Program-made: the position numbers and the translations under genes
Part shown: one piece after another, positions 1 through 64,000 of the stretch
How the letters are laid out: the number at the start of each line of letters is the position of its first letter
Position numbering within the stretch: the stretch's first letter is position 1
Notes under the pieces: model-generated
What the model saw: only the letters and a program-made list of their open reading frames with translations
What the model was told of the DNA's origin: nothing
Databases searched by the model: none
Source: an uncultured Acidobacteriota bacterium
GTDB taxonomy: Bacteria > Acidobacteriota > Vicinamibacteria > Vicinamibacterales > CAVVIG01
Length of the DNA: 64,000 bases
Reading direction: 5' to 3'
Assembly: GCA_963712905.1 (NCBI GenBank)
Contig: CAVQJU010000014.1
Location: 170,661 to 234,660, forward strand

Positions 1-767
1 GCACGCCGCTGATCGCGTTGATCACAATGTCAGACGCATCGATCGTCATGTAGCGCCCGCTGGCCGGCACGTTCGTGTACTCTGCGTTCGCTGCGCGGGC
101 CACGGCGGCCTTCCAGCCCTCGTGCACGCGCCGCACGGACTTGACGTTGGCGCCGCTGACTCCGCCGGCGGTCAGCACATGGATGGGAATTGGCGGGAGA
201 TTCGGGCAGTCGCGCCGCAAAGCCGCGAGAGACGGTCGAATCCCGGCGCCTTCGGATCGAGCAGTCCGAATCGAGATCCTCCACTGGGCCGGGTCGGCCA
301 GGCGTTGTTCGGTGAGCGTCCGGAGTGTGGCCGGCGATCCGGGCGGGCAGAGTTGCCTGAGGAGCCAGCGCCGGCCGGACGTGACCCGCGAGGCGACGCC
401 CATGAGCCAATACGTCGCCGGAAGCAGTGCGAAGGCGCGGGAATCGACGACCTCGTGGGTGGCGTCCACCAGCACGAGCCCGGCGACGTCTGCTGGATGG
501 GCATGGGCGAAGACGCGTGCGATGACGCCGCCCCAGCTGTGGCCCACGAGCACGTACGGCGGGCCGACGGCCAGAGCGGTGAGAAGCTGCCGCAACTCGA
601 CAGCCATGTCGGCGACCGTCCGGGCCCGCCCTCGATCGGCGGCGCAACCGCATCCCACGCTTCGAGCGGTAACGCGAGGCCACTGATGAAGACGACCGTG
701 ACACGGCCGCGACCTGCGACCACGGCTTCGACCCGGCCGCCGGCGACGTCAACACTCCGGCGTTCCA
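1..767 (-). pseudogene. alpha/beta-fold hydrolase, disrupted as sequenced; 3' end lies beyond the window start
   Basis: A minus-strand ATG at 767 opens MERRSVDVAGGRVEAVVAGRGRVTVVFISGLALPLEAWDAVAPPIEG, a typical hydrolase N-terminal strand. The rest of the fold (RTVADMAVELRQLLTALAVGPPYVLVGHSWGGVIARVFAHAHPADVAGLVLVDATHE..., with GxSxG elbow GHSWG) reads in another minus frame from about nt 630 down to nt 1. The strand normally found between the two parts (..VxxxDxxGxGxS..) is missing. Confidence 0.55.
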
Positions 768-846
768 TATCGCCCCCCTTGGACACCTGTTCCGCCGGTT
801 TGCTCCCTCTGGCAACGTGCGGCAGCGGGCGCGGGGATAATAGGGC

Positions 847-1899
847 ATGGATTCGCCCCCGGCGCGAAAGCGACGGCCACGATACTCGGGCAGAAACCCG
901 CGCAAGTTTCACGAGAAATACAAGGAACTGAGCCCGGAGCGCTACGCGTCGGACATTCAGAAGGTCATTCAGTCCGGGAAGACGCCGGCTGGCATGCACC
1001 GCTCGATCATGATCGACGAGGTGCTGCGCGTGCTCGCGCCCGTGCCGGGGGACGTCGCGGTCGATTGCACGCTGGGCTTTGGCGGCCACGCCCGCGCGAT
1101 CCTCGAACGGGTCCAACCGGGCGGACGGCTGATCGGCCTCGATGTCGATCCGCTCGAACTGCCGCGCACGGAAGCGCGTCTGAGAATGGCCGGATTCGAC
1201 GCCGGCTCGTTCGCGGCACACCGGAGCAACTTCGCCGGCCTGCCGCAGGTGCTCGCCGCCGAGGAAGTCACGGGCGCAAACGTGATCCTCGCGGACCTTG
1301 GCGTTTCATCGATGCAGCTGGACAACCCGGAGCGCGGGTTCACCTACAAGGAATCCGGCCCGCTCGACATGCGGATGAACCCGTCACGCGGCGAGCCGGC
1401 GTCGCGCCTGCTCGCGCACGTGAGCGTGGAGAAGCTCGCGCGCATGCTCCAGGACAACGCCGACGAGCCGCACGCGGAGCTCATCGCCGGACTCCTGAAG
1501 CAGTCGCCGATGACGACGACCGAGGACCTCTGCCGGAGCGTCAGCCGGGGTGTCACGCAGGCCCTGCCGCGGGCGGGGAAGCGTGAGGTGGAAGCGTCGA
1601 TCCGCCGCACGTTCCAGGCGCTGCGCATCGCGGTGAACGACGAATTCTCGGCGCTCGACGCGCTCCTTCGCCAGCTGCCGTTCTGCCTTGCGCCGGGTGG
1701 GCGCGTGGCGATCCTGACGTTCCATTCCGGAGAAGACCGGCGCGTGAAGAAGGCCTTCGATGCGGGTCGGCTCGCCGGCGCCTACTCGACGATTGCGGAC
1801 GATGTGATTCGTCCGTCCAGGGATGAAATCCGTTCCAATCCTCGCGCGGCATCGACGAAGCTGCGATGGGCGGTCCGGTGCGATCAGCGCGCCGGGTAG
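847..1899 (+). CDS. rsmH: 16S rRNA (cytosine1402-N4)-methyltransferase RsmH/MraW family
   Basis: 350-aa ORF with RsmH-type blocks: VDCTLGFGGHA (SAM site), ILADLGVSSMQLD, LDMRM, FQALRIAVNDE, ILTFHSGEDRRVK. Confidence 0.85.
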   Translation: MDSPPARKRRPRYSGRNPRKFHEKYKELSPERYASDIQKVIQSGKTPAGMHRSIMIDEVLRVLAPVPGDVAVDCTLGFGGHARAILERVQPGGRLIGLDVDPLELPRTEARLRMAGFDAGSFAAHRSNFAGLPQVLAAEEVTGANVILADLGVSSMQLDNPERGFTYKESGPLDMRMNPSRGEPASRLLAHVSVEKLARMLQDNADEPHAELIAGLLKQSPMTTTEDLCRSVSRGVTQALPRAGKREVEASIRRTFQALRIAVNDEFSALDALLRQLPFCLAPGGRVAILTFHSGEDRRVKKAFDAGRLAGAYSTIADDVIRPSRDEIRSNPRAASTKLRWAVRCDQRAG

Positions 1900-1924
1900 G
1901 TCGGGTGGGTCGGGCGGGGCAGGG

Positions 1925-3487
1925 ATGATGGACATGAAGCGATCCGAGTTTGTTGAGCCACTTCCCGAGCGGCCCACCCTCGAAACGGAGCAGGCGCGGG
2001 CGAAAGAACTGCACCGCAGCGCCCAAGTTGGCGATGCCGACGCGCTGACCCGCATTCGCGCCCTGCATCCGCAGCCGCCTGCGCTCGACGCGCTGACGCT
2101 CTCGGACGCGCAGCTCGTCGTCGCCCGCGGGTACGGGTTCGCGAACTGGGCGGCGATGAAGCGCAAGATCGAATCGCTGATGAAGACGCTCGTGGAGCGG
2201 TTTCTCGCCGCCTTGTATGCCGGCGACGTGGCGGAAGTCCGCAATCTGCTGAACGAGCACGCGGACGTCAGGGCCGCGGTGAACGAGCCAATCTGTCACT
2301 TCAACAGCCGGCCCGCGGCACAGGCGAAGAAGAACCTGCCGTTGATTGATGTTCTGCTCGCGCACGGCGCCGACCTGAACCTCAAGAGCACGTGGTGGGC
2401 CGGCGGGTTCGGGCTGCTGGAATACGGCTGCACGCCGGAGGAAGCCGCGCCGCTCATCGCGCGTGGCGCGATCGCCGACGTGTTTGCGGCGGCCCACCTC
2501 GGCATGTTCGATCGGCTGCGCGAGCTCGTGGACGCCGATCCCTCGCTCGTCCACGCTCGGGGCGGCGACGGCAAGACGCCGCTGCACTGCGCGCGCACGG
2601 CCGACATGGCCCGCTACCTGATCGATCTCGGCGCCGACATCGACGCGCGCTGCGTCGATCACGAGTCCACTCCGGTCCAGTATCTGGTCCGCGAGGCCCC
2701 GGATGTGGCGCGCCTGCTCGTCGATCGCGGTGCCTGGTTCGATATCTTCGCCGCCGTCGGCCTGCGCGACCCGATGCTTGTCGAGCGCTGCCTGCACGAA
2801 GATCCGTCAGCCCTCGATCATCGAACCTGGCACGGCTTGTACACCGTCGCCCATGACGGCACGCGAGCCGCGACGCGCCAGGAGATCGGCGATCGTCGCG
2901 GTGACATCTATCGATGGGTCTTCGGGCACAACGTGTCGGCGATCGATGCGGCCGTCATGCTGGGGTTCGACGACATCGTCGAGTTGCTGCTGCGTCACGC
3001 GTCGCCGGTCCAGCGGCTGCTCGCCGCCTGCACGGCCGGCGATCGCGCCGCGGCGCAGGCCGTCGTTGATGCGCATCCAGGCGTCGTGTCCACGCTGGGG
3101 AGCGAGCAGATGCGGTTGATCGCGGACCGGGCCCACGCGAACGATCTCCAGGCCGTCGCGCTGATGATCGACCTCGGGTTCGATTCGCTCGCGCGCGGCG
3201 TCGAGGGCTGGGAACCGCTTCGCTGGGCCGCGTTCCACGGAAACGCCGACATGGTCCGGCGGCTGCTGACTCGCCCGGCGCCAATCGGGGTACCGGACCC
3301 CACGTACGGCGGGCCGCCGCTGGGGCAGTGTCTCTACGGGTCGCTGCACGGCTGGAGCCGCGGCACCGGCGACTTCGCCGCCACGGTTCAACTGCTGCTC
3401 GACGCGGGCGAGCGTCCCGAGCCGGCGATCCTGCCGACGGGCCGAGACGACGTGGACGCCGTCCTGCGCGCGTATTTCAAGACGTAG
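1925..3487 (+). CDS. ankyrin-repeat protein
   Basis: Frame of ORF 1823..3487; first ATG after the rsmH stop is at 1925. Ankyrin-like units recur: NLPLIDVLLAHGADLNL, GKTPLHCARTADMARYLIDLGADIDA, STPVQYLVREAPDVARLLVDRGA, WEPLRWAAFHGNADMVRRLL. Confidence 0.75.
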   Translation: MMDMKRSEFVEPLPERPTLETEQARAKELHRSAQVGDADALTRIRALHPQPPALDALTLSDAQLVVARGYGFANWAAMKRKIESLMKTLVERFLAALYAGDVAEVRNLLNEHADVRAAVNEPICHFNSRPAAQAKKNLPLIDVLLAHGADLNLKSTWWAGGFGLLEYGCTPEEAAPLIARGAIADVFAAAHLGMFDRLRELVDADPSLVHARGGDGKTPLHCARTADMARYLIDLGADIDARCVDHESTPVQYLVREAPDVARLLVDRGAWFDIFAAVGLRDPMLVERCLHEDPSALDHRTWHGLYTVAHDGTRAATRQEIGDRRGDIYRWVFGHNVSAIDAAVMLGFDDIVELLLRHASPVQRLLAACTAGDRAAAQAVVDAHPGVVSTLGSEQMRLIADRAHANDLQAVALMIDLGFDSLARGVEGWEPLRWAAFHGNADMVRRLLTRPAPIGVPDPTYGGPPLGQCLYGSLHGWSRGTGDFAATVQLLLDAGERPEPAILPTGRDDVDAVLRAYFKT

Positions 3488-3575
3488 CGGCAGGCTTCAA
3501 CCGGCCGGCGAACGTCCGCCTGACCCTCGACAAGCTCAGGTCACCCCGAGCGATGTCGAGGGGTGAAGGCGGACG

Positions 3576-3977
3576 CTACTTTTGCATCACGGCGACTTGA
3601 GCCCGCCGGCGTCCGAATTTCACAGCGTCATTACAATTCGGGACGTACAAGTCCACGTGGCGCCCGCGGACCTTCGGGCCGGTGTCCGCCACGAGGTAGA
3701 CGCCGTTGTAGCGCTCGTCCAACCCGGTGATCCTGATGCGCGAGCCCAGCCGGAGGACGGATGGATCGGCCGCGACGGTGCTTCTGGTCGGCACCGTGCC
3801 GGTCGCGGTCCGCGTGCCTCTGCAGTAGGCCGTCGCCGTGAACGATGAGGTGGGAGCAGGTGGTGGGGCTGGCAACTCGGTCACCGGCGGCTCTGGGGGC
3901 CTGTCCACAGGTTTGACGCGGCCGGCGCAGCCTTCAGCGAGAAGGATGAGTGCGAGCAGCGCGAATCGCCTGGCCAT
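3576..3977 (-). CDS. 3D-domain (MltA/RlpA-like double-psi barrel) lipoprotein
   Basis: MARRFALLALILLAEGC lipobox signal, a Pro-rich linker, then FTATAYC..GTRTATGT......VAADPSVLRLGSRIRI....YNGVYLVADTGPKVRGRHVDLY, typical of 3D domains. Start taken at the internal ATG (3977) of ORF 3576..3995. Confidence 0.7.
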   Translation of the reverse strand: MARRFALLALILLAEGCAGRVKPVDRPPEPPVTELPAPPPAPTSSFTATAYCRGTRTATGTVPTRSTVAADPSVLRLGSRIRITGLDERYNGVYLVADTGPKVRGRHVDLYVPNCNDAVKFGRRRAQVAVMQK

Positions 3978-4010
3978 GGTCGTGGCGATACGCAAGAAGC
4001 CCGCCGCCTG

Positions 4011-4032
4011 GCGTCCGGCTGAAGCCGGACGC
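4011..4032 (-). terminator. GC-rich hairpin downstream of the PQQ dehydrogenase gene
   Basis: GCGTCCGGC (4011-4019) pairs perfectly with GCCGGACGC (4024-4032) around loop TGAA. It sits 7 nt beyond the stop at 4039. There is no U-tract, so intrinsic-terminator function is uncertain. Confidence 0.4.
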
Positions 4033-4038
4033 TAAGGC

Positions 4039-5640
4039 CTAGTCCGGAAGCCCGAACGCGACCAGCGAGGTCCCCGAGCCGATGACCACCTGCTGCTTGC
4101 CGTCGAGCATGTACGTCATCGCGGCGGCGCCCCAGATCGGCGAGCCGGTGGGGTAGAACCAGAGGTTCTTGCCCGTCTTCGCGTTGAACGCCATGAAGTT
4201 GCCTTCGTTGTCGCCCGCGAACACGACGCCAGACGCCGTGGACATCACGCCCGCCATCGTGGGCGTTTCGTACTTGAACTCCCACTTGCGCTCGACGGTC
4301 ACCGGGTCGATCGCGCGCAGGACGCCGTAGCTGCGGTCCGCGTAGCGTTGAACAGTCCCGCCCATCAGGCCGCGGCCCGGCGTGAACTCTTCCTTCGCCG
4401 GGTAGTACGTGGCGCACGTTTCGCGCACCGTGACGAAGAACATCCGGAGCGCCGGATCGTAGGACGGCGGCATGTGGTTCGTGCTGCCCCACTGATCGGG
4501 GAGGCAGCCCTTGCTGCCGTCGTTGACGACGATCGGGTGGCCGTCCTGATCCAGTTCGCGCGCCCACGTCTGGTCGCTGAAAGGTTTGCCCACGATCAGC
4601 TTGCCCGTGACGCGATCGAGCACGTAGAAGAAGCCGTTGCGGTTGGCGACCATGACGGTCTTGCGCAACTGGCCGCCGATCGGCACGTCGGCGATGACCG
4701 GCACGTGATTCGAGTCCCAGTCGTGCAGGTCGTGCGGTGTGAACTGGAAGTACCACTTCAGCTTGCCCGTGTCCGCGTCGATCGCGACCAGCGAAGCGGT
4801 ATACAGGTTCGTGCCCTTTCGATCCTCTCCGTAGTAATCCGGGTTCGGGTTGCCCGTGCCGTAGTAGAGCAGGTTCAACTCGGGATCGTAGCTCCCGGTG
4901 ACCCACGCGCCGCCGCCGCCGCGCGCGATGGCGTCGGTCTTGGGCCACGTCTCGCTGCCGGGTTCGCCCGGGCCGGGCACGGTGTAGAAGCGCCAGGCGA
5001 GCTTGCCCGTGGCGGCATCGTACGCGTCAATGAATCCACGGGTCGGCCAGTCGCTGCCGGAGATCCCCATGATGACTTTGTCTTTCACGACGAGCGGCGC
5101 CGCGGTCGCGGCGTAGCCAAGCTTGTAGTCGGCCATCACCGCGTCCCAGGCGACGGTGCCTGTTCGCGTGTCGAGCGCGATCAGGTGCGCGTCGGCTGTT
5201 GGCATGAACAGCTTGTCGCCGAGGATCGCGAAGCCGCGGTTTACTGGAGAGGTCGCGCCGTACGTTAGGTCGTTCGGCAGCGTGCGTTTGTAGTTCCAGA
5301 ACGGGCGGCCGGTGCGCGCGTCGATCGCCCACGCGTTGTTGAAGGGCCCGGGCACATACAGGATGTCGTTGACAGCGAGCGGCGTCCCCTCGAATCCCCG
5401 GCGGGGCACGATGCCGGTCTGGAACGTCCATTTCGCGGTGAGGCGATGGGCGTTGGCCGGCGTGATCTGGGTGAGGGGGCTGTGGCGCTGCCCCGTGAAA
5501 TCGCCGGAGTAGGTGACCCAGCGCGTCGGGTTCTTGTAGCCCTGCAGCAGATCCTGCCACGTCACCGCCGAGGGACCGGACTCCTGCGCGAGCAGCACGG
5601 CGGAGCCAAGGATGGCGGCCGCGATGGCGACTGTCTTCAT
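4039..5640 (-). CDS. PQQ-dependent (quinoprotein) dehydrogenase, periplasmic beta-propeller
   Basis: C-terminal 533 aa of ORF 4039..6411, starting at MKTVAIAAAILGSAVLLAQ (signal peptide). Propeller motifs recur: ALDTRTGTVAW, AYDAATGKLAW, AIDADTGKLKW, VLDRVTGKLI, AFNAKTGKNLW. ATGA start/stop overlap with the upstream cytochrome c. Confidence 0.85.
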   Translation of the reverse strand: MKTVAIAAAILGSAVLLAQESGPSAVTWQDLLQGYKNPTRWVTYSGDFTGQRHSPLTQITPANAHRLTAKWTFQTGIVPRRGFEGTPLAVNDILYVPGPFNNAWAIDARTGRPFWNYKRTLPNDLTYGATSPVNRGFAILGDKLFMPTADAHLIALDTRTGTVAWDAVMADYKLGYAATAAPLVVKDKVIMGISGSDWPTRGFIDAYDAATGKLAWRFYTVPGPGEPGSETWPKTDAIARGGGGAWVTGSYDPELNLLYYGTGNPNPDYYGEDRKGTNLYTASLVAIDADTGKLKWYFQFTPHDLHDWDSNHVPVIADVPIGGQLRKTVMVANRNGFFYVLDRVTGKLIVGKPFSDQTWARELDQDGHPIVVNDGSKGCLPDQWGSTNHMPPSYDPALRMFFVTVRETCATYYPAKEEFTPGRGLMGGTVQRYADRSYGVLRAIDPVTVERKWEFKYETPTMAGVMSTASGVVFAGDNEGNFMAFNAKTGKNLWFYPTGSPIWGAAAMTYMLDGKQQVVIGSGTSLVAFGLPD

Positions 5641-6411
5641 CGTCGTTCTCCCAAGCCCCGCAGGCTGTTCATGAATGTCAGGACGTCGGTCAGGTCGCTG
5701 TCGTTCAGCCGATCGGGGCCGAACGCCGGCATCAGCGAGTTGGTCTCGCGGACGACGTCGCGCACGCTGCTCTTGAGGAAGCCGCGAAGGTGCCCGCCCT
5801 CGTCCATCATCTGAATCGAGAACGCGTCTTCGCTTTTTCGCACGCCGCGGATGCGCTGGCCGTCGCGCGTCGTGACGGTGACGGTCTTGTAGCCGTCCGG
5901 CATGGACGCGTTGGGATCGCGCACGGCCTGTCTCAGCGCCGCAGGCGGCTGGCTCTGCGCGATGACCGAGAGATTCGGGGCCGAGTGGACCGCCGCGGCC
6001 GTTGACCGTGTGGCAGGTGCCGCACGACGCCCAGAAGACCCGCTCGCCGTTCGCGGCGTTGCCTCGCGGCACTTCGGCCGCGCCCGCGCCGTTCAGGCTG
6101 CGCAGGTAGCTCACGAGGTTTCGCAGGTCGGCATCCGGCGCGTTGCTGGAGGGCATGATGGTGTTCGGCACACCCTGCCGGATCGTCTGGAACACGCGTT
6201 CGTCGGTCGCCCCGGAGGCCCACAGCCTGGTCAGGTCGTGTCCCGCCACGCCCTTCGCGTCGCTCCCGTGGCACTCCGCGCACCGCTCGCGGAACGTCGC
6301 CCCACCGGCCTGGACGGCCGGATCGCCCGGCCCGTTCTGCCCGGCTGCGGCACCGGTAATCGCTATCACGACGGCGCAGGCCGTCAGACCCCATTTCGGC
6401 ATGCCGCACAT
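5637..6411 (-). pseudogene. di-haem c-type cytochrome, one frame break as sequenced
   Basis: The N-terminal part (frame of ORF 4039..6411) has a signal peptide and two CxxCH motifs (CAECH, CGTCH). The conserved C-terminal part (RDPNASMPDGYKTVTVTTRDGQRIRGVRKSEDAFSIQMMDEGG...MPAFGPDRLNDSDLTDVLTFMNSL) is in the frame of ORF 5637..5924. Removing one nt in the G-run at 5977-5980 gives a continuous GPLGPNLSVIAQSQPPAALRQAVRDPNAS. Confidence 0.7.
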
Positions 6412-6462
6412 GATACTCGCTGGAGGTTGGAGGTTGGAGGTTGGGCCCCGGGGGGCCGGGAG

Positions 6463-7185
6463 TTATTCCGGGTTCGCGACGAAGCGGTACCCGACGCCGC
6501 GGACGGTCTGCAGGTGCCTCGGGCTCGAGGGTTTGTCTTCCAGGTACCGCCGCAGCCGCACGATGAAGTTGTCGATCGCGCGCGTGTCGGTGTCCTCGCG
6601 AACGCCCCAGACTTTTTCCAGAATTGTCTTGCGCGAGACGGGCCGCCCCTCGTGCTCCACGAGATAGCGGAGCAGCGACGCCTCCATCAGCGTGAGCGGC
6701 ATCGTCTTGTCGCCCATCTGGACCTCGAGCAGCTCGAAATCGATGGTCCGCTCGCGGAACGTGAACCGGCTCGAGACGGCGGGCGCCTGCTCGCGGTTCT
6801 CGCCGAGCCGGAACCACTCGCGGCGCCGCAGCAGGCCCTGGACGCGGGCGATGAGGATCGGCAGTTCGAACGGCTTGGGCAGGTAGTCGTCGGCGCCGGA
6901 CTGGAATCCCTCCAGCACGTCCTCGGGACGGTCGCGCGCGGTCAGCATGAGGACCGGTACGAACTGGCCCGAGCGGCGGAGGTCGGCGACGACCTTGAAG
7001 CCGGTGATGCCCGGCAGCATGACGTCGAGAATCACGAGCTCGAACCGAGCCGGGTCCGCCGTGATCTGGGCGAGGGCGGCTTCCCCGGAGTCCACCACAG
7101 AGACGTCGTGGTGCTCGGCTGTCAGGTTGAAACGCAATCCCTCGGCCAGGTGCTGCTCGTCCTCGACCAGGAGAATGCGGCTCAT
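6463..7185 (-). CDS. OmpR/PhoB-family response regulator
   Basis: Receiver domain (ILLVEDE, LVILDVMLPG, LMLTA, KPF) plus winged-helix output (LTLMEASLLRYL, TVRGVGYRF). 4-nt overlap with the kinase gene. Confidence 0.9.
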   Translation of the reverse strand: MSRILLVEDEQHLAEGLRFNLTAEHHDVSVVDSGEAALAQITADPARFELVILDVMLPGITGFKVVADLRRSGQFVPVLMLTARDRPEDVLEGFQSGADDYLPKPFELPILIARVQGLLRRREWFRLGENREQAPAVSSRFTFRERTIDFELLEVQMGDKTMPLTLMEASLLRYLVEHEGRPVSRKTILEKVWGVREDTDTRAIDNFIVRLRRYLEDKPSSPRHLQTVRGVGYRFVANPE

Positions 7186-8099
7186 TGCGGGGGCTGTTGC
7201 AGGAGCGGCAGCTGCACCGTGAACGTGCTGCCTCGGCCGGGGCCTTCGCTTTCGGCGAAGACCCTCCCGCCGTGGCGCAGCGTGACTGACTGCACGATGA
7301 ACAGCCCCAGCCCCGTGCCTTTGACGCGAAGGGCCACGGCACCCGGAATGCGGTAGAAGCGTTTGAAGATCCGCTTGAGCTCGCCGGTCGAGATGCCGAC
7401 ACCGAGATCGCGCACGCGCAGCGTTGCCTGTGTGCTCTCGGGCTGCTCGAGCTCCACGGCGATCTGCACCTGCGCCCCTGAGTACTTCACCGCGTTGTCC
7501 ACCAGGTTCGAGACGACGGCTTTCAGCTCGTCTTCGTCGCCGAGCACCCGCGGCGTCGCGCCCGGGATCAGCTTCTCATGGTACGTCAGCGCGTTCTCGG
7601 GCAGGTGGTGGCGCGTGCGCGCCAGCGCCACGCAGTCCTGCACGACGGCCGCGAGGTCCACCGGTGTGCGGCTCGTGTGGCGGATCTTGGCGCCGACGCG
7701 TCCCGCGCGCAGGACCTGCTCGATGGTGCCCTGCAGGCGCTCGGTGTCCTCGACCATCACCTTGTAGAACTCCTGCCGCTTGGCGTCGTCGATGCTGCGG
7801 CTCTGGAGCGTCTGGAGATAGAGGCGCATCGAGGCGACGGGGGTCTTCAGTTCGTGGGTGACGGCATGGATGAACGCGTCGTGCTGCTCGTTCCGCCGGA
7901 TTTCGCGGACGAGGAAGATGGTGTTCAGCACCACGCCCGTGATGATGACCGGAAAGATCAGGACGCCGAGGATCAGCAGCCCGGCTTCGCGCCAGTTGAG
8001 GATGACCCAGCTGATGTTGAGGAACACCGCGGCAGCCGTGAGGCAGACGCCGAGGACGATGAAGAAGGCGACCGATCGCCGGCGGCTGCCAGACGTCAT
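7182..8099 (-). CDS. sensor histidine kinase, intramembrane-sensing type (two TM helices, no extracytoplasmic or HAMP domain)
   Basis: TM1 is VAFFIVLGVCLTAAAVFLNISWVIL and TM2 is LLILGVLIFPVIITGVVLNTIFLV, joined by the ~6-aa loop NWREAG. The H-box FIHAVTHELKTP follows directly. N box NLVDNAVKYS; G box KGTGLGLFIV. Confidence 0.9.
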   Translation of the reverse strand: MTSGSRRRSVAFFIVLGVCLTAAAVFLNISWVILNWREAGLLILGVLIFPVIITGVVLNTIFLVREIRRNEQHDAFIHAVTHELKTPVASMRLYLQTLQSRSIDDAKRQEFYKVMVEDTERLQGTIEQVLRAGRVGAKIRHTSRTPVDLAAVVQDCVALARTRHHLPENALTYHEKLIPGATPRVLGDEDELKAVVSNLVDNAVKYSGAQVQIAVELEQPESTQATLRVRDLGVGISTGELKRIFKRFYRIPGAVALRVKGTGLGLFIVQSVTLRHGGRVFAESEGPGRGSTFTVQLPLLQQPPQ

Positions 8100-8127
8100 A
8101 CGCCAAGCATAAGACGATCGGGGCGGG

Positions 8128-9000
8128 TTAGGCGGCGATCTCTTCCTCGGGCACCTGGTTGACCTTTGCGACCTTGACGTCCCAGACGAGGCCGATCTTG
8201 CTGAGGAGGGTCAGTTCAATCCAGGTGGGGTCGAATTCGTACCAGGCCAGGCCGTGCCGCGCCGACACCGGGTGCGCGTGATGGTTGTTGTGCCAGCCTT
8301 CGCCGAACGTCAGCAACGCGACCCACCACGAGTTCTTCGAATCGTCCTTGGTCACGAACCGTCGCCGCCCCCACATGTGGGTCGCGGAGTTGACGAGCCA
8401 GGTGGCGTGCAGGCCCACGACCACGCGCAGGAAGATCGCCCAGTTCACCATCGGCCATCCGCCGATCGCCAGCAGGATGAGTCCCACCGTCGTGAGGGGC
8501 ACCCAGTGATACGTGGACAGCCACTGGTAGAAGCGGTCGCGCCCGAGATCCGGCGCGTAACGCGCCATGATGGCCGTGTCGTTGTGCTGCGCCTCGCCGA
8601 ACACCACCCAGCCCAGGTGCGACCAGAAGCCGCTGACGCGGGGCGTGTGCGGGTCGAGCGTCTGGTCCGAATGCTGATGGTGCTGGCGGTGAATGGCGAC
8701 CCAGAACATCGGGCCGCCTTCGAGCGTCAGCGTCCCGCAGACCGCGAGGAAATACTCGAACAGCTTCGGCGTCTTGAACCCCCGGTGCGTGTGCAGCCGG
8801 TGATAGCCCATGCTGATGCCCAGGCCGACAGCCACCCAGTAGAGGAACGCGGCGACCAGCAGGTTGGTCCAGCTGAACTGAAACAGGGCAACGCCCGCCA
8901 GCACGTGGAACACGACCAGGACGACGGCGGTCAACCAGTTGATCTTCGAGTACCGGGACGTGCCCGGCTGCGCGACGAGGCTGCTCAATGGACGCTCCAA
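8128..9000 (-). CDS. membrane acyl-CoA/acyl-lipid (delta-9-type) fatty-acid desaturase
   Basis: Three His boxes (HRLHTH, HRQHHQHSD, HNNHHAH) and four hydrophobic segments. Apparent TTG start at 9000. Confidence 0.9.
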   Translation of the reverse strand: MERPLSSLVAQPGTSRYSKINWLTAVVLVVFHVLAGVALFQFSWTNLLVAAFLYWVAVGLGISMGYHRLHTHRGFKTPKLFEYFLAVCGTLTLEGGPMFWVAIHRQHHQHSDQTLDPHTPRVSGFWSHLGWVVFGEAQHNDTAIMARYAPDLGRDRFYQWLSTYHWVPLTTVGLILLAIGGWPMVNWAIFLRVVVGLHATWLVNSATHMWGRRRFVTKDDSKNSWWVALLTFGEGWHNNHHAHPVSARHGLAWYEFDPTWIELTLLSKIGLVWDVKVAKVNQVPEEEIAA

Positions 9001-9050
9001 TTGGGGGAATGACGTGCCCTGATAACCCTAACAAGCCCCGGCTTCCTCAA

Positions 9051-9071
9051 CTGTAAGAGTTCTGTAAGACT
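9051..9071 (-). promoter_or_regulatory. phased direct repeat upstream of the desaturase operon (candidate response-regulator box)
   Basis: CTGTAAGAGT (9051-9060) and CTGTAAGACT (9062-9071). The 8-nt core is perfect and the spacing is 11 bp, 51-71 nt upstream of the desaturase start. Confidence 0.4.
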
Positions 9072-9451
9072 TGCGTTTGCCGGTCTTTGCAGCCTTGTGC
9101 GGCCTGCCAATTCACACGGTGGCGCGTGTCCGCACCGCGCAGGGGTTGCCGGGGGACCGGGCGGTCCGATAGTAGGCGAGCCGCGGCCGGCTCGCGTCCG
9201 TGCTCGACGCGCTCGTCCAGGAACTGGCCCTGGGCCACACGCACCCGAGATGTTCTTCCAGGACTCGGAGGAGTGGGCGAGGAAAGCGCGGCTGGCCAAT
9301 GTCTGAACGTGCCGCGGCCCGGTTGCCGCGCTCGATCATCTGGGGGATTTCACGACATCCGCGATGCCGAGCAGCGTCGTGAACGGGCGCTGGGCGCCGG
9401 ATTGAGGCTTCGCGTCTTCGGCCGTCCGGGTCCAGCGCCATCGCGGATTGA

Positions 9452-9480
9452 TTGACAGCGTCGAATGCCTTCGATAAGGT
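9452..9480 (+). promoter_or_regulatory. sigma-70-like promoter candidate for the 9496 operon
   Basis: TTGACA (9452-9457), a 17-nt spacer, then TAAGGT (9475-9480). An ATTCAC-N7-GTGAAT inverted repeat (9483-9488 / 9496-9501) overlaps the GTG start. Confidence 0.35.
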
Positions 9481-9495
9481 GATTCACGGCAGTCA

Positions 9496-9888
9496 GTGAA
9501 TACGCTTCGCCGTCGCCTCATCGTTCTCGCCGCGGCGCTTCTGACCAGTCAGATCGCGGTCCTGGCTGCGGCGCCGGTCCTGCTGTACCAGGCCAAAGCG
9601 GCCGCCGCGAGCGAACTGCTCTGCGACTGCAAGGTCGAACCGGGCGCCGAGTGCCCGATGCATGGCGGAAAGGCGCACGAGGCGCCGGGCAAGAAAACGG
9701 CCCGCTTCAGCCCCGTCTGCGGCGATCAGACCGCCGCCGTCCTGACGTTGCTCGCGAGCGGCAGCGGCATTCTCGCGCCGTCGTCTCACGTCGTCCGTCC
9801 CGCGACGAACCCCGTCGCCGTTCTCGTCATCGCCGATTCGGTTCTCGACGCGGCCCGTCCTCCCACGTCTCCTCCTCCCCGCAGCTAG
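9496..9888 (+). CDS. small exported/membrane-anchored hypothetical protein with a Cys/His/Met cluster
   Basis: GTG start. N-terminal hydrophobic segment RRRLIVLAAALLTSQIAVLAAAP, then LLCDCKVEPGAECPMHGGKAHE...SPVCGD. No family recognised. First gene ahead of the TonB-dependent receptor. Confidence 0.5.
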   Translation: MNTLRRRLIVLAAALLTSQIAVLAAAPVLLYQAKAAAASELLCDCKVEPGAECPMHGGKAHEAPGKKTARFSPVCGDQTAAVLTLLASGSGILAPSSHVVRPATNPVAVLVIADSVLDAARPPTSPPPRS

Positions 9889-9905
9889 CGACGTTGCTTT
9901 CGTGG

Positions 9906-9951
9906 CGCGGGCCTTTCAGGCCCGCGGCTTGGCGGCCCTGAAAGGGCCGCC
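9906..9951. repeat. pair of GC-rich hairpins with TTTCA/TGAAA loops (REP-like element)
   Basis: First hairpin: CGCGGGCC-TTTCA-GGCCCGCG (9906-9926). Second hairpin: GGCGGCCC-TGAAA-GGGCCGCC (9931-9951). The second is the exact reverse complement of 38597-38617. Confidence 0.65.
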
Positions 9952-9984
9952 CTACGCACGTTGTTTTTCGCATTTGGGGGGGAA

Positions 9985-12807
9985 GTGTTCACGAAGATCG
10001 GTGCGTGTGTCGTATCGATGTGGCTGGCGGCCGCATCGGGCGTGTTCGCCCAGGAAACCGTCAATTTCGCCAGCGTGAGCGGTCGCGTAACCGATCCGTC
10101 TGGCGCCGTCGTGTCGGGCGCCCGGGTCTCCGCGCGCCAGACCGACACCAACGTCACGGCCACGGCGGCCACCGACAGCGAAGGCCGGTTCCGCTTCCCG
10201 TACCTGCGAATCGGCTCGTACGAAATCACCGTGCACGACCCGGGATTCGCCGACGCGACGCGGCGGCTCACCCTCACGCTGGGCTCGGCGTTCGACCTGC
10301 CGGTGTCGCTGTCGCTGCAGACCGTTGAAGCGACCGTTGACGTCGCCGCGCAGGCCGCGGTCCTCGAGGCGGGACGCAGCCAGATCGCCGGCACCGTCTC
10401 GCAGGCCGAGATCGGAACGCTGCCCATGAACGGTCGCAACTTCCTCGACGTCGCGCTCCTCGTGCCTGGTGTGTCGACGCCCAATCTCGGCAGCACGCAG
10501 CTGTTTCCGGAGACATCCGCCGTGCCCGGCTCCGGGCTCTCGGTCGGCAGCCAGCGGAACTTCTCGAACAACTTCATCGTGGACGGCCTGTCGGCCAACG
10601 ACGATGCGGCCGGGCTGAGCGGCATCCCGTACGGCGTGGACGCGGTGGAGCAGTTTCAGGTCGTGACGTCAGGCGGCCAGGCCGAGCTGGGACGCGCCCT
10701 CGGCGGCTACATCAACGTCGTCACGAAGAGCGGCGCCAACGCGTCGCACGGCGACGTGTACGATTACATTCGCGACGATCGTTTCAACGCCCCGAATGCG
10801 CTTTCCGGAACGACGCTGCCGATGAGCCAGTCGCAATACGGGGCGAGCCTCGGCGGCCCCATCCGGCGCGACCGAACGTTCTACTTCTCCAACTTCGAAC
10901 AGCGCCTGCTGGATCAGTCGGGGCTCGTCACGATCTTGCCGCAGAGCGTCAGCGTCATCAACGCCAGGCTGGCGAACGTCGGTTACCCGGGTTCGCCGGT
11001 CGCTACGGGCGAGTATCCAAACCCGGTTCACACGGTGAATTTCATCGGGAAGGTCGATCACCAGTTCGGCAGCCGGGATCTATTCAGTGTCCGGTACAGC
11101 ATGTACGACGTGAGCTCGAGCAATTCCCGCGGGGCGGGCGGGCTGAGCGCGCCCAGCGCGTCGGCAGGTCTGGACAACGTCGATCAAACGCTCGCGTTCG
11201 GCAACACGACGACAATCTCGGCACGAACCGTCAACGAAGTGCGCGCTCAGGTGGTCTACGGCGATCTGCACGCGCTGCCGTCGGATCCGATAGGTCCTGC
11301 CGTCAGCATTTTGGGGATCGCGTCGTTCGGCACGCTGTCAGGCAGCCCGACGGCTCGCCTGAACAAGATGTTCCAGATCGTTGACAACGTCTCGCACCAG
11401 CGCGGCGCTCACGCGCTCCGCGCGGGCGTGGACTTCCTGTTCAATGACGACACAATTACCTATCCGCGGTCGAATCGCGGTTCGTACACGTTCTCCTCGC
11501 TCCAGAACTTCCTGCTGGGCGTCTACAACAACGCCGGTTTCACCCAGACGTTCGCCGAAACCGTCATCTCGCAGACGAACCCCAACGTGGGCTTCTACGC
11601 CCAGGACGAGTGGAAAGTCGGCTCGCAGCTGACGCTGAACGCCGGCCTCCGGTACGACCTGCAGTTCCTGGAGTCGATCGCAACCGATCGCAACAACGTG
11701 TCCCCGCGGCTTGGCTTCGCCTGGTCTCCAGGCAACTCCCGGCGGACCGTGGTCAGGGGAAGCGCCGGCCTGTTCTACGACCGCGTGCCGCTCCGGGCGC
11801 TCGCCAACGCGCTGCTGTCGGCGGGGAACACGACCGACCTCGCGAACCTCCGCCAGGTCAGCATCAGCCTGTCGCCGACGCAGGCGGCCGCGCCGCGGTT
11901 CCCCAACATCCTGGACGCTGTCGTGCCTTCGGTGACGCTCTACAACCTGACGACGATGGACCCCGATATGCAGAACGCCCACTCGCAGCAGGCGAGCGTC
12001 GAGTTCGAGCAGCAGATCGGCGCGCGCGGGACCGTGAGCGTCGGCTACCAGTACCTGCGCGGCCTGGATCTCGTCATCTCCGTCAACCAGAACGTGCCGA
12101 CGTGCGTCGCCGCCGGGACCAACAACGGCTGCCGGCCGAACCCGGCCTACGCGAACAACAGCCAGTACTCGCCGCTCGCGCACTCGAACTATCACGGCCT
12201 GCACGTGTCGTTCGTGCAGCGGCCGGCATCGTGGGGCAACTACCGCGTCAGCTATACGCTTTCGAAATCCATGGACGACGTGGGCGAGAACTTCTTCAGC
12301 TCTCCGATCGATCCGTACGACATCTCGAAGGACTGGGGGCGATCCGACGACGACCAGCGCCATCGTCTTGTCCTGTATGGTTCGGTGAATTCGCCAACTG
12401 GCCCGGCCACGTCGGTCTGGGAACACATCAGCCACGGCTTCCAGGTGAGCAGCGTGCTCCGGGCCTACTCTGCGCTGCCGCTGAACATCACATCCGGCGT
12501 GACGACGATCGCCGGCACCGCGGGCCGGCCCATCGTGAACGGCGAGTTCATCGAACGCAACAGCGGCACCGGCCCGGACTTCTTCAGCCTGAGCCTCCGG
12601 GTCAGCCGTGCGTTCGCTCTTGGCCGGAACGTGCGGTTGGACGCGCTCGTCGAAGGCTTCAACCTCACGAACCGCACCAACGTGATCAGCCTGAATTCGA
12701 ATTTCGGGGCCGGTGCCTATCCGACGAATCCAGCGCCCACGTTTGGGCAGGTGACGGCCGTCGGCGATCCGCGGTCGTTCCAGTTCGGTGCGCGCGTCAG
12801 GTTCTGA
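9985..12807 (+). CDS. TonB-dependent receptor-like outer-membrane protein with N-terminal carboxypeptidase-regulatory-like domain
   Basis: Signal peptide ..WLAAASGVFAQ. CarboxypepD_reg-like SGRVTDPSGAVVSGARVSARQTDTNVTATAATDSEGRFRFPYLRIGSYEITV. Plug-like LPMNGRNFLDVALLVPGV. A long beta-barrel ends in a terminal aromatic residue (..FQFGARVRF). Start chosen at GTG 9985 after a GGGGGGAA Shine-Dalgarno; the ORF track begins at TTG 9961. Confidence 0.85.
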   Translation: MFTKIGACVVSMWLAAASGVFAQETVNFASVSGRVTDPSGAVVSGARVSARQTDTNVTATAATDSEGRFRFPYLRIGSYEITVHDPGFADATRRLTLTLGSAFDLPVSLSLQTVEATVDVAAQAAVLEAGRSQIAGTVSQAEIGTLPMNGRNFLDVALLVPGVSTPNLGSTQLFPETSAVPGSGLSVGSQRNFSNNFIVDGLSANDDAAGLSGIPYGVDAVEQFQVVTSGGQAELGRALGGYINVVTKSGANASHGDVYDYIRDDRFNAPNALSGTTLPMSQSQYGASLGGPIRRDRTFYFSNFEQRLLDQSGLVTILPQSVSVINARLANVGYPGSPVATGEYPNPVHTVNFIGKVDHQFGSRDLFSVRYSMYDVSSSNSRGAGGLSAPSASAGLDNVDQTLAFGNTTTISARTVNEVRAQVVYGDLHALPSDPIGPAVSILGIASFGTLSGSPTARLNKMFQIVDNVSHQRGAHALRAGVDFLFNDDTITYPRSNRGSYTFSSLQNFLLGVYNNAGFTQTFAETVISQTNPNVGFYAQDEWKVGSQLTLNAGLRYDLQFLESIATDRNNVSPRLGFAWSPGNSRRTVVRGSAGLFYDRVPLRALANALLSAGNTTDLANLRQVSISLSPTQAAAPRFPNILDAVVPSVTLYNLTTMDPDMQNAHSQQASVEFEQQIGARGTVSVGYQYLRGLDLVISVNQNVPTCVAAGTNNGCRPNPAYANNSQYSPLAHSNYHGLHVSFVQRPASWGNYRVSYTLSKSMDDVGENFFSSPIDPYDISKDWGRSDDDQRHRLVLYGSVNSPTGPATSVWEHISHGFQVSSVLRAYSALPLNITSGVTTIAGTAGRPIVNGEFIERNSGTGPDFFSLSLRVSRAFALGRNVRLDALVEGFNLTNRTNVISLNSNFGAGAYPTNPAPTFGQVTAVGDPRSFQFGARVRF

Positions 12808-12814
12808 GGTCTGA

Positions 12815-14110
12815 ATGAGGCACGCGATCCTTAGACTCACCGTTCTGGGCAGTTTGGTCGCCACCGTCGGTCACGCGGCCTCGAGTCATGCCACTCTCGC
12901 GGTCGCAGGCCGGGCGAATGCGGCCGTATCGATCGCCGCACTGGGAAAGGTCGCCGTCGCGGCCTGGGCGGCGACGGCGCCGGGAGGCGCGACAGACATC
13001 TACGCCGCCCGGAGCACCGACGGCGGCCGCACGTTTGGTGCGCCTGTGCGCGTGAACGACGTGGCCGGCGACGCGTCGGTTGGCGGCGAGCAGCCGCCGC
13101 ACGTCGCCCTCGTGCCGCGCCCGGGCGGCGAGCCGTCGATCGTCGTCGTGTGGACGGCGAAGCGGACCGAGGGCACGCGGATCCTCTCCGCGCGCTCGGA
13201 CGACGCCGGCGCGACGTTCGGAAAGGCCCGGCCGCTGACGGGAGGCGAGGCGCCGGGGAACCGCGGGTGGGAAGCCATCACGACCGACCGCGAGGGGCGC
13301 GTGGTGTTCGTGTGGCTCGATCACCGCGAAACCGCGTCTGCTTCGAAAACCGGGCCGATGCAGCACGAGGGCCACGATCACGCGGCGGGCGGCAAGGCGC
13401 CTGGCAGCAGCGCCAACGGCGTTGCCGTTGTTGACGGGGCCGTTCGCGCACAGATGTCGAAACTCTATTTCTCGCGGGGCGAAGAAGGCCGCGCCGTTGC
13501 CGCCGGCGTCTGTTACTGCTGCAAGACCGCGGTCGCCGCCGGGGCGGACGGATCCATCTACGCGGCGTGGCGGCACGTGTATCCGGGCAACATCCGCGAC
13601 ATCGCGTTTACGATCTCGCGCGACGGCGGGAACACGTTCAGTGCGCCGCTCCGGGTGTCCGACGATCGCTGGGTGCTCGACGGCTGCCCGGAGAACGGCC
13701 CCGCGATGACGCTCGACAGCCGCCAGCGCGTTCATATCGTCTGGCCGACGCTCGTCAGCGGGCAGACTGCCGATGCGGAGCCGACGCTCGATCTGTTCTA
13801 CGCAATCTCGAGCGACGGCCGCAGCTTCACGCCCAGGCGGCGCCTGCCCGCTCAAGGCCTGCCGCGCCACGTGAACATAGCCGCGATGCCGGACGACTCG
13901 CTCGTCGCGGTATGGGAAGAGCAGGCGGCCGGCACGCGGCGGGTCGTGATGGGACGCGCGAGCGACGGCCAGCCGTTCACCCGCCGCATCGTCAGCGCAG
14001 GAGAGCGCGCGTCGTATCCGGTCGTCGCGTCGACGGAGGGGGCGGCTCTCGTGGCGTGGACCAGCGAGTCGAACGGCCGGTCGTCGATTCAGGTATCGCG
14101 CGTCGACTGA
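12815..14110 (+). CDS. BNR/Asp-box repeat (sialidase-superfamily beta-propeller) protein
   Basis: Signal peptide, then Asp-boxes STDGGRTF, SDDAGATF, SRDGGNTF, SSDGRSF. Unusual Cys motifs CYCCKT and DGCPENG. Starts 8 nt after the receptor gene. Confidence 0.75.
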   Translation: MRHAILRLTVLGSLVATVGHAASSHATLAVAGRANAAVSIAALGKVAVAAWAATAPGGATDIYAARSTDGGRTFGAPVRVNDVAGDASVGGEQPPHVALVPRPGGEPSIVVVWTAKRTEGTRILSARSDDAGATFGKARPLTGGEAPGNRGWEAITTDREGRVVFVWLDHRETASASKTGPMQHEGHDHAAGGKAPGSSANGVAVVDGAVRAQMSKLYFSRGEEGRAVAAGVCYCCKTAVAAGADGSIYAAWRHVYPGNIRDIAFTISRDGGNTFSAPLRVSDDRWVLDGCPENGPAMTLDSRQRVHIVWPTLVSGQTADAEPTLDLFYAISSDGRSFTPRRRLPAQGLPRHVNIAAMPDDSLVAVWEEQAAGTRRVVMGRASDGQPFTRRIVSAGERASYPVVASTEGAALVAWTSESNGRSSIQVSRVD

Positions 14111-14171
14111 GTCGCATCACGCACGGGCCACAGAGGCACTGAGATCACTCCGTGGCTACGTACGTTTCCGC

Positions 14172-15428
14172 CTACGACGTGAAGCCGAGGCCGAGCGCCG
14201 CCACGACCATCACGACGAAGGCGATCCATCCCAGGGCCGAGAGGAGGCGCGAGTTGACCTTGTCGCCCATGACCGCCGGGTCGCTCGTCAGCAGCAACAC
14301 GATCAGGATGAGCGGCGGGGCGAGGACGCCGTTGATGACCGCCGTCGTGAACAGCAGCTTGATGGCGTCGAGCCCGGTATAGGTCAGCGCGATCCCCAGC
14401 GCGACCGAGAACGCGAGCACGGCGTAGAACCGCTTCGCCTGCCACGGTTTCCGATCGAGCGATCCGCGCCAGGCCGACGCTTCGGCGATCGCGTACGCGC
14501 ACGATCCTGCCAGCACCGGCACGGCCAGCATGCCGGTGCCGATGAGTCCAAGCGTGAACAGCCAGTACGCGCCGGCGCCGGCCACCGGCCGCAGCGCTTC
14601 CGCCGCCTGCTCGGCCGTCGTGATGCTCGTCTGTCCACGCGAGTGCAGCGTCGCGGCGGTCGTGAGGATGATGAAGAACATGATCGCGTTCGACGCCAGC
14701 ATGCCCGTGAGCACGTCGGTGCGGGCCGCGGAGAGCTCCTCTGGGGTCGCGCCGCGGCGGCGCGACAGGTCGCGGCCCATCGCGCGTTCTTCCTCGACCT
14801 CCTGCGCCGCCTGCCAGAAGAACAGATACGGCGAGATCGTCGTGCCCAGAATCGCGACCATCAGTGAGAAGAAAGCCCGGGACAGTTCGACGTGCGGGAC
14901 GAGGGTCGCGTAGGCGGCGAGGCGCCAGTCGACGTCCGCGACGAACGCCGTCACGATGTAGGCGAGCAGCACGAGCGTCAGCCACTTGAATACCCGTGCG
15001 ATGGCGCGATAGGACCACCACATCAGCAGCACGACGATCGCGGCGCCGTAGATCGGTACCGTGAGCCCGACCGGAGCGCCGGTCACCATGCGGGTCGCGG
15101 CCGCCATGCCGCCCAGATCGGCGGCGATGTTGATTACGTTGGCGACGGCCAGCAGCGCGCACGCGAACCACAGGACCCACCGCGAGTAGCGGCGCCGGAT
15201 GACGCCGGCCAGCCCCAGACCCGTCACCATACCGAGGCGCGCACACATGAGCTGCACCGCGGACATCAGCGGGAACGAAACCAGGGCGGTCCAGAGCGGC
15301 AGGTACCCGAAGCTTGCGCCGGCGACCGAGTACGTCGAGATGCCCGACGGATCGTCGTCGGCGGCGCCGGAAATCAGACCGGGGCCAAGCTTGGCGAAGA
15401 AGTTTTTCGGGGGACGTGGCGCCAGCAT
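14172..15428 (-). CDS. NRAMP-family divalent metal cation transporter
   Basis: 418 aa, polytopic. Signature GPGLISGAADDDPSGISTYS near the N-terminus and a conserved ..AILGTTISPYLFFWQ.. segment. Confidence 0.9.
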   Translation of the reverse strand: MLAPRPPKNFFAKLGPGLISGAADDDPSGISTYSVAGASFGYLPLWTALVSFPLMSAVQLMCARLGMVTGLGLAGVIRRRYSRWVLWFACALLAVANVINIAADLGGMAAATRMVTGAPVGLTVPIYGAAIVVLLMWWSYRAIARVFKWLTLVLLAYIVTAFVADVDWRLAAYATLVPHVELSRAFFSLMVAILGTTISPYLFFWQAAQEVEEERAMGRDLSRRRGATPEELSAARTDVLTGMLASNAIMFFIILTTAATLHSRGQTSITTAEQAAEALRPVAGAGAYWLFTLGLIGTGMLAVPVLAGSCAYAIAEASAWRGSLDRKPWQAKRFYAVLAFSVALGIALTYTGLDAIKLLFTTAVINGVLAPPLILIVLLLTSDPAVMGDKVNSRLLSALGWIAFVVMVVAALGLGFTS

Positions 15429-15483
15429 CGACCATCACATCGTACTGCCACGCGGGGGCAGCAGCTATGTGGTCGATGCGCCT

Positions 15484-16581
15484 TCAGCGTCGCAGGAGCC
15501 CGAGGCGGTCGCCGCTGAACGTGAACACCGCGCCGGCGTCGCTCGGGAACGGCACCATGACGACGTTGGAGCGTTCGCGGACGATCGTCACGTCGCGCGC
15601 GCGCGCGTCGCCGGCGGTGATGAAGAAGCCTACCAGCTCGCCGACCGCCGGCTGGCGATTCGCAATCGGTCCCCAGACCTCGGGGCTGTAATACCAGTTG
15701 CGGCCGAATTGCGACGGCGGCCCGCCCTGGCGGCCCAGGCCATACCAGTATTCGACCCCGCCGGACGTGTACCAGCGCCCGTTGATGTTTTCGACCAGCC
15801 ACAGCGTGTACTGGATCGGGCCGTCCCAGCCGGGCGGCGTCACGTCGGGCCAGCGGTACGGGCCGTTCTTCTTCGAGAAGTCCACGAACGCTCCGTCACT
15901 GCGGAGGTCGAGCGTCGTGATGAGCGTCGTCACCGGCCAGTTGGCGACGTCCGCAGGCGACGATGCCGTCACGGTGACGCCGTGGAGATCGATCCCATCG
16001 ATCGGGGCCGGCGGCGGCGGCGGAGGCGGCGGTGGTGGAGCCACCGGTGGCGCGGGCGGTTCGGTCGCCGCAGGCGTTGGTTTTCGCAGCACCTCGGTGC
16101 CGCTGACCGGTCCGAGGCACGTCGTGCCGGAGTAGGGCAGCCGCAGCGTCCTGTTATTGTCCTCGACCGCGCCGGTGCCGCTCAGCGAGATCGGACAGTT
16201 CGGGATGCCCGGGCCGGTGGCGGTTGCGGTCACCGTGAACGGAACGGCGCCGCCGACGAGCTGCCCGGACGCGTTGCCGGAGATCGTGAGGCCGCCGCCG
16301 CAGACCGCGGTAAATGTACCGGCGATGGACGTCGAGGTCTGGCTCGAGATCTGGTATTTGAAGTTGCCGCACGTCGTCGGGCTGGGCAGCACCGGCAGGG
16401 CATTCGATTCCCACAGCCCCACGAGCGGCGCGGCTGTGGATCCTGTCGAGCCGGGCGTCGCCGCGGCGGAGCTGGTCGGGGCGGGCGTCGGCCCGGCCAT
16501 GTTGGTCGCGTGCTCGAAGGCGCACCCCATGCCTGAGAGCGATACAACGAGGGCGGTGAGCAGCGCCAGGATCCTGGTCAT
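15484..16581 (-). CDS. hypothetical lipoprotein, two domains joined by a poly-proline linker
   Basis: MTRILALLTALVVSLSGMGC lipobox. A Cys-containing N-domain, the linker EPPAPPVAPPPPPPPPPPAP, then a Trp/Tyr-rich C-domain (..WLVENINGRWYTSGGVEYWYGLGRQGG..). No family recognised. Confidence 0.65.
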   Translation of the reverse strand: MTRILALLTALVVSLSGMGCAFEHATNMAGPTPAPTSSAAATPGSTGSTAAPLVGLWESNALPVLPSPTTCGNFKYQISSQTSTSIAGTFTAVCGGGLTISGNASGQLVGGAVPFTVTATATGPGIPNCPISLSGTGAVEDNNRTLRLPYSGTTCLGPVSGTEVLRKPTPAATEPPAPPVAPPPPPPPPPPAPIDGIDLHGVTVTASSPADVANWPVTTLITTLDLRSDGAFVDFSKKNGPYRWPDVTPPGWDGPIQYTLWLVENINGRWYTSGGVEYWYGLGRQGGPPSQFGRNWYYSPEVWGPIANRQPAVGELVGFFITAGDARARDVTIVRERSNVVMVPFPSDAGAVFTFSGDRLGLLRR

Positions 16582-16759
16582 TTTTATTACATCTTCGGGT
16601 CGAAGAGTACAGTTCTGCAGTCCCGCAGTCCAGAAAACATCCAAAACAGGCCAAAACGGAACAGTCGAGGTGGTGAAGTGCAGATGGCTGGCCATGCGGC
16701 CGCCGACTTCCGCGCTGACTCTTACCGGCTTCCTGATACCGGCCGTCTATGATGGGAAT

Positions 16760-17311
16760 ATGCGAAAAACCTCAATGTTTACCGCAATCTCAGCCGTGTT
16801 CCTGTTTCTCCCCCGCCCCGCGGCCGCTCAGGACGCGCCGAAATTCGAATTAGGCGTCGGCTACCAGTACATGCACGACTCGAAGTCTTCGCTGGATTTC
16901 ACCAGGGGCTGGGTGCTGTCAGCCGGCGCCGACGTGGCCAGCTGGTTCGCCCTTGTCGGCGAGATCGGCGGCAGCTCCAAGACACTGGCGAGCGCCGGGA
17001 GCACCGACGTCGACGCCAGCCTCTACACGTACCTCGGCGGACCGAAAATCACCGCGAGCGCCAAGGCGCCGGTCGCGCCGTTCGTGCAGATACTGTTCGG
17101 CGCGGCGCACGGCGCGCTGAGCGTGGGATCGCCCTCGAGCAACCTGTCGGTTTCGGGCACTCACTTCGCGGTCCAGCCCGGCGCCGGCATCGACTTCAAC
17201 CCATCGCCCGGCTTCGGCATTCGTGTCGAGGCCGACGGCCGCGGCATCAAGAACGACAACGATACGGTCGGGCAGTGGCGCATCATCGGCGCCGTCGTCT
17301 TCCGAATCTAG
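16760..17311 (+). CDS. small outer-membrane beta-barrel protein (OmpA-like TM / OmpW-like porin family)
   Basis: Signal peptide MRKTSMFTAISAVFLFLPRPAAAQ, alternating-hydrophobicity strands (FELGVGYQY, WVLSAGADV, FAVQPGAGIDF, GIRVEADG), terminal ..GAVVFRI. Confidence 0.75.
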   Translation: MRKTSMFTAISAVFLFLPRPAAAQDAPKFELGVGYQYMHDSKSSLDFTRGWVLSAGADVASWFALVGEIGGSSKTLASAGSTDVDASLYTYLGGPKITASAKAPVAPFVQILFGAAHGALSVGSPSSNLSVSGTHFAVQPGAGIDFNPSPGFGIRVEADGRGIKNDNDTVGQWRIIGAVVFRI

Positions 17312-17360
17312 GGCCGCTGGAAGCAACACTTTCATGGATTATCGGAGGTGTGTCGACGTC

Positions 17361-17423
17361 ATACATTAACTTAATCAAGTTAGTACTTGACTATATTAAT
17401 TAATTGGCTATCGTATAGTCATT
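17361..17423 (+). promoter_or_regulatory. AT-rich palindromic leader/operator region upstream of the DUF2089 gene
   Basis: Only 15 of 63 nt are G or C, in otherwise GC-rich DNA. Contains inverted repeats AACTT-AATC-AAGTT (17368-17381) and GACTATA-N18-TATAGTC (17389-17395 / 17414-17420), the palindrome TTAATTAA, and a TTGACT hexamer. Confidence 0.45.
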
Positions 17424-17813
17424 ATGCCGAGTGACTGGCAGGAGCTGACCAGGCTGACGGGCGGGGCGGAGGTCGAAGTCGAGCGCGTCCGGCTCACCGG
17501 ATCCGAGGTGGCAATCGAGGGCCGGTTCACGCTGCCTCCTTTGGCTCAGCTGCCGGGAGAAGACCAGATTTTCGTGGCCGCCTTTGTCCGGTGTCACGGA
17601 TCCATCAAGCAGATGGAGAAGTACTTCGGCGTCAGCTATCCCACCATCAAGAACCGCCTCAACAAGATCGGCAGCAGGCTCGCCTTCGTCGAGATCGATC
17701 CGTCGCCGGCCGAGGCCGCCGAGGGCGTCCCCGCGAGCGCCGTTCTCGATCAGCTGGAACGCGGAGAACTCACCGTTGCGCAGGCGCTCGATCGCCTGAA
17801 GGAGAAGTCATGA
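17424..17813 (+). CDS. DUF2089-family protein (putative HTH regulator)
   Basis: ..VRLTGSEVAIEGRFTLP.. followed by the block typical of DUF2089: FVAAFVRCHGSIKQMEKYFGVSYPTIKNRLNKI. Confidence 0.75.
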   Translation: MPSDWQELTRLTGGAEVEVERVRLTGSEVAIEGRFTLPPLAQLPGEDQIFVAAFVRCHGSIKQMEKYFGVSYPTIKNRLNKIGSRLAFVEIDPSPAEAAEGVPASAVLDQLERGELTVAQALDRLKEKS

Positions 17814-18232
17814 GCGAGGAAACGCGTCGGGTGCTCGAGATGTTGTCGCAGGGGAAAGTCAGCGTGCTCGAAGCCGAGCAGCTCTTGCAGGCGGTGAAGG
17901 CGCCGGGCCAGCCGGGCCCGCCAGGCCCGGCGGGCGACGACAAGAAGGTCGAACCGCGCTACTTTCGCATCCTCGTCAACAAGCCCGCTCATGAGGGCAA
18001 GAAGGCGGAGGCGGTCAACATCCGCGTGCCGATCACCGTGGTTCGCGGCGGCCTGCGCCTCGGCGCGTTGTTCCCGGGCATGCTCGGCAAAAAGAAGATT
18101 CAGCTGGACAACGGCACCGAGCTCGACCTGTCGAAGGTGACCTACACGGATCTCGAGGCGATGATCAAGGACATCGGCGAGCTCACGGTGGATGTGGACG
18201 GCGACGCGCAGGTGCGGATCCGTTGCGAATAG
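17810..18232 (+). CDS. SHOCT-like / LiaX-YvlB N-terminal-domain protein
   Basis: ATGA overlap with the DUF2089 gene. N-terminus MSEETRRVLEMLSQGKVSVLEAEQLLQAV matches the SHOCT-like helix pair seen in YvlB/LiaX N-termini, followed by a Pro-rich linker and a small beta-rich domain. Confidence 0.65.
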   Translation: MSEETRRVLEMLSQGKVSVLEAEQLLQAVKAPGQPGPPGPAGDDKKVEPRYFRILVNKPAHEGKKAEAVNIRVPITVVRGGLRLGALFPGMLGKKKIQLDNGTELDLSKVTYTDLEAMIKDIGELTVDVDGDAQVRIRCE

Positions 18233-18267
18233 CGCGCCGGGGCCTGACTGGGACACTATAGAGATCT

Positions 18268-18858
18268 GTGCCGGCCTGGCTCGTCGATCTGTTTGCCCGC
18301 TACGGCTACGCAGTTGTGTTTGTCGGCGTCCTGCTCGAGAACGCCGGGCTGCCGGTCCCGGGCGAGACGGTTCTGCTCGCGGGCGCCGCGCTGTCGCGGT
18401 CCGGCACGCTGTTTCTGCCGTGGGTCGTGGCCACCGCCATCGTCGGCGCCATTATCGGCGACAACATCGGGTTCATGATCGGCCGCCGCGGGGGCCGCGC
18501 CCTCGTGGAGCGCTTCGGCCCCAAGATCGGGCTGACGCCTCCGCGCCTCGAGCAGTTCGACGCCTTCTTCGACCGTCACGGCGCGAAGACTGTGTTCATC
18601 GCGCGGTTCGTCACGGGGCTGCGCGTGTTTGGCGCGGTGCTGGCCGGGACGAGCGGTCTTCCGTGGGGACGGTTCCTCGTCTACAACGCCACCGGCGCCG
18701 TTGCCTGGGCGATGACGTTCGGCGCGGTCGGGTATTTCCTGGCGTACAGTTGGGAGACGCTCGAAGAATGGATCGGGCGCAGCGGCCTGGCGCTGCTCGC
18801 CGCCGTGGCCGTCATCGCGATCGTCGCGGCACTGCGGCGGCGAAGGGCTGCGGCATGA
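18268..18858 (+). CDS. DedA-family membrane protein
   Basis: YGYAVVFVGVLLENAGLPVPGETVLLAGA... and ..TVFIARFVTGLRVFGAVLAGT.. are typical DedA/SNARE-associated blocks. GTG start. Confidence 0.9.
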   Translation: MPAWLVDLFARYGYAVVFVGVLLENAGLPVPGETVLLAGAALSRSGTLFLPWVVATAIVGAIIGDNIGFMIGRRGGRALVERFGPKIGLTPPRLEQFDAFFDRHGAKTVFIARFVTGLRVFGAVLAGTSGLPWGRFLVYNATGAVAWAMTFGAVGYFLAYSWETLEEWIGRSGLALLAAVAVIAIVAALRRRRAAA

Positions 18859-18868
18859 CACCCATCCC

Positions 18869-19777
18869 ATGATCACACTCGCGTCCGGCCTCTCCTATTT
18901 CGATCTCATGTTCGAGCGTCGACCGCGGATCATCGCGACCGCGGTCGTGCATGCGTCGGGCGGCGTCGCGCTGGTGGACCCCGGGCCATCGAGCACGCTG
19001 CCCACGCTTCGCGCGACGCTCGCCGCCTCCGGCATCTCGATGGCGGATGTCACCGACATCCTGCTCACGCACATTCACCTCGACCATGCGGGCGCGACCG
19101 GCACGCTCGTACGCGAGCATCCGCGGCTGCGCGTCTTCGTGCACGAGCGAGGGGCACCGCACATGGCGAACCCCGACAAGCTCGTGGTGAGCGCGGCGCG
19201 GCTGTACGGCGACGCGATGGACCGCTTGTGGGGCGAGGTGGCGCCGGTGCCTGCGGCGTCGATGACGATCCTGAAGGGGAAGGAACGCATCGCGGTGGGA
19301 GGCCGCACGTTCGACGTCGAGTACACGCCCGGCCACGCGTCGCATCACGTGAGCTTCTTCGATCGTGATTCAGGTGTGGCGCTGGTGGGGGATACGGCCG
19401 GCGTCAAGCTGACGCCCGACGGTTTCGTGATGCCGCCCACGCCTCCGCCCGACGTGGATCTCGAGGCCTGGCACGAGGGCCTGGGCCGCATCGAGCAGTG
19501 GCGTCCCGACACGCTGTTTCTCACGCACTTCGGGCCGTCCCCATTCGCCGGACACCTGCCGGCGCTCCGCGATCACATCGAGTTGGTCGGCGCGCTGTCG
19601 AAGCGGTTGCTCGCCCGAGAGGGGACCGACGAGGATCGCGAGGCGTGGTTTGCGGACGAAGTTCGCCGCGAGCTCACCCGCCGGACGAGCAACGCCGACA
19701 CGCTGGCGTACGAGCTGGCAGGCCGGTTCGATCTGAACTGGCGGGGCCTGGCGCGCTACTGGCGCAAGAGAACCTAG
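18869..19777 (+). CDS. MBL-fold metallo-hydrolase
   Basis: HxHxDH motif (LLTHIHLDHAG), then later TPGHASHH and FLTHFG. Confidence 0.85.
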   Translation: MITLASGLSYFDLMFERRPRIIATAVVHASGGVALVDPGPSSTLPTLRATLAASGISMADVTDILLTHIHLDHAGATGTLVREHPRLRVFVHERGAPHMANPDKLVVSAARLYGDAMDRLWGEVAPVPAASMTILKGKERIAVGGRTFDVEYTPGHASHHVSFFDRDSGVALVGDTAGVKLTPDGFVMPPTPPPDVDLEAWHEGLGRIEQWRPDTLFLTHFGPSPFAGHLPALRDHIELVGALSKRLLAREGTDEDREAWFADEVRRELTRRTSNADTLAYELAGRFDLNWRGLARYWRKRT

Positions 19778-19785
19778 CGCGAACC

Positions 19786-22390
19786 CTACTGCACCACCTG
19801 CACGACCGGTCCAGACGTGCTGGACGAGAACCCGGCGCTGCCCAGATACGACGCGGACACGACGTGGAGCCCGGTAGACAGCCCGGCCGTCGTCAGCGTC
19901 GCCTTGAAGCTGCCGCCGACGAGGGCGAGGGGCGCGTCGCCAATCGGGACACCGTCGGAATAGAACGACACCGTACCGCTCGTGGCTCCGCCAGTCACGG
20001 TCGCCGTGAAGGTCACGGGGGCTCCCAGCGTCGACGGGCTGACAGACGATGTCAGCGAGCTGACGGTGGTCGCTGGTCGAGTGCCCGAATAGATCGTGAT
20101 GGCTCCGGGCGGCGAACTGGTCGCCGCGAACGTCGCGTTCCCGAGATATCGCGCTGACAGCAGGTGCGTGCCGACCGCGAGCGTGGTCGGACTGATGGTC
20201 GCAACACCGCCGGCGACCGCCGCGCTGCCGATGACGGTATTGCCCTCCATGAATTGCACCGTGCCTGTCGGTGTGCCGCCGCCGAGCGGGATGACCGCCG
20301 CGACGAGCGTCGCCGGCTGGCCGGCCGCCTGCGGGTTCGTCTGTGCGATGAAGAACGTGAAGGTCGAGGCCGCAAGCGGCCGCACCGTTGCCGATCCGGC
20401 GCTCGACAGGCTGGCGGCGAAGTTCGTGCTGCCACCGTAAGCAGCGGTGATGTTGTGCACGCCGGAGGCGAGCCCGTTGATGACCAGATAGGCGATGTTG
20501 CTCGTCACCGTTGCGGACCCGAGCACGCTCGCGCCTTCCTTGAATTGCACGATGCCGCCGGGGACTCCTGCGCCCGGAGCAACCGGCGCGACAACGGCGA
20601 TGGCGTAGACAGGCTGCAGGAAGCCAACTGTCGCAGGCAGCACGAAAATGCTCGTCTGGGTGCTGGCGGGCGCGATCGTCAGGGTGCCGGGTTGGAACGC
20701 AATCGTGTAGTCGAGCGACGACAGGCCGCTCGGCACGATGGGATAACCGCCGACCGGGCTGGTCGCGGTGGCGGCGGTCGTCAGCGATAGCGTACCGCCG
20801 AGATTTCCCGCCGTGTCGCCGTTGACGAACCCGTTGAACGAAGCCGTGAACGTCGGCAGCGGCGCGCCGAATACCTTGTTGGCATTGATCGCGGTGACCG
20901 TCAGCGGCGCGCGGAGGACGCTGATCGTCACCGACTTGCCGGCCGGCTGGTAGTTCGCCGTGTCGGTCGGGGTGAACGTCACCGAGAGCTGCTGATTGTC
21001 GCCGGCGTGGAGCTTCACACCGGCCGCCGGCGTGTAGACGAAGGCGCCTGGAACGCTGGCGGTTGCGTTCAACTGCGTACCGCTCAGGGCGATTCCGTAG
21101 ACGATGCTGGCGGCGTTCGCCCACGTGATGACCGGCGTCGCGTGGACGACGTTGATCGAGACGTTCGCGGCGGCGTTGTTGTAGTGGACCGTGTCGGTCG
21201 GCGTGAACGTCACCTGAAGCGACTGGTTGTCGCCGGCGTTGAGAATGACGCCGGCGGCCGGCGTGTAGACAAACGTTCCAGGCACGGAAGCGGTGGCGTT
21301 CAATTGCGTCGCGCCGAGCGCCGTGCCGAACGGGATGTCGGCGGGATTCGCCCAGGTGATCGTCGGCGTCAGCTTGACGGTCGAGACGCTGCAGACGAAC
21401 AACGCCGTGGGTGTGTAACACGCCGAGAACGTGAAGCCGTCTCCCGTGAGCGTGGCGAACGCCCCCGAGATCGACGGATAGTCCATCACCTTGAACTGAT
21501 CGCCGGCGCCGGGCGTGAAGCCGTTGATGAATTGAGCGCTCAGTGTGCCGTTGAGGTTCACGGCGCCGCCGCCGAACTCGTCGAGCTGGCCTGCGCCGAT
21601 CCCGCCAATGCGGACGGCGAAAGTCCCCGTGTTGGTGAACGGCGGCGTAATCGTCAGCCGGTTCGGCGCACCTGAACGGCGCAGCGTACCGTTGTTCACG
21701 AACACCGGTGTGCCGCTGCCGTCGAAGCCGACGCTCAGGCTGGCCTGCACGTCCCAGACGCCGTCGGTCTCGTTGGTGACGCTGCTGCTGTTGCGCAGTT
21801 GGAGGCCTCCGGAAGTCCACAATACGGTTCCGTGATTGTGCAGCGACGAATCGATCAGGTAATGCGTCTGATTCGGTGCGGCGGATAGCGTCAGTGTGCG
21901 GCCGGGCATGACCTCAACGCCGCCAGCGACGCTGATAATCGTGTCGCCGTTGGCCTGCCATGTGCCGGATGCCCCGAGGTGGAGCGTCCCGGTCCCGGCA
22001 ACCTGCGCCGTGACGATGAAGGGCAGGGTGACCGTCACATCACCACTGATCGTCGTCAGGCCGTTGGCGTGCAGGAGCCCGGCTCCGGCGAAGGTCGAAC
22101 CTGTCTGCAATGTCACGTGGTCGAGGAGTAACACGGTGCTGGCGGCGAGCTGGAGCAGGCCGTTGGACGCCAGGCCGGCGCCGCTCGTCACGGCGATCGT
22201 GCCGGTCTGAAGATCGACGGTGCCGTTGTTGGTCGAGGCCACGTTCCCGCCAAGAGTCAGCGTCCCGGCCCCGAGAGACTTGCGCAGGATGCCGAGATTG
22301 GTGAACACCGGTGCGCCGATGCCATCGGAGACGAAAGCGAAGTCGCCCCGAGCATCCCACAGTCCGCCGGCCTCGTTCACAGCAGGACCT
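19786..22390 (-). CDS. giant repeat protein, segment 4: last module, MBG (YGX-type) domains and three Ig-like (group 3-like) domains
   Basis: ORF 19786..22437. Two units of type TPTITWANPADIPFGTALGATQLNATASVPGTFVYTPAAG..LNAGDNQSLQVTFTPTDT.NY. An MBG-like unit: LTVTAINANKVFGAPLPTFTASFNGFVNGDTAGNLGG...PVGGYPIVPSGLSSLDYTIAFQPGTLTI. Three units of type ..GTVQF.EG..V.G.A.....A........G.H...A.Y.G...F..S.S. Confidence 0.75.
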
Positions 22391-25300
22391 GGTGTTGCGG
22401 AGGAGCAGGGCGCCGCCCGTCCAGACGACCGTCCCATGATTGTGGAGCGACGAGTCGATCAGGAAGTGCGTCTGGTTCGGCGCGGAGGACAGTGTCAGCG
22501 TGCGGCCGGCCATGACGTCCACACCACCGGCGACGCTGATGATTGTGTCGCCGTTCGCCTGCCAGGTGGTCGCCGCGGCGAGGTGAAGCGTTCCCGTGCC
22601 GAAGATGTGTCCCGTGACGAGGAGTGGCGCCGCGACCGTCAGGTTGCCGGGGACCGTCGTGACCCCGTTGGCGTGCAGCAGGCCGGTCCCCGCGACCGTC
22701 GAGCCCGCCTGCAGCGTGACGCGATCCATCTGGAACGTCGTCCCGGTCGCGACCTGCAGCAGGCCGGTCGTCGTCAGCTGCTGCCCGCCGACGGCGACGA
22801 CGCCGCTCTGGAGATCGATCGTTCCGGTGTTGAAGTACGCGACGTTCCCCCCGAGAGTCAGCGTGCCCGGGCCCGCGGACTTGCGCAGGATGCCGAGATT
22901 GGTGAACACCGGCGCGCCGATGCCATCGGAGACGAAAGCGAAGTCGCCCCGAGCATCCCACAGTCCGCCGGCCTCGTTCACAGCAGTACTGGTGTTGCGG
23001 AGGAGCAGGGCGCCGCCCGTCCAGACGACCGTCCCATGATTGTGGAGCGACGAGTCGATCAGGAAGTGCGTCTGGTTCGGCGCGGAGGACAGCGTCAGTG
23101 TGCGGCCGGCCATGACGTCCACACCACCGGCGACGCTGATGATTGTGTCGCCGTTCGCCTGCCAGGTGGTGGCCGTGGCGAGGTGAAGCGTTCCGGTGCC
23201 GAAGATGTGTAGGGTGACGAGGAGTGGCACCGTGACTGTCAGGTCGCCGGGGACCGTCGTGACCCCGTTGGCGTGCAGCAGACCGCCGCCGCTGAACGTC
23301 GAGCTCGCCTGCAGCGTGACGTGGTCCAGCTGGAACGTCGTCCCGATGGCGACCTGCAGCGGGCCGCTCGTATTCAGCCCCCCCGGACTGGTGACAGCGA
23401 GCGTACCGCTCTGGAGGTCGATGGTGCCGGTGTTGGCATAGACGACGACACCCCCGAGCGTCAGCGTGCCGGCGCCGGCACTTTTCCGCAGCGTGCCGAG
23501 GTTGGCGAAGGCCGGCGAACCGGGGCCCCCTGAGCCAACGGACACATCGCTTTGAACATCCCAGAGGCCCCCGACCTCGTTGGTGACCGCGCTGGCGTTG
23601 AGGAGCAGGCCGCCCGATGTCCAGAGAACCGTCCCGTGATTGTGCAGCGACGAGTCGATCAGGTAGTGCGTCTGATTCGGCGCCGAGGACAGCGTCAGTG
23701 TGCGGCCGGCCATGACGTCTACGCCGCCCGTGACGCTGATGATCGTATCGCCGTTCGCCTGCCAGGTTGTGGCCGCGGCGAGGTGAAGCGTCCCGGCGCC
23801 GGCGACCTGTCCCGTCACGAGGAGCCGTGCCGTGACGGTGACGTCGCCGGTGATTGTCGTCAGTCCATTGGCGTGCAGGAGACCCGCCCCGCCGAACGTC
23901 GAGCCGTTCTGCAGCGTGACGCGATCCAGCTGGAACGTCGTTCCGGTCGCGACCTGCAGCGGGCCGCTGGTCGTCAGCTGTTGCCCGCCGACGGCGATGA
24001 CGCCGCTCTGGAGATCGATGGTGCCGCTGTTGGCATAGACGACGACACCCCCGAGCGTCAGCGTGCCGGCGCCGGCGCTTTTCCGCAGGGTGCCAAGGTT
24101 GGTGAAGGTTGGTGAACCGGGGCCCCCTGAGCCAACGGACACGTCGCCTTGAACATCCCAGAGGCCGCCGACCTCGTTGGTGACCGCACTGCCGTTGAGG
24201 AGCAGGCCGCCCGATGTCCAGACAACCGTCCCGCTGGTGTGCAGCGAGGAGTCGATCAGGTAGTGCGTCTGATTCGGCGCAGAAGAGATCGTCAGCGTGC
24301 GACCGGCCATGACGTCCACGCCGCCCGCGACGCTGATGATCGTGTCGCCGTTCGCCTGCCAGGTTGCAGGGGCTGCCAGGTGGAGCGTTCCCGTGCCACT
24401 GACGGTTCCAGTCACCAGAAGCGGAGTCGTGATCGTGACCGCCCCGGTGATCGTCGTCACGCCATTGGCGTGGAGCAGGCCGGCGCCGCCAAAGGTCGAG
24501 CCGTTCTTCAGGGTGACGCGGTCCAGCTGGACGGTCATCCCCGCAGCCACCTGCATCACGCCACTGGTCGTCAGCTGTTGCCCGCCGACGGCGAGGATGC
24601 CGCTCTGGAGATCGATGGTGCCGGTGTTGGAATAGACGACGGTCCCGCCGAGCGTGAGCGTGCCGGCGCCGGCGCTCTTCCGCAGGGTGCCAAGGTTGGT
24701 GAAGGTTGGTGAACCAGGGCCCCCTGAGCCAACGGAGACGTCGCCTTGAACATCCCAGAGGCCGCCGACCTCGTTGGTGACCGCGCTGCCGTTGAGGAGC
24801 AGGCCGCCCGATGTCCAGACGACCGTCCCGCTGGTGTGCAGCGAGGAGTCGATCAGGTAGTGCGTCTGATTCGGTGCGGCAGAGATCGTCAGCGTGCGAC
24901 CGGCCATGACATCGACGCCGCCCGCCAGGCTGATGATCGTATCGCCGTTGGCTTGCCACGTGGCGGGCGCGTCCAGATGCAGCGTGCCCGTCCCGGCGAT
25001 CTGGCTGGTGATGAGGAGCGGCGCCGTGACCGTGACGTTGCCAGTGATGGTCGTGAGCCCGTTCGCCTGTAACAATCCGGGGCCGGCGAACGTCGAACCG
25101 GTCTGCAACGTCACTTTGTCGAGCTGGAACGCGGTACCGGCCGCCAGTTTCAGGAAGCCGCTGTTGATCAACTGCAAGCTGCTGGTGACGGCGATGGTGC
25201 CGGCCTGAAGATCGATCGTCCCGCTGTTCGCGAACGCAATCGTGCCGCCCAGCGTCATCTGGCCGCCGGTGGAGGCTTTGCGCAACGTGCCGAGGTTCGT

Positions 25301-25690
25301 GAACGTCGGCAGCCCCACGGAATCGGATGTCAGGCTCAGATCGTTGTCGGCTTCCCAGACGCCGTCGGACTCGACGATCACGGCGCTGTTGCGGATCGTC
25401 ACGGCGCCATACGTCCAGATGACCGCGCCATGAACGTGCAGGGATGAGTCGATCAGGAAGTGATTCGGATAATCGCCGGGGCTGATGCCAATCGTGAGCG
25501 CGCCGCCGGCGGGCACGGTCACCCCTCCGGCCAGGCTGATCACCGAGTTGGGGCCGCCGACCCATGAGGATGATGCGGCTGGACTCAGCGTCGCGCTGCC
25601 CGTTCCCGTGATCGTGCCCGACAGCGTGAGGCCGCCGCCGAACGAGGCCGTGCCGGAGACGATCAGCGTTCCCGTGACGATCAGCTGTTC
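21640..25690 (-). repeat. seven tandem in-frame coding repeats, period ~597-607 bp
   Basis: The landmark ..gattgtg(c/g)agcgacga(g/a)tcgatcagg.. or its diverged form recurs near 21825, 22432, 23032, 23633, 24230, 24827 and 25425. 22441-22560 versus 23041-23160 (offset exactly 600) differ at 2 of 120 positions. Confidence 0.85.
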
Positions 25691-25705
25691 CGCAGACTGT
25701 ACCGG
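22386..25705 (-). CDS. giant repeat protein, segment 3: six of the seven ~200-aa modules
   Basis: Coding part of ORF 22040..26215, from ..VQSAEQLIVTGTL.. to ..TGGALLLRNT. Each module contains GTGTLHL...TWQANGDTIIS.AGGVDVMAGRTLT.S.APNQTH(Y/F)LIDSSLH..GTV.WT.G.L.L......NE.GGLWD......V......P.FTNLG.LRKS.G.GTLTLGG.V...N.GTIDLQSG..AV. Confidence 0.75.
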
Positions 25706-26474
25706 ACTGCACGTTCGCTGTCGTCGTCCGCACGGTGACGACGAAATTGCCGGCCGGCCGATCGATGACCACGGTATCGCCGTCGCCGGGAACAACGCCG
25801 CCGCTCCAGTTCGTGGGGACGTCCCAGAAACCGCTGGCGTCGACATTCCACGTGACGATGTTCGACGACGCTGGGGAGTTCGCGGCGCCGGCCGGCGCCG
25901 ATGCCGGGTTGTGATCGGAGGACGAAGACGTTGACGCCTCGCTGACGCGGGTCGCCAGGACGAACGTGCCGAGCGCCGCCGCGTGGCCGCACAGGGACGC
26001 CTGATCGGCAGCAAGCGCGGCCTCATCGACCCAGGCCGCGCCGTCGAATCGCAGCAGCCGAAGTGCAGCGGCGGCGGATGTCGTTTCCGGCGTGTCGAAA
26101 CACACGAGGGCGCCGTCTTGCGTCGTGGCGTCAGCGACGACGCTGAAGTACGCCGTGACGGCCTTGAATTCTGTCGGCACCGCAGGACCGGCGGTGGTGA
26201 TGGCCAGCGACGCATTGCCTGGCGCCGTCACGTTCGAGAAGGTGACCGTCAACGGGTTCCGCCCGGCGACCGGATCAAACGGATCGGTGCGGACGTTCGA
26301 TCCGGCGGACGCGTCGGGTGGAAGCGCGATCGTGAAGATGGCGGTTGGGTCAGGCGCCGTCAGAATCGCCGTGTGTCCGTCCGGAGAGAGCGCCGCCGTG
26401 ACTCCCGGTATTCCACCTGCCGGGCTATCGACCGGCGTCGTTTCGCCGCGGTTCAAATCGTGCAATAAAGCCGC
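25700..26474 (-). CDS. giant repeat protein, segment 2: spacer domains and W..NW..G..P motif region
   Basis: Coding-looking part of ORF 22377..26465: ..DLNRGETTPVDSP...LTVTFSNVTAPGNASL...IVTWNVDASGFWDVPTNWSGGVVPGDGDTVVIDRPAGNFVVTV. Downstream of about 25700 this frame turns Arg-rich nonsense. Confidence 0.65.
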
Positions 26475-27412
26475 GTCGCCGCCTCGAAGAGCACTCGACG
26501 GCCGTTGCCGCTTATCGACACGAAGTTCGAAGCCGCGTCTGCGCCGTCGGACGCGCTTACCCGCGTCGTCGTCCCGTTACGGAGATCCACCACGAAAACG
26601 TCCGCAGACCCGTTCGAGTCGCCAGGCACGAGGTTGTCGGCCGCCGATGTGAAGGCGACGGCCGACCCGCCGGCGGCGATCGCCGCGCCCGCCGCCGCGG
26701 CATTCAATGCTGAATTCGTGAGCAGGCGCAGGTTCGCCGAAGATCCCGTGCGATCGAGGAGGTAGACGTCGCCGACCTGATTCAAATCCTCCGGGAGCAG
26801 CTGGCTTGCTGTGGCGAACGCCACGTAGCGGCCGTCGGCGGAGATCGAGGGACCGCCGGTGAGGCGCGCGCCACGCGTCCAACGTTCGGTGCGGCCGGCC
26901 ACAAGATCGCGAACGAACAGATCCGGCGTGCCCGGCGCATCTCCGTCCGCGCGGTCGAGATTCGCAGTACTCGCGAACGCCACGAAACGCCCGTTGCCTG
27001 AAAGGACGGGGGCGCCACTCAACGTCCCGTCGGCTTCGGTCAATCCGCCGTCGCCGACGTCAACCCGTATCGGTTGTCCCGTGAACGGCGCGTTCCTGAC
27101 GTATGCCGCAGATATCCCGGCCGGTCCATCGGCGCGAAACGCCAGGCGTGTGCCGTCGAGGCTCAGGGACAGCGGGTAGGCGCACCTGCACTGACCGACC
27201 GGCGATAGCTGCCCGGTGGTCTGATTCCTGACGTAGATCGTTTGCAGGCCGGTCGGAGGTGTGCCCAGCCCCAGATCGGCCGAACTGACAAACGCCACGA
27301 TGTCGGCGGGTCCATTCATCGCCGGTTGGGCGGCGACCTGCAGGGGAATCGCGAGCGCGATGGCGGCAAGTACTGAGGTTCGGAGTTGCCCAGACTTGCG
27401 TTGAATACGCAC
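26453..27412 (-). CDS. giant repeat protein, segment 1: signal peptide + PD40/TolB-like beta-propeller repeats
   Basis: Repeated ..G(R/T)..AF.S.A.NL...D.NG..DVFV.D.. units: SGNGRFVAFASTANLDRADGDAPGTPDLFVRD, SADGRYVAFATASQLLPEDLNQVGDVYLLD, GGSAVAFTSAADNLVPGDSNGSADVFVVD. Confidence 0.75.
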   Translation of the reverse strand: MRIQRKSGQLRTSVLAAIALAIPLQVAAQPAMNGPADIVAFVSSADLGLGTPPTGLQTIYVRNQTTGQLSPVGQCRCAYPLSLSLDGTRLAFRADGPAGISAAYVRNAPFTGQPIRVDVGDGGLTEADGTLSGAPVLSGNGRFVAFASTANLDRADGDAPGTPDLFVRDLVAGRTERWTRGARLTGGPSISADGRYVAFATASQLLPEDLNQVGDVYLLDRTGSSANLRLLTNSALNAAAAGAAIAAGGSAVAFTSAADNLVPGDSNGSADVFVVDLRNGTTTRVSASDGADAASNFVSISGNGRRVLFEAATRLYCTI

Positions 27413-27564
27413 GTTTCCCCCTTATGGCTCGGTCCGCCTAGCTCATCATTTGACAAGCTCGGCATTATTGACCAAGACACGCGGGAGAACGACAGATTTT
27501 TGCAGTTGAGGGTGTTGAGTCAGACCACGCCGTCGAACGAGTCGAAAAGACGCACCAGGACGAC

Positions 27565-27945
27565 TTACGCTGTCGCGCGCGCGGGCGCCGACATGCTCTG
27601 GCGCCGCGGTTCGACCATGAGCCGCAGCGCGAGGCCCTGCGGGGCCCCGGCCGACGTGGCCGGCGTCACGCGATAGACCGCCGACAGCACGCGGCCGCGC
27701 CGCAGCGCCTCGGGCAGCGCGTCGCCGTCGCGCGCCTCGCGCTCGAGCTGAAACTGCACCAGCCGATACATCGGAATCGAGACGCCCGACTGGCACTCCA
27801 CGTAGACGCCCTGCTCGCAGACGTTGCGCGCCACGACGCTGGCAAACCGCTCGGTGCCGCGCTGGTCCCGCCACATCAGGCGCGCGGGCAGTGCCACCGG
27901 ACGGCGTTCCGTCAGGCGCGTGTGGTCGTTCGGGCGAGTGGGCAT
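27565..27945 (-). CDS. PilZ-like domain protein (putative c-di-GMP receptor)
   Basis: RLTERR (RxxxR) is followed 25 aa later by NVCEQG, which matches (D/N)x(S/C)xxG, and then a beta-rich segment: the PilZ motif pair. The start is uncertain (ATG 27945 chosen; TTG 28014 is possible). Confidence 0.5.
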   Translation of the reverse strand: MPTRPNDHTRLTERRPVALPARLMWRDQRGTERFASVVARNVCEQGVYVECQSGVSIPMYRLVQFQLEREARDGDALPEALRRGRVLSAVYRVTPATSAGAPQGLALRLMVEPRRQSMSAPARATA

Positions 27946-28094
27946 CGTGTGGACAGTTGCTGGCGTCACGGCATCCTCCTGAGGATGAAAGCCTTGTGCG
28001 AGGAGATGTATCAAGGGCCACGCCCGGTAAATTCTGGCTTACGCCACCAGATGGTCCAATAACCTAACACTAACCAAATCAGTGGGTTACTAAA

Positions 28095-28171
28095 CTGTGC
28101 AAGGAATGAACTTCCTGTGCAAGATGGATACTTGCTATCCGATCAGTGTGGTAATCGGATATCCAGTATCC
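28095..28171 (-). promoter_or_regulatory. cluster of direct and inverted repeats between the sigma-54 activator gene and the PilZ-like gene (candidate activator binding sites)
   Basis: CTGTGCAAG occurs twice (28095-28103, 28115-28123; 20-bp phase). Also GGATA-CTTGC-TATCC (28126-28140), the palindrome GGATATCC (28157-28164) and a further TATCC (28167-28171). The region is visibly AT-richer than its flanks. Confidence 0.3.
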
Positions 28172-28173
28172 AG

Positions 28174-31109
<2,936 letters not shown>

Positions 31110-31493
31110 TTACGTCTTGGTGCGGAGCGTCTCGAGGAACGGACGACCCTTCGTGGCAAGGCGGGCTTCGAGACGGGCCGAGCAATCGCAGTCGCCGCAC
31201 GACCATGCTTCGGTGCCGTTCATGTCGCGGCAGCGGCTGCGGGCGTGGGCGTCCTGAACTTTCTCGAGATCGAAGTACTCTTCCCAGTACTCACGCTCTT
31301 CGGCCAGCGGGGTGTAGCAGTAGCAGACTTCCACCCACTGCACGCGCCCATCCTCGTGTGCGCGCGCCTCGCTCATGTTGCGGAAGTATTCGTCGCCGGC
31401 CACCGAACCCCGGCCGAGCGTGCCCTCGTCGATGGCCCGCTCGAGGGCGTTTGCCCGGTTGGCCTTGACGCGCGCCGTGACGAGGTAGCGCAT
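31110..31493 (-). CDS. small Cys-rich hypothetical protein (127 aa)
   Basis: MRYLVTARVKANRANALERAIDEGTLGRGSVAGDEYFRNM...WVEVCYCYTPL...HARSRCRDMNGTEAWSCGDCDCS; 7 Cys. Starts 5 nt after the pgi stop, and its stop abuts the activator ATG. No family name recalled with confidence. Confidence 0.6.
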   Translation of the reverse strand: MRYLVTARVKANRANALERAIDEGTLGRGSVAGDEYFRNMSEARAHEDGRVQWVEVCYCYTPLAEEREYWEEYFDLEKVQDAHARSRCRDMNGTEAWSCGDCDCSARLEARLATKGRPFLETLRTKT

Positions 31494-31497
31494 GCGC

Positions 31498-33252
31498 TTA
31501 TTGTAAAGCGATCTGCCCGAGCAGGGCGTCGGCAACCTGACGCAGCAGCAGGGCGTCGGCCGCCGGGAGGTGGACGTGCAGCGCGCGCCGGCCCGCCGCG
31601 TCCAGCGAGGCGAAATCGCCCAGCGCCTGCGCCAGTTCGAGCGTTCCGAAGGTAAACGGGTAACCTGGAATATCGAGGTCCGCGCGCGGCGTGGCGGTGA
31701 TCAGGACGAACACGCCGGTGTTCGGCCCGCCTTTGTGCAGCTGGCCCGTCGAGTGCAGATATCGCGGGCCGACCCCCGTCATCGTCGCGGCGCGCGTGCG
31801 GTCCCGGACGGCATTCCGGAACCAGGCGAGGTCGCCGGTCAGCGCCCGCGGGTCGATGTAGGCGAGGAGCGCGAAGTAATCGCCGGGCTGGATCAGCGTC
31901 AGCAGCGCGTCAGGGCCCGCCCCGGACAGCCGCTCACGGGCCTGGCGGCTCGCCGTCAGCGTGATGCCACCGGCGAGTGTCAGGCCGACTGCCGCGCGGG
32001 GGAACGATCCGTTCGACTGGTACGTATTCAGCAACGTCGTGGTCGCGTCTTTCGCCTGCTTGACGTTGGGCTCGTCGAAGGGGTTGATGCCCAGCAGCGC
32101 CCCGGCGATTGCCGTCGCGATCTCCCAGCGCACGAACTCGGCACCCAGCGCGGCCGGCTCGTACCAGTCGATCGTCGCCGTCGGATGGCCTGCGGCCTCG
32201 AGCTGGTCGAGGTCGCGACTCCGCCCCGTGCTGCCGGGCCTCTGGACTTCGACGAACAGACGGTCGCGACCGTAGTGCGACGGCGTGCCCGGCGTCTCGC
32301 CCGCGATCGGCACGACGCCGGCGCCGCTCTTCCCGGTGCTTTCCGCCACGAGCTGTTCAACCCACAGGCCGAACGGCTCCAGTTCCCGCGGGAGGAGCAG
32401 CGTCAGCTTGTCGCGGCCCTCCCGCGCGGCTGCGCCAAGAAGAAGGCCGAGCGTGACCGCCGGATTGGCGTCCGCCGGTTCGGCCGAGGCAGACAGCATC
32501 GCGAGGCCCCAGCCCGTGAGCGCTGCGATGTCCTGTCCCATCAGCGCCGACGGCACCAGGCCGAAGAACGACAGGGCCGAGTAGCGCCCGCCGATGTCCG
32601 ACGGGTTGATGAAGGTGTCGCGAAACGACTCGGCGCGCGCGCGCCGCGCCAGCTCGGTGCCTTCGTCGGTGATCGCGACGAAATGATCCGCCCACCGCGC
32701 GACGCCCGCGTCTTCCAGCGTGCGGCGGAAATGTGCCGCGAGGGTGTTCGGCTCGATCGTCGTGCCCGACTTGCTGGCCAGCAGATACAGTGTGTGGCGG
32801 GGTGTGGTGGCGGCCGCGCGGATCGCGTCGGGATCCGTCGAGTCGAGCATGTGGAAGCGCGGCCGGCCCGGCGCCGTGCCGACGATGGCTCGCAGCACCT
32901 CCGGCGCGAGGCTGGAGCCGCCCATCCCGAGCAGCACAATATCGGTGAAGCCGTCGCGCTTGACGCCGTCGGCAAAAGCCCGGAGGCGATCGAGCGAGTC
33001 GGCCATCAGGATGGGTGACGACAGCCAGCCGAGCCGGTTGGCGATGGTGGCCTGCACCTCGGGCGACGCGCTCCAGGCCGACGGCTCCCGGCGCCACATG
33101 GCGGCGGCCGCGAGTTGAGCCGGTTTCATGTCGGCGCCAACGCGATCGCTGATTGGCCCCGGCACGATCCGCAGGCTGCGTCGCAGGCGGTCGCGCTTGC
33201 CGGCCACGTCGAGCGCAGGCCATCTGGTGAGGAGATCCGCCGCGTGCTCCAT
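31498..33252 (-). CDS. pgi: glucose-6-phosphate isomerase
   Basis: PGI/SIS blocks: VLLGMGGSSLAPEV, LYLLASKSGTTIEPN, IGGRYSALS, GINPFDEPNVKQAK, HSTGQLHKGG. The true start may be the internal ATG at 33129. Confidence 0.85.
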   Translation of the reverse strand: MEHAADLLTRWPALDVAGKRDRLRRSLRIVPGPISDRVGADMKPAQLAAAAMWRREPSAWSASPEVQATIANRLGWLSSPILMADSLDRLRAFADGVKRDGFTDIVLLGMGGSSLAPEVLRAIVGTAPGRPRFHMLDSTDPDAIRAAATTPRHTLYLLASKSGTTIEPNTLAAHFRRTLEDAGVARWADHFVAITDEGTELARRARAESFRDTFINPSDIGGRYSALSFFGLVPSALMGQDIAALTGWGLAMLSASAEPADANPAVTLGLLLGAAAREGRDKLTLLLPRELEPFGLWVEQLVAESTGKSGAGVVPIAGETPGTPSHYGRDRLFVEVQRPGSTGRSRDLDQLEAAGHPTATIDWYEPAALGAEFVRWEIATAIAGALLGINPFDEPNVKQAKDATTTLLNTYQSNGSFPRAAVGLTLAGGITLTASRQARERLSGAGPDALLTLIQPGDYFALLAYIDPRALTGDLAWFRNAVRDRTRAATMTGVGPRYLHSTGQLHKGGPNTGVFVLITATPRADLDIPGYPFTFGTLELAQALGDFASLDAAGRRALHVHLPAADALLLRQVADALLGQIALQ

Positions 33253-33278
33253 CGCGGTAGCATACTATTTTGGGAACG

Positions 33279-34045
33279 ATGCTCAGGGGAACCGCGACAT
33301 GCAGGCCTGAAAGGCCCGCGCTGCTCGGTCTCGTCGCGCTCGTCGCGGCCTGCTGGCTCGCCGGCTGTGCTCCGGCCGGAGAGCCGCCGGCCACCGCCGC
33401 GCGCGAGCAATCCGCGGCGCCCGCGCTGCCGGCGACGCCGCCCACCGGGGCCGTCGCGGCACGGCCGCGGATCGTCGTGCTTGGGGACAGCCTGACGGCG
33501 GGCCTCGGCCTGTCGCCGGCAGAGTCGTATCCGACGCTGCTGCAGCAGAAACTGGACGCCGGTGGGTTCCACTATGACATCGTCAACGCCGGCGTGTCGG
33601 GCGACACCTCGGCGGGCGGCCTTTCCCGGCTCGACTGGGCACTCGACGGCGACGTGCGCGTGCTGATCATCGCCCTCGGCGGCAACGACGCGCTGCGCGC
33701 GCTCCCGCCCGACGAGTTGAAGCAGAACCTGTCGCGCATCATCGAGCGCGCGCAGTCCAGGCACATCCGGGTGCTGCTGGCCGGCATGGAGGCGCCGCGG
33801 AACTTCGGCCGCGATTACATCGTCGCATTCCATCAGGTGTACCCCGCGCTCGCCAGGCAGTATCAGATTCCCCTCGTGCCGTTTCTGCTCGACGGTGTCG
33901 CAGCCAACCCCGCGCTGAACCAGCGCGACGGCATTCATCCCACCGCTGAAGGCGCGCGCCTGGTCGCGGACAACGTCTGGACCGCCCTGAAGCCGCTCGT
34001 AGAAGAACAGCGGAGAACGACCCGGAAGGAAGGCCCCGCCGGGTC

Positions 34046-34049
<4 letters not shown>
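33279..34049 (+). CDS. SGNH/GDSL arylesterase / acyl-CoA thioesterase I-like lipoprotein (TesA-like)
   Basis: Lipobox LAGC. SGNH blocks: VVLGDSLTAG (I), NAGVSGDTS (II), ALGGNDAL (III), DGIHPT (V). Classic tesA-ybbA-ybbP neighbourhood. Confidence 0.8.
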
Positions 34050-34698
<649 letters not shown>

Positions 34699-34702
<4 letters not shown>

Positions 34703-37239
34703 CGTTCGTCCTTCGCATGGCCGTGCGCGAGATGCGGGCGGCCTGGCAGCGCCTGCTGTTCTTCTTCATCTGCATCGCTGTCGGCGTTGCCGCCATCGTC
34801 GCGCTGCGGTCGGTGATCCGGAGCGTCCGGGACGTGCTCGGCGGCGAAGCCCGGTCTCTTATCGCGGCCGACGTGCTCATCTCGACCAACCGCGACTGGA
34901 CGCCCGAGGCCCGGGCGACCATCGACCGCCGCCTGGCGGAGGCCGGCTCCACCGCACGCACCGAAACGATCGAGACGCCGACGATGGTGCGGCCGGTCGA
35001 CGCTGCCAAGGTCGCGACGCGGATGGTGGAGCTCAAGGCCGTGCAGGCGCCGTTTCCGCTCTACGGCACGCTGACGCTCGAGGGCGGGCAGCCCTACAGT
35101 CATGCGCTGCTCGCGAATCACGGCGCCCTGGTGCGGCCTGAACTGCTGACCGCGCTTGGCGTCGCGGTGGGGGATTCGCTGACCATCGGGGAGGCCGCGT
35201 TCACCATCCGGGGTGTCGTGGCAAGCGAGCCCGGGCGCAATATCGGCGCCTTCAGCCTCGGCCCGCGCGTCTTCATCGACTTCGACGACGCGACGGCGAC
35301 CGGTCTGGTCGCGTTCGGCAGCCGCGTTCGCCACGTGCTCGCCGTGCGTGTGCCCGACGACCGGATTCCGGCCCTGGTCAAGACGCTGAACGACGACTTC
35401 GCGGACAACTTCATCAACACGCGGTCGTACCTGTCTACCGACGACGCGATCGGCCGCGACTTCGATCGGGCGGAAAACTACCTGAGCCTGGTCGGCCTCG
35501 TAATCGTCATCCTCGGCGGCATCGCGGTGTCGAGCGTGACGCGGGTGTTCGTGCTGCAGAAGATCAAGGGCATCGCGGTGCTCAAGTGCCTCGGGGCCAC
35601 GAGCGGGCAGATCATCGCCGTCTACCTGCTGCAGGTGATGTCGCTCGGGCTCGCGGGAAGCCTTCTCGGCGTGGCGGTCGCGCAGGGCGCGGTCGCGGCC
35701 GTTCCGCTGGCGCTCGGCTCGTCGTCGACGTCGCTGCTGGCGGGCGTGCACTACACGGTGACCTGGGGCGTGGCGCTCCAGGGCGCGACCATCGGCGTCC
35801 TCGTGTCGCTGCTGTTCGCCATCGTGCCGCTGCTGCAGGTGAGGCTCGTGCGGCCTTCGCTGCTCCTGCGCGATGAAGCGCGCCCGTCGCAGCGCGACGG
35901 CCTGAGGGTCGCCGCCACCGTGTTCGTGTCGGCGGCGCTCGTCGCGGTCGCGGCCTGGCAGGCCGCGTCGCTTCGGGTGGGGCTGGTCGTGTGCCTCGGG
36001 TTCGCCGTGCTGGCCGTGGTCCTCGTGCTGGCCGGACGGCTGCTGGTCGCGCTCCTGGCGCCGCTCGCCAACGCGCGGTCGTTCCCGCTCCGGCACGCCG
36101 TCCTGCACCTGTCGCGGCCCGGCAACCAGACGCGCGTGATCCTGCTCGCGGTCGGCCTGGGCGCGTTCTTCATCGTCGGCGTGCGATCGCTGCAGGCGAG
36201 CCTGCTCGCGGAGTTCTCGATCCAGATCAACGAGGAATCCGCCGACATGTTTCTGCTCGACGTGCAGAAGGGCCAGGCAGACGGCGTGCGCGCGTTCCTG
36301 GGCGATCCGGCCAACGGGGCCGGGGCGTGGAAGCTGCTGCCGGTGCTGCGGGCGCGCGTCACGGGCGTCAGCGGCCGCGTGACCACGCTGGAGAGCTTCG
36401 AAGAAGTGCGGGCCCGCGGCTCCCTCGGCCGCGAATACACCATCACGTACCGGGACAACCTCGAAGCCAACGAGCGGATCGTGGACGGCACCTTCTGGCA
36501 CGGCAGTTCACCGGATCCGGAAGTGTCGATCGAGCGGGGCCTGCACGAGCGGTTCGCCATCAACATCGGCGACGTCGTCCGCTTCGACATCCTCGGCCGG
36601 ATCGTCAACGCCCGCGTCTCGAGCATCCGCGACGTGGATTTCAAGGATGCGCGCGCCGGCGGCTTCATGTTCGTGTTCAGGCCCGGGACCCTGGAGCAGG
36701 CGCCCCAGACCTACATCGCGCCCGTCCGGGGGCCCGCGTCGGGCCCGGCGGCGCGCGCCAGGTTCCAGCACGACCTCGTCTCGCGCTTTCCGAACGTGTC
36801 GGTGATCGATTTCCACGAGATCCTGGAAACCGTCCGCGACGTGATGTCGAAAGTGACGCTGGCCATCACGGTCGTCGGGTTCCTGGTGCTCTTCAGCGGG
36901 GGGTTGATCCTCGTGGGCGCCGTCGCCATGACCAAATTCCAGCGCGTGTACGAAGCGGCGGTCTTCAAGACCCTCGGCGCGAACACCCGCAAGATTGCCA
37001 CGATGCTGCTGGTCGAATACGGCGTGCTGGGGTCGCTCGCGGGCTTCGTCGGATCGGCCGGCGCGGTGGCGCTGACCTGGGGCGTCAGCCGGTTCGCGCT
37101 GGACATTCCGTGGAGGCTGTTTCCCGGCGAGCACGTCGGTGGCGTCGCGCTGACGGCCGCGCTCGTGGCCGCGATCGGCGTGCTGTCAAGCCTCGACGTG
37201 CTCCGCAACAAGCCGCTGGCGACCCTGCGGTCGGAGTAG
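34699..37239 (+). CDS. FtsX-like ABC transporter permease, duplicated (YbbP-like, 846 aa)
   Basis: Two MacB-PCD/FtsX-type halves, each ending in a 3-TM FtsX domain (..LKCLGATSGQI.., ..FKTLGANTRKI..). Confidence 0.9.
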
Positions 37240-37317
37240 CGTGCCGCGCCTGTGTGCTAAGATCCAATGTTGACCGTGCCACCGCGGGCCGGCACAGTGC
37301 AGGAGTCAGAAGCGCCA

Positions 37318-37653
37318 ATGGACGTTGATTTTTTCAAGGACGCGCTCCTCAGAAAACGTACCGAGATCCTCGGGACGGGCGGCATCAAACCGTTGCAGGC
37401 GTCGATGGAGAACAACACCCGCCAGGGCGACATGGCGGACCAGGCGAGCGGCAACAACGAGGTCCACATTCAGCTCAAGCTGAAGCAGACCGACGCCAAG
37501 ATCCTCCAGGCCATCGAAGAAGCGCTGCTGCGGGTCGACAAGGGGGCCTACGGCGTGTGCCGCGATTGCGGCGAGCTGATCGCCGAGGCCCGCCTGAAAG
37601 CGATTCCCTGGACGCGCGTCTGCATCACCTGCAAAGAGAAACAGAATTCGTGA
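37318..37653 (+). CDS. DksA/TraR-family C4 zinc-finger protein
   Basis: Coiled-coil region, then CRDCGELIAEARLKAIPWTRVCITC (CxxC-N17-CxxC). AGGAG lies 12 nt upstream of ATG 37318. Confidence 0.8.
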   Translation: MDVDFFKDALLRKRTEILGTGGIKPLQASMENNTRQGDMADQASGNNEVHIQLKLKQTDAKILQAIEEALLRVDKGAYGVCRDCGELIAEARLKAIPWTRVCITCKEKQNS

Positions 37654-38144
37654 CCTCGCAGGCGGCGGCGCTGTCGCTGATTGAAGAGTTTCACCGCGAG
37701 AAGCTGGCGGCGATGATTCAGCACATGTCGCACGCGCGGCTGGTCGGCCAGTACGACGCCAACAACACCTACCAGTACGTCGTCAATCGCGACGACGTCC
37801 AGCTGTCGTGGCTGTCCAAGGCGATCACCGAGCTCGGAGGCGCCGAACCGGCTCAGGCCGCGACCCCGACCGAATCGATTGCCTCCGGGCCGGCGTCGGT
37901 TCATGCCCTGTTCGAGCAGGACGCACGGGCGGCGCAGGCGATGGTCGAGCGCTGGCGGCCCCGCGTCGAGGCCATGACCAACGCGCGGAACCGCAAGATG
38001 CTCGAGGTCATCCTCGGCGAGACGACCGAGCAGCAGCGCTTCTTCGAGCAGGCCCGGGCGGGCCGGACCGATCTGCTGGGAAAGCGCGAGGGATCATCGG
38101 GGCCGGCCAAGGGAGCCGTCCTGGGCGATCGGTGGATCGAGTAG
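37650..38144 (+). CDS. hypothetical helical protein
   Basis: GTG start overlaps the dksA-like stop (GTGA). Coding-like composition (..LIEEFHREKLAAMIQHMSHARLVGQYDANNTYQYVVNRDD..). No family recognised. Confidence 0.5.
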   Translation: MTSQAAALSLIEEFHREKLAAMIQHMSHARLVGQYDANNTYQYVVNRDDVQLSWLSKAITELGGAEPAQAATPTESIASGPASVHALFEQDARAAQAMVERWRPRVEAMTNARNRKMLEVILGETTEQQRFFEQARAGRTDLLGKREGSSGPAKGAVLGDRWIE

Positions 38145-38596
38145 CCGCCGCGATTTCGCTCGGCAGCAACCTCGGCGACCGCCGCGCCCACCTCGATTAC
38201 GCCGTCTCCCGCCTGCGAGCCCTGTTCACCAATCTCCGCGTTTCCAGCTATCAGGACACCGATCCGGTCGGCGTGCCCGATCGTCAGCCGCTGTTCCTGA
38301 ATGCTGCGGCAGTGGGGGACACGGCGCTCGGCGCGCGCGATCTTCTGGACGCGCTGCTCGCCATCGAGCGCGAACGCGGACGCGAGCGTCCGTTCCCCGG
38401 CGCCGCGCGGACTCTTGATCTCGATCTGGTGCTGTACGGAAGCCTGGTGGCGAACGAGCCTGGGCTGATCGTTCCACACCCCAGGTTTCGCGAGCGTCTG
38501 TTCGTGCTCGGTCCGCTGGCGGAAATCGCGCCCGATCTGGTGGACCCGGTCACCGGATCCAGTGTCGCAGAGTTGCTGGGCCGCGCGTCTTTGTAG
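38132..38596 (+). CDS. folK: 2-amino-4-hydroxy-6-hydroxymethyldihydropteridine diphosphokinase
   Basis: AAISLGSNLGDR, ..RTLDLDLVLYG.., ..LIVPHPRFRERLFVLGPL.. are HPPK motifs. GTG start is inferred. Confidence 0.8.
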   Translation: MDRVAAAISLGSNLGDRRAHLDYAVSRLRALFTNLRVSSYQDTDPVGVPDRQPLFLNAAAVGDTALGARDLLDALLAIERERGRERPFPGAARTLDLDLVLYGSLVANEPGLIVPHPRFRERLFVLGPLAEIAPDLVDPVTGSSVAELLGRASL

Positions 38597-38640
38597 GGCG
38601 GCCCTTTCAGGGCCGCCGAGGCGGGGCTGAAAGCCCCGCC
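38597..38640. terminator. two tandem GC-rich hairpins between convergent folK and RND genes (same element family as 9906-9951)
   Basis: First hairpin: GGCGGCCC-TTTCA-GGGCCGCC (38597-38617). Second hairpin: GGCGGGGC-TGAAA-GCCCCGCC (38620-38640). Together they fill the whole intergenic gap. Confidence 0.6.
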
Positions 38641-41600
38641 CTACAGCCCTTCGCCCGTTCGCAGCGCCGCGGGCGAGGTCACGTGGGCGTGAGCAGCGCC
38701 GACCGGCTGCGCGATCGGGTTCGTCCTGTGGCCGGCGAGCCACCGGCGCGCGTTTTCGATGTAAACGTAATATACCGGCGTGATGTAAAGCGTCAGCAAC
38801 TGCGACACGATCAGCCCGCCGACGACCGTCAGGCCGAGCGGCCGGCGCGATTCCGCGCCGGCGCCCCAGCCGAGCGCAATCGGCATCGTGCCCACCAGCG
38901 CCGCCATCGTCGTCATCATGATGGGGCGGAAGCGGACGAGGCAGGCCTCGTGGATGGCCTCGATCGGCGTCTTGCCGATCTTCTGCGCCTCGACCGCGAA
39001 GTCCACCATCATGATCCCGTTCTTCTTCACGATGCCGACGAGCATGATGATGCCGACGAACGCGTAGAGGCTGAGCTCGGTCTTGAAGAGCAGCAGCGTC
39101 AGCAGGGCGCCGAAGCCGGCCGACGGCAGGCCCGAGAGAATCGTCAGCGGATGAGTGAAGCTCTCGTAGAGCACACCCAGGACGATGTAGATGACGACGA
39201 TGGCCATCAGCAGGATGAGGCCGAGGCCTTGTAGCGAATCCTGGAACGCCTGCGCCGCGCCCTGGAAACTCGTCGACATGGTGGACGGCAGGCTCGCGGC
39301 GGCCACGGCCTTGATCTGGTCCACGGCGTCGCCGAGCGCGAGGCCCGGCCGGAGGTTGAACGAGAGCGTGACGGCGGGGAGCTGCCCGTAGTGGCTGACC
39401 GACATCGGTCCGACGGCGGTCTGCAGCCGGGCGACCGACTCGAGCGGGATGAGCGTCCCGGTATTGGATCGGACGTACAGCAGCGACATCGCGGCCGGAT
39501 CTTTCTGGAACTCCGGTGCGACCTGCATGATGACCTGATACTGATTGTTCGGGGCGTAGATCTGCGAGACCTGGCGCGTGCCGTAGGCGTTGTAGAGCGC
39601 GTTCTCCACCTGGTTGGCGGTCAGCCCGAGGGTGGCCACCCGGTTGCGGTCCATCTCGACGGTCACTTGCGGGTTCTTGAGCAGCAGGTCGGTGCTCACA
39701 TCCTCGATACCGGGGATGGCGCGGAGCTTCTCCTCCATGATCGGCGCGTACTTGTAGAGCTCGGCTGTGTCCGTGTCCTGGAGCGTGAACTGGTACAGCG
39801 CGCGCTGTCCGCCCTGTCCGGCGCCCAGGTTGATGGGCGGCTGGTTGGTCATGAACGCGCGAATGCCCGGCAACTGCGCCATCTTCGGGCGCAGCGACGC
39901 GATGACGTCGTCAACCGTCATCGTCCGCTCGTCGCGCGGCTTCAACTCGACCCAGATGCGGCCGCTGTTCATGGAGCCGCCGCTGTTGCCGATGGCGCCC
40001 ATCATCACGGTGGCCATGTAGACGTTCGGATCGTTCTGCAGGATCGTGGCGACCTGCTTCTGGTGCCGCGTCATGTCCTCGTAGCTGATGCCCTGCGCGG
40101 CTTCGGTATTCACCATGAAGCGCCCCTGGTCTTCGCTCGGCAGGAAGCCCTTCGGGACGACCGTGAACAGGTAGGCCGTCGCGGCCAGCAGCAGCACCGA
40201 CGCCAGCATCGTCGCGGCGCGATGCCGCAGGGTGAAGCGCAGCGTCCAGTCGTAGAGGCGCAGCCACGCGTCGAACATGCGCTCGAACGCGTTGTAGAAG
40301 CGGCCGTGCTTCTGCGAGTGCGGCGGGCGCAGGAACCGGCTGCAGAGCATCGGCGTCAGGCTGATCGACACGAAGCCCGAGACGAGAATGGCCACGCTGA
40401 TCGTGACCGCGAACTCGTGCAGCAGCCGCCCGACGATGCCGCCCATGAACAGCACCGGGATGAAGACCGCCGCGAGCGAAATCGTCATCGCCAGAATGGT
40501 GAACGCAATCTCCTTGGATCCTTCGAACGCGGCCTGCATGGGGGGCTTGCCCATCTCCATGTGACGCACGATGTTCTCGAGCATCACGATCGCGTCGTCC
40601 ACGACGAAGCCGACCGAGAGCGTCAGCGCCATCAGCGACAGGTTGTCGAGGCTGTAGCCGAGCAGGTACATCGCCGTGAACGTGCCGACGAGCGACGCGG
40701 GAAGCGCCAGGCTCGGAATCAGCGTCGCCGAGATGTTCCGCAGGAACAGGAAGATGACCAGGATGACGAGGCAGACGGTGGCGAGCAGCGTGATCTTGAC
40801 GTCGTGGACCGACGCGCGAATCGTCTCCGAGCGATCGTTCCGGCTGCCGAGCGACATCGCGGCCGGCAGCTGCTCGCGCATCGAGGGCAACAGTGCCTTG
40901 ACGCGATCGACCACCTCGACGACGTTGGTGCCCGGCTGCTTGCGAATCGAGATCAGCACGCAGCGTTCGTCCTGCTGCCACGCCGCCGACTTGTCGTTTT
41001 CGACGCCGTCGAACACGTGGGCGACCTCGTCGAGCCGCACCGGGTTGCCGTTGCGGTAGGCGACGATCGTCGGGCCGTACGCGGCCGCGCGCATCAGCTG
41101 GCCGTTCGTCTGGACGACGAACGTCTTGTCGCCGTAGATCGTGCCCGTCGGCACGTTCGAGTTGGCGTTGGTCACGGCCGTCGCGACCTGGTCGATGCCG
41201 ATGGATCGCGACGCGAGCTCACGGGGATCCAGGTCGATGCGCACCGCGAACTTCTGCGAGCCGAAGACATCGACCTGCGCGACGCCGTCGAGCATCGAGA
41301 GCCGCTGGGCGATCGTCTGCTGCGCGTACTCGTCGACCATCGACAGCGGCAGCGTGGCCGACCGCAGGACGAGGAGGATGACGGACTGGTCGCCCGGGTT
41401 CGACTTCTGATACGAGGGCGGCGCCGGCATCTGCGGCGGGAGCGCGCGCGCCGTCCGCCCGATCATCGCCTGGACGTCCTGCGCGGCCGCGTCGATGTTC
41501 CGGCTGAGGTCGAACTGCAGCGTGATGTTGGTCGAGCCCTGCTGGCTGATCGAATTGATATTGGCCAGGCCAGCAATGCCCGCGAATTGCTTCTCGAGCG

Positions 41601-41796
41601 GCAACGCGACCGTCGCCGCCATCGTTTCAGGGCTGGCGCCAGGGAGACCCGCCTGCACCTGGATCGTCGGGAAATCCACGGCCGGCAGGTCCGACACCGG
41701 CAGCGTCCGGTACGCCATCGTACCGAACACCAGAATGCCCAGCATGATCAGCGTCGTCGTGACGGGGCGTTTGATGAAGAGCTCTGAAACATTCAT
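38641..41796 (-). CDS. RND-family efflux transporter permease (AcrB/MdtB-like)
   Basis: 1051 aa. N-terminus MNVSELFIKRPVTTTLIMLGILVFG...LPVSDLPAVDFPTIQV. 12-TM/2-loop RND architecture. Confidence 0.95.
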   Translation of the reverse strand: MNVSELFIKRPVTTTLIMLGILVFGTMAYRTLPVSDLPAVDFPTIQVQAGLPGASPETMAATVALPLEKQFAGIAGLANINSISQQGSTNITLQFDLSRNIDAAAQDVQAMIGRTARALPPQMPAPPSYQKSNPGDQSVILLVLRSATLPLSMVDEYAQQTIAQRLSMLDGVAQVDVFGSQKFAVRIDLDPRELASRSIGIDQVATAVTNANSNVPTGTIYGDKTFVVQTNGQLMRAAAYGPTIVAYRNGNPVRLDEVAHVFDGVENDKSAAWQQDERCVLISIRKQPGTNVVEVVDRVKALLPSMREQLPAAMSLGSRNDRSETIRASVHDVKITLLATVCLVILVIFLFLRNISATLIPSLALPASLVGTFTAMYLLGYSLDNLSLMALTLSVGFVVDDAIVMLENIVRHMEMGKPPMQAAFEGSKEIAFTILAMTISLAAVFIPVLFMGGIVGRLLHEFAVTISVAILVSGFVSISLTPMLCSRFLRPPHSQKHGRFYNAFERMFDAWLRLYDWTLRFTLRHRAATMLASVLLLAATAYLFTVVPKGFLPSEDQGRFMVNTEAAQGISYEDMTRHQKQVATILQNDPNVYMATVMMGAIGNSGGSMNSGRIWVELKPRDERTMTVDDVIASLRPKMAQLPGIRAFMTNQPPINLGAGQGGQRALYQFTLQDTDTAELYKYAPIMEEKLRAIPGIEDVSTDLLLKNPQVTVEMDRNRVATLGLTANQVENALYNAYGTRQVSQIYAPNNQYQVIMQVAPEFQKDPAAMSLLYVRSNTGTLIPLESVARLQTAVGPMSVSHYGQLPAVTLSFNLRPGLALGDAVDQIKAVAAASLPSTMSTSFQGAAQAFQDSLQGLGLILLMAIVVIYIVLGVLYESFTHPLTILSGLPSAGFGALLTLLLFKTELSLYAFVGIIMLVGIVKKNGIMMVDFAVEAQKIGKTPIEAIHEACLVRFRPIMMTTMAALVGTMPIALGWGAGAESRRPLGLTVVGGLIVSQLLTLYITPVYYVYIENARRWLAGHRTNPIAQPVGAAHAHVTSPAALRTGEGL

Positions 41797-42965
41797 GGCG
41801 TCACCTGCGACTCGTCACTTTTGATGCTGACCCGGCTGCCGGTCACCAGGCGCAGGTGGCCGTCCGTGACGACGGTCTCGGATGGTTTGAGACCGCTCTT
41901 GATCACCGTATCCAGGCCGGCCGTCCGCTCGACGACCACGGCCCGGTATTCGACGGAATGGTCGTCCTTGACGACGTACGTGTACTGACCCTGCTGGCCG
42001 ACCTGAACCGCGGCGGTTGGGACGACGACCGCCGTGGGGTCCTTCGTGAGCGCGACGATCACGTTGACGAACTGACCCGGCCAGAGACGGCGGTCCTCGT
42101 TGGTAAACGTGGCTTTGATCTTGATGGTGCCCGTCGTCTGGTCGACGTTGTTGTCCACGAACGTGATGTGCCCGTGCGACGACGCCTGATTCTCGCTCGG
42201 TGGCTTCGCTTCGACGGCCAGCGTGCCAAGCGAGATGAAGTGCTTCAGCTCGGGCAGCCGCGCCTCCGGGACGGAGAACGCCACGTAGATCGGCGCGACC
42301 TGGTTGATGACGACGAGCGGGGACGTATCCTGGGCCCGGACGAGGTTGCCTTCGTGCACCATGAGCGCCCCGGTGCGTCCGGCAATCGGCGACGCGATCG
42401 TCGCGTACTGGAGCTGCACTTTCGCGTTCTCGACCGCGGCGCGATCGGCTTCGACCGTCGCCTCGAGCGCCGCCGAAGTGGCGCGGCTCGTGTCGACCTG
42501 CTCCGTCGTGGCGATGCCGCGGCCGGCGAGATCGGCGTAGCGTTGCGCGACGGATTTTGCGTTTGCCGCCTGCGCGATGTCGCGCTGCAGGTTCGCCTCG
42601 GCAGCCAGCAGCGCGGCCTCGAGCGGACGGCGGTCCAGCGCGAAGAGCACCTGGTCTTTCGCGACGTCGTCGCCTTCCTTGAAATTCACTTCCCTGAGCT
42701 GCCCGGTGATCTGCGCGTGCACGGACACCACCGAGTACGCCTCGACCGAGCCGATCACGCGGATTTCGATCGGCATCTGCTTCTGAACCACCTGCGCCAC
42801 GGTGACCGGCACCGTCGGCTCGCCCCCGCGCCCGCCCCGGCCGCGGCCGCCGCCTCCGCCACCAGGCGGAGCGGAAGCGCCTTCGCCGGAACACGCCAAC
42901 GTGCCGAGGGCGCAGGCGAGGAGCGCGCCGTGGGTGAGGTAGAGGAGACGTGGGACACGGGTCAT
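41793..42965 (-). CDS. RND efflux periplasmic adaptor (MFP) lipoprotein
   Basis: Lipobox LGTLAC. Biotinyl-lipoyl-like hairpin (VHAQITGQLREVNFKEGDDVAKDQVLFALD, IASPIAGRTG), coiled coil and beta-barrel. ATGA overlap with the RND gene. Confidence 0.9.
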   Translation of the reverse strand: MTRVPRLLYLTHGALLACALGTLACSGEGASAPPGGGGGGRGRGGRGGEPTVPVTVAQVVQKQMPIEIRVIGSVEAYSVVSVHAQITGQLREVNFKEGDDVAKDQVLFALDRRPLEAALLAAEANLQRDIAQAANAKSVAQRYADLAGRGIATTEQVDTSRATSAALEATVEADRAAVENAKVQLQYATIASPIAGRTGALMVHEGNLVRAQDTSPLVVINQVAPIYVAFSVPEARLPELKHFISLGTLAVEAKPPSENQASSHGHITFVDNNVDQTTGTIKIKATFTNEDRRLWPGQFVNVIVALTKDPTAVVVPTAAVQVGQQGQYTYVVKDDHSVEYRAVVVERTAGLDTVIKSGLKPSETVVTDGHLRLVTGSRVSIKSDESQVTP

Positions 42966-42969
42966 GGTG

Positions 42970-44187
42970 TTATTCAAATCGCAGCGCGTCGATGGGATCG
43001 AGCGCCGCGGCCTTTCGTGCCGGATAGAAGCCAAAGAAGACGCCAATCGCCGCCGCGAATCCGAACGCGATGGCGACGGCGTCGGTGGACACCGCGGTCG
43101 GCCAGCCCTGCCAGAGCGTGACACCCTGCGAGAGGCCCACGCCGAGCGCGATGCCGATACCGCCGCCGAACAAGCTGAGCACGACCGCTTCGACGAGGAA
43201 CTGGAGCAGCACGTCGCGGCCCCGCGCGCCGATGGCCATGCGCAGGCCGATCTCGCGAGTCCGCTCCGTGACCGAGACGAGCATGATGTTCATGATGCCG
43301 ATGCCGCCGACGAGCAGCGACACGCCCGCGATGCTCGCGAGCAGCGCCGTCATGGTCTGGGTGGCCTCCTTGCGGACGTTGGCCATTTCTTCGATCGTCC
43401 GGACCATGAAGTCGTCCGGGTCGCCGGGCTGGATCTTGTGGCGGACCCGAACGAGCGACGCGATGCGATCGGCCAGGGGAGCGACCTCGCTCGCCGAGAT
43501 CGCCGACACCTGCACCTGCTGGATGAACTGCACGCCGCGGATCTTTTTCATGACGGTCGTGTACGGCGTGAAGGCCACGTCGTCCTGATCCTGGCCGACG
43601 CCGGACTGGCCCTTCGAAGCCAGCACGCCGATGATCGTGAACGGCTGATTCTGCACGCGGACCACCTGGCCGACCGGATCGACGTCCGGACCGAATAGCT
43701 CATCGCGCACCACGCTGCCGATCACGACCACCTTCGACGCCGTCGTCACGTCGATCGGCGTGAAAAACGCGCCCTCGGCGATCTGCCAGGACCGGATGAG
43801 CGGGAAGTCCACGTCGGTGCCCTGGAGCTGCGTGTTCCAGTTCAGGTTGCCGGCCACCATCTGGCCGCGCGTATTGAGTCCCGCCGCCGCGTACTGCACG
43901 CCCGGAAGCTTGGCGATTTCCGCCGCGTCGTCGGGCGACAGGGTGCTGGCGTTGCCCTGACCCTGCCGCACGCCGCCCTGCGTGAAGTTGCCCGCCTGCA
44001 CGATGATCATGTTGGTGCCCGCCGTCTGAATCTGCGCCTCGATCGACGACTGCGCCCCCGTGCCAAGGGCCACCATCGTGATGACCGCGGCCACGCCGAT
44101 GATCATGCCCAGCATCGTGAGCGCCGTTCGCATTTTATTGCGGTTCAGCGCTTTGAGCGCCACGCGGAAGATCATGATCACTGACAT
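42970..44187 (-). CDS. MacB-type ABC transporter permease (FtsX domain)
   Basis: C-terminal 405 aa of ORF 42970..44994, from MSVIMIFRVALKALNRNKMRTALTMLGMIIGVAAV. Periplasmic MacB_PCD, then FtsX 3-TM (..ERTREIGLRMAIGARGRDVL..). Confidence 0.9.
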   Translation of the reverse strand: MSVIMIFRVALKALNRNKMRTALTMLGMIIGVAAVITMVALGTGAQSSIEAQIQTAGTNMIIVQAGNFTQGGVRQGQGNASTLSPDDAAEIAKLPGVQYAAAGLNTRGQMVAGNLNWNTQLQGTDVDFPLIRSWQIAEGAFFTPIDVTTASKVVVIGSVVRDELFGPDVDPVGQVVRVQNQPFTIIGVLASKGQSGVGQDQDDVAFTPYTTVMKKIRGVQFIQQVQVSAISASEVAPLADRIASLVRVRHKIQPGDPDDFMVRTIEEMANVRKEATQTMTALLASIAGVSLLVGGIGIMNIMLVSVTERTREIGLRMAIGARGRDVLLQFLVEAVVLSLFGGGIGIALGVGLSQGVTLWQGWPTAVSTDAVAIAFGFAAAIGVFFGFYPARKAAALDPIDALRFE

Positions 44188-44201
44188 GCCGTAAGACTCC
44201 C

Positions 44202-44960
44202 TCAGACCGCTTCCGCAGCCGGCTGCTGAGCCAGCGCTGCCATTTCGTCGCCGGCCATCCGGCGTTGCGTGACCGGCTTGTCCGCCACGACGAGCCCGTC
44301 GCGGAACGTCACGATGCGCGTGCCGTATTCCGCGATGTCGTGCTCGTGCGTGATGAGCAGCACCGTGATGCCGCGCTCGCGGTTGAGCCGCTGAAAGATG
44401 TCCATCACCTCGATGCTGGTTTTCGTGTCGAGGTTGCCCGTCGGCTCGTCGGCGAGCAGAATCGACGGGTTGTTCACGAGGGCGCGCGCGATCGCGACAC
44501 GCTGCTGTTGCCCGCCCGACAGCTGGTTCGGATGGTGGTCGGCGCGGTTGCCGAGTCCGACCGCCGTCAGCATGTCGAGCGCGCGCTTGTGGCGGTCCGC
44601 AGTTTTCGGCGCGCCGCCGCCGTACAGCATCGGCAGTTCGACGTTGTCGAGCGCCGAGGTCCGCGACAGCAGGTTGAAGCCCTGGAACACGAAGCCGATC
44701 TTCTTGTTTCGCACCGCCGCGAGCTGGTCCTTCGACATGCGCGAGACGTCGTCGCCGTCGAGAAAATACTGGCCCGACGTCGGACGGTCGAGACACCCGG
44801 CGATATGCATGAACGTCGACTTGCCGGAACCGGATGTGCCGGTGACGGCCAGAAACTCGCCTGGCTCGACATCGAGGTTGACACCGCGAAGGGCCCGCAC
44901 TTCGATCTCGCCGACCACATAGGTCTTGACGAGGTTCTTGACCGAGATGACAGGTGGCAC
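44202..44960 (-). CDS. MacB-type ABC transporter ATP-binding protein
   Basis: Walker [10 protein letters not shown], signature LSGGQQQR, Walker [13 protein letters not shown]-loop ITHE. Confidence 0.9.
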
Positions 44961-44962
44961 CG

Positions 44963-46783
44963 TCAGCGTCCTCGTCCCCCGCCGGGGAAACCACCGCCGA
45001 ACCCGCCCGGCCCGCGGCCGCCCTGCTGGAACGGATTGCCCGCGGCCGCTGCGGCGGGCCGCGAGGACGCCGGCAGCACGATGCCGGTCACGACCTCCGT
45101 GCCCTGCTGTACTTCACCGGCGAGGAGCTCGGTGTTCGTGCCGTCCGTGATGCCCAGCCGGAGGCGCACCTGCTTGAGCTGTTTCTGCTCCGACACCCAC
45201 ACGCGTCCCTGAGAGACGGCCGCCGGCAGGGGAGCGAAGAGAGCATCGATCGTCGTGGCGGCAGGCACCGTCGAGCCGCCCTTCGCCGTCGTCTTGGCCC
45301 CCTTGCCTTTGGGCTCGGGGGCGATGGCCTTCTCGAAGGCCGTCGTGTCGACGCCGCGCTCCTTCATGCGTGCGATGAACTGCGCCTGCTCGTCGGGCGA
45401 CATCGCTTTCAGCCGCTCGAGCATGCGCGCCTGGCGATCGCCGCCGTCAGTGCCGCCGCCGAACCCGCCACCACGGCCCTCGCCGAAGCCCCCGCGGCCG
45501 GAGCCTGGTGCACCATCACTGGTGCCGCCGCCGCGCGCCTTGAGCGACGGGGTCGTTTCAGCGGGCCCCTTCGGCTTGTCCGATGGCGCGGAAGGCGCCG
45601 CCTTGGGCGCCGCCCCCGGAGACGATGTCGATGTCGATGACGTTGATGACGGTGACGCCGCCGGCGGCGCCGCTTCGGGCGTCGCGCCCGCGTTGCGTCC
45701 GCCAAAGCCGCCCTGGCCGCCGGCATTACGACCGCCGCGGCCGCCCTGCGCTTCCGCCGGCACCGGCTGGTTCAGCGCCGCGAACATCTCGGCGGTCGGG
45801 CGGAAGCGGAGTGCCGCATTCGGCACGCGCAGGACGTCCGCACGCCGGGCGATCTGCACGCGCAGGTTGGCCGTCATCCCCGGCTTCAGCTTCAACTCGG
45901 GGTTGGGCACGTTGATGATCGTCGCGTAGGTCGTCACGTTCTGGACGACGACGGGCTGGAGCCGGATCTGGGCGACCGAACCCTGGAACTCTTCGCCCGG
46001 ATATGCGTCTACTCTAAACGTCACGTTCTGCTGCGGCCGGATGCGGCCGACATCGGCCTCGTCGATGTTGGCATTCACCTGCATCTTCGTCAGGTCCGCG
46101 GCGATGATGAACAGCGTCGGCGCCTGCATGCTCGCGGCCACCGTCTGGCCGACGTCCACGCTGCGCTGGATCACGATGCCGTCAATGGGCGCGTTGATGG
46201 TGCAGTGGTCGAGGTTGACCTGCGCCTGGCTCAGGCTCGCCTGCGCCTGGACGACAGACGCCTGGGAGGAGTTCTGCGCGGCAATCGACGATTGCAGCGC
46301 CGACTCGGCCGTGTCGACGGCCAGCTTCGAGGAGTCGAGGTCCTGTTGCGTCACGAGCTGTTTGGCGGCCAGCTCCTTCGCCCGTGTGTACTTCTGCTGC
46401 GCGTCGACGAGCCCCACGCGATTGCGGTCGACGTCCGCCTTCGCTCGCGCCACGTCGGCCTGCGCCTTGAGCAGGTTCGCCTTGGACTGGTCCATCTGCG
46501 CCTGGAACAGGGAGGGATCGAGCCGCGCGATGACCTGCCCCTCCTTCACGATCGAGTTGAAGTCCGCCCCCAGCCAGCTGATGTTCCCCGAAACCTGGCT
46601 GCCCACCTGCACCGTTGTCACCGCCTGAAGCGTGCCGGTCGAGCCGACCGTGTCGATAATCTCGCCGCGCGAGATCATCGCCGCGTTGATCTGGACTTCG
46701 CCTCCGCCCCGGCGCAGGTAGTACGCGCCGGCCGCGCCTCCGACGACGGCGAGGACGAACAATACGAGAAACGCGCGCTTCAT
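44963..46783 (-). CDS. MacA/HlyD-type periplasmic adaptor with a long Gly/Ser/Pro-rich insertion
   Basis: N-terminal TM, lipoyl hairpin (VGSQVSGNISWL....EGQVIARLD / INAPIDGIVI), long coiled coil and beta-barrel. A low-complexity tract of well over 100 aa follows (GGRGGRNAGGQGGFGGRNAG...), and the protein ends in a Gly-rich tail. Confidence 0.85.
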   Translation of the reverse strand: MKRAFLVLFVLAVVGGAAGAYYLRRGGGEVQINAAMISRGEIIDTVGSTGTLQAVTTVQVGSQVSGNISWLGADFNSIVKEGQVIARLDPSLFQAQMDQSKANLLKAQADVARAKADVDRNRVGLVDAQQKYTRAKELAAKQLVTQQDLDSSKLAVDTAESALQSSIAAQNSSQASVVQAQASLSQAQVNLDHCTINAPIDGIVIQRSVDVGQTVAASMQAPTLFIIAADLTKMQVNANIDEADVGRIRPQQNVTFRVDAYPGEEFQGSVAQIRLQPVVVQNVTTYATIINVPNPELKLKPGMTANLRVQIARRADVLRVPNAALRFRPTAEMFAALNQPVPAEAQGGRGGRNAGGQGGFGGRNAGATPEAAPPAASPSSTSSTSTSSPGAAPKAAPSAPSDKPKGPAETTPSLKARGGGTSDGAPGSGRGGFGEGRGGGFGGGTDGGDRQARMLERLKAMSPDEQAQFIARMKERGVDTTAFEKAIAPEPKGKGAKTTAKGGSTVPAATTIDALFAPLPAAVSQGRVWVSEQKQLKQVRLRLGITDGTNTELLAGEVQQGTEVVTGIVLPASSRPAAAAAGNPFQQGGRGPGGFGGGFPGGGRGR

Positions 46784-46840
46784 GAGTCTCCGTTCAGCTC
46801 GGACGCGCCCGTGGCCGGCGTCCGCGGCGGCGCTCGCCGT

Positions 46841-48559
46841 TTACCGGCCAACCACCGTGATGTTGAGATTCTGCAGCGTCGTGCTCTGCAGCCGATCCAG
46901 TTCGACGAGGGCCTTCCGGTAGTTCAGCACCGCCTGGAGCTCGTTGTTCTGCGCGGTCGCCAGCTGGTTTTGCGCCTGGACCACGAAGTAGTTGGTGGAC
47001 ATGCCGACCGCGAACTTGCTGTTCTCGGCGTTGAGCTGCTGCTGGGCCAGCTCGCGCGCCACCTGGGCCGCCTGCACGCGCTCGCCGTTGCTGCGGACGT
47101 TGATGGCGGCGTTGGTGACTTCGGTGGCCACCTGCAGCTCGATCTGCTTGAGCTGCGCCTGCACCTGGCTGAGCTGCACCTGCGCGCGGGCGACGGCCGC
47201 CTTCTGCGCGCTGATGCCGAGGGGGTAGCTGATGTTCACGCCGACGGTCCAGCGCGGAAAACCGCCCCCGAACATTGACGACAGCGAGTCGCCGTAGCCT
47301 CCGGGAATGGTGCTGGTGATAGGCGCGTCGCCGCCGATCCCGCTGCCCGATCGCACCAGCTGGGTGCCCCCGACGCCAGACAATCCGTAGGTTGCCTGAA
47401 GGTCGGCCTGCGGCTTGGTCTGGTCGTCGAGATACTGCAAGGTGACATCGTTGGCCTGGACGTTCTTCTGCGCGATCAGCAGGTCCGTGCGCTGGCTCAG
47501 CGCACGGCGAATCGCCCCCTCGATGTCGATCGTCTCGGCGCGGAAGTCGGGCCGGTCAACCGGATCAATCGTGGCGTTCCAGTTCGGATCCTGCGTGCCG
47601 TTGACGATGAGCCGCTTGAGCGCGAGCTCGGTGGTCCGTTGCGTGGCCTGCGCCGTCACGAGGTTCTGCACCGACGTGGCGGCCTGGGCCTGCGCCTGCA
47701 CGACGTCGATCGGCGCCATCGTGCCGATCTGCACGCGCGTCTGGTTGTCCTCGACCAGCTTGTTGGCGAGGTCGACCGACTGCCGCGAGATCTCGACCGA
47801 CTGGACCGCGAACACGTAGTCCCAGTACGCGTTCCGGACGTTCGAGAGCGTGTTAGTAATCGTCGAGGTCAACTGGACGTCCGAGACGTCGCGATTCAGC
47901 TTGGTGACCTGGAGCTGCTGACGAGTCGAGTCCGTCTTGAAGCCCCGCAACAGCGGCTGGAGATACTGGCCGGACCAGATCGGGGTGTACGCCGGGTTGT
48001 AACGGCTGATCTGTGCGGTGCTCGTGGCCCGCTGGTTGTTCAGGTTGACCTGGAAACTGCCACCACCCCAGGGCACGCTCTGGGCGATGCCGCCGTTGAA
48101 CGTGCCGGTGCCGTTGGTGACGCCCGACCCGATGGTACCGCCCGTGATGGTGTTGGTGGACGGGTTGGTGAGCGACTGGGACGCAATGGTGGAGACCACG
48201 CTCGGGTAATACACGGCGCGTGCGCTGGCATACGCGAGATCGCTGATCTGGGGGTTGAGCCGCTGCACGGCGATGTCCAGGTTGCGATCGAGCGCCAGCT
48301 TGACGGCCTCGTCCAGCGTGAGCGCCACCTTCGGGCCGCTCGCGGGCGCCGTCGTCTGGCCGCCTTGCTGGGCGGTGGTCGGGGCAGAGGTCTGTCCCGA
48401 GGCGACGAGCCGCGCGGCCTGCTGCGCCAGATCGCGGACATGTTCATCGCTCGCGCGCTGTTGCGCGAGAACCGGGGCGGGGGTTGCGGCCAGCCCCATG
48501 GCGAGGGCGGCGCAAACCAACGTCAGCTTCGAATAGGTCACAGTCATCGTCTTCTTCAT
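46841..48559 (-). CDS. TolC-family outer-membrane efflux protein
   Basis: Signal peptide, LTLDEAVKLALDRNLDIAVQRL, and a duplicated coiled-coil/beta-strand TolC architecture. Confidence 0.85.
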   Translation of the reverse strand: MKKTMTVTYSKLTLVCAALAMGLAATPAPVLAQQRASDEHVRDLAQQAARLVASGQTSAPTTAQQGGQTTAPASGPKVALTLDEAVKLALDRNLDIAVQRLNPQISDLAYASARAVYYPSVVSTIASQSLTNPSTNTITGGTIGSGVTNGTGTFNGGIAQSVPWGGGSFQVNLNNQRATSTAQISRYNPAYTPIWSGQYLQPLLRGFKTDSTRQQLQVTKLNRDVSDVQLTSTITNTLSNVRNAYWDYVFAVQSVEISRQSVDLANKLVEDNQTRVQIGTMAPIDVVQAQAQAATSVQNLVTAQATQRTTELALKRLIVNGTQDPNWNATIDPVDRPDFRAETIDIEGAIRRALSQRTDLLIAQKNVQANDVTLQYLDDQTKPQADLQATYGLSGVGGTQLVRSGSGIGGDAPITSTIPGGYGDSLSSMFGGGFPRWTVGVNISYPLGISAQKAAVARAQVQLSQVQAQLKQIELQVATEVTNAAINVRSNGERVQAAQVARELAQQQLNAENSKFAVGMSTNYFVVQAQNQLATAQNNELQAVLNYRKALVELDRLQSTTLQNLNITVVGR

Positions 48560-48590
48560 CCTCAGAAAGAACGCAAAAAGTGAGTCGCGG

Positions 48591-49043
48591 CTAGGGCTTC
48601 TGGGCGTTCGGAGGCCTGCCGGCCCGTTCGCGTTCGGCCTGCGCCAACTTGACCCGCTGTTCAGGCGTCAGCACCTGCCGATGGTGGAGCAGCAGCAACT
48701 GCCGCGCCTTGTTCATGCGGCCGCGGATGGCTTCCACTTTGTCGATCTGCCGGGTCACCAGGGCTTCGTCGGCGCTTGATTCTATGAGACGAGATAACTC
48801 GGCCTCATGGCGCTCCAGGTCGTCCCGGCCCTTGCGCAGTTCGGGAAGGACGGCCTGGAAGATGGCCTCGAGGCGGTTCACCTGGTCGGTCGACAGCCCC
48901 AGATTCTTCTGGTACTGCTCTGAACGCCACCACGCGAATCGCTGGGGAGGGTTCGGACCCTGGGGCGGCTGAGCCACCACCGGCCAGGCTCCTCCGAGGA
49001 GGAGGCCGGCACAGAGGACTGCCCGCCCAATCTGCCGTCGCAT
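48591..49043 (-). CDS. periplasmic Spy/CpxP-like (LTxxQ-motif) protein
   Basis: Signal peptide MRRQIGRAVLCAGLLLGGAWPVVAQ. Two LTxxQ-like motifs (LSTDQ, LTPEQ) in a helical protein. First gene of the efflux string. Confidence 0.65.
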   Translation of the reverse strand: MRRQIGRAVLCAGLLLGGAWPVVAQPPQGPNPPQRFAWWRSEQYQKNLGLSTDQVNRLEAIFQAVLPELRKGRDDLERHEAELSRLIESSADEALVTRQIDKVEAIRGRMNKARQLLLLHHRQVLTPEQRVKLAQAERERAGRPPNAQKP

Positions 49044-49119
49044 CAGAAAGACCTCAAGAACGGGGAAAAGCACACGAAACCCGCGAATCTAATGGAAATA
49101 CGATGGCAGCGGCCCTTTT

Positions 49120-49144
49120 GTTTAGCGCTGTTTAGCGCTGTTTT
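49120..49144 (-). promoter_or_regulatory. tandem 10-bp repeat upstream of the efflux operon (candidate operator)
   Basis: GTTTAGCGCT twice (49120-49129, 49130-49139), then GTTTT. Each unit contains the palindrome AGCGCT. It lies 77-101 nt upstream of the CpxP-like ATG. Confidence 0.35.
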
Positions 49145-49161
49145 GACGCCCGTGGGCGGGG

Positions 49162-50358
49162 TCAGGCAGCCGGCCCGGCGAATCCGGCTAGCCTGGCCAC
49201 GACGGCGCCCATCAGGTTGTCCGGCGTGGAGGCCCCGGATGTCAGGCCAATCGCAACCGGCCCGGCGGGCGGCAACCAGGGCGTTGTGGATACCTCGGCC
49301 TTGGCCCCGACGGGCCGGTGCCGGATTTCCCCGGCCGAGACCAGGCAATCGGGGTCGGCGATGTGGAAAGTCGGCCGGGACTCGGCGCAGATGCGGGCCA
49401 GGTTGCAGGTGTTGCTGCTGTTGTAGCCGCCGATGACGATCATCAGGTCGACCTGCCGTGTCCCCAGCAGCGTGACCACCGCGTCCTGGCGGTCCTGCGT
49501 CGCGCTGCAGATCGTGTCGAATGCCTGAAAATGCGCGCCGAGAGCGTCCGCGCCGTGCCGCTCGAGCATCGCCGCCCGCAGCATCTCCCCGATCTCGAGC
49601 GATTCCGACATCAGCATCGTGGTCTGGTTGGCCAGCCCGATGCGCTCCAGGTCGCGGCCTGGCTCGAACCCTGACGATGCCGCGCCGCCGAAACGCTCGA
49701 CGAACGCGGACCGGGCGGCTTCGTCCATCGGGTCACGACGCCTGATGAAATCGCAGACGCGCTCGGCTTCGTCGCGATCGAACACCACGAGATACCGGCC
49801 GCCATACATGACCGCCTGCGAGGCGGTGGCCTGCGTCTCCTCGTGCCAGACCTTCCCGTGAATGACCGACGTGTAGCCGCCCTCGGCGTAGCGGCGGACG
49901 TTCTTCCAGACGTTGAGGACCGAACCGCACGTCGTGTCGATGAGCGTGCAGCCGCGCCGGTCGAGGCGCTCGAGCATGCCGACGGTGACGCCGAATGCGG
50001 GCAGGATCACGACGTCGTCCTGGCCGATGGCGTTGACGCTGGCGTCGTCGTGGCCCATGAACTCGATCCCCATGGCCCGCAGCTTCTCGTTGACGTGCGG
50101 GTTGTGGATGATCTCGCCCGTGAGGAACACGCGGCGGTCGGGGAAGCGCTCCCGTGTCTGGTACGCGTAGTCGACGGCGCGGTCGACACCGTAACAGAAG
50201 CCGAACTCGCGTGCGAGGTGGACGGTCAGGCGGCCCGACCGGAACTCGAAATCACTGGCCTTGATCTGCTCGATGAGGCCGCTGTGATAGTTGTCGGCGA
50301 GCATGCCGGCGACGGCATGCTTGAGGTCGAGGCCCTTGCGGAAGATGAGCGAAGCCAA
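49162..50358 (-). CDS. ispH: 4-hydroxy-3-methylbut-2-enyl diphosphate reductase (long form)
   Basis: FGFCYGVDRAV, GEIIHNP, DTTCG, NQTTM, IVIGGYNSSNT, SGASTP: the IspH/LytB blocks including the three Cys ligand regions. Confidence 0.9.
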   Translation of the reverse strand: MASLIFRKGLDLKHAVAGMLADNYHSGLIEQIKASDFEFRSGRLTVHLAREFGFCYGVDRAVDYAYQTRERFPDRRVFLTGEIIHNPHVNEKLRAMGIEFMGHDDASVNAIGQDDVVILPAFGVTVGMLERLDRRGCTLIDTTCGSVLNVWKNVRRYAEGGYTSVIHGKVWHEETQATASQAVMYGGRYLVVFDRDEAERVCDFIRRRDPMDEAARSAFVERFGGAASSGFEPGRDLERIGLANQTTMLMSESLEIGEMLRAAMLERHGADALGAHFQAFDTICSATQDRQDAVVTLLGTRQVDLMIVIGGYNSSNTCNLARICAESRPTFHIADPDCLVSAGEIRHRPVGAKAEVSTTPWLPPAGPVAIGLTSGASTPDNLMGAVVARLAGFAGPAA

Positions 50359-50369
50359 CGCTCGATCGG

Positions 50370-51026
50370 TTACCGGGACAGGTCGAGCTCGCGCACGTGC
50401 GGCGTGAGCGCATCGAAGGCGACCAGCTCGGAGATGTGCGGCCGATCGAGCGCCAGGTCGAGCGCCGACATGAACACGTCGTCGGCCTCGGCGGCGAGTG
50501 TCGTGGCGGTCGCGGCGGGGGCCGCCGCCATGTGAGTGGGAAGCGTCTGGCCACCGGCCTCGCGCACCGTCCGTTGAACGACGCCCCGGCGTCCGCGCAT
50601 GCCGAACTCGAACCGCGTGCCGAAATCGAAGAAGGTGCCGGCGGCCACGCCCACGAACAACCCGGCGGCCGCGGCGCCGGCGATCCAGCGCATGGCGAGG
50701 CGCGTCGTCGAGGGGTGGGTGCGGCGGGCGGTCGTGCTGCCCGGAAAGCTGATGACGCGAGCGGCCCGGCCGATGGACTCGAGGCGGCGCGCGATCTCCT
50801 GCTGCTGCGCCCGGAGACGATCGGCAGGGAACAAAGCATCGACGTTGGCGTCCGCTTCCTGGCGGAGCGACGTCATGAAGCGCTCGAACTCGGCGTAGCG
50901 CTCGGCGCAGCTCGTGCAGTCGGCGAGGTGTTCAGCCGCGGGCGGATCGAGCGGCTCGCCGCGGCGCTCGGCGAAATAGCAGTCCGACAGCGAATCGTCC
51001 TGGAGGTGCGGCGCGCGAGCGTTCAC
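50370..51026 (-). CDS. anti-sigma factor (zf-HC2 type), single-pass membrane protein
   Basis: HLADCTSC matches Hx3Cx2C. Central TM WIAGAAAAGLFVGVAAGTFF. GTGA overlap with the ECF sigma gene. Confidence 0.7.
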   Translation of the reverse strand: MNARAPHLQDDSLSDCYFAERRGEPLDPPAAEHLADCTSCAERYAEFERFMTSLRQEADANVDALFPADRLRAQQQEIARRLESIGRAARVISFPGSTTARRTHPSTTRLAMRWIAGAAAAGLFVGVAAGTFFDFGTRFEFGMRGRRGVVQRTVREAGGQTLPTHMAAAPAATATTLAAEADDVFMSALDLALDRPHISELVAFDALTPHVRELDLSR

Positions 51027-51760
51027 GGTTGCCCTCCGAGCAGCGCGCGCAGCTTGCGCGCGGCGCGAAACAGGTGGACGCGCACGGTGGACTCGTTCAA
51101 CCCGATCATCGCGCTGACTTCGCGCGGCGTGCAGTCGCCGTAGTGGCACAGCATGAACACGGTCCGCTGCCGGCCTTCGAGCCGGTCGATGGCCGCCGTC
51201 ATGCGCGCCCTCCGTTCACGCCCGAGCAGTCGTGCCTCGGGGTTCCCGTCGGCAGAGGGGCTGCCGAACATGCCCACGGCGCCGCGGCGATCCTGCGGGA
51301 TGTCTTCGATGTCCTCCGCGGGGGAGGGCACCAGCCAGCGTTCGCGGCGGACCCGCGCCTTGCGGCGATCGAGGCAGCCGTTGATGAGAATCCGCGTGAA
51401 CCAGACCTCGAAGGGCCACGCCTCGCGATACGAGCCGATGTGGCTGAATACCTTGACGAACGCGTCCTGGACGGCCTCGTCCGCCTCGGCGGCGTCACGC
51501 AGGTACTGATAGGCGATGCGGACGGCGCGCCGCTGGTGCGTGACGACGAGTCCCTCGAACCGGTCGCGGGCTGTGTCGAGATCGCCCGCTTCGACCAGTG
51601 TGCGGATCTCCACGGCCAGCCGGGAATCGTCTGACAGCGGGACCGTAACGGCCCGCCGGGCTGGCGCTGGACGCTGCGCAGTTCCGGGCAGCGCCCCCGG
51701 CTGGGGAGCGGCTGGCGCGGGCGGCGCGGCGATGGCAGAAGTCCGCACATCAACACTCAT
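51023..51760 (-). CDS. ECF-type RNA polymerase sigma factor with Pro/Ala-rich N-terminal extension
   Basis: Sigma-2 (..AYQYLRDAAEADEAVQDAFVKVF...WFTRILINGCLD) and sigma-4 (..RQRTVFMLCHYGDCTPREVSAMIGLNESTVRVHLFRARKL-like). Confidence 0.85.
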   Translation of the reverse strand: MSVDVRTSAIAAPPAPAAPQPGALPGTAQRPAPARRAVTVPLSDDSRLAVEIRTLVEAGDLDTARDRFEGLVVTHQRRAVRIAYQYLRDAAEADEAVQDAFVKVFSHIGSYREAWPFEVWFTRILINGCLDRRKARVRRERWLVPSPAEDIEDIPQDRRGAVGMFGSPSADGNPEARLLGRERRARMTAAIDRLEGRQRTVFMLCHYGDCTPREVSAMIGLNESTVRVHLFRAARKLRALLGGQP

Positions 51761-51816
51761 AAGGCACTACGACCCGGTCCCACAACTGTTTACAGTTTAC
51801 AGCACCCCGCAAGTTG

Positions 51817-51845
51817 TTGACTGATGAGAACGCAACGATTACGAT
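51817..51845 (+). promoter_or_regulatory. sigma-70-like promoter candidate for pckA
   Basis: TTGACT (51817-51822), a 17-nt spacer, then TACGAT (51840-51845). AGGAG lies at 51882-51886, ahead of ATG 51896. Confidence 0.4.
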
Positions 51846-51895
51846 CGCCAGATTCGACGCATATTACTGGGCACTCATACCTTAGGAGTTTTTTG

Positions 51896-53484
51896 ATGAC
51901 TACCGGCGTGGAGCGCGGCTCCCACCTCGACCGCGAAGGCATTCGTACGGATCGAGCGAAGTGGAACCTTTCCGTGGCGGCGCTCTACGAAGAAGCCGTG
52001 AAAAGACAGGAAGGGACGATCGCCGCCGAAGGCCCGCTCGTCTGCCGGACGGGGCAGCACACGGGGCGGTCGCCGAACGACAAGTTCATCGTGCGCGAGC
52101 CCTCGAGCGACGCGAACATCGGCTGGGGGAAGCTGAACAAGGCCATGGAGCAGGCGCAGTGGGATGCCCTGCACCAGGATTTCATGGCGTCGCTGCAGGG
52201 CAAGGAACTCTACGTGCTCGACTGCTATGCGGGCGCGGACCCGGCGTACCGCCTGCCGGTGCGGATCATCAGCGAGTACGCCTGGCACAATCTGTTCTGC
52301 CGCAACCTGTTCATCGACGATCCGGCCGCGGCGGCCGCGGCGGCGCCGGAGTTCACCGTCATCGATCAACCCAACTTCAAGGCGGATCCCAAGCGGCACG
52401 GCACGAACACCGAAGTGGTCATCGCGCTGAACTTCGCGAAGAAGCTCGTGCTGATCGGCGGCACCAGCTACGCCGGCGAGATGAAGAAATCGATCTTCAG
52501 CGTGTTGAACTACGTGCTGCCGCTCAAGAACGTCCTCCCGATGCACTGCTCGGCCAACATCGGCAAGTCGGGCGACACGGCGCTGTTCTTCGGTCTGTCC
52601 GGCACCGGCAAGACGACGCTGTCGAGCGATCCCGAACGGGATCTCATCGGCGACGACGAGCACGGCTGGAGCGATCGCGGCGTCTTCAACTTCGAGGGTG
52701 GCTGCTACGCGAAGACCATCAAGCTGTCGGCCGAGGCCGAGCCGCAGATCTACGCGACGACCCGCCGGTTCGGGACGGTGCTCGAGAACGTGGTGATCGA
52801 CGAGGTGACGCGCCCGCTCGATCTGGACGACGGCCGCTATACCGAAAACACCCGCGCGGCGTACCCGATTTCGTTCATCGACAACGCCGTGCCGGAGGGC
52901 TTCGGCGGCCACCCGCGCAACATCGTCATGCTGACGGCGGACGCGTTCGGCGTGCTGCCGCCGATCGCGCGGCTGACGCCGCAGGGCGCGATGTATCACT
53001 TCCTGTCGGGTTACACCGCGAAGGTCGCCGGAACCGAGAAGGGCGTCACCGAGCCGAAGGCCACGTTCAGCACCTGCTTCGGCGCGCCGTTCCTGCCGCT
53101 GCCTCCGGGCGCTACGCGAAGATGCTGGGCGAGAAGATCGCCCGGCACGAGGCGCGTGTCTGGCTGGTGAACACGGGCTGGAGCGGGCGGTCCGTACGGG
53201 ACGGGGCGCGGATGAAGATCGCGTTCACGCGCGCGATGATCACCGCCGCGCTGTCGGGCGCGCTCGACAACGTCGCCTACGTCCACGACGATCGCTTCAA
53301 CCTGGATGTGCCGGCCAGCTGCCCCGACGTGCCCGCCGATGTGCTCAAGCCGCGCTCGACCTGGTCCGACCCGGCCGAGTACGACGCGCAGGCGCTGAAG
53401 CTGGCGAAGATGTTCATCGACAACTTCAAGGCCTTCGAAGGCGAGGTGGGCGCGGACGTCCGCGCCGCCGGCCCCCAAACGTAG
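51896..53484 (+). pseudogene. pckA: phosphoenolpyruvate carboxykinase (ATP), one uncompensated frame break as sequenced
   Basis: MTTGVERG... through ..[11 protein letters not shown] is in the frame of ORF 51824..53170 (motifs [46 protein letters not shown]). The remainder, [23 protein letters not shown]...AFTRAMI.., is in the frame of ORF 51961..53484. The break is at about 53110-53113; one nt appears to be missing, and PGAYAKML is restored by re-reading one base. Confidence 0.85.
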
Positions 53485-53579
53485 TGGTCGGTGGCCAGTG
53501 GCCAGTGATCGGTGGCCGATGGCCGGCGGTCAGTGATCCCTGATCACCGATCACTGATCACCGTCCACTCCTGATCGCC
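53485..53579. repeat. GATC-rich nested palindromic element between pckA and gatB
   Basis: CAGTGATCGGTG (53503-53514) is the reverse complement of CACCGATCACTG (53545-53556). Further CAGTGATC / GATCAC(C/T)G units lie between and after them, giving six GATC sites in about 70 nt. Confidence 0.6.
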
Positions 53580-55030
53580 ATGTCCTTCGAACCCGCCATC
53601 GGCCTCGAGATCCACGCCCAGCTCCGCACGGCGTCGAAGATCTTCTGCGGTTGCTCGACGGCGTTCGGCGCGGCGCCCAACACGCACCTGTGCCCGGTCT
53701 GCCTCGGCCTGCCGGGCGCGCTGCCGGTGCTCAACCACGCCGCCGTCGACTGCGCCGTGCGTGCCGCGCTCGCGCTCGAGTGCACGATCCACTCGACGTC
53801 GATCTTCGCCCGCAAGAATTACTTCTATCCGGACCTGCCGAAGGGGTACCAGATTTCCCAGTACGAGCAGCCGCTCGCCACCGGCGGCGTCGTGCGCGCG
53901 AAGAGCGATCATTGGGCGCCCGAGTACGCATCCGCATCACACGCGTCCACATGGAAGAGGACGCGGGCAAGCTGCTCCACGAGGGCTTCCCGGACTCGGC
54001 GACGCGCAGTTACGTAGATCTCAACCGCGCGGGCACGCCCCTCATTGAAATCGTCACCGAGCCCGATCTCAGGACGGCGGCCGACGCCGCCGCGTTTTTC
54101 GCGTACCTGCGCGAGCTGCTGGTCGCCCTCGGCGTGAACGACGGCAACATGGAAGAGGGCAGCCTGCGCTGCGACGCGAACGTGTCGGTGCGCAAAGACG
54201 GTTCGAGCCCTCTCGGCACCAAAGCTGAAATCAAGAACCTGAATTCGTTCCGCTTCCTCGAAGAGGCCCTCGAGCACGAGATCGAGCGCCAGATCGAGGT
54301 CGTCGAATCAGGCGGCCGGGTGGTTCAGGAAACGCGCCTCTGGGACAGCGCGAAGAAGCGCACCGTTTCGATGCGCAGCAAGGAAGAGGCGCACGACTAC
54401 CGCTATTTTCCCGAGCCGGATCTGCCGCCGCTGGTGCTCGAGCCGGCGCGGCTCCAGCACGCGAAGGACGAGCTGCCGGAAACGCCGGCGCAGCTGCGCG
54501 CCCGGCTGAAGGCCGCACACGGCTTTTCGGACGCCGAGGTCGTGCCGATGACGAGCGCGGGGCTCGCGGCGTATTTCGAGGAGACGGTCGCTGCCGGCGG
54601 CGACGCGAAGGTCGCGCGGAACTGGCTCCTCGGCGCCGTCCGCGCGAAGGTCAACGAAGCCGGCGGCGGAGATCCCGCGTGGCTGCGCGAACGCCTCGCG
54701 CCCGCGGGGCTGGCCGGCCTGCTCGCGCTGGTCGCGAAGGGCACGATCAGCGGATCCATGGCGAAGGACGTGTTCGAGAAGATGGTCGCCACGGGGCGGG
54801 CCGCCGACGAGATCGTCAGCGCCGAAGGCCTCGCGCAGATTGACGACGACGCGCAGATCCTCGGCCTCATCACGGGGGTGCTCGAAAAAAACGCCGACGC
54901 GGTCGCGCAGTACCGATCAGGCAAGACCAACGCCCTCGGCTTTCTCGTCGGTCAGGTGATGAAGGCCACGGCAGGGAAGGCGAACCCGTCGCGCGTCAAC
55001 GAGCTGCTCAGACGCGCCCTGGGAACGTGA
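53580..55030 (+). pseudogene. gatB: Asp-tRNA(Asn)/Glu-tRNA(Gln) amidotransferase subunit B, one frame break as sequenced
   Basis: The N-terminal ~107 aa ([15 protein letters not shown]...[15 protein letters not shown]...[18 protein letters not shown]) are in the frame of ORF 53580..54017. From ..[22 protein letters not shown].. onward the gene is in the frame of ORF 53651..55030. The break is at about 53895-53910. Confidence 0.85.
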
Positions 55031-55063
55031 TACACTCGTCGCCATCGCATTTCAAAGTCTCGA

Positions 55064-55723
55064 GTGATAGAGACCTATAACCTCTCCAAGCAGTACGGGC
55101 GCGGCGTTTACGCGCTGCGCGAGCTGTCGCTCACCATCGACAAAGGCGAGTTCATCTTTCTCACGGGCGCCAGCGGCGCCGGCAAGTCCACGTTTCTGCG
55201 GATGCTCTTGCGCGAGGAGCTCCCCACCGCAGGCGATCTCAAAGTCGACGGCCGCGATCTGGCCATGCTCGGATCGTCGCAGATCCAGGCGTACCGGCGT
55301 ACCGTCGGGTTCATCTTTCAGGATTTCCGCTTGATTCCGCGGATGACGGTCTTTCAGAACGTCGCCTTCGTGATGCGGGTGCTCGGCGTGCCGACCGTCG
55401 TGCAGCAGCGCAAGACGTTCCAGGTGCTCAAGTGGGTCGGCCTGCAGCACCGCATGAACGCGTTTCCCGAGGAGCTGTCCGGCGGCGAACAGCAGCGCAT
55501 CGCGATCGCGCGCGCGCTGGTCAACGAGCCGCAGCTGGTGCTCGCCGACGAGCCCACCGGCAACCTCGATCCCGACCTGTCGATCGAGATCATGAACCTG
55601 TTCCGCGAGATCAACGCGCGCGGCACGACGGTCGTGGTCGCCACGCACGATCGCGAGCTCATTCGGCGAGTCGGCCGGCGCTCCATCACCCTCGAGCACG
55701 GGCGCCTGGTGGAAGTCGCCTGA
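55064..55723 (+). CDS. ftsE: cell-division ATP-binding protein FtsE
   Basis: Walker [28 protein letters not shown]. Followed by ftsX with an ATGA-type overlap. Confidence 0.9.
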   Translation: MIETYNLSKQYGRGVYALRELSLTIDKGEFIFLTGASGAGKSTFLRMLLREELPTAGDLKVDGRDLAMLGSSQIQAYRRTVGFIFQDFRLIPRMTVFQNVAFVMRVLGVPTVVQQRKTFQVLKWVGLQHRMNAFPEELSGGEQQRIAIARALVNEPQLVLADEPTGNLDPDLSIEIMNLFREINARGTTVVVATHDRELIRRVGRRSITLEHGRLVEVA

Positions 55724-56601
55724 TGCGCGCCCTCCGGTATGCGTTCGACGAAGCCGTCGCGAGCCTCTGGCGGGGACGCCGCTCGGGCGCGCTGTCGATG
55801 GCCACCATCGCGCTCGCGCTCTTCGTCCTCGGCGCGTTCCTCATCGTCACCTCGAACCTCGAGCGGCTCGGAGCGGAATGGAGCAGCTCCGCGGACATGT
55901 CCGTGTACCTGAACGACGCGGTCACGCCGGACGAGCGGCAGGCGATCGAGGGCGCGCTGGCGGGCGATGTCGTCACCGAGCGCACCTACGTCTCGAAGGC
56001 CGACGCGCTGGCCCGCTTCCGGCGGACGTTCGCCGACCTGGCGTCGAGCATGGAGGGCCTCGGCGACAACCCGCTGCCGGCGTCCTACGAGGTTCGCCTG
56101 CGACCCGGGGCGGATCAGGCGATCGACTTGCTTGTCAGCCGGGTTCGGGAGCTGCCGGGCGTGGCCGACGTGCGATACGACCGCCAGTGGCTGGCGCGCC
56201 TGCTCGCAGCCATCGGCGTCGTCCGCAGGCTGGGTCTCGCGCTCGGCATCCTGCTCGGCGCCGCCGCGGCCCTGACCGTGGCGAACGTCGTGCGACTGGC
56301 GCTGTTCGCCCGCCGAGACGAGCTCGACATCATGCGGCTCGTGGGCGCGCCCCAGATGTTCATCCGCGGGCCGTTCGTGATGGAGGGGACGCTGCAGGGC
56401 GGGCTGGCTGCAATCGTGGCAGTCGCCGCGCTCGGAATTACATTTCTGGCGCTGCGGGCCGCCTACCTGGCGCCCCTCGCGGCGACCATCAACCTGTCGT
56501 CGGTCCGGTTCCTCCCGCTGGACCTCTGCCTCTGGCTCATCGTTGGCGGGATGCTGGTCGGCTGCCTCGGGGGGCTGGTGGCCGCGACCGGACGGACCTA
56601 A
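55723..56601 (+). CDS. ftsX: cell-division permease-like protein FtsX
   Basis: MRALRYAFDEAVASLWRGRRSGALSMATIALALFVLG.., a periplasmic domain, then a 3-TM FtsX domain (..RRDELDIMRLVGAPQMFIRGPFVMEG..). Confidence 0.85.
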   Translation: MRALRYAFDEAVASLWRGRRSGALSMATIALALFVLGAFLIVTSNLERLGAEWSSSADMSVYLNDAVTPDERQAIEGALAGDVVTERTYVSKADALARFRRTFADLASSMEGLGDNPLPASYEVRLRPGADQAIDLLVSRVRELPGVADVRYDRQWLARLLAAIGVVRRLGLALGILLGAAAALTVANVVRLALFARRDELDIMRLVGAPQMFIRGPFVMEGTLQGGLAAIVAVAALGITFLALRAAYLAPLAATINLSSVRFLPLDLCLWLIVGGMLVGCLGGLVAATGRT

Positions 56602-56616
56602 ACTGTTTACGCAATC

Positions 56617-56646
56617 TTGACACCGGTTTTGGAGCGGCACTACACT
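56617..56646 (+). promoter_or_regulatory. sigma-70-like promoter candidate
   Basis: TTGACA (56617-56622), an 18-nt spacer, then TACACT (56641-56646). A GAGGAG Shine-Dalgarno and ATG 56686 follow. Confidence 0.45.
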
Positions 56647-56685
56647 CAGGAAGATCCACTCGGTAGTTCTTTTTCGAGGAGCCGC

Positions 56686-56970
56686 ATGCCCCGATTCGCG
56701 ACCCGGATGAGGCCGATCAGCGCGCAGCACCCGATCACGGAGTTCTACAGAGAGGAGTTTCTGAAACACCGGCGCTGTCTTGAACAGCAGCGGGCCTACT
56801 ACTCCGAAGGCGCAATCACAGACGTTGAAACGGCACTCGCGAAAGTCATCTCCCAGCTCGAACACCTCTCCACCCAAGCAAACGCCCCCCAGTTGGTCAG
56901 CTCGCTCCTGAAACAATTCGACGTAGTCACCGGTCTCTCGGCCTGGTCCGATCCCAAGCACTCGCACTGA
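56686..56970 (+). CDS. small hypothetical protein (94 aa) in a lower-GC pocket
   Basis: ATG preceded by GAGGAG-N4. MPRFATRMRPISAQHPITEFYREEFLKHRRCLEQQRAYYSEG... uses A/T-ending codons unusually often for this window. No family recognised. Confidence 0.4.
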   Translation: MPRFATRMRPISAQHPITEFYREEFLKHRRCLEQQRAYYSEGAITDVETALAKVISQLEHLSTQANAPQLVSSLLKQFDVVTGLSAWSDPKHSH

Positions 56971-57080
56971 CTCGTTCACTCGACACACTTCGCCAGGATC
57001 TGATCGCCATCGCCCGCGCCGGCATCGCTGCCGTTGACGCCGGACGTCTGGTCGATCAGGCGGCGTCGGCGCCGAGCGCC

Positions 57081-58265
57081 GTGCCGGTGGGACCGATGCG
57101 CGTCATCGCGGCGGGCAAGGCGGCGGTGCCGATGGCGCGCGCCGCGCACGATCTGTTCGGCCCTCGCATTCGCGCGGGCCTCGTGATCGGACCGCCAGGC
57201 GCCGGCGGCGCGGACATCCCGTTCGAACTGGTCGTCGGCGGCCACCCGATGCCGACCGCCGAGAGCGAGCGGGCCGGGCGCCGCGCGCTCGAAGTCGCCG
57301 CCGCGCTCGAGCCGGACGAATCGCTGCTGGTGCTGCTGTCGGGCGGCGCGTCCGCGCTGATGGCGGTCCCGGCCGCCGGCCTCACGCTGGCGGACAAGCA
57401 GGCCACGACGCGGCACCTGCTGCGGGCGGGCGCCGACATCCACGAGCTCAACACCGTCCGCAAGCATTTGTCCGCGATCAAGGGCGGATGGCTGGCCGCC
57501 ACCGCGCCGGGCGCGTGCCGCACGTTCGCGATCTCGGACGTGGTCGGCGACGATCCCAGCATCATCGGGTCGGGGCCGACCGTGCCGGACGCCAGCACGT
57601 TTCGCGACGCGTTCGACATCCTCCAGCGCTTCGCCGGCGGCGCGGCCGACGCGTATCCGCGCGCGGTGCTGGAACGCATGGCCCGCGGCGTCCGCGGCGA
57701 GGTGCCCGACACGCCCACGCCGAACGATGCGCGGCTGTCGCGCGCGGTCATGTCGGTCATCGGCGGGCGGCGCCACGCGATGGACGGCGCCGTCGCCGCG
57801 GCCGCGTCGCGCGGCTATCACGTCATCCGCATCGACGATGCCGTGATCGGCGAGGCGCGGTCCGCGGCTGTCTCGCATCTGCGCGCGTCGCTGGCCCGTG
57901 CGGCGGACGTGGGGCGTCCGGCGTGCATCGTCTCGAGCGGGGAGACGACGGTCCGCGTGACGGGCGACGGCATCGGCGGGCGGAACCAGGAGTTCGCCCT
58001 GGCATGCGCGGGGGCGCTGGCGGCCCTCGGCGCGCCGGCCATGCTGGCCAGTATCGGCACGGACGGGATCGATGGCCCGACCGACGCCGCCGGGGCGCTC
58101 GCGGACGCCACGACGCTCGCTCGCGCACGGGCCGCCCGGCTCGATCCGGCCGCATTTCTCGACCATAACGACACTTATCATTTTTTCGAGGCGCTCGGCG
58201 ACCTCATTCACACGGGACCGACCGGCACGAATGTCGGCGATCTCCAAGTATTTCTGTTAGCCTGA
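57081..58265 (+). CDS. glycerate 2-kinase / hydroxypyruvate reductase family (DUF4147 + MOFRL)
   Basis: ..VIAAGKAAVPMA.., GGHPMPT, LLSGGASAL, LNTVRKHLSAIKGG, SDVVGDD, GGETTV-like SGETTV, GGRNQEFALA, GTDGIDGPTDAAGA, TGTNVGDL. Similarity appears to extend upstream to about 56979 in the same frame without an ATG/GTG/TTG. Confidence 0.8.
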   Translation: MPVGPMRVIAAGKAAVPMARAAHDLFGPRIRAGLVIGPPGAGGADIPFELVVGGHPMPTAESERAGRRALEVAAALEPDESLLVLLSGGASALMAVPAAGLTLADKQATTRHLLRAGADIHELNTVRKHLSAIKGGWLAATAPGACRTFAISDVVGDDPSIIGSGPTVPDASTFRDAFDILQRFAGGAADAYPRAVLERMARGVRGEVPDTPTPNDARLSRAVMSVIGGRRHAMDGAVAAAASRGYHVIRIDDAVIGEARSAAVSHLRASLARAADVGRPACIVSSGETTVRVTGDGIGGRNQEFALACAGALAALGAPAMLASIGTDGIDGPTDAAGALADATTLARARAARLDPAAFLDHNDTYHFFEALGDLIHTGPTGTNVGDLQVFLLA

Positions 58266-58271
58266 ATTCCG

Positions 58272-60537
58272 ATGTTTTCTCTCGACCAAGTGCTCGCGCT
58301 GATGCGCGAGCGTGTACACCATCCTGCCGCCATGCGCGAGCTGCTGCAGGTCCTCAAAGTTCCTCGCGACGAACGTCCGTCGTTCAAGCGCCATATCCGA
58401 GTCGCTCGTGACGTCGGGCGACCTGATCCAGATCCGCGGCAACCGGTTCGGCCTGCCCGAAAAGATGGACCTGTACGTCGGCCGGCTGCAGACGCACCCG
58501 GCCGGATACGGGTTCGTGATCCCCGAGCGGCCGCTCGAATCGGGCGCCGGCGACATCTACGTCTCGGGTCCGCACCTCAACGAAGCGATGCACGGCGACC
58601 GTGTCGTTGCGCGCATTGAAAAGATCAAGGAAGGCGGGCGCGTCGAAGGCCGCGTCATCCGCATCCTCGAGCGCGGCAACGAATCGATCGTCGGCCGCTA
58701 CGACCGCGACGACAACGGCATGGGGTACGTCGTGCCGTTCGACCGCCGCGTGCTCATGGACATCTTCGTGCCGCCGGGGCAGGAGGGCGGCGCCACGCCG
58801 GGCGAGATGGTGACCGTCGAGATCACGCGGTGGCCGACCTCGACGCGCGGCGCGCTCGGACGCGTCGCCGACGTGCTCGGCGACATCGACGCGCCGGGCG
58901 TCGACACCGAGATCATCATCCGCAAGTTCGGCATCCCCGACGCACACGGCCCGAGGCCGTCGCCGAAGCCGTACCGTCTCGGAGGGGCGGTCTCGCCGAA
59001 GGACATCAGCGGCCGCACCGACTTCCGGAGCGTCCCGACGGTGACGATCGACGGCGAGCACGCGCGCGACTTCGACGACGCGATCACGATCGAGAAGCTG
59101 CCGAACGGGCACTACTGGCTCGGCGTGCACATCGCCGACGTCTCGCACTACGTGCAGGAGGGCAGCGCGCTCGATCGCGAAGCCTACGAGCGCGGCACGT
59201 CGGTGTACTTCCCCGAGCGCGCCGTGCACATGTTCCCGTCCGAGCTGGCCACCGGGCTGTGCAGCCTCAACCCGCACGTCGATCGGCTCGTGCAGTCGTG
59301 CCTGATGGAGGTCGATCGCCGCGGCGAGGTCGTGCGCTCCGAGTTCCACGACGGCGTGATCAACAGCAACGAGCGGATGACCTACACGGACGTGAACGGC
59401 ATCCTGACCGACCGCGACCCGGCGCTGCTGACGCAGCTACGCGCCGCTCGTGCCGATGTTCGAGCTGATGCGCGAGCTGTTCCACGATGCTCAACGACGC
59501 GCCGGCGGCGCCGCGGCTCGATCGACTTCGACCTGAACGAAGCCGAAGTGATCATCGACGAAGGCGGCGTGGTCGAAGCGATCATCGCCCTGCAGCGCAA
59601 CGTCGCGCATCGGCTGATCGAAGAGTTCATGCTGCTCGCCAACGAGACGGTGGCGTCGCACCTCGAGGCGCAGAACGCGCCGGCGCTCTACCGCATGCAC
59701 GAGGAGCCCGACGTCCTGAAGGTCGGCGAAGTTCGAGGAGTTCATCTCCGGGTTTGGATACAGCCTCGGCGCGCCGCTGACGGCCCTGCGGCCGCGGCAC
59801 TTCCAGAAGCTGCTCGAGCGGATCGAGGGCAAGCCGGAGGAGAAGCCGATCGCGTTCCTCATGCTGCGCACGATGCAGAAGGCGCGCTACGCGCCCGAGA
59901 ACCTCGGACACTTCGGCCTCGCGGCGTCGAGCTATACGCATTTCACGTCGCCGATCCGCCGCTATCCCGATCTCGTCGTGCATCGCGCGCTCCGGGCCGC
60001 GCGCCACGGCGACGCTGACCGCGGACGAGCGCGAGGAGTGCGGTCGAAGAGCTGCCGGAAATCGCGCGGCACACGTCGGAGATGGAGCGGCGGGCCGACG
60101 ACGCCGAACGCGAGCTGTTGCAGTGGAAGAAGGTGAAGTTCATGGCCGACAAGGTCGGCGATGAATTCGAGGGCTACATCACCGGCGTCGCCGCCTTCGG
60201 CCTTTTCATCGAGCTCGTCGAGCACTTCGTCGAGGGGCTCGTGCACGTGTCGACGATGGCGGACGACTACTACCGGTTCATCGAGAACGCGCACACGCTG
60301 CGCGGCGAGAACACGCAGAAAACCTATCGGCTCGGCGACAAGGTGATGGTGCAGGTCGTCCGCGTCAACATGGACGTCCGGCAGATCGATCTGGGGCTGG
60401 TCGAAATCCTGGAGCGTGTCCGGGAAGGCGTGCACGGGCCGCGGCGCAGCCGCAGCGCGCCCAAACGCGAAGGCCGGCGCGCGCAGAGGCCCGGCCGGCG
60501 TGAGAGAGGAAAGTCCCGGGGGAAAAAGCGGAGGTGA
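58272..60537 (+). pseudogene. rnr: ribonuclease R, at least nine frame changes as sequenced
   Basis: An RNase R-like protein can be read only by hopping frames at about 58396, 58950, 58974, 59436, 59487, 59499, 59730, 60010 and 60039. The pieces include MFSLDQVLALMRERVHHPAAMRELLQVLKV, GYGFVIPE, the RNB region DFDDAITIEKLPNGHYWLGVHIADVSHYV...[114 protein letters not shown], the S1 domain EFEGYITGVAAFGLFIEL, and a basic tail. Confidence 0.85.
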
Positions 60538-60540
60538 ACG

Positions 60541-60705
60541 CTACGACTTGTGGTCGTCGGACGCGGTGCCTTCCTTCATGCCGTCCTTGAAGTTCTTGAT
60601 CGCGCTCCCGACGCCGCGTCCAAGCTGCGGCAGCCGGTTGGCCCCGAAGATCAGCACGACGATGACCAGAATGACGAGCAGTTCCGGCAAACCCAGACGG
60701 CCCAT
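60541..60705 (-). CDS. tatA: twin-arginine translocase subunit TatA/E (54 aa; below the ORF-track size cut-off)
   Basis: Hand translation of the minus strand gives [54 protein letters not shown], the canonical TatA TM plus amphipathic helix. Confidence 0.8.
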
Positions 60706-60767
60706 TGTGTTGCTCCCTCTCGTCCGAGTTTACCACTTTCCCCGCGGCAACCGCGTTTACGAAGCGC

Positions 60768-61946
60768 TTACGACGCCGTGAGCAGGCGCCACGCCAGGCC
60801 GACTTCGAACGTGCCGGCCAGCGACCACTTGAGCGACGAGTACGCCCGCCGTCCCGCGACCAGGTCCGCCATCACGGTCCGGATCCCGGCGCTGTCCGTC
60901 AGGGCGTCGATGAGCAGACGCGCAAAGCGCGGGCGGAAGAACCCGGCTTTATAGCGCGCGGCGATCGCGAGGTCCGCCGCCATCTCGTCGCGCACCTGTT
61001 CCTGGTAGCGGGCGTGCGAGGCGCCGGGCGACAGGGCCGCCTGCGCGGCGAGCTCGCCCGAGCGCAGCGCGAAGTAGATGCCCTCACGCGTGATGGGATC
61101 GACGAGGCCTGCCGCGTCCCCGGCCAGGAACCACCCGGGTCCGGCGACCGTCAGCGACCGGAAGCCGGCGGCCGACAGCGAGGGAATCGGCCACGAATAC
61201 GGCTCGAGCCGCGCGCCGTCGGCCAGCGCCAGCCGGCCGATCCAGCCCGCGGTCCGGGACCGCAGGTCGGCGGCCGAGGCTCCGGCATCGGCCTGCGCGC
61301 AAATCCCCACTGCCAGATGGCCGGGCCGGGGGAACGACCAGAGGTAACCGGGCGGATCGGCCGCCAGCTCGACGACGATGTCGTTGCTTATCGGGCTCAC
61401 CGGGCTCGCCGCGCCGTGCGCGAAGTATCCGGTCGCAATCGACAGCTCCCCGCGCGCGAACGGCCGCGCGAGGCGCCGCCGCACGAGGCTGTTCGTTCCG
61501 TCAGCGCCGATCAGCCGGCGCGCCGCGACGCGGCGTGAACCGGCGTCGACGACGAAACCGTCCGGCGAGCGCGTGACGTCGAGGGCTCGCGCCGCCACGA
61601 ACTGCGCGCCCGCCTGGCGCGCCGCGTCCAGCAGCAGGCCGTCGAATTCCGCGCGGCTGGCGACGACCAGGGCATCGCCGTCGAGCGGAACCGTCACGGA
61701 GCGGCCGCCGGAGGCATCGACGAACCGCGCCGAGTGGATGCGGCGCGAGGGAAGACGCCCCGCGTCCACGGCATCGGCCACGAGCGCGAGCGCGCGGCCG
61801 GTGACGCCGCCGCCGCACGGTTTCTCGCGCGGGTGCGAGCCGTCGACGAGCGCCACGCGCGCGCCGGCGCGGGCGAGGCAGAACGCGGCGCGCGATCCGG
61901 CCGGCCCGGCTCCGACGATCACGACGTCGACGTTCATGGTGTCCAT
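60768..61946 (-). CDS. geranylgeranyl reductase-family FAD-dependent oxidoreductase
   Basis: Rossmann fold DVVIVGAGPAGSRAAFCLARAG, ..KPCGGGV.., GADGTNS, ..LAGDAAGLVDPITREGIYFAL.. Confidence 0.8.
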   Translation of the reverse strand: MDTMNVDVVIVGAGPAGSRAAFCLARAGARVALVDGSHPREKPCGGGVTGRALALVADAVDAGRLPSRRIHSARFVDASGGRSVTVPLDGDALVVASRAEFDGLLLDAARQAGAQFVAARALDVTRSPDGFVVDAGSRRVAARRLIGADGTNSLVRRRLARPFARGELSIATGYFAHGAASPVSPISNDIVVELAADPPGYLWSFPRPGHLAVGICAQADAGASAADLRSRTAGWIGRLALADGARLEPYSWPIPSLSAAGFRSLTVAGPGWFLAGDAAGLVDPITREGIYFALRSGELAAQAALSPGASHARYQEQVRDEMAADLAIAARYKAGFFRPRFARLLIDALTDSAGIRTVMADLVAGRRAYSSLKWSLAGTFEVGLAWRLLTAS

Positions 61947-61997
61947 GCGTGCGGCGCGCCGGGCGTGTCTCGCGGGCCGCGTGATACATTACACGGC

Positions 61998-62456
61998 ATG
62001 GTCGAAGTCGACGAACGACGATTCACGGTCGGGGTGTTTCAGGACATCCCGTGGGCCCAGAAGGGCCTGAACGCGCTGCGTCAGGCCGGATTTCCCGTCG
62101 AGTCACTGACGGTCCTGGCCAAGGCGAGCCCCGAGGCCGCCGATCTCGTGGAGGCTTCGCTCGGAGCAGCGGGCGAAACGCTGGAGCTCGCGGGCATCGG
62201 CGCCGTGGTCGGCCGCGGACCGCTCATCCAGGCACTGCAGGGTGACCAGCGCGACCTGCCGAAACTCGGGCTGTCGGGCACGATGCGCCGCGTGGGGTTC
62301 CAGCCTCACGACGGGCGCATTTTCGACGCGCTGACTACGCGCGGCGGCATTCTCGTCGCGATCGAAAGCGACCCTCGGGCGGCAGATGCGTTGGCACTGT
62401 TGCACTCCTACGGTGGTGGCAACGCCGCGATCGGCGCATGGACGGGCCGCGTCTAA
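61998..62456 (+). CDS. general-stress-protein-like small protein (YflT/GSP17M-like domain)
   Basis: VGVFQDIPWAQKGLNALRQAGFPVESLTVLAK... plus a second similar half (..GGILVAIESDPRAADALALLHSYGG). The assignment is tentative. Confidence 0.5.
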   Translation: MVEVDERRFTVGVFQDIPWAQKGLNALRQAGFPVESLTVLAKASPEAADLVEASLGAAGETLELAGIGAVVGRGPLIQALQGDQRDLPKLGLSGTMRRVGFQPHDGRIFDALTTRGGILVAIESDPRAADALALLHSYGGGNAAIGAWTGRV

Positions 62457-62546
62457 CGACTGTCCAGAAAGTCAAGAACGGCCCCTTTTGGAGACACTGT
62501 CAACCACGACGCCCCCGCCCGAGTCTCAAGAATGATGTAAACGGCG

Positions 62547-62562
62547 AGGCATCTGTTTTGCA
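62547..62562 (+). promoter_or_regulatory. sigma-54 (-24/-12) promoter candidate upstream of the TonB-family gene
   Basis: AGGCATCTGTTTTGCA: GG at 62548-62549 and GC at 62560-62561 with exactly 10 nt between. It matches the GGCA and TTGCA parts of the consensus TGGCACG-N4-TTGCW. It ends 59 nt upstream of ATG 62622. Confidence 0.5.
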
Positions 62563-62621
62563 GTTGCCTGCTGCCAGACTCGTGCGCGAGAATAACTAGA
62601 CCAGTCTCCTTTCGCTCCCAA

Positions 62622-63536
62622 ATGGCAGAGAGCACACCCAGCGCGGCGGCTCGCACGACGACGGCCGGGCACCTGTCGGTGTACGTCGAGGGCGCACACC
62701 CCGACGAAGTGCCGTTTCTGCTCGAACGCCAGCCCAGGCGGATGGGGTTCGCCGTAGGCGGCTCTGCCGTCGTCCAGCTTGTGATGTTTGTGCTGCTCAT
62801 TCTGGCGAGCCGGTACAAGCCCGTCGCAGCGCCAGTCTTTGCACTGCTCCCCGAGAACCCCAGCAAGGACATCATCTGGCTGAGTGAACCCGGCCCCGGC
62901 GGCGGCGGCGGTGGCGGCGGCAACAAGATGAAAGAGCCGCCCCGCAAGGCCGAGCTGCCCGGCAAGGACAAGATCACCGTGCCGGTGGAGAAGGCGCCGA
63001 AACTCGAGCCGGTCCAGACGAAAACCGAACCGCCGGTCATCGAGCAGCTGAATATTCCCGCGAAGACGCTCGCGTCGGCCGTCGACTCACTGCCAGGCGC
63101 CATCGAAGGGCCGCCGGGTCCGCCGACGGTGTCGCAGGGGAGCGGGTCGGGCGGCGGCGCTGGTACGGGCACCGGGTCGGGCATCGGGCCGGGCACCGGT
63201 TCCGGGCTCGGGCCGGGAAGCGGTGGCGGAACGGGCGGCGGCGTATACCGGCCCGGCAACGGCGTGACGCTTCCGGTTGTGCTCCGGGAAAAGAAGCCGC
63301 AGTACACCTCCGACGCGATGCGCGCGAAGGTCCAGGGCACGGTGCTGCTCGAGTGCGTCGTGAAACCGGACGGCAGCGTGGGCGAGGTGAAAGTAGTCCG
63401 GTCGCTCGATTCGACGTTCGGCCTGGATCTCGAAGCGATGAAGGCCGCCCGCGACTGGCGGTTCCGTCCCGGGATGCGGCAGGGCGAGCCGGTGGCCGTG
63501 CTCGTGACGATCGAGCTGACCTTTACGCTGCGCTAG
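62622..63536 (+). CDS. energy transducer TonB-family protein
   Basis: N-terminal TM (VVQLVMFVLLILA), Gly/Pro-rich linker, C-terminal TonB domain (PQYTSDAMRAKVQGTVLLECVVKPDGSVGEVKVVRSLDSTFGLDLEAMKAARDWRFRPG). Confidence 0.85.
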   Translation: MAESTPSAAARTTTAGHLSVYVEGAHPDEVPFLLERQPRRMGFAVGGSAVVQLVMFVLLILASRYKPVAAPVFALLPENPSKDIIWLSEPGPGGGGGGGGNKMKEPPRKAELPGKDKITVPVEKAPKLEPVQTKTEPPVIEQLNIPAKTLASAVDSLPGAIEGPPGPPTVSQGSGSGGGAGTGTGSGIGPGTGSGLGPGSGGGTGGGVYRPGNGVTLPVVLREKKPQYTSDAMRAKVQGTVLLECVVKPDGSVGEVKVVRSLDSTFGLDLEAMKAARDWRFRPGMRQGEPVAVLVTIELTFTLR

Positions 63537-63582
63537 CCCGCGCCCTGCGTTCCGGTGTCCAACAGTCAGCGAGGAATACCTG

Positions 63583-64000
63583 ATGCCGCGGCTGCTGCCC
63601 TGCCTCGTGGCGTTTTGCCTGGCGCCCGTATCGACTTTCTCTCAAGACATCGGCGTGAGCATCGGCGGCGGCGTCTTTCAGACTAACGGACAACCGCCCA
63701 GGGATGCCCGGCTGGCAACGGGACACGCGACGATTCGTGGACGTGTTCTTGCGAGCGACGGCGGGCAACCGTTGCGCCGCGCCACGGTCCGAATCAACGG
63801 TTCCGAACTCCGGGTCTCGCGAAGCGCGTTGACCGACGCCGAAGGCCGATACGACTTTCGTGATCTCCCGGCCGGGCGCTACTCGATCAACGCGTCCAAG
63901 CCCACGTTTGTGAACTGGTCCTACGGACAAACACTTCCAAACGGGCCGGGCAAACCCATCGCGCTGTCGGACAACCAGACGGCCGACAACGTCGAGATAC
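63583..64000 (+). CDS. carboxypeptidase-regulatory-like domain protein (probable TonB-dependent receptor), 5' part only
   Basis: ATG after GAGGAA. Signal peptide MPRLLPCLVAFCLAPVSTFSQ, then IRGRVLASDGGQPLRRATVRINGSELRVSRSALTDAEGRYDFRDLPAGRYSINASK. Runs off the window end. Confidence 0.7.
   Translation, partial: MPRLLPCLVAFCLAPVSTFSQDIGVSIGGGVFQTNGQPPRDARLATGHATIRGRVLASDGGQPLRRATVRINGSELRVSRSALTDAEGRYDFRDLPAGRYSINASKPTFVNWSYGQTLPNGPGKPIALSDNQTADNVEI

What the first reader, a model, noticed from the sequence alone, without database searches (positions are those of the whole stretch)
6463..9071. Desaturase co-transcribed with an intramembrane-sensing kinase and an OmpR-type regulator, behind 11-bp-phased direct repeats: a candidate membrane-fluidity circuit
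Seen directly:
- The gene order is desaturase, kinase, regulator, with 28-nt and overlapping junctions.
- The kinase has two TM helices joined by about 6 residues, then runs directly into the H-box. There is no periplasmic, HAMP or PAS domain.
- CTGTAAGA(G/C)T is repeated with 11-bp spacing 51-71 nt upstream of the desaturase start. That geometry is classically used by OmpR/PhoB-family dimers.

From established knowledge, Bacillus DesK/DesR senses membrane thickness and induces des. It uses a 5-TM HisKA_3 kinase and a NarL-type regulator located separately from des.

The inference is an analogous, architecturally different and autoregulated thermo- or fluidity-sensing unit.
Basis: partly seen in the sequence, partly recalled or inferred. 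Interest (0 to 1): 0.6.

Follow-up and report, generated by a model that had tools for sequence, protein, structure and literature searches.

The report
Acidobacterial desaturase control circuit
A membrane fatty-acid desaturase gene sits next to a sensor kinase made of little more than a two-helix membrane hairpin and its DNA-binding partner, with a conserved binding box in the desaturase promoter in about a sixth of sampled soil Acidobacteriota; it looks like an independently evolved version of the Bacillus membrane-fluidity thermostat, but the signal has not been tested.

Summary
The minus strand carries an SCD-type (delta-9-like) desaturase (8128-8988/9000), a 305-aa HisKA kinase with two TM helices and no sensor domain (7182-8099), and an OmpR-type regulator (6463-7185). 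TCTTACAG is repeated at an 11-bp period at 9051-9069.

- The three-gene order is kept across Acidobacteriota (Vicinamibacterales, Bryobacterales, Pyrinomonadaceae, Terriglobales, Chloracidobacterium).
- The box (aTTACAnAAsTmTTACAr) lies upstream of the desaturase in 77 distinct promoters. A TGnTAnnnT element always follows at one fixed distance, putting the box centre near -41.5, an activator position.
- The box is the only strong site in this 6.3-Mb genome.
- It stays with the desaturase when kinase and regulator lie elsewhere.
- It is absent from the one desaturase ortholog in a genome without the kinase.
- In one genome it precedes a non-orthologous delta-5 desaturase.

- A conserved TAnnnT ending 6-7 nt before the kinase start codon points to a separate, leaderless kinase-regulator transcript. 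Co-transcription and autoregulation are therefore at best partial.
- Bacillus des also lies directly upstream of desKR.

The regulator-box-desaturase link is well supported. Membrane order as the stimulus is inferred. I found no publication on it. I class it as a new variant of a known kind.

The parts
9048..9070 (-). Operator box GTCTTACAGAACTCTTACAGTTG. It holds two TTACA half-sites (9067-9063 and 9056-9052) at an 11-bp period, in the same orientation as the desaturase gene.
   Evidence: Unique in the window. It is the only strong position-weight-matrix hit in the whole genome, at 39.8 bits against 17.2 for the next best. It is conserved in 77 distinct desaturase promoters.
9025..9033 (-). 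Extended -10-like element TGTTAGGGT (TG at 9033-9032, hexamer TAGGGT at 9030-9025). The predicted transcription start is near 9018, which puts the box centre near -41.5. No -35 hexamer is present.
   Evidence: An ungapped alignment of 77 promoters shows cTTGnTAnnnT at one fixed offset from the box. The sigma-70 consensus scan finds no complete promoter.
8128..9000 (-). Membrane fatty-acid desaturase of the SCD/delta-9 type, with His boxes HRLHTH, HRQHHQH and HNNHH. The likely true start is TTG 8988, giving 286 aa.
   Evidence: Pfam FA_desaturase, E 1.3e-19. It matches acyl-CoA desaturase 1 (PDB 4ymk) at E 8e-29 over nearly its full length. Orthologs occur only in genomes that also have the kinase ortholog, with one exception.
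8106..8111 (-). Internal -10-like hexamer TATGCT, ending 6 nt before the kinase ATG. It is a candidate promoter for a leaderless kinase-regulator mRNA.
   Evidence: A TAnnnT hexamer ends 6-7 nt before the kinase start codon in 56 of 79 loci. The background is about 1 per offset.
7182..8099 (-). Histidine kinase, 305 aa. TM1 is about residues 10-34 (8072-7998), the loop is about 4-6 residues, and TM2 is about residues 40-64 (7982-7908). The juxtamembrane stretch REIRRNEQHD follows, then the H-box HELKTP with His82 (7856-7854), the rest of DHp, and the CA domain.
   Evidence: Pfam HisKA 74-135 and HATPase_c 187-299. Hydropathy. AlphaFold gives a continuous helix 36-100. The TM hairpin and linker are nearly invariant across the phylum.
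6463..7185 (-). OmpR/PhoB-family response regulator, 240 aa, with a receiver domain and a winged-helix domain. Its start overlaps the kinase stop by 4 nt.
   Evidence: Pfam Response_reg plus Trans_reg_C. It follows the kinase in nearly every related locus with enough downstream sequence.

Best explanation
This is a dedicated two-component circuit that sets expression of a membrane delta-9-type desaturase.

Proposed mechanism:
1. The kinase is a dimeric two-helix membrane hairpin. Its second TM helix continues as one helix into the phospho-accepting DHp helix.
2. With no other input domain, the kinase can only read something inside the bilayer. The most likely signal is lipid order or thickness, meaning rigidification after a temperature drop or a loss of unsaturated lipid.
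3. In the rigid state the kinase phosphorylates the OmpR-type regulator.
4. The regulator binds head-to-tail to the two TTACA half-sites centred near -41.5. It recruits RNA polymerase to a promoter that has an extended -10 but no -35.
5. The desaturase is made and the membrane fluidises.
6. The kinase carries the HExxT phosphatase motif. It then switches to phosphatase and shuts the promoter off.

Kinase and regulator are mainly made from their own promoter as a leaderless mRNA. In this genome, read-through from the desaturase promoter may add feedback.

My probabilities for the separate steps:
- The regulator binds the box and controls the desaturase: about 0.85.
- It acts as an activator: about 0.7.
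- The stimulus is bulk membrane order or thickness: about 0.5.
For: Shown by computation:
- The architecture is as described.
- The desaturase-kinase-regulator order is kept in all 17 genomes of the order that have the kinase ortholog, wherever the contig allows. It is also kept in about 55 of about 62 adequately flanked loci from other classes of Acidobacteriota.
- In each locus the best box hit lies mostly 30-120 nt upstream of the desaturase, up to about 215 nt in one Terriglobales locus.
- The extended -10 sits at a fixed offset from the box in 77 promoters.
- Only one strong box exists in the 6.3-Mb genome.

Natural controls:
- Seven genomes have kinase and regulator unlinked from the desaturase. 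Five of them have a desaturase ortholog, and in 4 of those 5 it still carries the box and the same -10 offset.
- G040 has a desaturase ortholog but no kinase or regulator, and it has no box.
- Paralogous desaturases at 33-37% identity have no box.
- The exact box pattern occurs upstream of the desaturase in 14 of 17 kinase-positive relatives. It occurs in 1 of 24 kinase-negative relatives, and that one match is not next to a desaturase.
- In G041 the single genome-wide box lies upstream of a non-orthologous Bacillus-type delta-5 desaturase.
- A diverged sister system (L125) pairs a 2-TM kinase and regulator with a 40%-identical desaturase and a TGACAC-N5-TGACAC repeat.

The sensor hairpin is under strong constraint:
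- LNvGWilLNWR and VLNTiFLVREIRRNEQHDAFINAVTHELKTP are nearly invariant.
- The sensor module forms one compact family of 420 clusters among 1.84 billion representative proteins.

From the literature:
- DesK's last TM helix also feeds directly into the DHp domain with no HAMP or PAS domain.
- A single chimeric TM helix is enough for DesK to sense cold (PMC6879721).
- des lies right upstream of desKR (PMC7726353).

No FabA was found in this genome, so desaturases are the likely route to unsaturated lipids.
Against:
- The stimulus is inferred only from the lack of any other input domain and from analogy with DesK.
- Other intramembrane-type kinases, such as BceS and LiaS, do not sense the lipid themselves. 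They sense through partner membrane proteins.
- An extended -10 promoter can fire without an activator, so a box spanning about -52 to -30 could also repress.
- Three of the seven 'unlinked' genomes (G041, G042, G044) showed no box-bearing delta-9 ortholog. They are MAGs, so this may reflect incompleteness.
- The module occurs in only about 18% of sampled Acidobacteriota genomes. It is an accessory trait, not the phylum's general fluidity control.
Confidence: 0.6

Rival explanations
1. The wiring is the same, but the kinase does not read bulk membrane order. It senses through the desaturase itself as an accessory membrane partner, or it senses a specific lipid species. Candidates are the saturated substrate, the unsaturated product, or the enzyme's turnover state. 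This is how BceS-type and LiaS-type intramembrane kinases depend on a partner protein.
For: - The two-TM, short-loop architecture is that of intramembrane-sensing kinases, which classically need a partner (established knowledge).
- Desaturase and kinase orthologs are co-inherited almost perfectly.
- The TM hairpin surface is nearly invariant, as expected for a protein-protein or specific lipid contact.
Against: - Kinase and regulator persist unlinked from the desaturase in several genomes.
- In G041 the box precedes a non-orthologous delta-5 desaturase. That is hard to reconcile with a conserved protein-protein sensing interface.
- A single DesK TM helix senses the lipid directly (PMC6879721).
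Confidence: 0.2
2. The circuit is a general envelope-stress or membrane-damage response to solvents, antimicrobial peptides, pH or osmotic stress. Desaturation is its output, and it is not a thermostat.
For: Intramembrane-type kinases are typically cell-envelope stress sensors (established knowledge). Hik33, which controls cold-induced desaturase expression in Synechocystis, responds to many stresses (PMC6525291).
Against: The regulon appears to be a single desaturase promoter, whereas stress regulons usually have several targets. The target remains a desaturase even after non-orthologous replacement. Both points suggest lipid unsaturation is the controlled variable.
Confidence: 0.12
3. The regulator represses rather than activates. 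It sits on the -52 to -30 region of an extended -10 promoter that is active on its own, and it is released on signal.
For: The conserved TGn extended -10 can dispense with a -35 (established knowledge). The box overlaps the -35 position.
Against: The half-sites point the same way as the gene and are centred near -41.5. That is the class II activating geometry typical of PhoB-type regulators (established knowledge). RpaB activates from a similarly upstream box near -51 and represses from boxes at the transcription start (PMC6525291). The -10 hexamers (TAGGGT, TACCGT, TACGAT) are weak.
Confidence: 0.2
4. It is the phosphate-starvation system (PhoR/SenX3 with PhoB/RegX3), as JGI's automatic 'SenX3' names suggest, and the repeat is a Pho box.
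For: - JGI annotations name it SenX3.
- PnpS and PhoR are the top NCBIfam models for the catalytic core, and PhoB models rank among the top four for the regulator.
- The repeat has Pho-box-like geometry.
Against: - All scores fall far below the family cut-offs (165 against 334 for PhoR, 163 against 296 for PhoB).
- The kinase has no PAS domain.
- The genome holds a single strong box, and it is in front of a desaturase.
- A better PhoB candidate (228 bits) lies about 6 kb from phoU and pstB on another contig.
- The module is present in only about 18% of the phylum.
Confidence: 0.02

Closest known systems
DesK-DesR-des membrane-fluidity thermosensor of Bacillus subtilis
   Same: - The gene order is desaturase, kinase, regulator, with the desaturase under its own regulated promoter (PMC7726353).
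- The kinase has no extracytoplasmic, HAMP, PAS or GAF domain.
- The last TM helix runs directly into the DHp helix (PMC6879721).
- The regulon is essentially one desaturase gene.
- The kinase carries a phosphatase motif.
   Different: - The DHp domain is HisKA rather than HisKA_3.
- There are 2 TM helices instead of 5.
- The regulator is OmpR-type rather than NarL-type.
- The operator is a simple direct repeat at an 11-bp period. Pdes has an inverted plus a direct repeat (PMC7726353).
- The desaturase is SCD/delta-9-type rather than delta-5.
- About 18 residues separate TM2 from the phospho-His, much less than DesK's 2-helix coiled-coil linker.
- No shared ancestry of the sensor is detectable.
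Intramembrane-sensing histidine kinases (BceS, LiaS and SaeS types; Mascher's class)
   Same: The N-terminal input consists of only two TM helices joined by a very short loop. There is no extracytoplasmic domain.
   Different: No ABC transporter or LiaF-like partner lies in the conserved module. There is no HAMP linker. The output is a lipid-modifying enzyme rather than a detoxification or envelope-repair system. The phylum is Acidobacteriota rather than Firmicutes.
Hik33 (NblS)-RpaB of cyanobacteria and its HLR1 box
   Same: It has an OmpR-type regulator. [quoted passage not shown] The kinase is described as responding to membrane fluidity and cold (PMC6525291). RpaB activates from boxes upstream of the core promoter.
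   Different: - Hik33 has HAMP and PAS domains (my own knowledge).
- The HLR1 period is 10 bp, not 11.
- RpaB controls a large regulon, whereas here there is a single target.
PhoR-PhoB and SenX3-RegX3
   Same: The catalytic core and the regulator belong to the same broad families. The operator has direct repeats at an 11-bp period overlapping the -35 position, like Pho boxes.
   Different: There is no PAS domain, the scores are below the cut-offs, there is a single target, and a separate better PhoB candidate lies near phoU.

Membership tests
DesK/DesR-des system (Bacillus) | HisKA_3-type DHp domain (PF07730) in the kinase | tested here: not met
   Pfam finds HisKA (PF00512), E 1.4e-11, and no HisKA_3.
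DesK/DesR-des system (Bacillus) | Polytopic sensor of 5 TM helices | tested here: not met
   Hydropathy and the AlphaFold model show two TM helices.
DesK/DesR-des system (Bacillus) | The last TM helix continues into the DHp domain with no HAMP, PAS or GAF domain | tested here: met
   The model has a continuous helix 36-100 through His82. No other domains are found. The DesK feature is described in PMC6879721.
DesK/DesR-des system (Bacillus) | NarL/LuxR-type response regulator | tested here: not met
   The output domain is Trans_reg_C, the OmpR/PhoB type.
DesK/DesR-des system (Bacillus) | The target desaturase lies directly upstream of the kinase-regulator pair and has its own regulated promoter | tested here: met
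   The Bacillus arrangement is described in PMC7726353.
DesK/DesR-des system (Bacillus) | Kinase switched on by cold or membrane rigidification | not testable with these tools
   No expression or biochemical data are available.
Intramembrane-sensing histidine kinases | Input made of two TM helices with a loop under 25 residues and no other sensor domain | tested here: met
   The loop is about 4-6 residues, and only HisKA and HATPase_c are found.
Intramembrane-sensing histidine kinases | Genetic link to an accessory sensor, either a BceAB-type ABC transporter or a LiaF-like protein | tested here: not met
   The only conserved neighbours are the desaturase and the regulator.
PhoR-PhoB / SenX3-RegX3 | Scores above the curated family cut-offs, with a PAS domain between the membrane anchor and the DHp domain | tested here: not met
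   phoR_proteo scores 165 against a cut-off of 334, and PhoB scores 163 against 296. No PAS domain is found.
PhoR-PhoB / SenX3-RegX3 | A multi-promoter Pho regulon and a link to pst/phoU | tested here: not met
   There is one strong box in the genome. phoU lies on other contigs with a better PhoB candidate nearby.
OmpR/PhoB-family response regulators | Receiver domain plus winged-helix Trans_reg_C domain | tested here: met
OmpR/PhoB-family response regulators | Binds tandem direct repeats at a period of about 10-11 bp | tested here: inconclusive
   A conserved site of this form exists and tracks the regulator phylogenetically. Binding itself was not tested.
RpaB/HLR1 | Two octameric direct repeats separated by 2 nt, giving a period of 10 bp | tested here: not met
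   The period here is 11 bp in all 77 promoters. HLR1 is defined in 10.1101/443713.
SCD-type (delta-9) membrane desaturases | Three His boxes (HxxxxH, HxxHH, HxxHH) and homology to stearoyl-CoA desaturase | tested here: met
   HRLHTH, HRQHHQH and HNNHH are in the translation. PDB 4ymk matches at E 8e-29.
SCD-type (delta-9) membrane desaturases | Delta-9 regiospecificity on acyl-lipid or acyl-CoA | not testable with these tools
   This needs lipid analysis.

The most novel reading that the evidence does not exclude
Acidobacteriota evolved, independently of Bacillus, a natural 'minimal' membrane-order sensor. It is a two-helix hairpin levered directly onto a HisKA DHp helix, with only about 18 residues from the membrane to the phospho-His. 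It reads bilayer thickness or order with no partner protein. Through one OmpR-type regulator and one operator it sets lipid unsaturation. The target desaturase can be swapped between delta-9 and delta-5 types.
Probability: 0.45. Interest if true: 0.72.

Novelty: new variant of a known kind. Interest (0 to 1): 0.57.

Why it matters
Control of membrane fluidity by a sensor kinase is understood mechanistically in essentially one system, DesK. Its five-helix sensor had to be engineered down to a minimal form before it could be studied.

This module offers a naturally minimal sensor: two TM helices, no linker domain, a defined 23-bp operator and a single target promoter. It occurs in about a sixth of sampled species of one of the most abundant soil phyla.

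If it senses lipid order, three things follow:
- It would be a second, independent solution to the same problem, which helps separate general principles of bilayer sensing from features peculiar to DesK.
- It would be a compact part for temperature- or membrane-state reporters.
- It would be a concrete handle on how uncultured soil Acidobacteria acclimate to temperature swings.

The regulator-operator pair is also one of the few operator predictions available for this phylum.

Tried and rejected
- **Promoter scan.** The sigma-70 consensus scan found no complete promoter in 6300-9400. This is expected for a promoter without a -35, so I used phylogenetic footprinting instead.
- **Terminators.** Terminator-like hits inside the genes are at the chance level. 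The GC hairpin after the regulator stop (about 6444-6457) folds no better than shuffled sequence, z = 0.81. I do not claim a terminator there.
- **Weaker box hits in this genome.** The 16.8-bit hit lies inside a CHAD-domain coding sequence near ppx and phoU (C17:104678). I rejected it as a target. The 17.2-bit hit (C10:506273) was not examined.
- **Box-like match in a kinase-negative genome.** The only such match (G005) lies before a Wzz-like polysaccharide gene and lacks the fixed -10. I treat it as chance. The reversed-pattern control gave 3 hits in 41 genomes.
- **Pho reading.** Rejected.
- **Literature.** Five searches found no paper describing this module. The library lacks most subscription journals, so prior description cannot be excluded.
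- **Sensor module search.** Searching residues 1-80 against 1.84 billion representatives found only the family itself. No other domain architectures or outputs appeared among the 150 best hits listed.
Full report
**1. What is in the sequence**

The window is G000:C14:170661-234660 and has 68% G+C. Three minus-strand ORFs lie head to tail.

- **Desaturase, 8128..9000.** In the closest relatives the first TTG is not a start codon. The in-frame TTG at 8988, 6 nt after GGAG, is conserved there, so 8988 is the likelier start. Pfam gives FA_desaturase. The translation has the three His boxes HRLHTH, HRQHHQH and HNNHH. The closest solved relative is stearoyl-CoA desaturase 1 (4ymk), E 8e-29 over nearly the full length. 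It is an SCD/delta-9-type membrane desaturase.
- **Kinase, 7182..8099, 305 aa, after a 28-nt gap.** Pfam finds only HisKA (residues 74-135) and HATPase_c (187-299).
  - Hydropathy shows two hydrophobic segments at about residues 10-34 and 40-64, joined by about 4-6 residues.
  - An AlphaFold model built on 45 orthologs (pLDDT 79) gives helix 4-34 and then one unbroken helix 36-100. TM2 is therefore continuous with the DHp helix that carries His82, about 18 residues from the membrane.
  - The H-box HELKTP contains the HExxT motif. From established knowledge, HisKA kinases that also act as phosphatases carry this motif.
- **Regulator, 6463..7185.** Its start overlaps the kinase stop by 4 nt. It has Response_reg plus Trans_reg_C domains, so it is OmpR/PhoB-type.
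- **Repeat.** TCTTACAGAACTCTTACAG lies at 9051-9069 on the minus strand. It is the only match in the window even with three mismatches allowed, against an expected 0.03.

**2. The module is conserved, not local**

- The kinase has clear orthologs in 17 of 41 related genomes (full length and 52-90% identical wherever the contig and assembly allow), spread over several families of the order.
- tblastn on those loci finds the desaturase upstream and the regulator downstream wherever the contig allows.
- A scan of species genomes returned at least 500 relatives. The best 80 (56-90% identity) are nearly all labelled Acidobacteriota MAGs: Vicinamibacterales, Bryobacterales, Pyrinomonadaceae/Blastocatellia, Terriglobales and Chloracidobacterium.
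- About 55 of the roughly 62 loci with enough flank have the same three-gene order.
- In an even sample of the phylum, 53 of 301 genomes (31 of 186 genera) carry one copy. All hits have E of 1e-92 or lower (threshold 1e-70).
- Among the order's relatives, desaturase orthologs at 57% identity or more occur in the genomes that have the kinase ortholog, with one exception (G040). In one kinase-positive genome (G025) the contig is cut before the desaturase.
- A second desaturase clade, 33-38% identical, is distributed independently of the kinase.

The module is an accessory trio that is co-inherited.

**3. The repeat behaves as the operator**

- I built a position weight matrix from 12 non-redundant sites in the order and scanned the whole 6.3-Mb genome. 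The desaturase promoter scores 39.8 bits and the next best site 17.2 bits. The 16.8-bit site lies inside a coding sequence. In this genome the regulon appears to be one promoter.
- In each of the 5.9-kb loci from other classes, the best hit falls upstream of the desaturase, mostly by 30-120 nt and by about 215 nt in one Terriglobales locus. The consensus is aTTACAnAAsTmTTACAr.
- I aligned 77 distinct promoters on the box without gaps. A second conserved element, cTTGnTAnnnT, appears at one fixed offset: TG at +37/38 and TA at +40/41 from the box start, with T at +45.
- In the window this element is TGTTAGGGT at 9033-9025. It is an extended -10. No -35 hexamer is present, and the proximal half-site lies 21 nt from the hexamer, too far to serve as one.
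- With a transcription start about 7 nt after the hexamer, near 9018, the box centre is near -41.5. From established knowledge, this is the class II activator position, and PhoB-type regulators replace a -35 in a similar way. For comparison, RpaB activates from boxes near -51 and represses from boxes at the transcription start (PMC6525291).

**4. Natural controls**

These go beyond adjacency.

- **(a) Unlinked genomes.** Seven genomes have kinase and regulator without an adjacent desaturase. Five of them have a desaturase ortholog elsewhere. In four of those five it carries the box and the same -10 offset (L101, L102, L103, L105).
- **(b) Desaturase without the kinase.** G040 has a 61%-identical desaturase ortholog but no kinase or regulator ortholog, and it has no box (best score 6.7).
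- **(c) Paralogs.** Paralogous desaturases have no box.
- **(d) Presence and absence.** The exact pattern TTACNNAANTNTTACA occurs upstream of the desaturase in 14 of 17 kinase-positive relatives. Two of the other three have variant boxes, and one contig is cut. Among 24 kinase-negative relatives it occurs once, before a Wzz-like gene and without the fixed -10. The reversed-pattern control gave 3 hits in 41 genomes.
- **(e) Target swap.** G041 lacks the delta-9 ortholog. Its only exact box in 6.5 Mb lies about 190 nt upstream of a Bacillus-type delta-5 desaturase (NF052548, 429 bits). The target is non-orthologous but is still a desaturase. The spacing to a -10 differs there, and this is a single case.
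- **(f) Sister system.** A diverged system (L125) has a kinase 31% identical, with 2 TM helices and a loop of about 20 residues, and a regulator 51% identical. It lies divergently next to a 40%-identical desaturase, with a TGACAC-N5-TGACAC repeat in the desaturase orientation.

Together these make regulator-box-desaturase control very likely. Binding itself has not been shown.

**5. Correction on co-transcription**

- In the window clade the desaturase-kinase spacer is 16-53 nt. In most other clades it is 70-370 nt and folds into very strong hairpins, for example -52 to -145 kcal/mol.
- A TAnnnT hexamer (TACAAT, TAAAAT, TAAGCT and similar) ends exactly 6-7 nt before the kinase start codon in 56 of 79 loci. 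The background is about one per offset.
- The window has TATGCT at 8111-8106, then 6 nt, then the ATG. There is no room for a Shine-Dalgarno sequence.
- The conserved design is therefore a regulated, largely monocistronic desaturase plus a kinase-regulator pair on its own, probably leaderless, transcript. Bacillus is arranged the same way, with des right upstream of the separately transcribed desKR (PMC7726353).
- In this window nothing terminator-like lies in the 28-nt gap. Read-through may add positive feedback, but autoregulation is not a defining feature. Unlinked kinase-regulator pairs have no box of their own.

**6. What the kinase senses (inference)**

- The only possible input is the TM hairpin.
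- The hairpin is more conserved than much of the cytoplasmic part. G17, W36, G45, G55, N59 and T60 are invariant. L27, W31, N35 and R37 are nearly invariant. The juxtamembrane stretch FLVREIRRNEQHDAFINAVTHELKTP is almost unchanged across classes.
- Residues 1-80 match only 420 clusters among 1.84 billion representative proteins. In all 150 best hits listed the match lies at or near the protein's N-terminus.
- Polar Asn and Thr residues lie a few residues inside each interface, and a charged cluster lies at the inner interface. This recalls DesK's 'sunken buoy' logic (PMC6879721), but that is a resemblance and not a test.
- A single chimeric DesK TM helix is enough for cold sensing (PMC6879721), so a two-helix hairpin is a plausible lipid-order sensor.
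- No FabA was detected in this 88%-complete genome, so desaturation is the likely route to unsaturated acyl chains.
- I put direct sensing of membrane order or thickness at about 0.5, sensing through the desaturase or a specific lipid at about 0.2, and a broader envelope-stress signal at about 0.12.

**7. The Pho/SenX3 reading is rejected**

- JGI's automatic name is SenX3, and PhoR and PhoB models score among the best. All are far below their cut-offs.
- There is no PAS domain and only one box in the genome.
- A regulator about 6 kb from phoU and pstB scores 228 bits on the PhoB model, against 163 for this regulator.

**8. Comparison with known systems, and novelty**

- It works like DesK-DesR-des: same gene order, same direct coupling of a TM helix to the DHp domain, and a single-target regulon.
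- It fails every homology-based membership test for that family. It has HisKA rather than HisKA_3, an OmpR-type rather than a NarL-type regulator, 2 TM helices rather than 5, and a delta-9-type rather than a delta-5 desaturase.
- Architecturally it is an intramembrane-sensing kinase, but it lacks the usual ABC-transporter or LiaF partner.
- Its half-site resembles the boxes of RpaB (HLR1) and, from my own knowledge, B. subtilis PhoP. The period is 11 bp, not HLR1's 10 bp.
- Five literature searches found no description of the module.
- Within this scan, an earlier follow-up on another genome (e1-2219722) reached the same reading. I re-derived that reading here and added the controls in section 4, the fixed-offset -10, the internal leaderless promoter and the delta-5 target swap.
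- I class it as a new variant of a known kind, with interest 0.57.

Noticed in passing
window 5637-6411 (minus strand): The gene after the regulator looks like a dihaem cytochrome c broken by a frameshift. The first haem domain and the start of a second (CxxCH) are in the frame of the 6411 ATG. [quoted passage not shown] The 790-aa ORF 4039-6411 is therefore an artificial fusion with the PQQ dehydrogenase, which has its own signal peptide near 5560. This could be an assembly error or a pseudogene.
   Followed up: partly
window 6422-6457: Between the regulator stop and the cytochrome c start there are three AACCTCC heptamers on the minus strand and a GGCCCC-GG-GGGGCC palindrome. The hairpin folds no better than shuffled sequence (z = 0.81), so I would not call it a terminator.
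   Followed up: partly
L143 and L146 (Bryobacterales genomes G044:C28:15771 and G043:C10:805243): A 126-aa OmpR-type winged-helix protein with no receiver domain (Trans_reg_C only) has a triple TTACA box (TTTACACCTTTTACAAAACTTTTACAAG) about 90 nt upstream of its start. It may be a second, phosphorylation-independent player on the same operator type in genomes where kinase and regulator are unlinked from the desaturase.
   Followed up: partly
L142 (G041:C1052:2240-2255): The only exact box in this 6.5-Mb genome lies about 190 nt upstream of a Bacillus-type delta-5 desaturase (NF052548, 429 bits) rather than an SCD-type enzyme. The -10 spacing differs from the usual fixed offset.
   Followed up: partly
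L125 (G032:C87, about 32930-34805): This is a diverged sister system. The regulator and a 2-TM kinase with a loop of about 20 residues are transcribed divergently from a 40%-identical desaturase. A TGACAC-N5-TGACAC direct repeat lies in the intergenic region.
   Followed up: partly
Desaturase-kinase spacers of L042, L046, L054, L057, L061, L073, L083, L087 and others: In Pyrinomonadaceae and other non-Vicinamibacterales clades the spacer is 70-370 nt. It forms very long, near-perfect hairpins of -50 to -147 kcal/mol, often built from short tandem units such as GGGTGAC/GGGTGTC or GGACTTT. These could be terminators or REP-like insertions.
   Followed up: no
L002, L010, L011, L017 (G003, G021, G004, G001): The desaturase, kinase or regulator genes of several close relatives are split by frameshifts. 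G001 has at least five in the kinase. Given the few large contigs, long-read assembly errors are the likelier cause, rather than decay of the module.
   Followed up: no
G000:C17:104681-104696 and G001:C1:491456: A box-like TTACACAAATGTTACA (16.8 bits) lies inside the 5' part of a CHAD-domain gene next to ppx, pstB and phoU. It is conserved in a genome of the same genus. It is probably kept by coding constraint and is not an operator.
   Followed up: partly
G000:C12:153461-154264, C10:613209-614003, C2:61527-62216: The genome has three further desaturase paralogs (31-34% identity) without the box, and no detectable FabA. One of them may supply basal unsaturation.
   Followed up: partly

What the first reader, a model, noticed from the sequence alone, without database searches (positions are those of the whole stretch)
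19786..31493. Co-oriented 11.7-kb unit: Cys-rich small protein, TPR/GAF sigma-54 activator, PilZ-like protein, ~2,540-aa secreted repeat protein (candidate regulated surface-adhesin system)
The layout is seen directly. Four minus-strand genes follow pgi with 5-nt and 0-nt gaps between the first three. Two ~150-nt repeat-rich gaps follow, one ahead of the PilZ-like gene and one ahead of the giant gene.

The giant protein has a Sec signal peptide and PD40-like propeller repeats. These are followed by a W..NW..G..P motif region of the kind that precedes beta-helical passenger domains, then seven ~200-aa modules, MBG (YGX) domains and three Ig-like domains. I see no recognisable C-terminal anchor (no autotransporter barrel, PEP-CTERM, LPXTG or T9SS-like tail).

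From established knowledge, PilZ domains bind c-di-GMP, GAF/TPR sigma-54 activators couple signals to RpoN promoters, and giant repeat adhesins are often c-di-GMP controlled (the Lap paradigm).

The inference is that this is a self-contained regulated adhesin or biofilm module with a composition I cannot match to a described system. The seven-Cys small protein, translationally abutted to the activator, may be its sensory or redox partner.
Basis: partly seen in the sequence, partly recalled or inferred. Interest (0 to 1): 0.75.

Follow-up and report, generated by a model that had tools for sequence, protein, structure and literature searches.

The report
Regulator cassette plus inserted giant surface-protein gene
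The four genes are real and probably intact, but they are two things joined together: a regulator-plus-small-protein cassette shared by a whole order of soil Acidobacteria, and a giant secreted repeat-protein gene that only one narrow lineage has inserted behind it, so this is not an ancestral dedicated adhesin-control system.

Summary
The layout is real. After pgi on the minus strand come a 127-aa Cys-rich protein, a ~977-aa TPR/AAA+/HTH sigma-54 activator (EBP), a 134-aa small protein and a 2,541-aa signal-peptide protein with seven ~200-aa modules, MBG and 3 Big_3_5 domains.

The five frame breaks are ±1-nt indels. Four were checked against a relative whose genes are intact, and the fifth against a paralogous module. 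RNase R elsewhere in the window is also frame-broken, so assembly error is likely.

Across 80 species-level Vicinamibacterales loci:
- The EBP sits next to the small protein in 69/73.
- A convergent MBL gene follows in 68/77.
- No relative of the giant gene appears in 0/67.

The giant gene sits here only in the window's close clade. There it is intact at 1,947 to 2,360 aa, on many independent metagenome contigs. A 57% homologue lies in an unrelated context.

The conserved core has two GGATAC-N3-GTATCC palindromes, phase-locked 109 and 140 nt upstream of a GG-N8-TTGATA block. That is sigma-54 spacing with A instead of C at -12.

The small protein fails the Pfam and NCBIfam PilZ models and lacks RxxxR, but its model matches PilZ barrels. 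GAF is not confirmed. The Cys-rich family has no annotation.

Verdict: a composite locus. Control of the giant gene is possible only by unproven read-through.

The parts
31110..31493 (-). 127-aa Cys-rich protein. Conserved pattern: CxC ... H ... C ... CxxCxC. It starts 4 nt after the pgi stop, and its TAA stop overlaps the EBP ATG (TAATG).
   Evidence: for the ORF. More than 7,000 homologue clusters, always ~127 aa. 473 representatives at 50% identity. Conserved Cys and His columns. No Pfam, NCBIfam or PDB hit.
28174..31110 (-). Sigma-54 enhancer-binding protein, ~977 aa once two 1-nt indels are corrected (~31037/38 and ~29115). It has a TPR-rich N-terminal ~640 aa, an AAA+ domain with GSFTGA, a lid domain and a Fis-type HTH.
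   Evidence: Pfam TPR_12, Sigma54_activat (1e-62), AAA_lid_14 and HTH_8. The generic EBP core matches NCBIfam models. Intact 978-aa orthologues in L085, L086 and L088. Indels mapped. No GAF hit.
28157..28171 (-). Distal palindrome GGATACTGGATATCC, a candidate EBP enhancer site. It is centred ~140 nt upstream of the promoter GG.
   Evidence: I2. In one search, sites lie at 140±2 and 109±2 nt in 64/67 loci, against 0.12 expected per shuffled region.
28126..28140 (-). Proximal palindrome GGATAGCAAGTATCC, a candidate EBP enhancer site. It is centred ~109 nt upstream of the promoter GG.
28095..28123 (-). Direct repeat CTTGCACAG x2, with 20-nt spacing, between the palindromes and the promoter block. 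Its role is unknown.
   Evidence: D8. Partly conserved in the alignment.
28009..28024 (-). Conserved GG-N8-TTGATA block (GGCGTGGCCCTTGATA). It has sigma-54 -24/-12 spacing, with A in place of the canonical C at -12. It is the candidate promoter of the small gene.
   Evidence: It is the only match in the window. A GG-N8-TTG-N-[A/T] pattern, which reads TTGAT in 61 of the loci, lies 42-82 nt upstream of the start codon in 67/73 loci. The columns are conserved while the flanks are not.
27565..27969 (-). 134-aa PilZ-fold small protein. It has a GTG start after AGGAGG. Motifs: ERRPVALPAR (no RxxxR), NVCEQG (NVSExG in the family consensus) and a conserved C-terminal RATA.
   Evidence: AF2 core pLDDT is 70-88. 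Top Foldseek hits are BcsA, Alg44, PA0012, YcgR, MapZ and MotI PilZ domains, with E 3e-3 to 0.1. No Pfam, NCBIfam or PDB profile hit.
27413..27564 (-). 152-nt spacer between the small gene and the giant gene. It is roughly 70% conserved among the three genomes that carry the giant gene. No consensus terminator or sigma-70 promoter was found.
   Evidence: RNA fold z = -2.45.
19786..27412 (-). Giant secreted repeat-protein gene, 2,541 aa after three 1-nt indels are corrected (~26465/66, ~25705, ~22389). It is a clade-specific insertion between the small gene and the convergent MBL gene.
   Evidence: Absent from 0/67 related loci. Present and intact in L085 (1,947 aa) and in a 92-kb JGI contig (2,360 aa).
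27329..27412 (-). Signal-peptide-like N-terminus, MRIQRKSGQLRTSVLAAIALAIPLQVAA.
   Evidence: Read directly from the sequence. No predictor was run.
26214..27325 (-). PD40/TolB-like beta-propeller region (approximate bounds).
   Evidence: Pfam PD40 at 25 bits. Weak TolB propeller hit for homologue P0241. Precomputed Tricorn_N (faint) on homologues.
21361..25564 (-). Seven tandem ~200-aa modules (residues 617-2017). A beta-solenoid fold is inferred, not tested.
   Evidence: Periods of 199-202 aa and 37-88% identity. No Pfam hit. PDB hits are only spurious Fab matches.
19789..21360 (-). C-terminal stalk: two Ig-like repeats, one MBG_2 (20677-20904) and three Big_3_5 (19789-20649). There is no recognisable anchor.
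   Evidence: MBG_2 6e-21, Big_3_5 1e-36 in 3 stretches. Coordinates.

Best explanation
The region is a composite of two parts.

Part 1: an order-wide regulatory cassette in Vicinamibacterales.
- It consists of a TPR-sensor sigma-54 activator and a 134-aa PilZ-fold protein.
- In about half of the lineages the activator is translationally coupled to a 127-aa Cys6-His protein.
- Inferred mechanism: the activator binds two GGATAC-N3-GTATCC palindromes that lie just past its own stop codon. From about -109 and -140 it activates RpoN-dependent transcription at a GG-N8-TTGATA promoter in front of the PilZ-fold gene.
- The small protein then probably acts as an adaptor or effector. With its RxxxR motif missing it may not bind c-di-GMP.

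Part 2: a 7.8-kb insertion.
- It is found only in the window's narrow clade, between the PilZ-fold gene and the convergent MBL gene.
- It carries a Sec-exported propeller/200-aa-module/MBG/Big_3_5 surface protein.
- The insertion replaced the intergenic region. In two of the five close relatives inspected (L001, L003) that region carries a GC-rich inverted repeat, which may act as a terminator. The giant gene may therefore now be read through from the activator-dependent promoter. This step is inferred only.

The five frame breaks are 1-nt assembly errors, not decay.
For: Shown:
- Synteny counts are EBP/small-protein 69/73, MBL 68/77 and giant 0/67.
- In five close relatives inspected (L001, L003-L006) the junctions show a spacer of roughly 20-100 nt where the window has 7.8 kb.
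- The giant gene recurs at this site, intact, only in the near clade.
- A 57% homologue lies in another context.
- All five breaks are ±1-nt indels relative to an intact relative or a paralogous module.
- RNase R and DUF2089 elsewhere in the window are also frame-split.
- The palindromes and the GG-N8-TTGATA block are phase-locked across 64-67 loci while their flanks vary.
- The GG-to-TTG spacing equals that of canonical TGGCAC-N5-TTGCT promoters found in the same lineage.
- The EBP has an intact AAA+ domain with GSFTGA and an HTH.
- The small protein has a PilZ-type barrel fold.
- No terminator consensus lies between the small gene and the giant gene.
Against: - The -12 element reads TTGA, not TTGC, and the -24 half is only GG(C/T). 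The same lineage uses canonical TTGCT elsewhere, so the block could be something other than a sigma-54 promoter.
- Nothing shows that this EBP binds the palindromes.
- The AF2 model of the small protein is of moderate quality (mean pLDDT 67), and the Foldseek E-values are weak (>=3e-3).
- Read-through into the giant gene is untested. The 152-nt spacer is conserved and structured (z = -2.45), so it could hold its own promoter or an attenuator.
- Whether the breaks are errors cannot be proven without reads.
Confidence: 0.6

Rival explanations
1. One reading: the four genes form a self-contained adhesin or biofilm module under c-di-GMP and sigma-54 control. The Cys-rich protein would be the activator's sensor partner, and the PilZ protein would relay c-di-GMP.
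For: - The genes are co-oriented and tightly packed.
- The arrangement recurs intact on more than 10 contigs from different metagenomes within the near clade.
- No terminator lies before the giant gene.
- The small protein has a PilZ-type fold.
- The Cys-rich gene is translationally coupled to the EBP.
Against: - The giant gene is absent from 0/67 species-level relatives that keep the cassette.
- A giant homologue exists without the cassette.
- The small protein fails the PilZ HMMs, lacks RxxxR, and this copy has C in place of the motif's S.
- No GGDEF, EAL, LapD/G, T1SS or RTX genes among the ORFs of the window that were scanned, and no c-di-GMP riboswitch.
- The Cys-rich gene abuts the EBP in only 32/63 loci.
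Confidence: 0.15
2. The giant gene is an independent passenger. It is transcribed from its own promoter in the conserved 152-nt spacer and is functionally unrelated to the activator/PilZ cassette. The adjacency is an accident of where it inserted.
For: - The spacer is roughly 70% conserved among the three carriers, as is the start region.
- The L084 homologue functions in a different neighbourhood.
- The cassette is complete without the giant gene in all other lineages.
Against: - No sigma-70 or sigma-54 consensus was found in the spacer.
- The genes are co-oriented and no terminator follows the small gene.
- The upstream region in L084 shows no similarity that would mark a portable promoter.
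Confidence: 0.35
3. The conserved GG-N8-TTGATA block is not a sigma-54 promoter. It could be a sigma-70 or ECF -35-like element (TTGATA) or another regulator's operator, and the palindromes could bind a different factor.
For: - The canonical -12 C is replaced by A in nearly all loci.
- Bona fide canonical TGGCAC-N5-TTGCT promoters exist in the same genomes.
- TTGATA resembles a -35 hexamer.
Against: - No -10-like element is conserved 16-18 nt downstream, and the sigma-70 scan finds none.
- GG is conserved at exactly the sigma-54 spacing, including in loci with a single GG.
- The paired palindromes at -109 and -140, directly downstream of an EBP gene, are a classic enhancer layout.
Confidence: 0.25
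4. The EBP and the giant gene are genuinely pseudogenised in this genome, and the locus is decaying.
For: There are five frame breaks in 10.6 kb.
Against: - Every break is a single ±1-nt indel. There are no in-frame stops or larger lesions.
- GC3 stays at 0.8-0.9 in the shifted frames.
- Orthologues are intact in short-read assemblies.
- A housekeeping RNase R gene in the same window has two similar breaks.
- Related long-read MAG loci show the same fragmentation.
Confidence: 0.07

Closest known systems
Single-domain PilZ proteins (for example PA4608/MapZ, PA0012, the Alg44 PilZ domain, the BcsA PilZ domain)
   Same: - Small size (~100-aa core).
- A six-stranded beta-barrel. The Foldseek top hits are almost all PilZ domains.
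- The family consensus carries N-V-S-E-x-G, which fits the [D/N]xSxxG motif.
   Different: - No match to Pfam PilZ or any NCBIfam model, and none to a PDB profile.
- The RxxxR motif is absent (ERRPVALPAR).
- The window copy has Cys in place of the motif's Ser.
- The family has a conserved C-terminal RATA tail.
- It is always paired with a sigma-54 activator gene.
Bacterial enhancer-binding proteins of the NtrC/NifA/NorR class, with upstream activating sequences
   Same: - A Sigma54_activat AAA+ core with a GAFTGA-type loop (GSFTGA), a lid and a Fis-type HTH.
- Two inverted-repeat sites ~100-150 bp upstream of a GG/-12 element.
   Different: - The ~640-aa N-terminal region is TPR-rich, with no REC, PAS, GAF or V4R hit.
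- All NCBIfam equivalog scores fall far below their cutoffs.
- The target promoter has A at -12.
- In half of the lineages the EBP is translationally coupled to an unannotated Cys-rich protein.
   Same: Only the general idea of a giant repeat surface protein near a possible c-di-GMP-related component.
   Different: - The giant protein has an N-terminal Sec-type signal rather than a C-terminal T1SS signal.
- No RTX repeats, no LapG-type retention module, and no LapD, LapG or LapBCE genes beside it or among the other ORFs of the window that were scanned.
- Any regulation here would be transcriptional.
Giant PD40 / MBG / Big_3_5 'Ig-like domain repeat' proteins of Vicinamibacterales and other soil bacteria (fibrillar-adhesin-like)
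   Same: - The same N-terminal propeller and the same C-terminal MBG_2 plus Big_3_5 stalk.
- Hundreds of 1,400-4,000-aa relatives share these ends.
   Different: - The central 200-aa modules are shared with only three listed homologues (P0241-P0243) and have no Pfam model.
- Most relatives carry Laminin_G_3/ConA-like, TIG or other inserts instead.
Autotransporter / PATR-type beta-helical passengers
   Same: - The W..NW..G..P lead-in.
- G/T/L-rich 'GTLTLGG...NTGTIDLQSG' repeats that resemble beta-solenoid rungs. This is read from the sequence and rests on inference.
   Different: - No Pfam hit to autotransporter barrel, PATR, pertactin or haemagglutinin repeats.
- No C-terminal barrel.
- The fold was not predicted here.

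Membership tests
PilZ domain (PF07238) | Significant match to the PilZ profile HMM | tested here: not met
   No Pfam hit at E<=0.1, or at a nominal E<=5 for the window protein and three homologues (HMMER's speed filters drop most matches above about 0.1). No NCBIfam hit. No PDB profile hit at E<=10.
PilZ domain (PF07238) | Six-stranded PilZ-type beta-barrel fold | tested here: met
   The AF2 model has six strands and a core pLDDT of 70-88. 14 of the top 16 Foldseek PDB hits are PilZ domains, with prob ~1.0, E 3e-3 to 0.08 and TM 0.35-0.47. This is moderate strength only.
PilZ domain (PF07238) | N-terminal RxxxR c-di-GMP-binding motif | tested here: not met
   The family consensus is ERRPVALPARL. 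No Arg lies four residues after RR in any of 28 aligned members.
PilZ domain (PF07238) | [D/N]xSxxG motif | tested here: inconclusive
   The family consensus N-V-S-E-x-G fits the motif. The window copy reads N-V-C-E-Q-G.
PilZ domain (PF07238) | Binds c-di-GMP | not testable with these tools
   Needs DRaCALA, ITC or a similar assay.
Sigma-54 enhancer-binding protein (bEBP) | AAA+ Sigma54_activat domain with Walker A/B and a GAFTGA-type loop | tested here: met
   PF00158 at 1.3e-62. GESGTGKE, LFLDEI and GSFTGA are present in the reconstructed protein.
Sigma-54 enhancer-binding protein (bEBP) | C-terminal Fis-type HTH DNA-binding domain | tested here: met
   HTH_8 at 4.7e-15.
   No GAF, GAF_2 or GAF_3 hit for the whole protein or for the 206-aa stretch just upstream of the AAA+ domain at a nominal E<=5. 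The fold was not predicted.
Sigma-54-dependent promoter | Conserved GG at -24 and GC at -12, separated by 10 nt (TGGCAC-N5-TTGCW) | tested here: inconclusive
   The GG and the spacing are conserved in 67/73 loci, but -12 reads GA (TTGATA). Canonical TTGCT promoters exist in the same lineage.
Lap-type c-di-GMP-controlled T1SS adhesin | RTX/T1SS C-terminal signal, adjacent ABC/MFP/TolC genes, LapD and LapG | tested here: not met
   No RTX or HemolysinCabind hit, and the protein has an N-terminal signal peptide. The neighbours are an MBL, a VTT protein, an OMP, a GDSL lipase and a MacB-type ABC. No LapD/G or GGDEF/EAL genes among the ORFs of the window that were scanned.
Autotransporter (T5SS) / T9SS / PEP-CTERM / LPXTG surface proteins | C-terminal barrel or sorting domain | tested here: not met
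   The protein ends directly after the third Big_3_5 domain. No such Pfam family matches at E<=0.1.
   0/67 species-level loci carry the giant gene, while 69/73 keep the EBP/small-protein pair. Cys-rich adjacency is 32/63. Co-occurrence holds only in the near clade.

The most novel reading that the evidence does not exclude
Vicinamibacterales carry an undescribed, order-wide sigma-54 circuit with these parts:
- A highly conserved TPR-sensor activator, often translationally coupled to a Cys6-His metal- or redox-type 127-aa partner.
- Two phase-locked palindromic enhancers.
- A promoter with a fixed C-to-A change at -12.
- A single-gene output: a PilZ-fold protein without RxxxR that signals by protein-protein contact rather than by c-di-GMP.

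In one clade the circuit has recently captured a giant surface-protein gene by insertion downstream, which would be a snapshot of regulon growth.
Probability: 0.3. Interest if true: 0.55.

Novelty: new variant of a known kind. Interest (0 to 1): 0.35.

Why it matters
Vicinamibacterales are abundant soil Acidobacteria with almost no genetics.

If the model holds, the cassette offers a compact, testable sigma-54 circuit:
- The sensor domain is under stronger constraint than PGI, with a median of 78% identity against 65%.
- The enhancers are at defined, fixed positions.
- The promoter has an unusual -12 base.
- The output is an unannotated PilZ-fold protein.

Two protein families in the locus have no Pfam or NCBIfam coverage. 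The Cys-rich family has 473 clusters at 50% identity. The PilZ-fold family has more than 2,700 clusters at 90% identity.

The practical lesson for the scan is that tight co-orientation with a giant 'adhesin' gene is not evidence of a dedicated system. Here it is a lineage-specific insertion, and the apparent gene decay is assembly noise.

Tried and rejected
- A canonical sigma-54 promoter scan (GG-N10-GC, at least 9/12 matches) of the EBP/small-gene spacer found no hits in 73 loci. This led to the relaxed GG-N8-TTGA pattern.
- TGGCAC-N5-TTGCW with up to 2 mismatches gave 13 matches in the window against 21.6 expected. None lay before the giant gene.
- A sigma-70 and terminator consensus scan of 27300-28300 found nothing.
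- An Rfam scan of 19000-32000 found only chance-level hits and no c-di-GMP riboswitch.
- TRF cannot see the 600-nt modules because its period cap is 500. They were measured at the protein level instead.
- Pfam and NCBIfam found nothing for either small protein.
- PDB profile searches found nothing for the PilZ-like and Cys-rich families.
- The module profile gave only spurious Fab heavy-chain matches, from G/S/T-rich composition.
- The AF2 model of the Cys-rich protein was poor (pLDDT 59). Its Foldseek hits had E>=0.18 and hint weakly at a ferredoxin-like fold. They were not used.
- The GGATAC palindromes were sought upstream of the divergent canonical sigma-54 promoters in relatives, and none were found. 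Those promoters therefore cannot be assigned to this EBP.
- Two literature searches found no description of such a cassette.


Full report
OBSERVATION

The window is 68% G+C. GC3 frame plots are therefore decisive for picking the coding frame.

On the minus strand I find the following genes:
- pgi, 31498-33252.
- A 127-aa Cys-rich ORF, 31110-31493. Its ATG lies 4 nt after the pgi stop.
- A sigma-54 activator, 28174-31110. Its ATG overlaps the Cys-rich TAA (TAATG).
- A small ORF, 27565-27969.
- A giant gene, 19786-27412.

A convergent metallo-beta-lactamase-fold gene (18869-19777, + strand) ends 8 nt from the giant gene's stop.

The small gene most likely starts at GTG 27969, 5 nt after an AGGAGG. 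Its homologues are 134-136 aa. The gap upstream of it is thus ~204 nt, and the gap before the giant gene is 152 nt.

There are five frame breaks. Two are in the activator and three are in the giant gene.

After correction, Pfam gives these results:
- Activator: TPR_12, Sigma54_activat (1e-62), AAA_lid_14 and HTH_8.
- Giant protein: weak PD40, one MBG_2 and three Big_3_5 stretches.
- Both small proteins: nothing.

The giant protein has seven modules of 199-202 aa starting at residue 617. They are 37-88% identical to one another. No anchor or sorting domain is detected. No GAF model matches the activator.

FRAME BREAKS

Evidence that the breaks are assembly errors:
- A JGI metagenome contig (L085) is 88% identical to the window across the whole locus. 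It encodes an intact 978-aa activator and an intact 1,947-aa giant protein.
- Against L085, four of the window's breaks are single-base indels: CC to C, an extra G, TTT to TT, and an extra C.
- The fifth break is an extra G relative to the paralogous module.
- More contigs carrying the same 136-aa small protein show intact 978-aa activators and a 2,360-aa giant ORF.
- Elsewhere in the window, RNase R is split over three frames (RNB 1-231, RNB 248-323, S1). A DUF2089 gene is split from its C-terminal domain.
- Related long-read MAG loci are fragmented in the same way.

Assembly indel error is therefore by far the likeliest cause.

COMPARATIVE GENOMICS

Both small proteins are strongly conserved and unannotated. 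The small ORF has more than 2,700 homologue clusters and the Cys-rich protein has more than 7,000. Named hits are Vicinamibacterales.

I anchored on the small protein and retrieved 80 species-representative loci with 10-kb flanks. I then scored them by tblastn:
- The activator lies directly upstream of the small gene in 69 of 73 evaluable loci.
- The convergent MBL gene follows in 68 of 77.
- The Cys-rich gene abuts the activator in 32 of 63. In three loci pgi abuts the activator directly.
- No relative of any part of the giant gene occurs in any of 67 loci with at least 3 kb downstream.

In five close relatives inspected the small gene's stop and the MBL stop are roughly 20-100 nt apart. In two of them (L001, L003) the spacer carries a GC-rich inverted repeat. 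In the window, 7.8 kb sits there.

Only three listed proteins share the module region:
- Two (L083 and L085) are syntenic with the window at 86-88% nucleotide identity.
- The third (57% identity, L084) lies among unrelated genes, with no activator or PilZ-like gene nearby.

The other hits share only the propeller or the MBG/Big_3_5 ends.

The giant gene is therefore a clade-specific insertion into an order-wide cassette. Its module number varies among near relatives, giving 1,947, 2,360 and 2,541 aa.

REGULATORY ARCHITECTURE OF THE CONSERVED CORE

A strict sigma-54 consensus scan of the activator/small-gene spacer found nothing. An alignment of 43 spacers showed three conserved islands in otherwise free sequence.

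Quantified, these are:
- A GG-N8-TTG-N-[A/T] pattern, which reads TTGAT in 61 of them, lies 42-82 nt upstream of the start codon in 67 of 73 loci. The window copy is at 28009-28024, and it is the only match in the 64 kb.
- Sites like GGATAC-N3-GTATCC (up to 3 mismatches out of 12) are centred at 109±2 and 140±2 nt upstream of that GG in 64 of 67 loci. The expectation is 0.12 per shuffled region. The window copies are at 28126-28140 and 28157-28171.

The GG-to-TTG spacing is exactly that of canonical TGGCAC-N5-TTGCT promoters found in the same lineage. However, -12 is A rather than C.

Paired inverted repeats three helical turns apart, ~110-140 bp upstream of a -24/-12-spaced element, directly downstream of an EBP gene, are the textbook enhancer layout (established knowledge of NtrC-class activators). 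I therefore infer that the activator drives the small gene. This is an inference, and the noncanonical -12 base is a real caveat.

Other checks on the spacers:
- No sigma-70 or terminator consensus occurs in either gap.
- The 152-nt spacer before the giant gene is conserved among the three carriers.
- That spacer folds somewhat better than shuffles (z = -2.45).
- No Rfam family is present.

THE SMALL PROTEINS

The 134-aa protein:
- It gets no Pfam, NCBIfam or PDB-profile hit.
- An AF2 model from 28 homologues (mean pLDDT 67, core 70-88, six strands) retrieves almost only PilZ domains from the PDB. These include BcsA, Alg44, PA0012, YcgR, MotI, MapZ and VCA0042. Probabilities are ~1.0 but E-values are only 3e-3 to 0.1.
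- The family has N-V-S-E-x-G, which fits [D/N]xSxxG, but no RxxxR. The window copy has Cys in place of the motif's Ser.
- It is PilZ-like in fold. Membership of the c-di-GMP-binding PilZ family is not established.

The Cys-rich protein:
- It conserves CxC, a His, a lone Cys and CxxCxC.
- It has 473 representatives at 50% identity, nearly all 100-200 aa.
- It has no Pfam or PDB relative.
- Its AF2 model is poor (pLDDT 59) and its fold matches are insignificant.

SURROUNDINGS

The neighbouring genes are ordinary chromosomal genes: MraW, a PQQ dehydrogenase, an OmpR-type two-component pair, a TonB-dependent-like OMP, Nramp, VTT, MBL, a GDSL lipase, MacB-type ABC systems, an RND pump, IspH, RNase R and TonB. 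No GGDEF, EAL, LapD/G or T1SS genes lie next to the giant gene. Roughly 40 of the window's ~55 ORFs were scanned in all.

MECHANISM AND RIVALS

Best-supported model (confidence ~0.6 for its core):
- A TPR-sensor EBP binds the two palindromes and activates a variant sigma-54 promoter for a PilZ-fold effector. In some lineages the EBP acts together with the Cys-rich partner.
- In the window's clade a giant Sec-exported propeller/module/Ig surface protein gene was inserted downstream. It may now be read through from that promoter (about 0.4, untested).

Rivals:
- An independently transcribed passenger gene (0.35).
- A non-sigma-54 reading of the conserved block (0.25).
- True pseudogenisation (0.07).

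COMPARISON AND NOVELTY

The parts are variants of known kinds: a bEBP with enhancers, a PilZ-fold adaptor, and a fibrillar-adhesin-like giant protein. The following appear undescribed:
- The specific cassette.
- The fixed -12 A in its promoter.
- Its two unannotated protein families.

The literature searches found nothing relevant. The claim that drew attention, a novel self-contained regulated adhesin system, is not supported as stated.

Noticed in passing
window 58303-60498 (+): An RNase R-type gene is split over three frames: RNB positions 1-231 (58303-59727), RNB 248-323 (59720-60013) and S1 (60019-60498). This means two more 1-nt frame breaks in a housekeeping gene, and it points to assembly indel errors across the window.
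   Followed up: partly
window 17433-18220 (+): The DUF2089 HTH domain (17433-17741) and its SHOCT-like C-terminal domain (17828-18220) lie in different frames. This is probably another indel.
   Followed up: no
L013 ~6363-6378 (- strand); also L002, L007, L014, L020, L026, L029, L032, L034, L064 and L082 (promoter); L010 and L040 carry the protein only: In 11 related loci a canonical sigma-54 promoter (TGGCAC-N5-TTGCT or a close variant) lies close to the Cys-rich gene start, on the opposite strand; 13 loci in all carry the protein it drives. It drives a 250-330-aa protein with a signal peptide, a P/T/Q-rich region and a conserved C-terminal 'KAGK.xVDR..LDEILA' helix. This gene is absent from the window. 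No GGATAC palindromes lie upstream of it.
   Followed up: partly
window 62547-62562 (+) and 9903-9918 (+): Two sigma-54-like matches were found. AGGCATCTGTTTTGCA lies ~75 nt upstream of a TonB_C gene (62637-63533). TGGCGCGGGCCTTTCA lies ~100 nt upstream of a CarboxypepD_reg/OMP_b-brl_4 gene (10015-12804). Overall match counts in the window are not above chance.
   Followed up: no
window 28095-28103 and 28115-28123 (- strand reads CTTGCACAG): An exact 9-nt direct repeat with 20-nt spacing lies between the palindromes and the promoter block. It is partly conserved in relatives as ..GCACAG..N..TGCACA. It may be a site for a second factor.
   Followed up: no
L085 7123-12966; 92-kb JGI contig (no DNA held); window 19786-27412: The number of 200-aa modules differs among near relatives, giving 1,947, 2,360 and 2,541 aa. 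This suggests rapid expansion and contraction by recombination between modules.
   Followed up: partly
L003 10400-10470: In a close relative that lacks the giant gene, the spacer between the small gene and the MBL gene holds a tandem CAGTCGG/CAGTCAG heptamer array followed by a GC-rich hairpin.
   Followed up: no
L016, L031, L045, L050, L065, L071, L079, L081 (record titles): Contigs carrying this Vicinamibacterales-type locus are titled Bifidobacterium/Bifidobacteriaceae, Casimicrobiaceae, Betaproteobacteria or Acidimicrobiia MAGs. The bins are probably mis-binned or mislabelled.
   Followed up: no
window 29190-31110 (EBP N-terminal region) compared with neighbouring genes across L003-L082: The TPR-rich sensor region of the activator is the most conserved protein of the locus. 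Its median identity is 78%, and 97-98% to L003 and L004. PGI has a median of 65%, the small protein 65% and the MBL 64%.
   Followed up: partly
L002/L007 7498-8169: An IS1595-family transposase and extra small ORFs are inserted between the activator and the small gene in one relative. A second 149-aa ORF directly follows the activator there.
   Followed up: no
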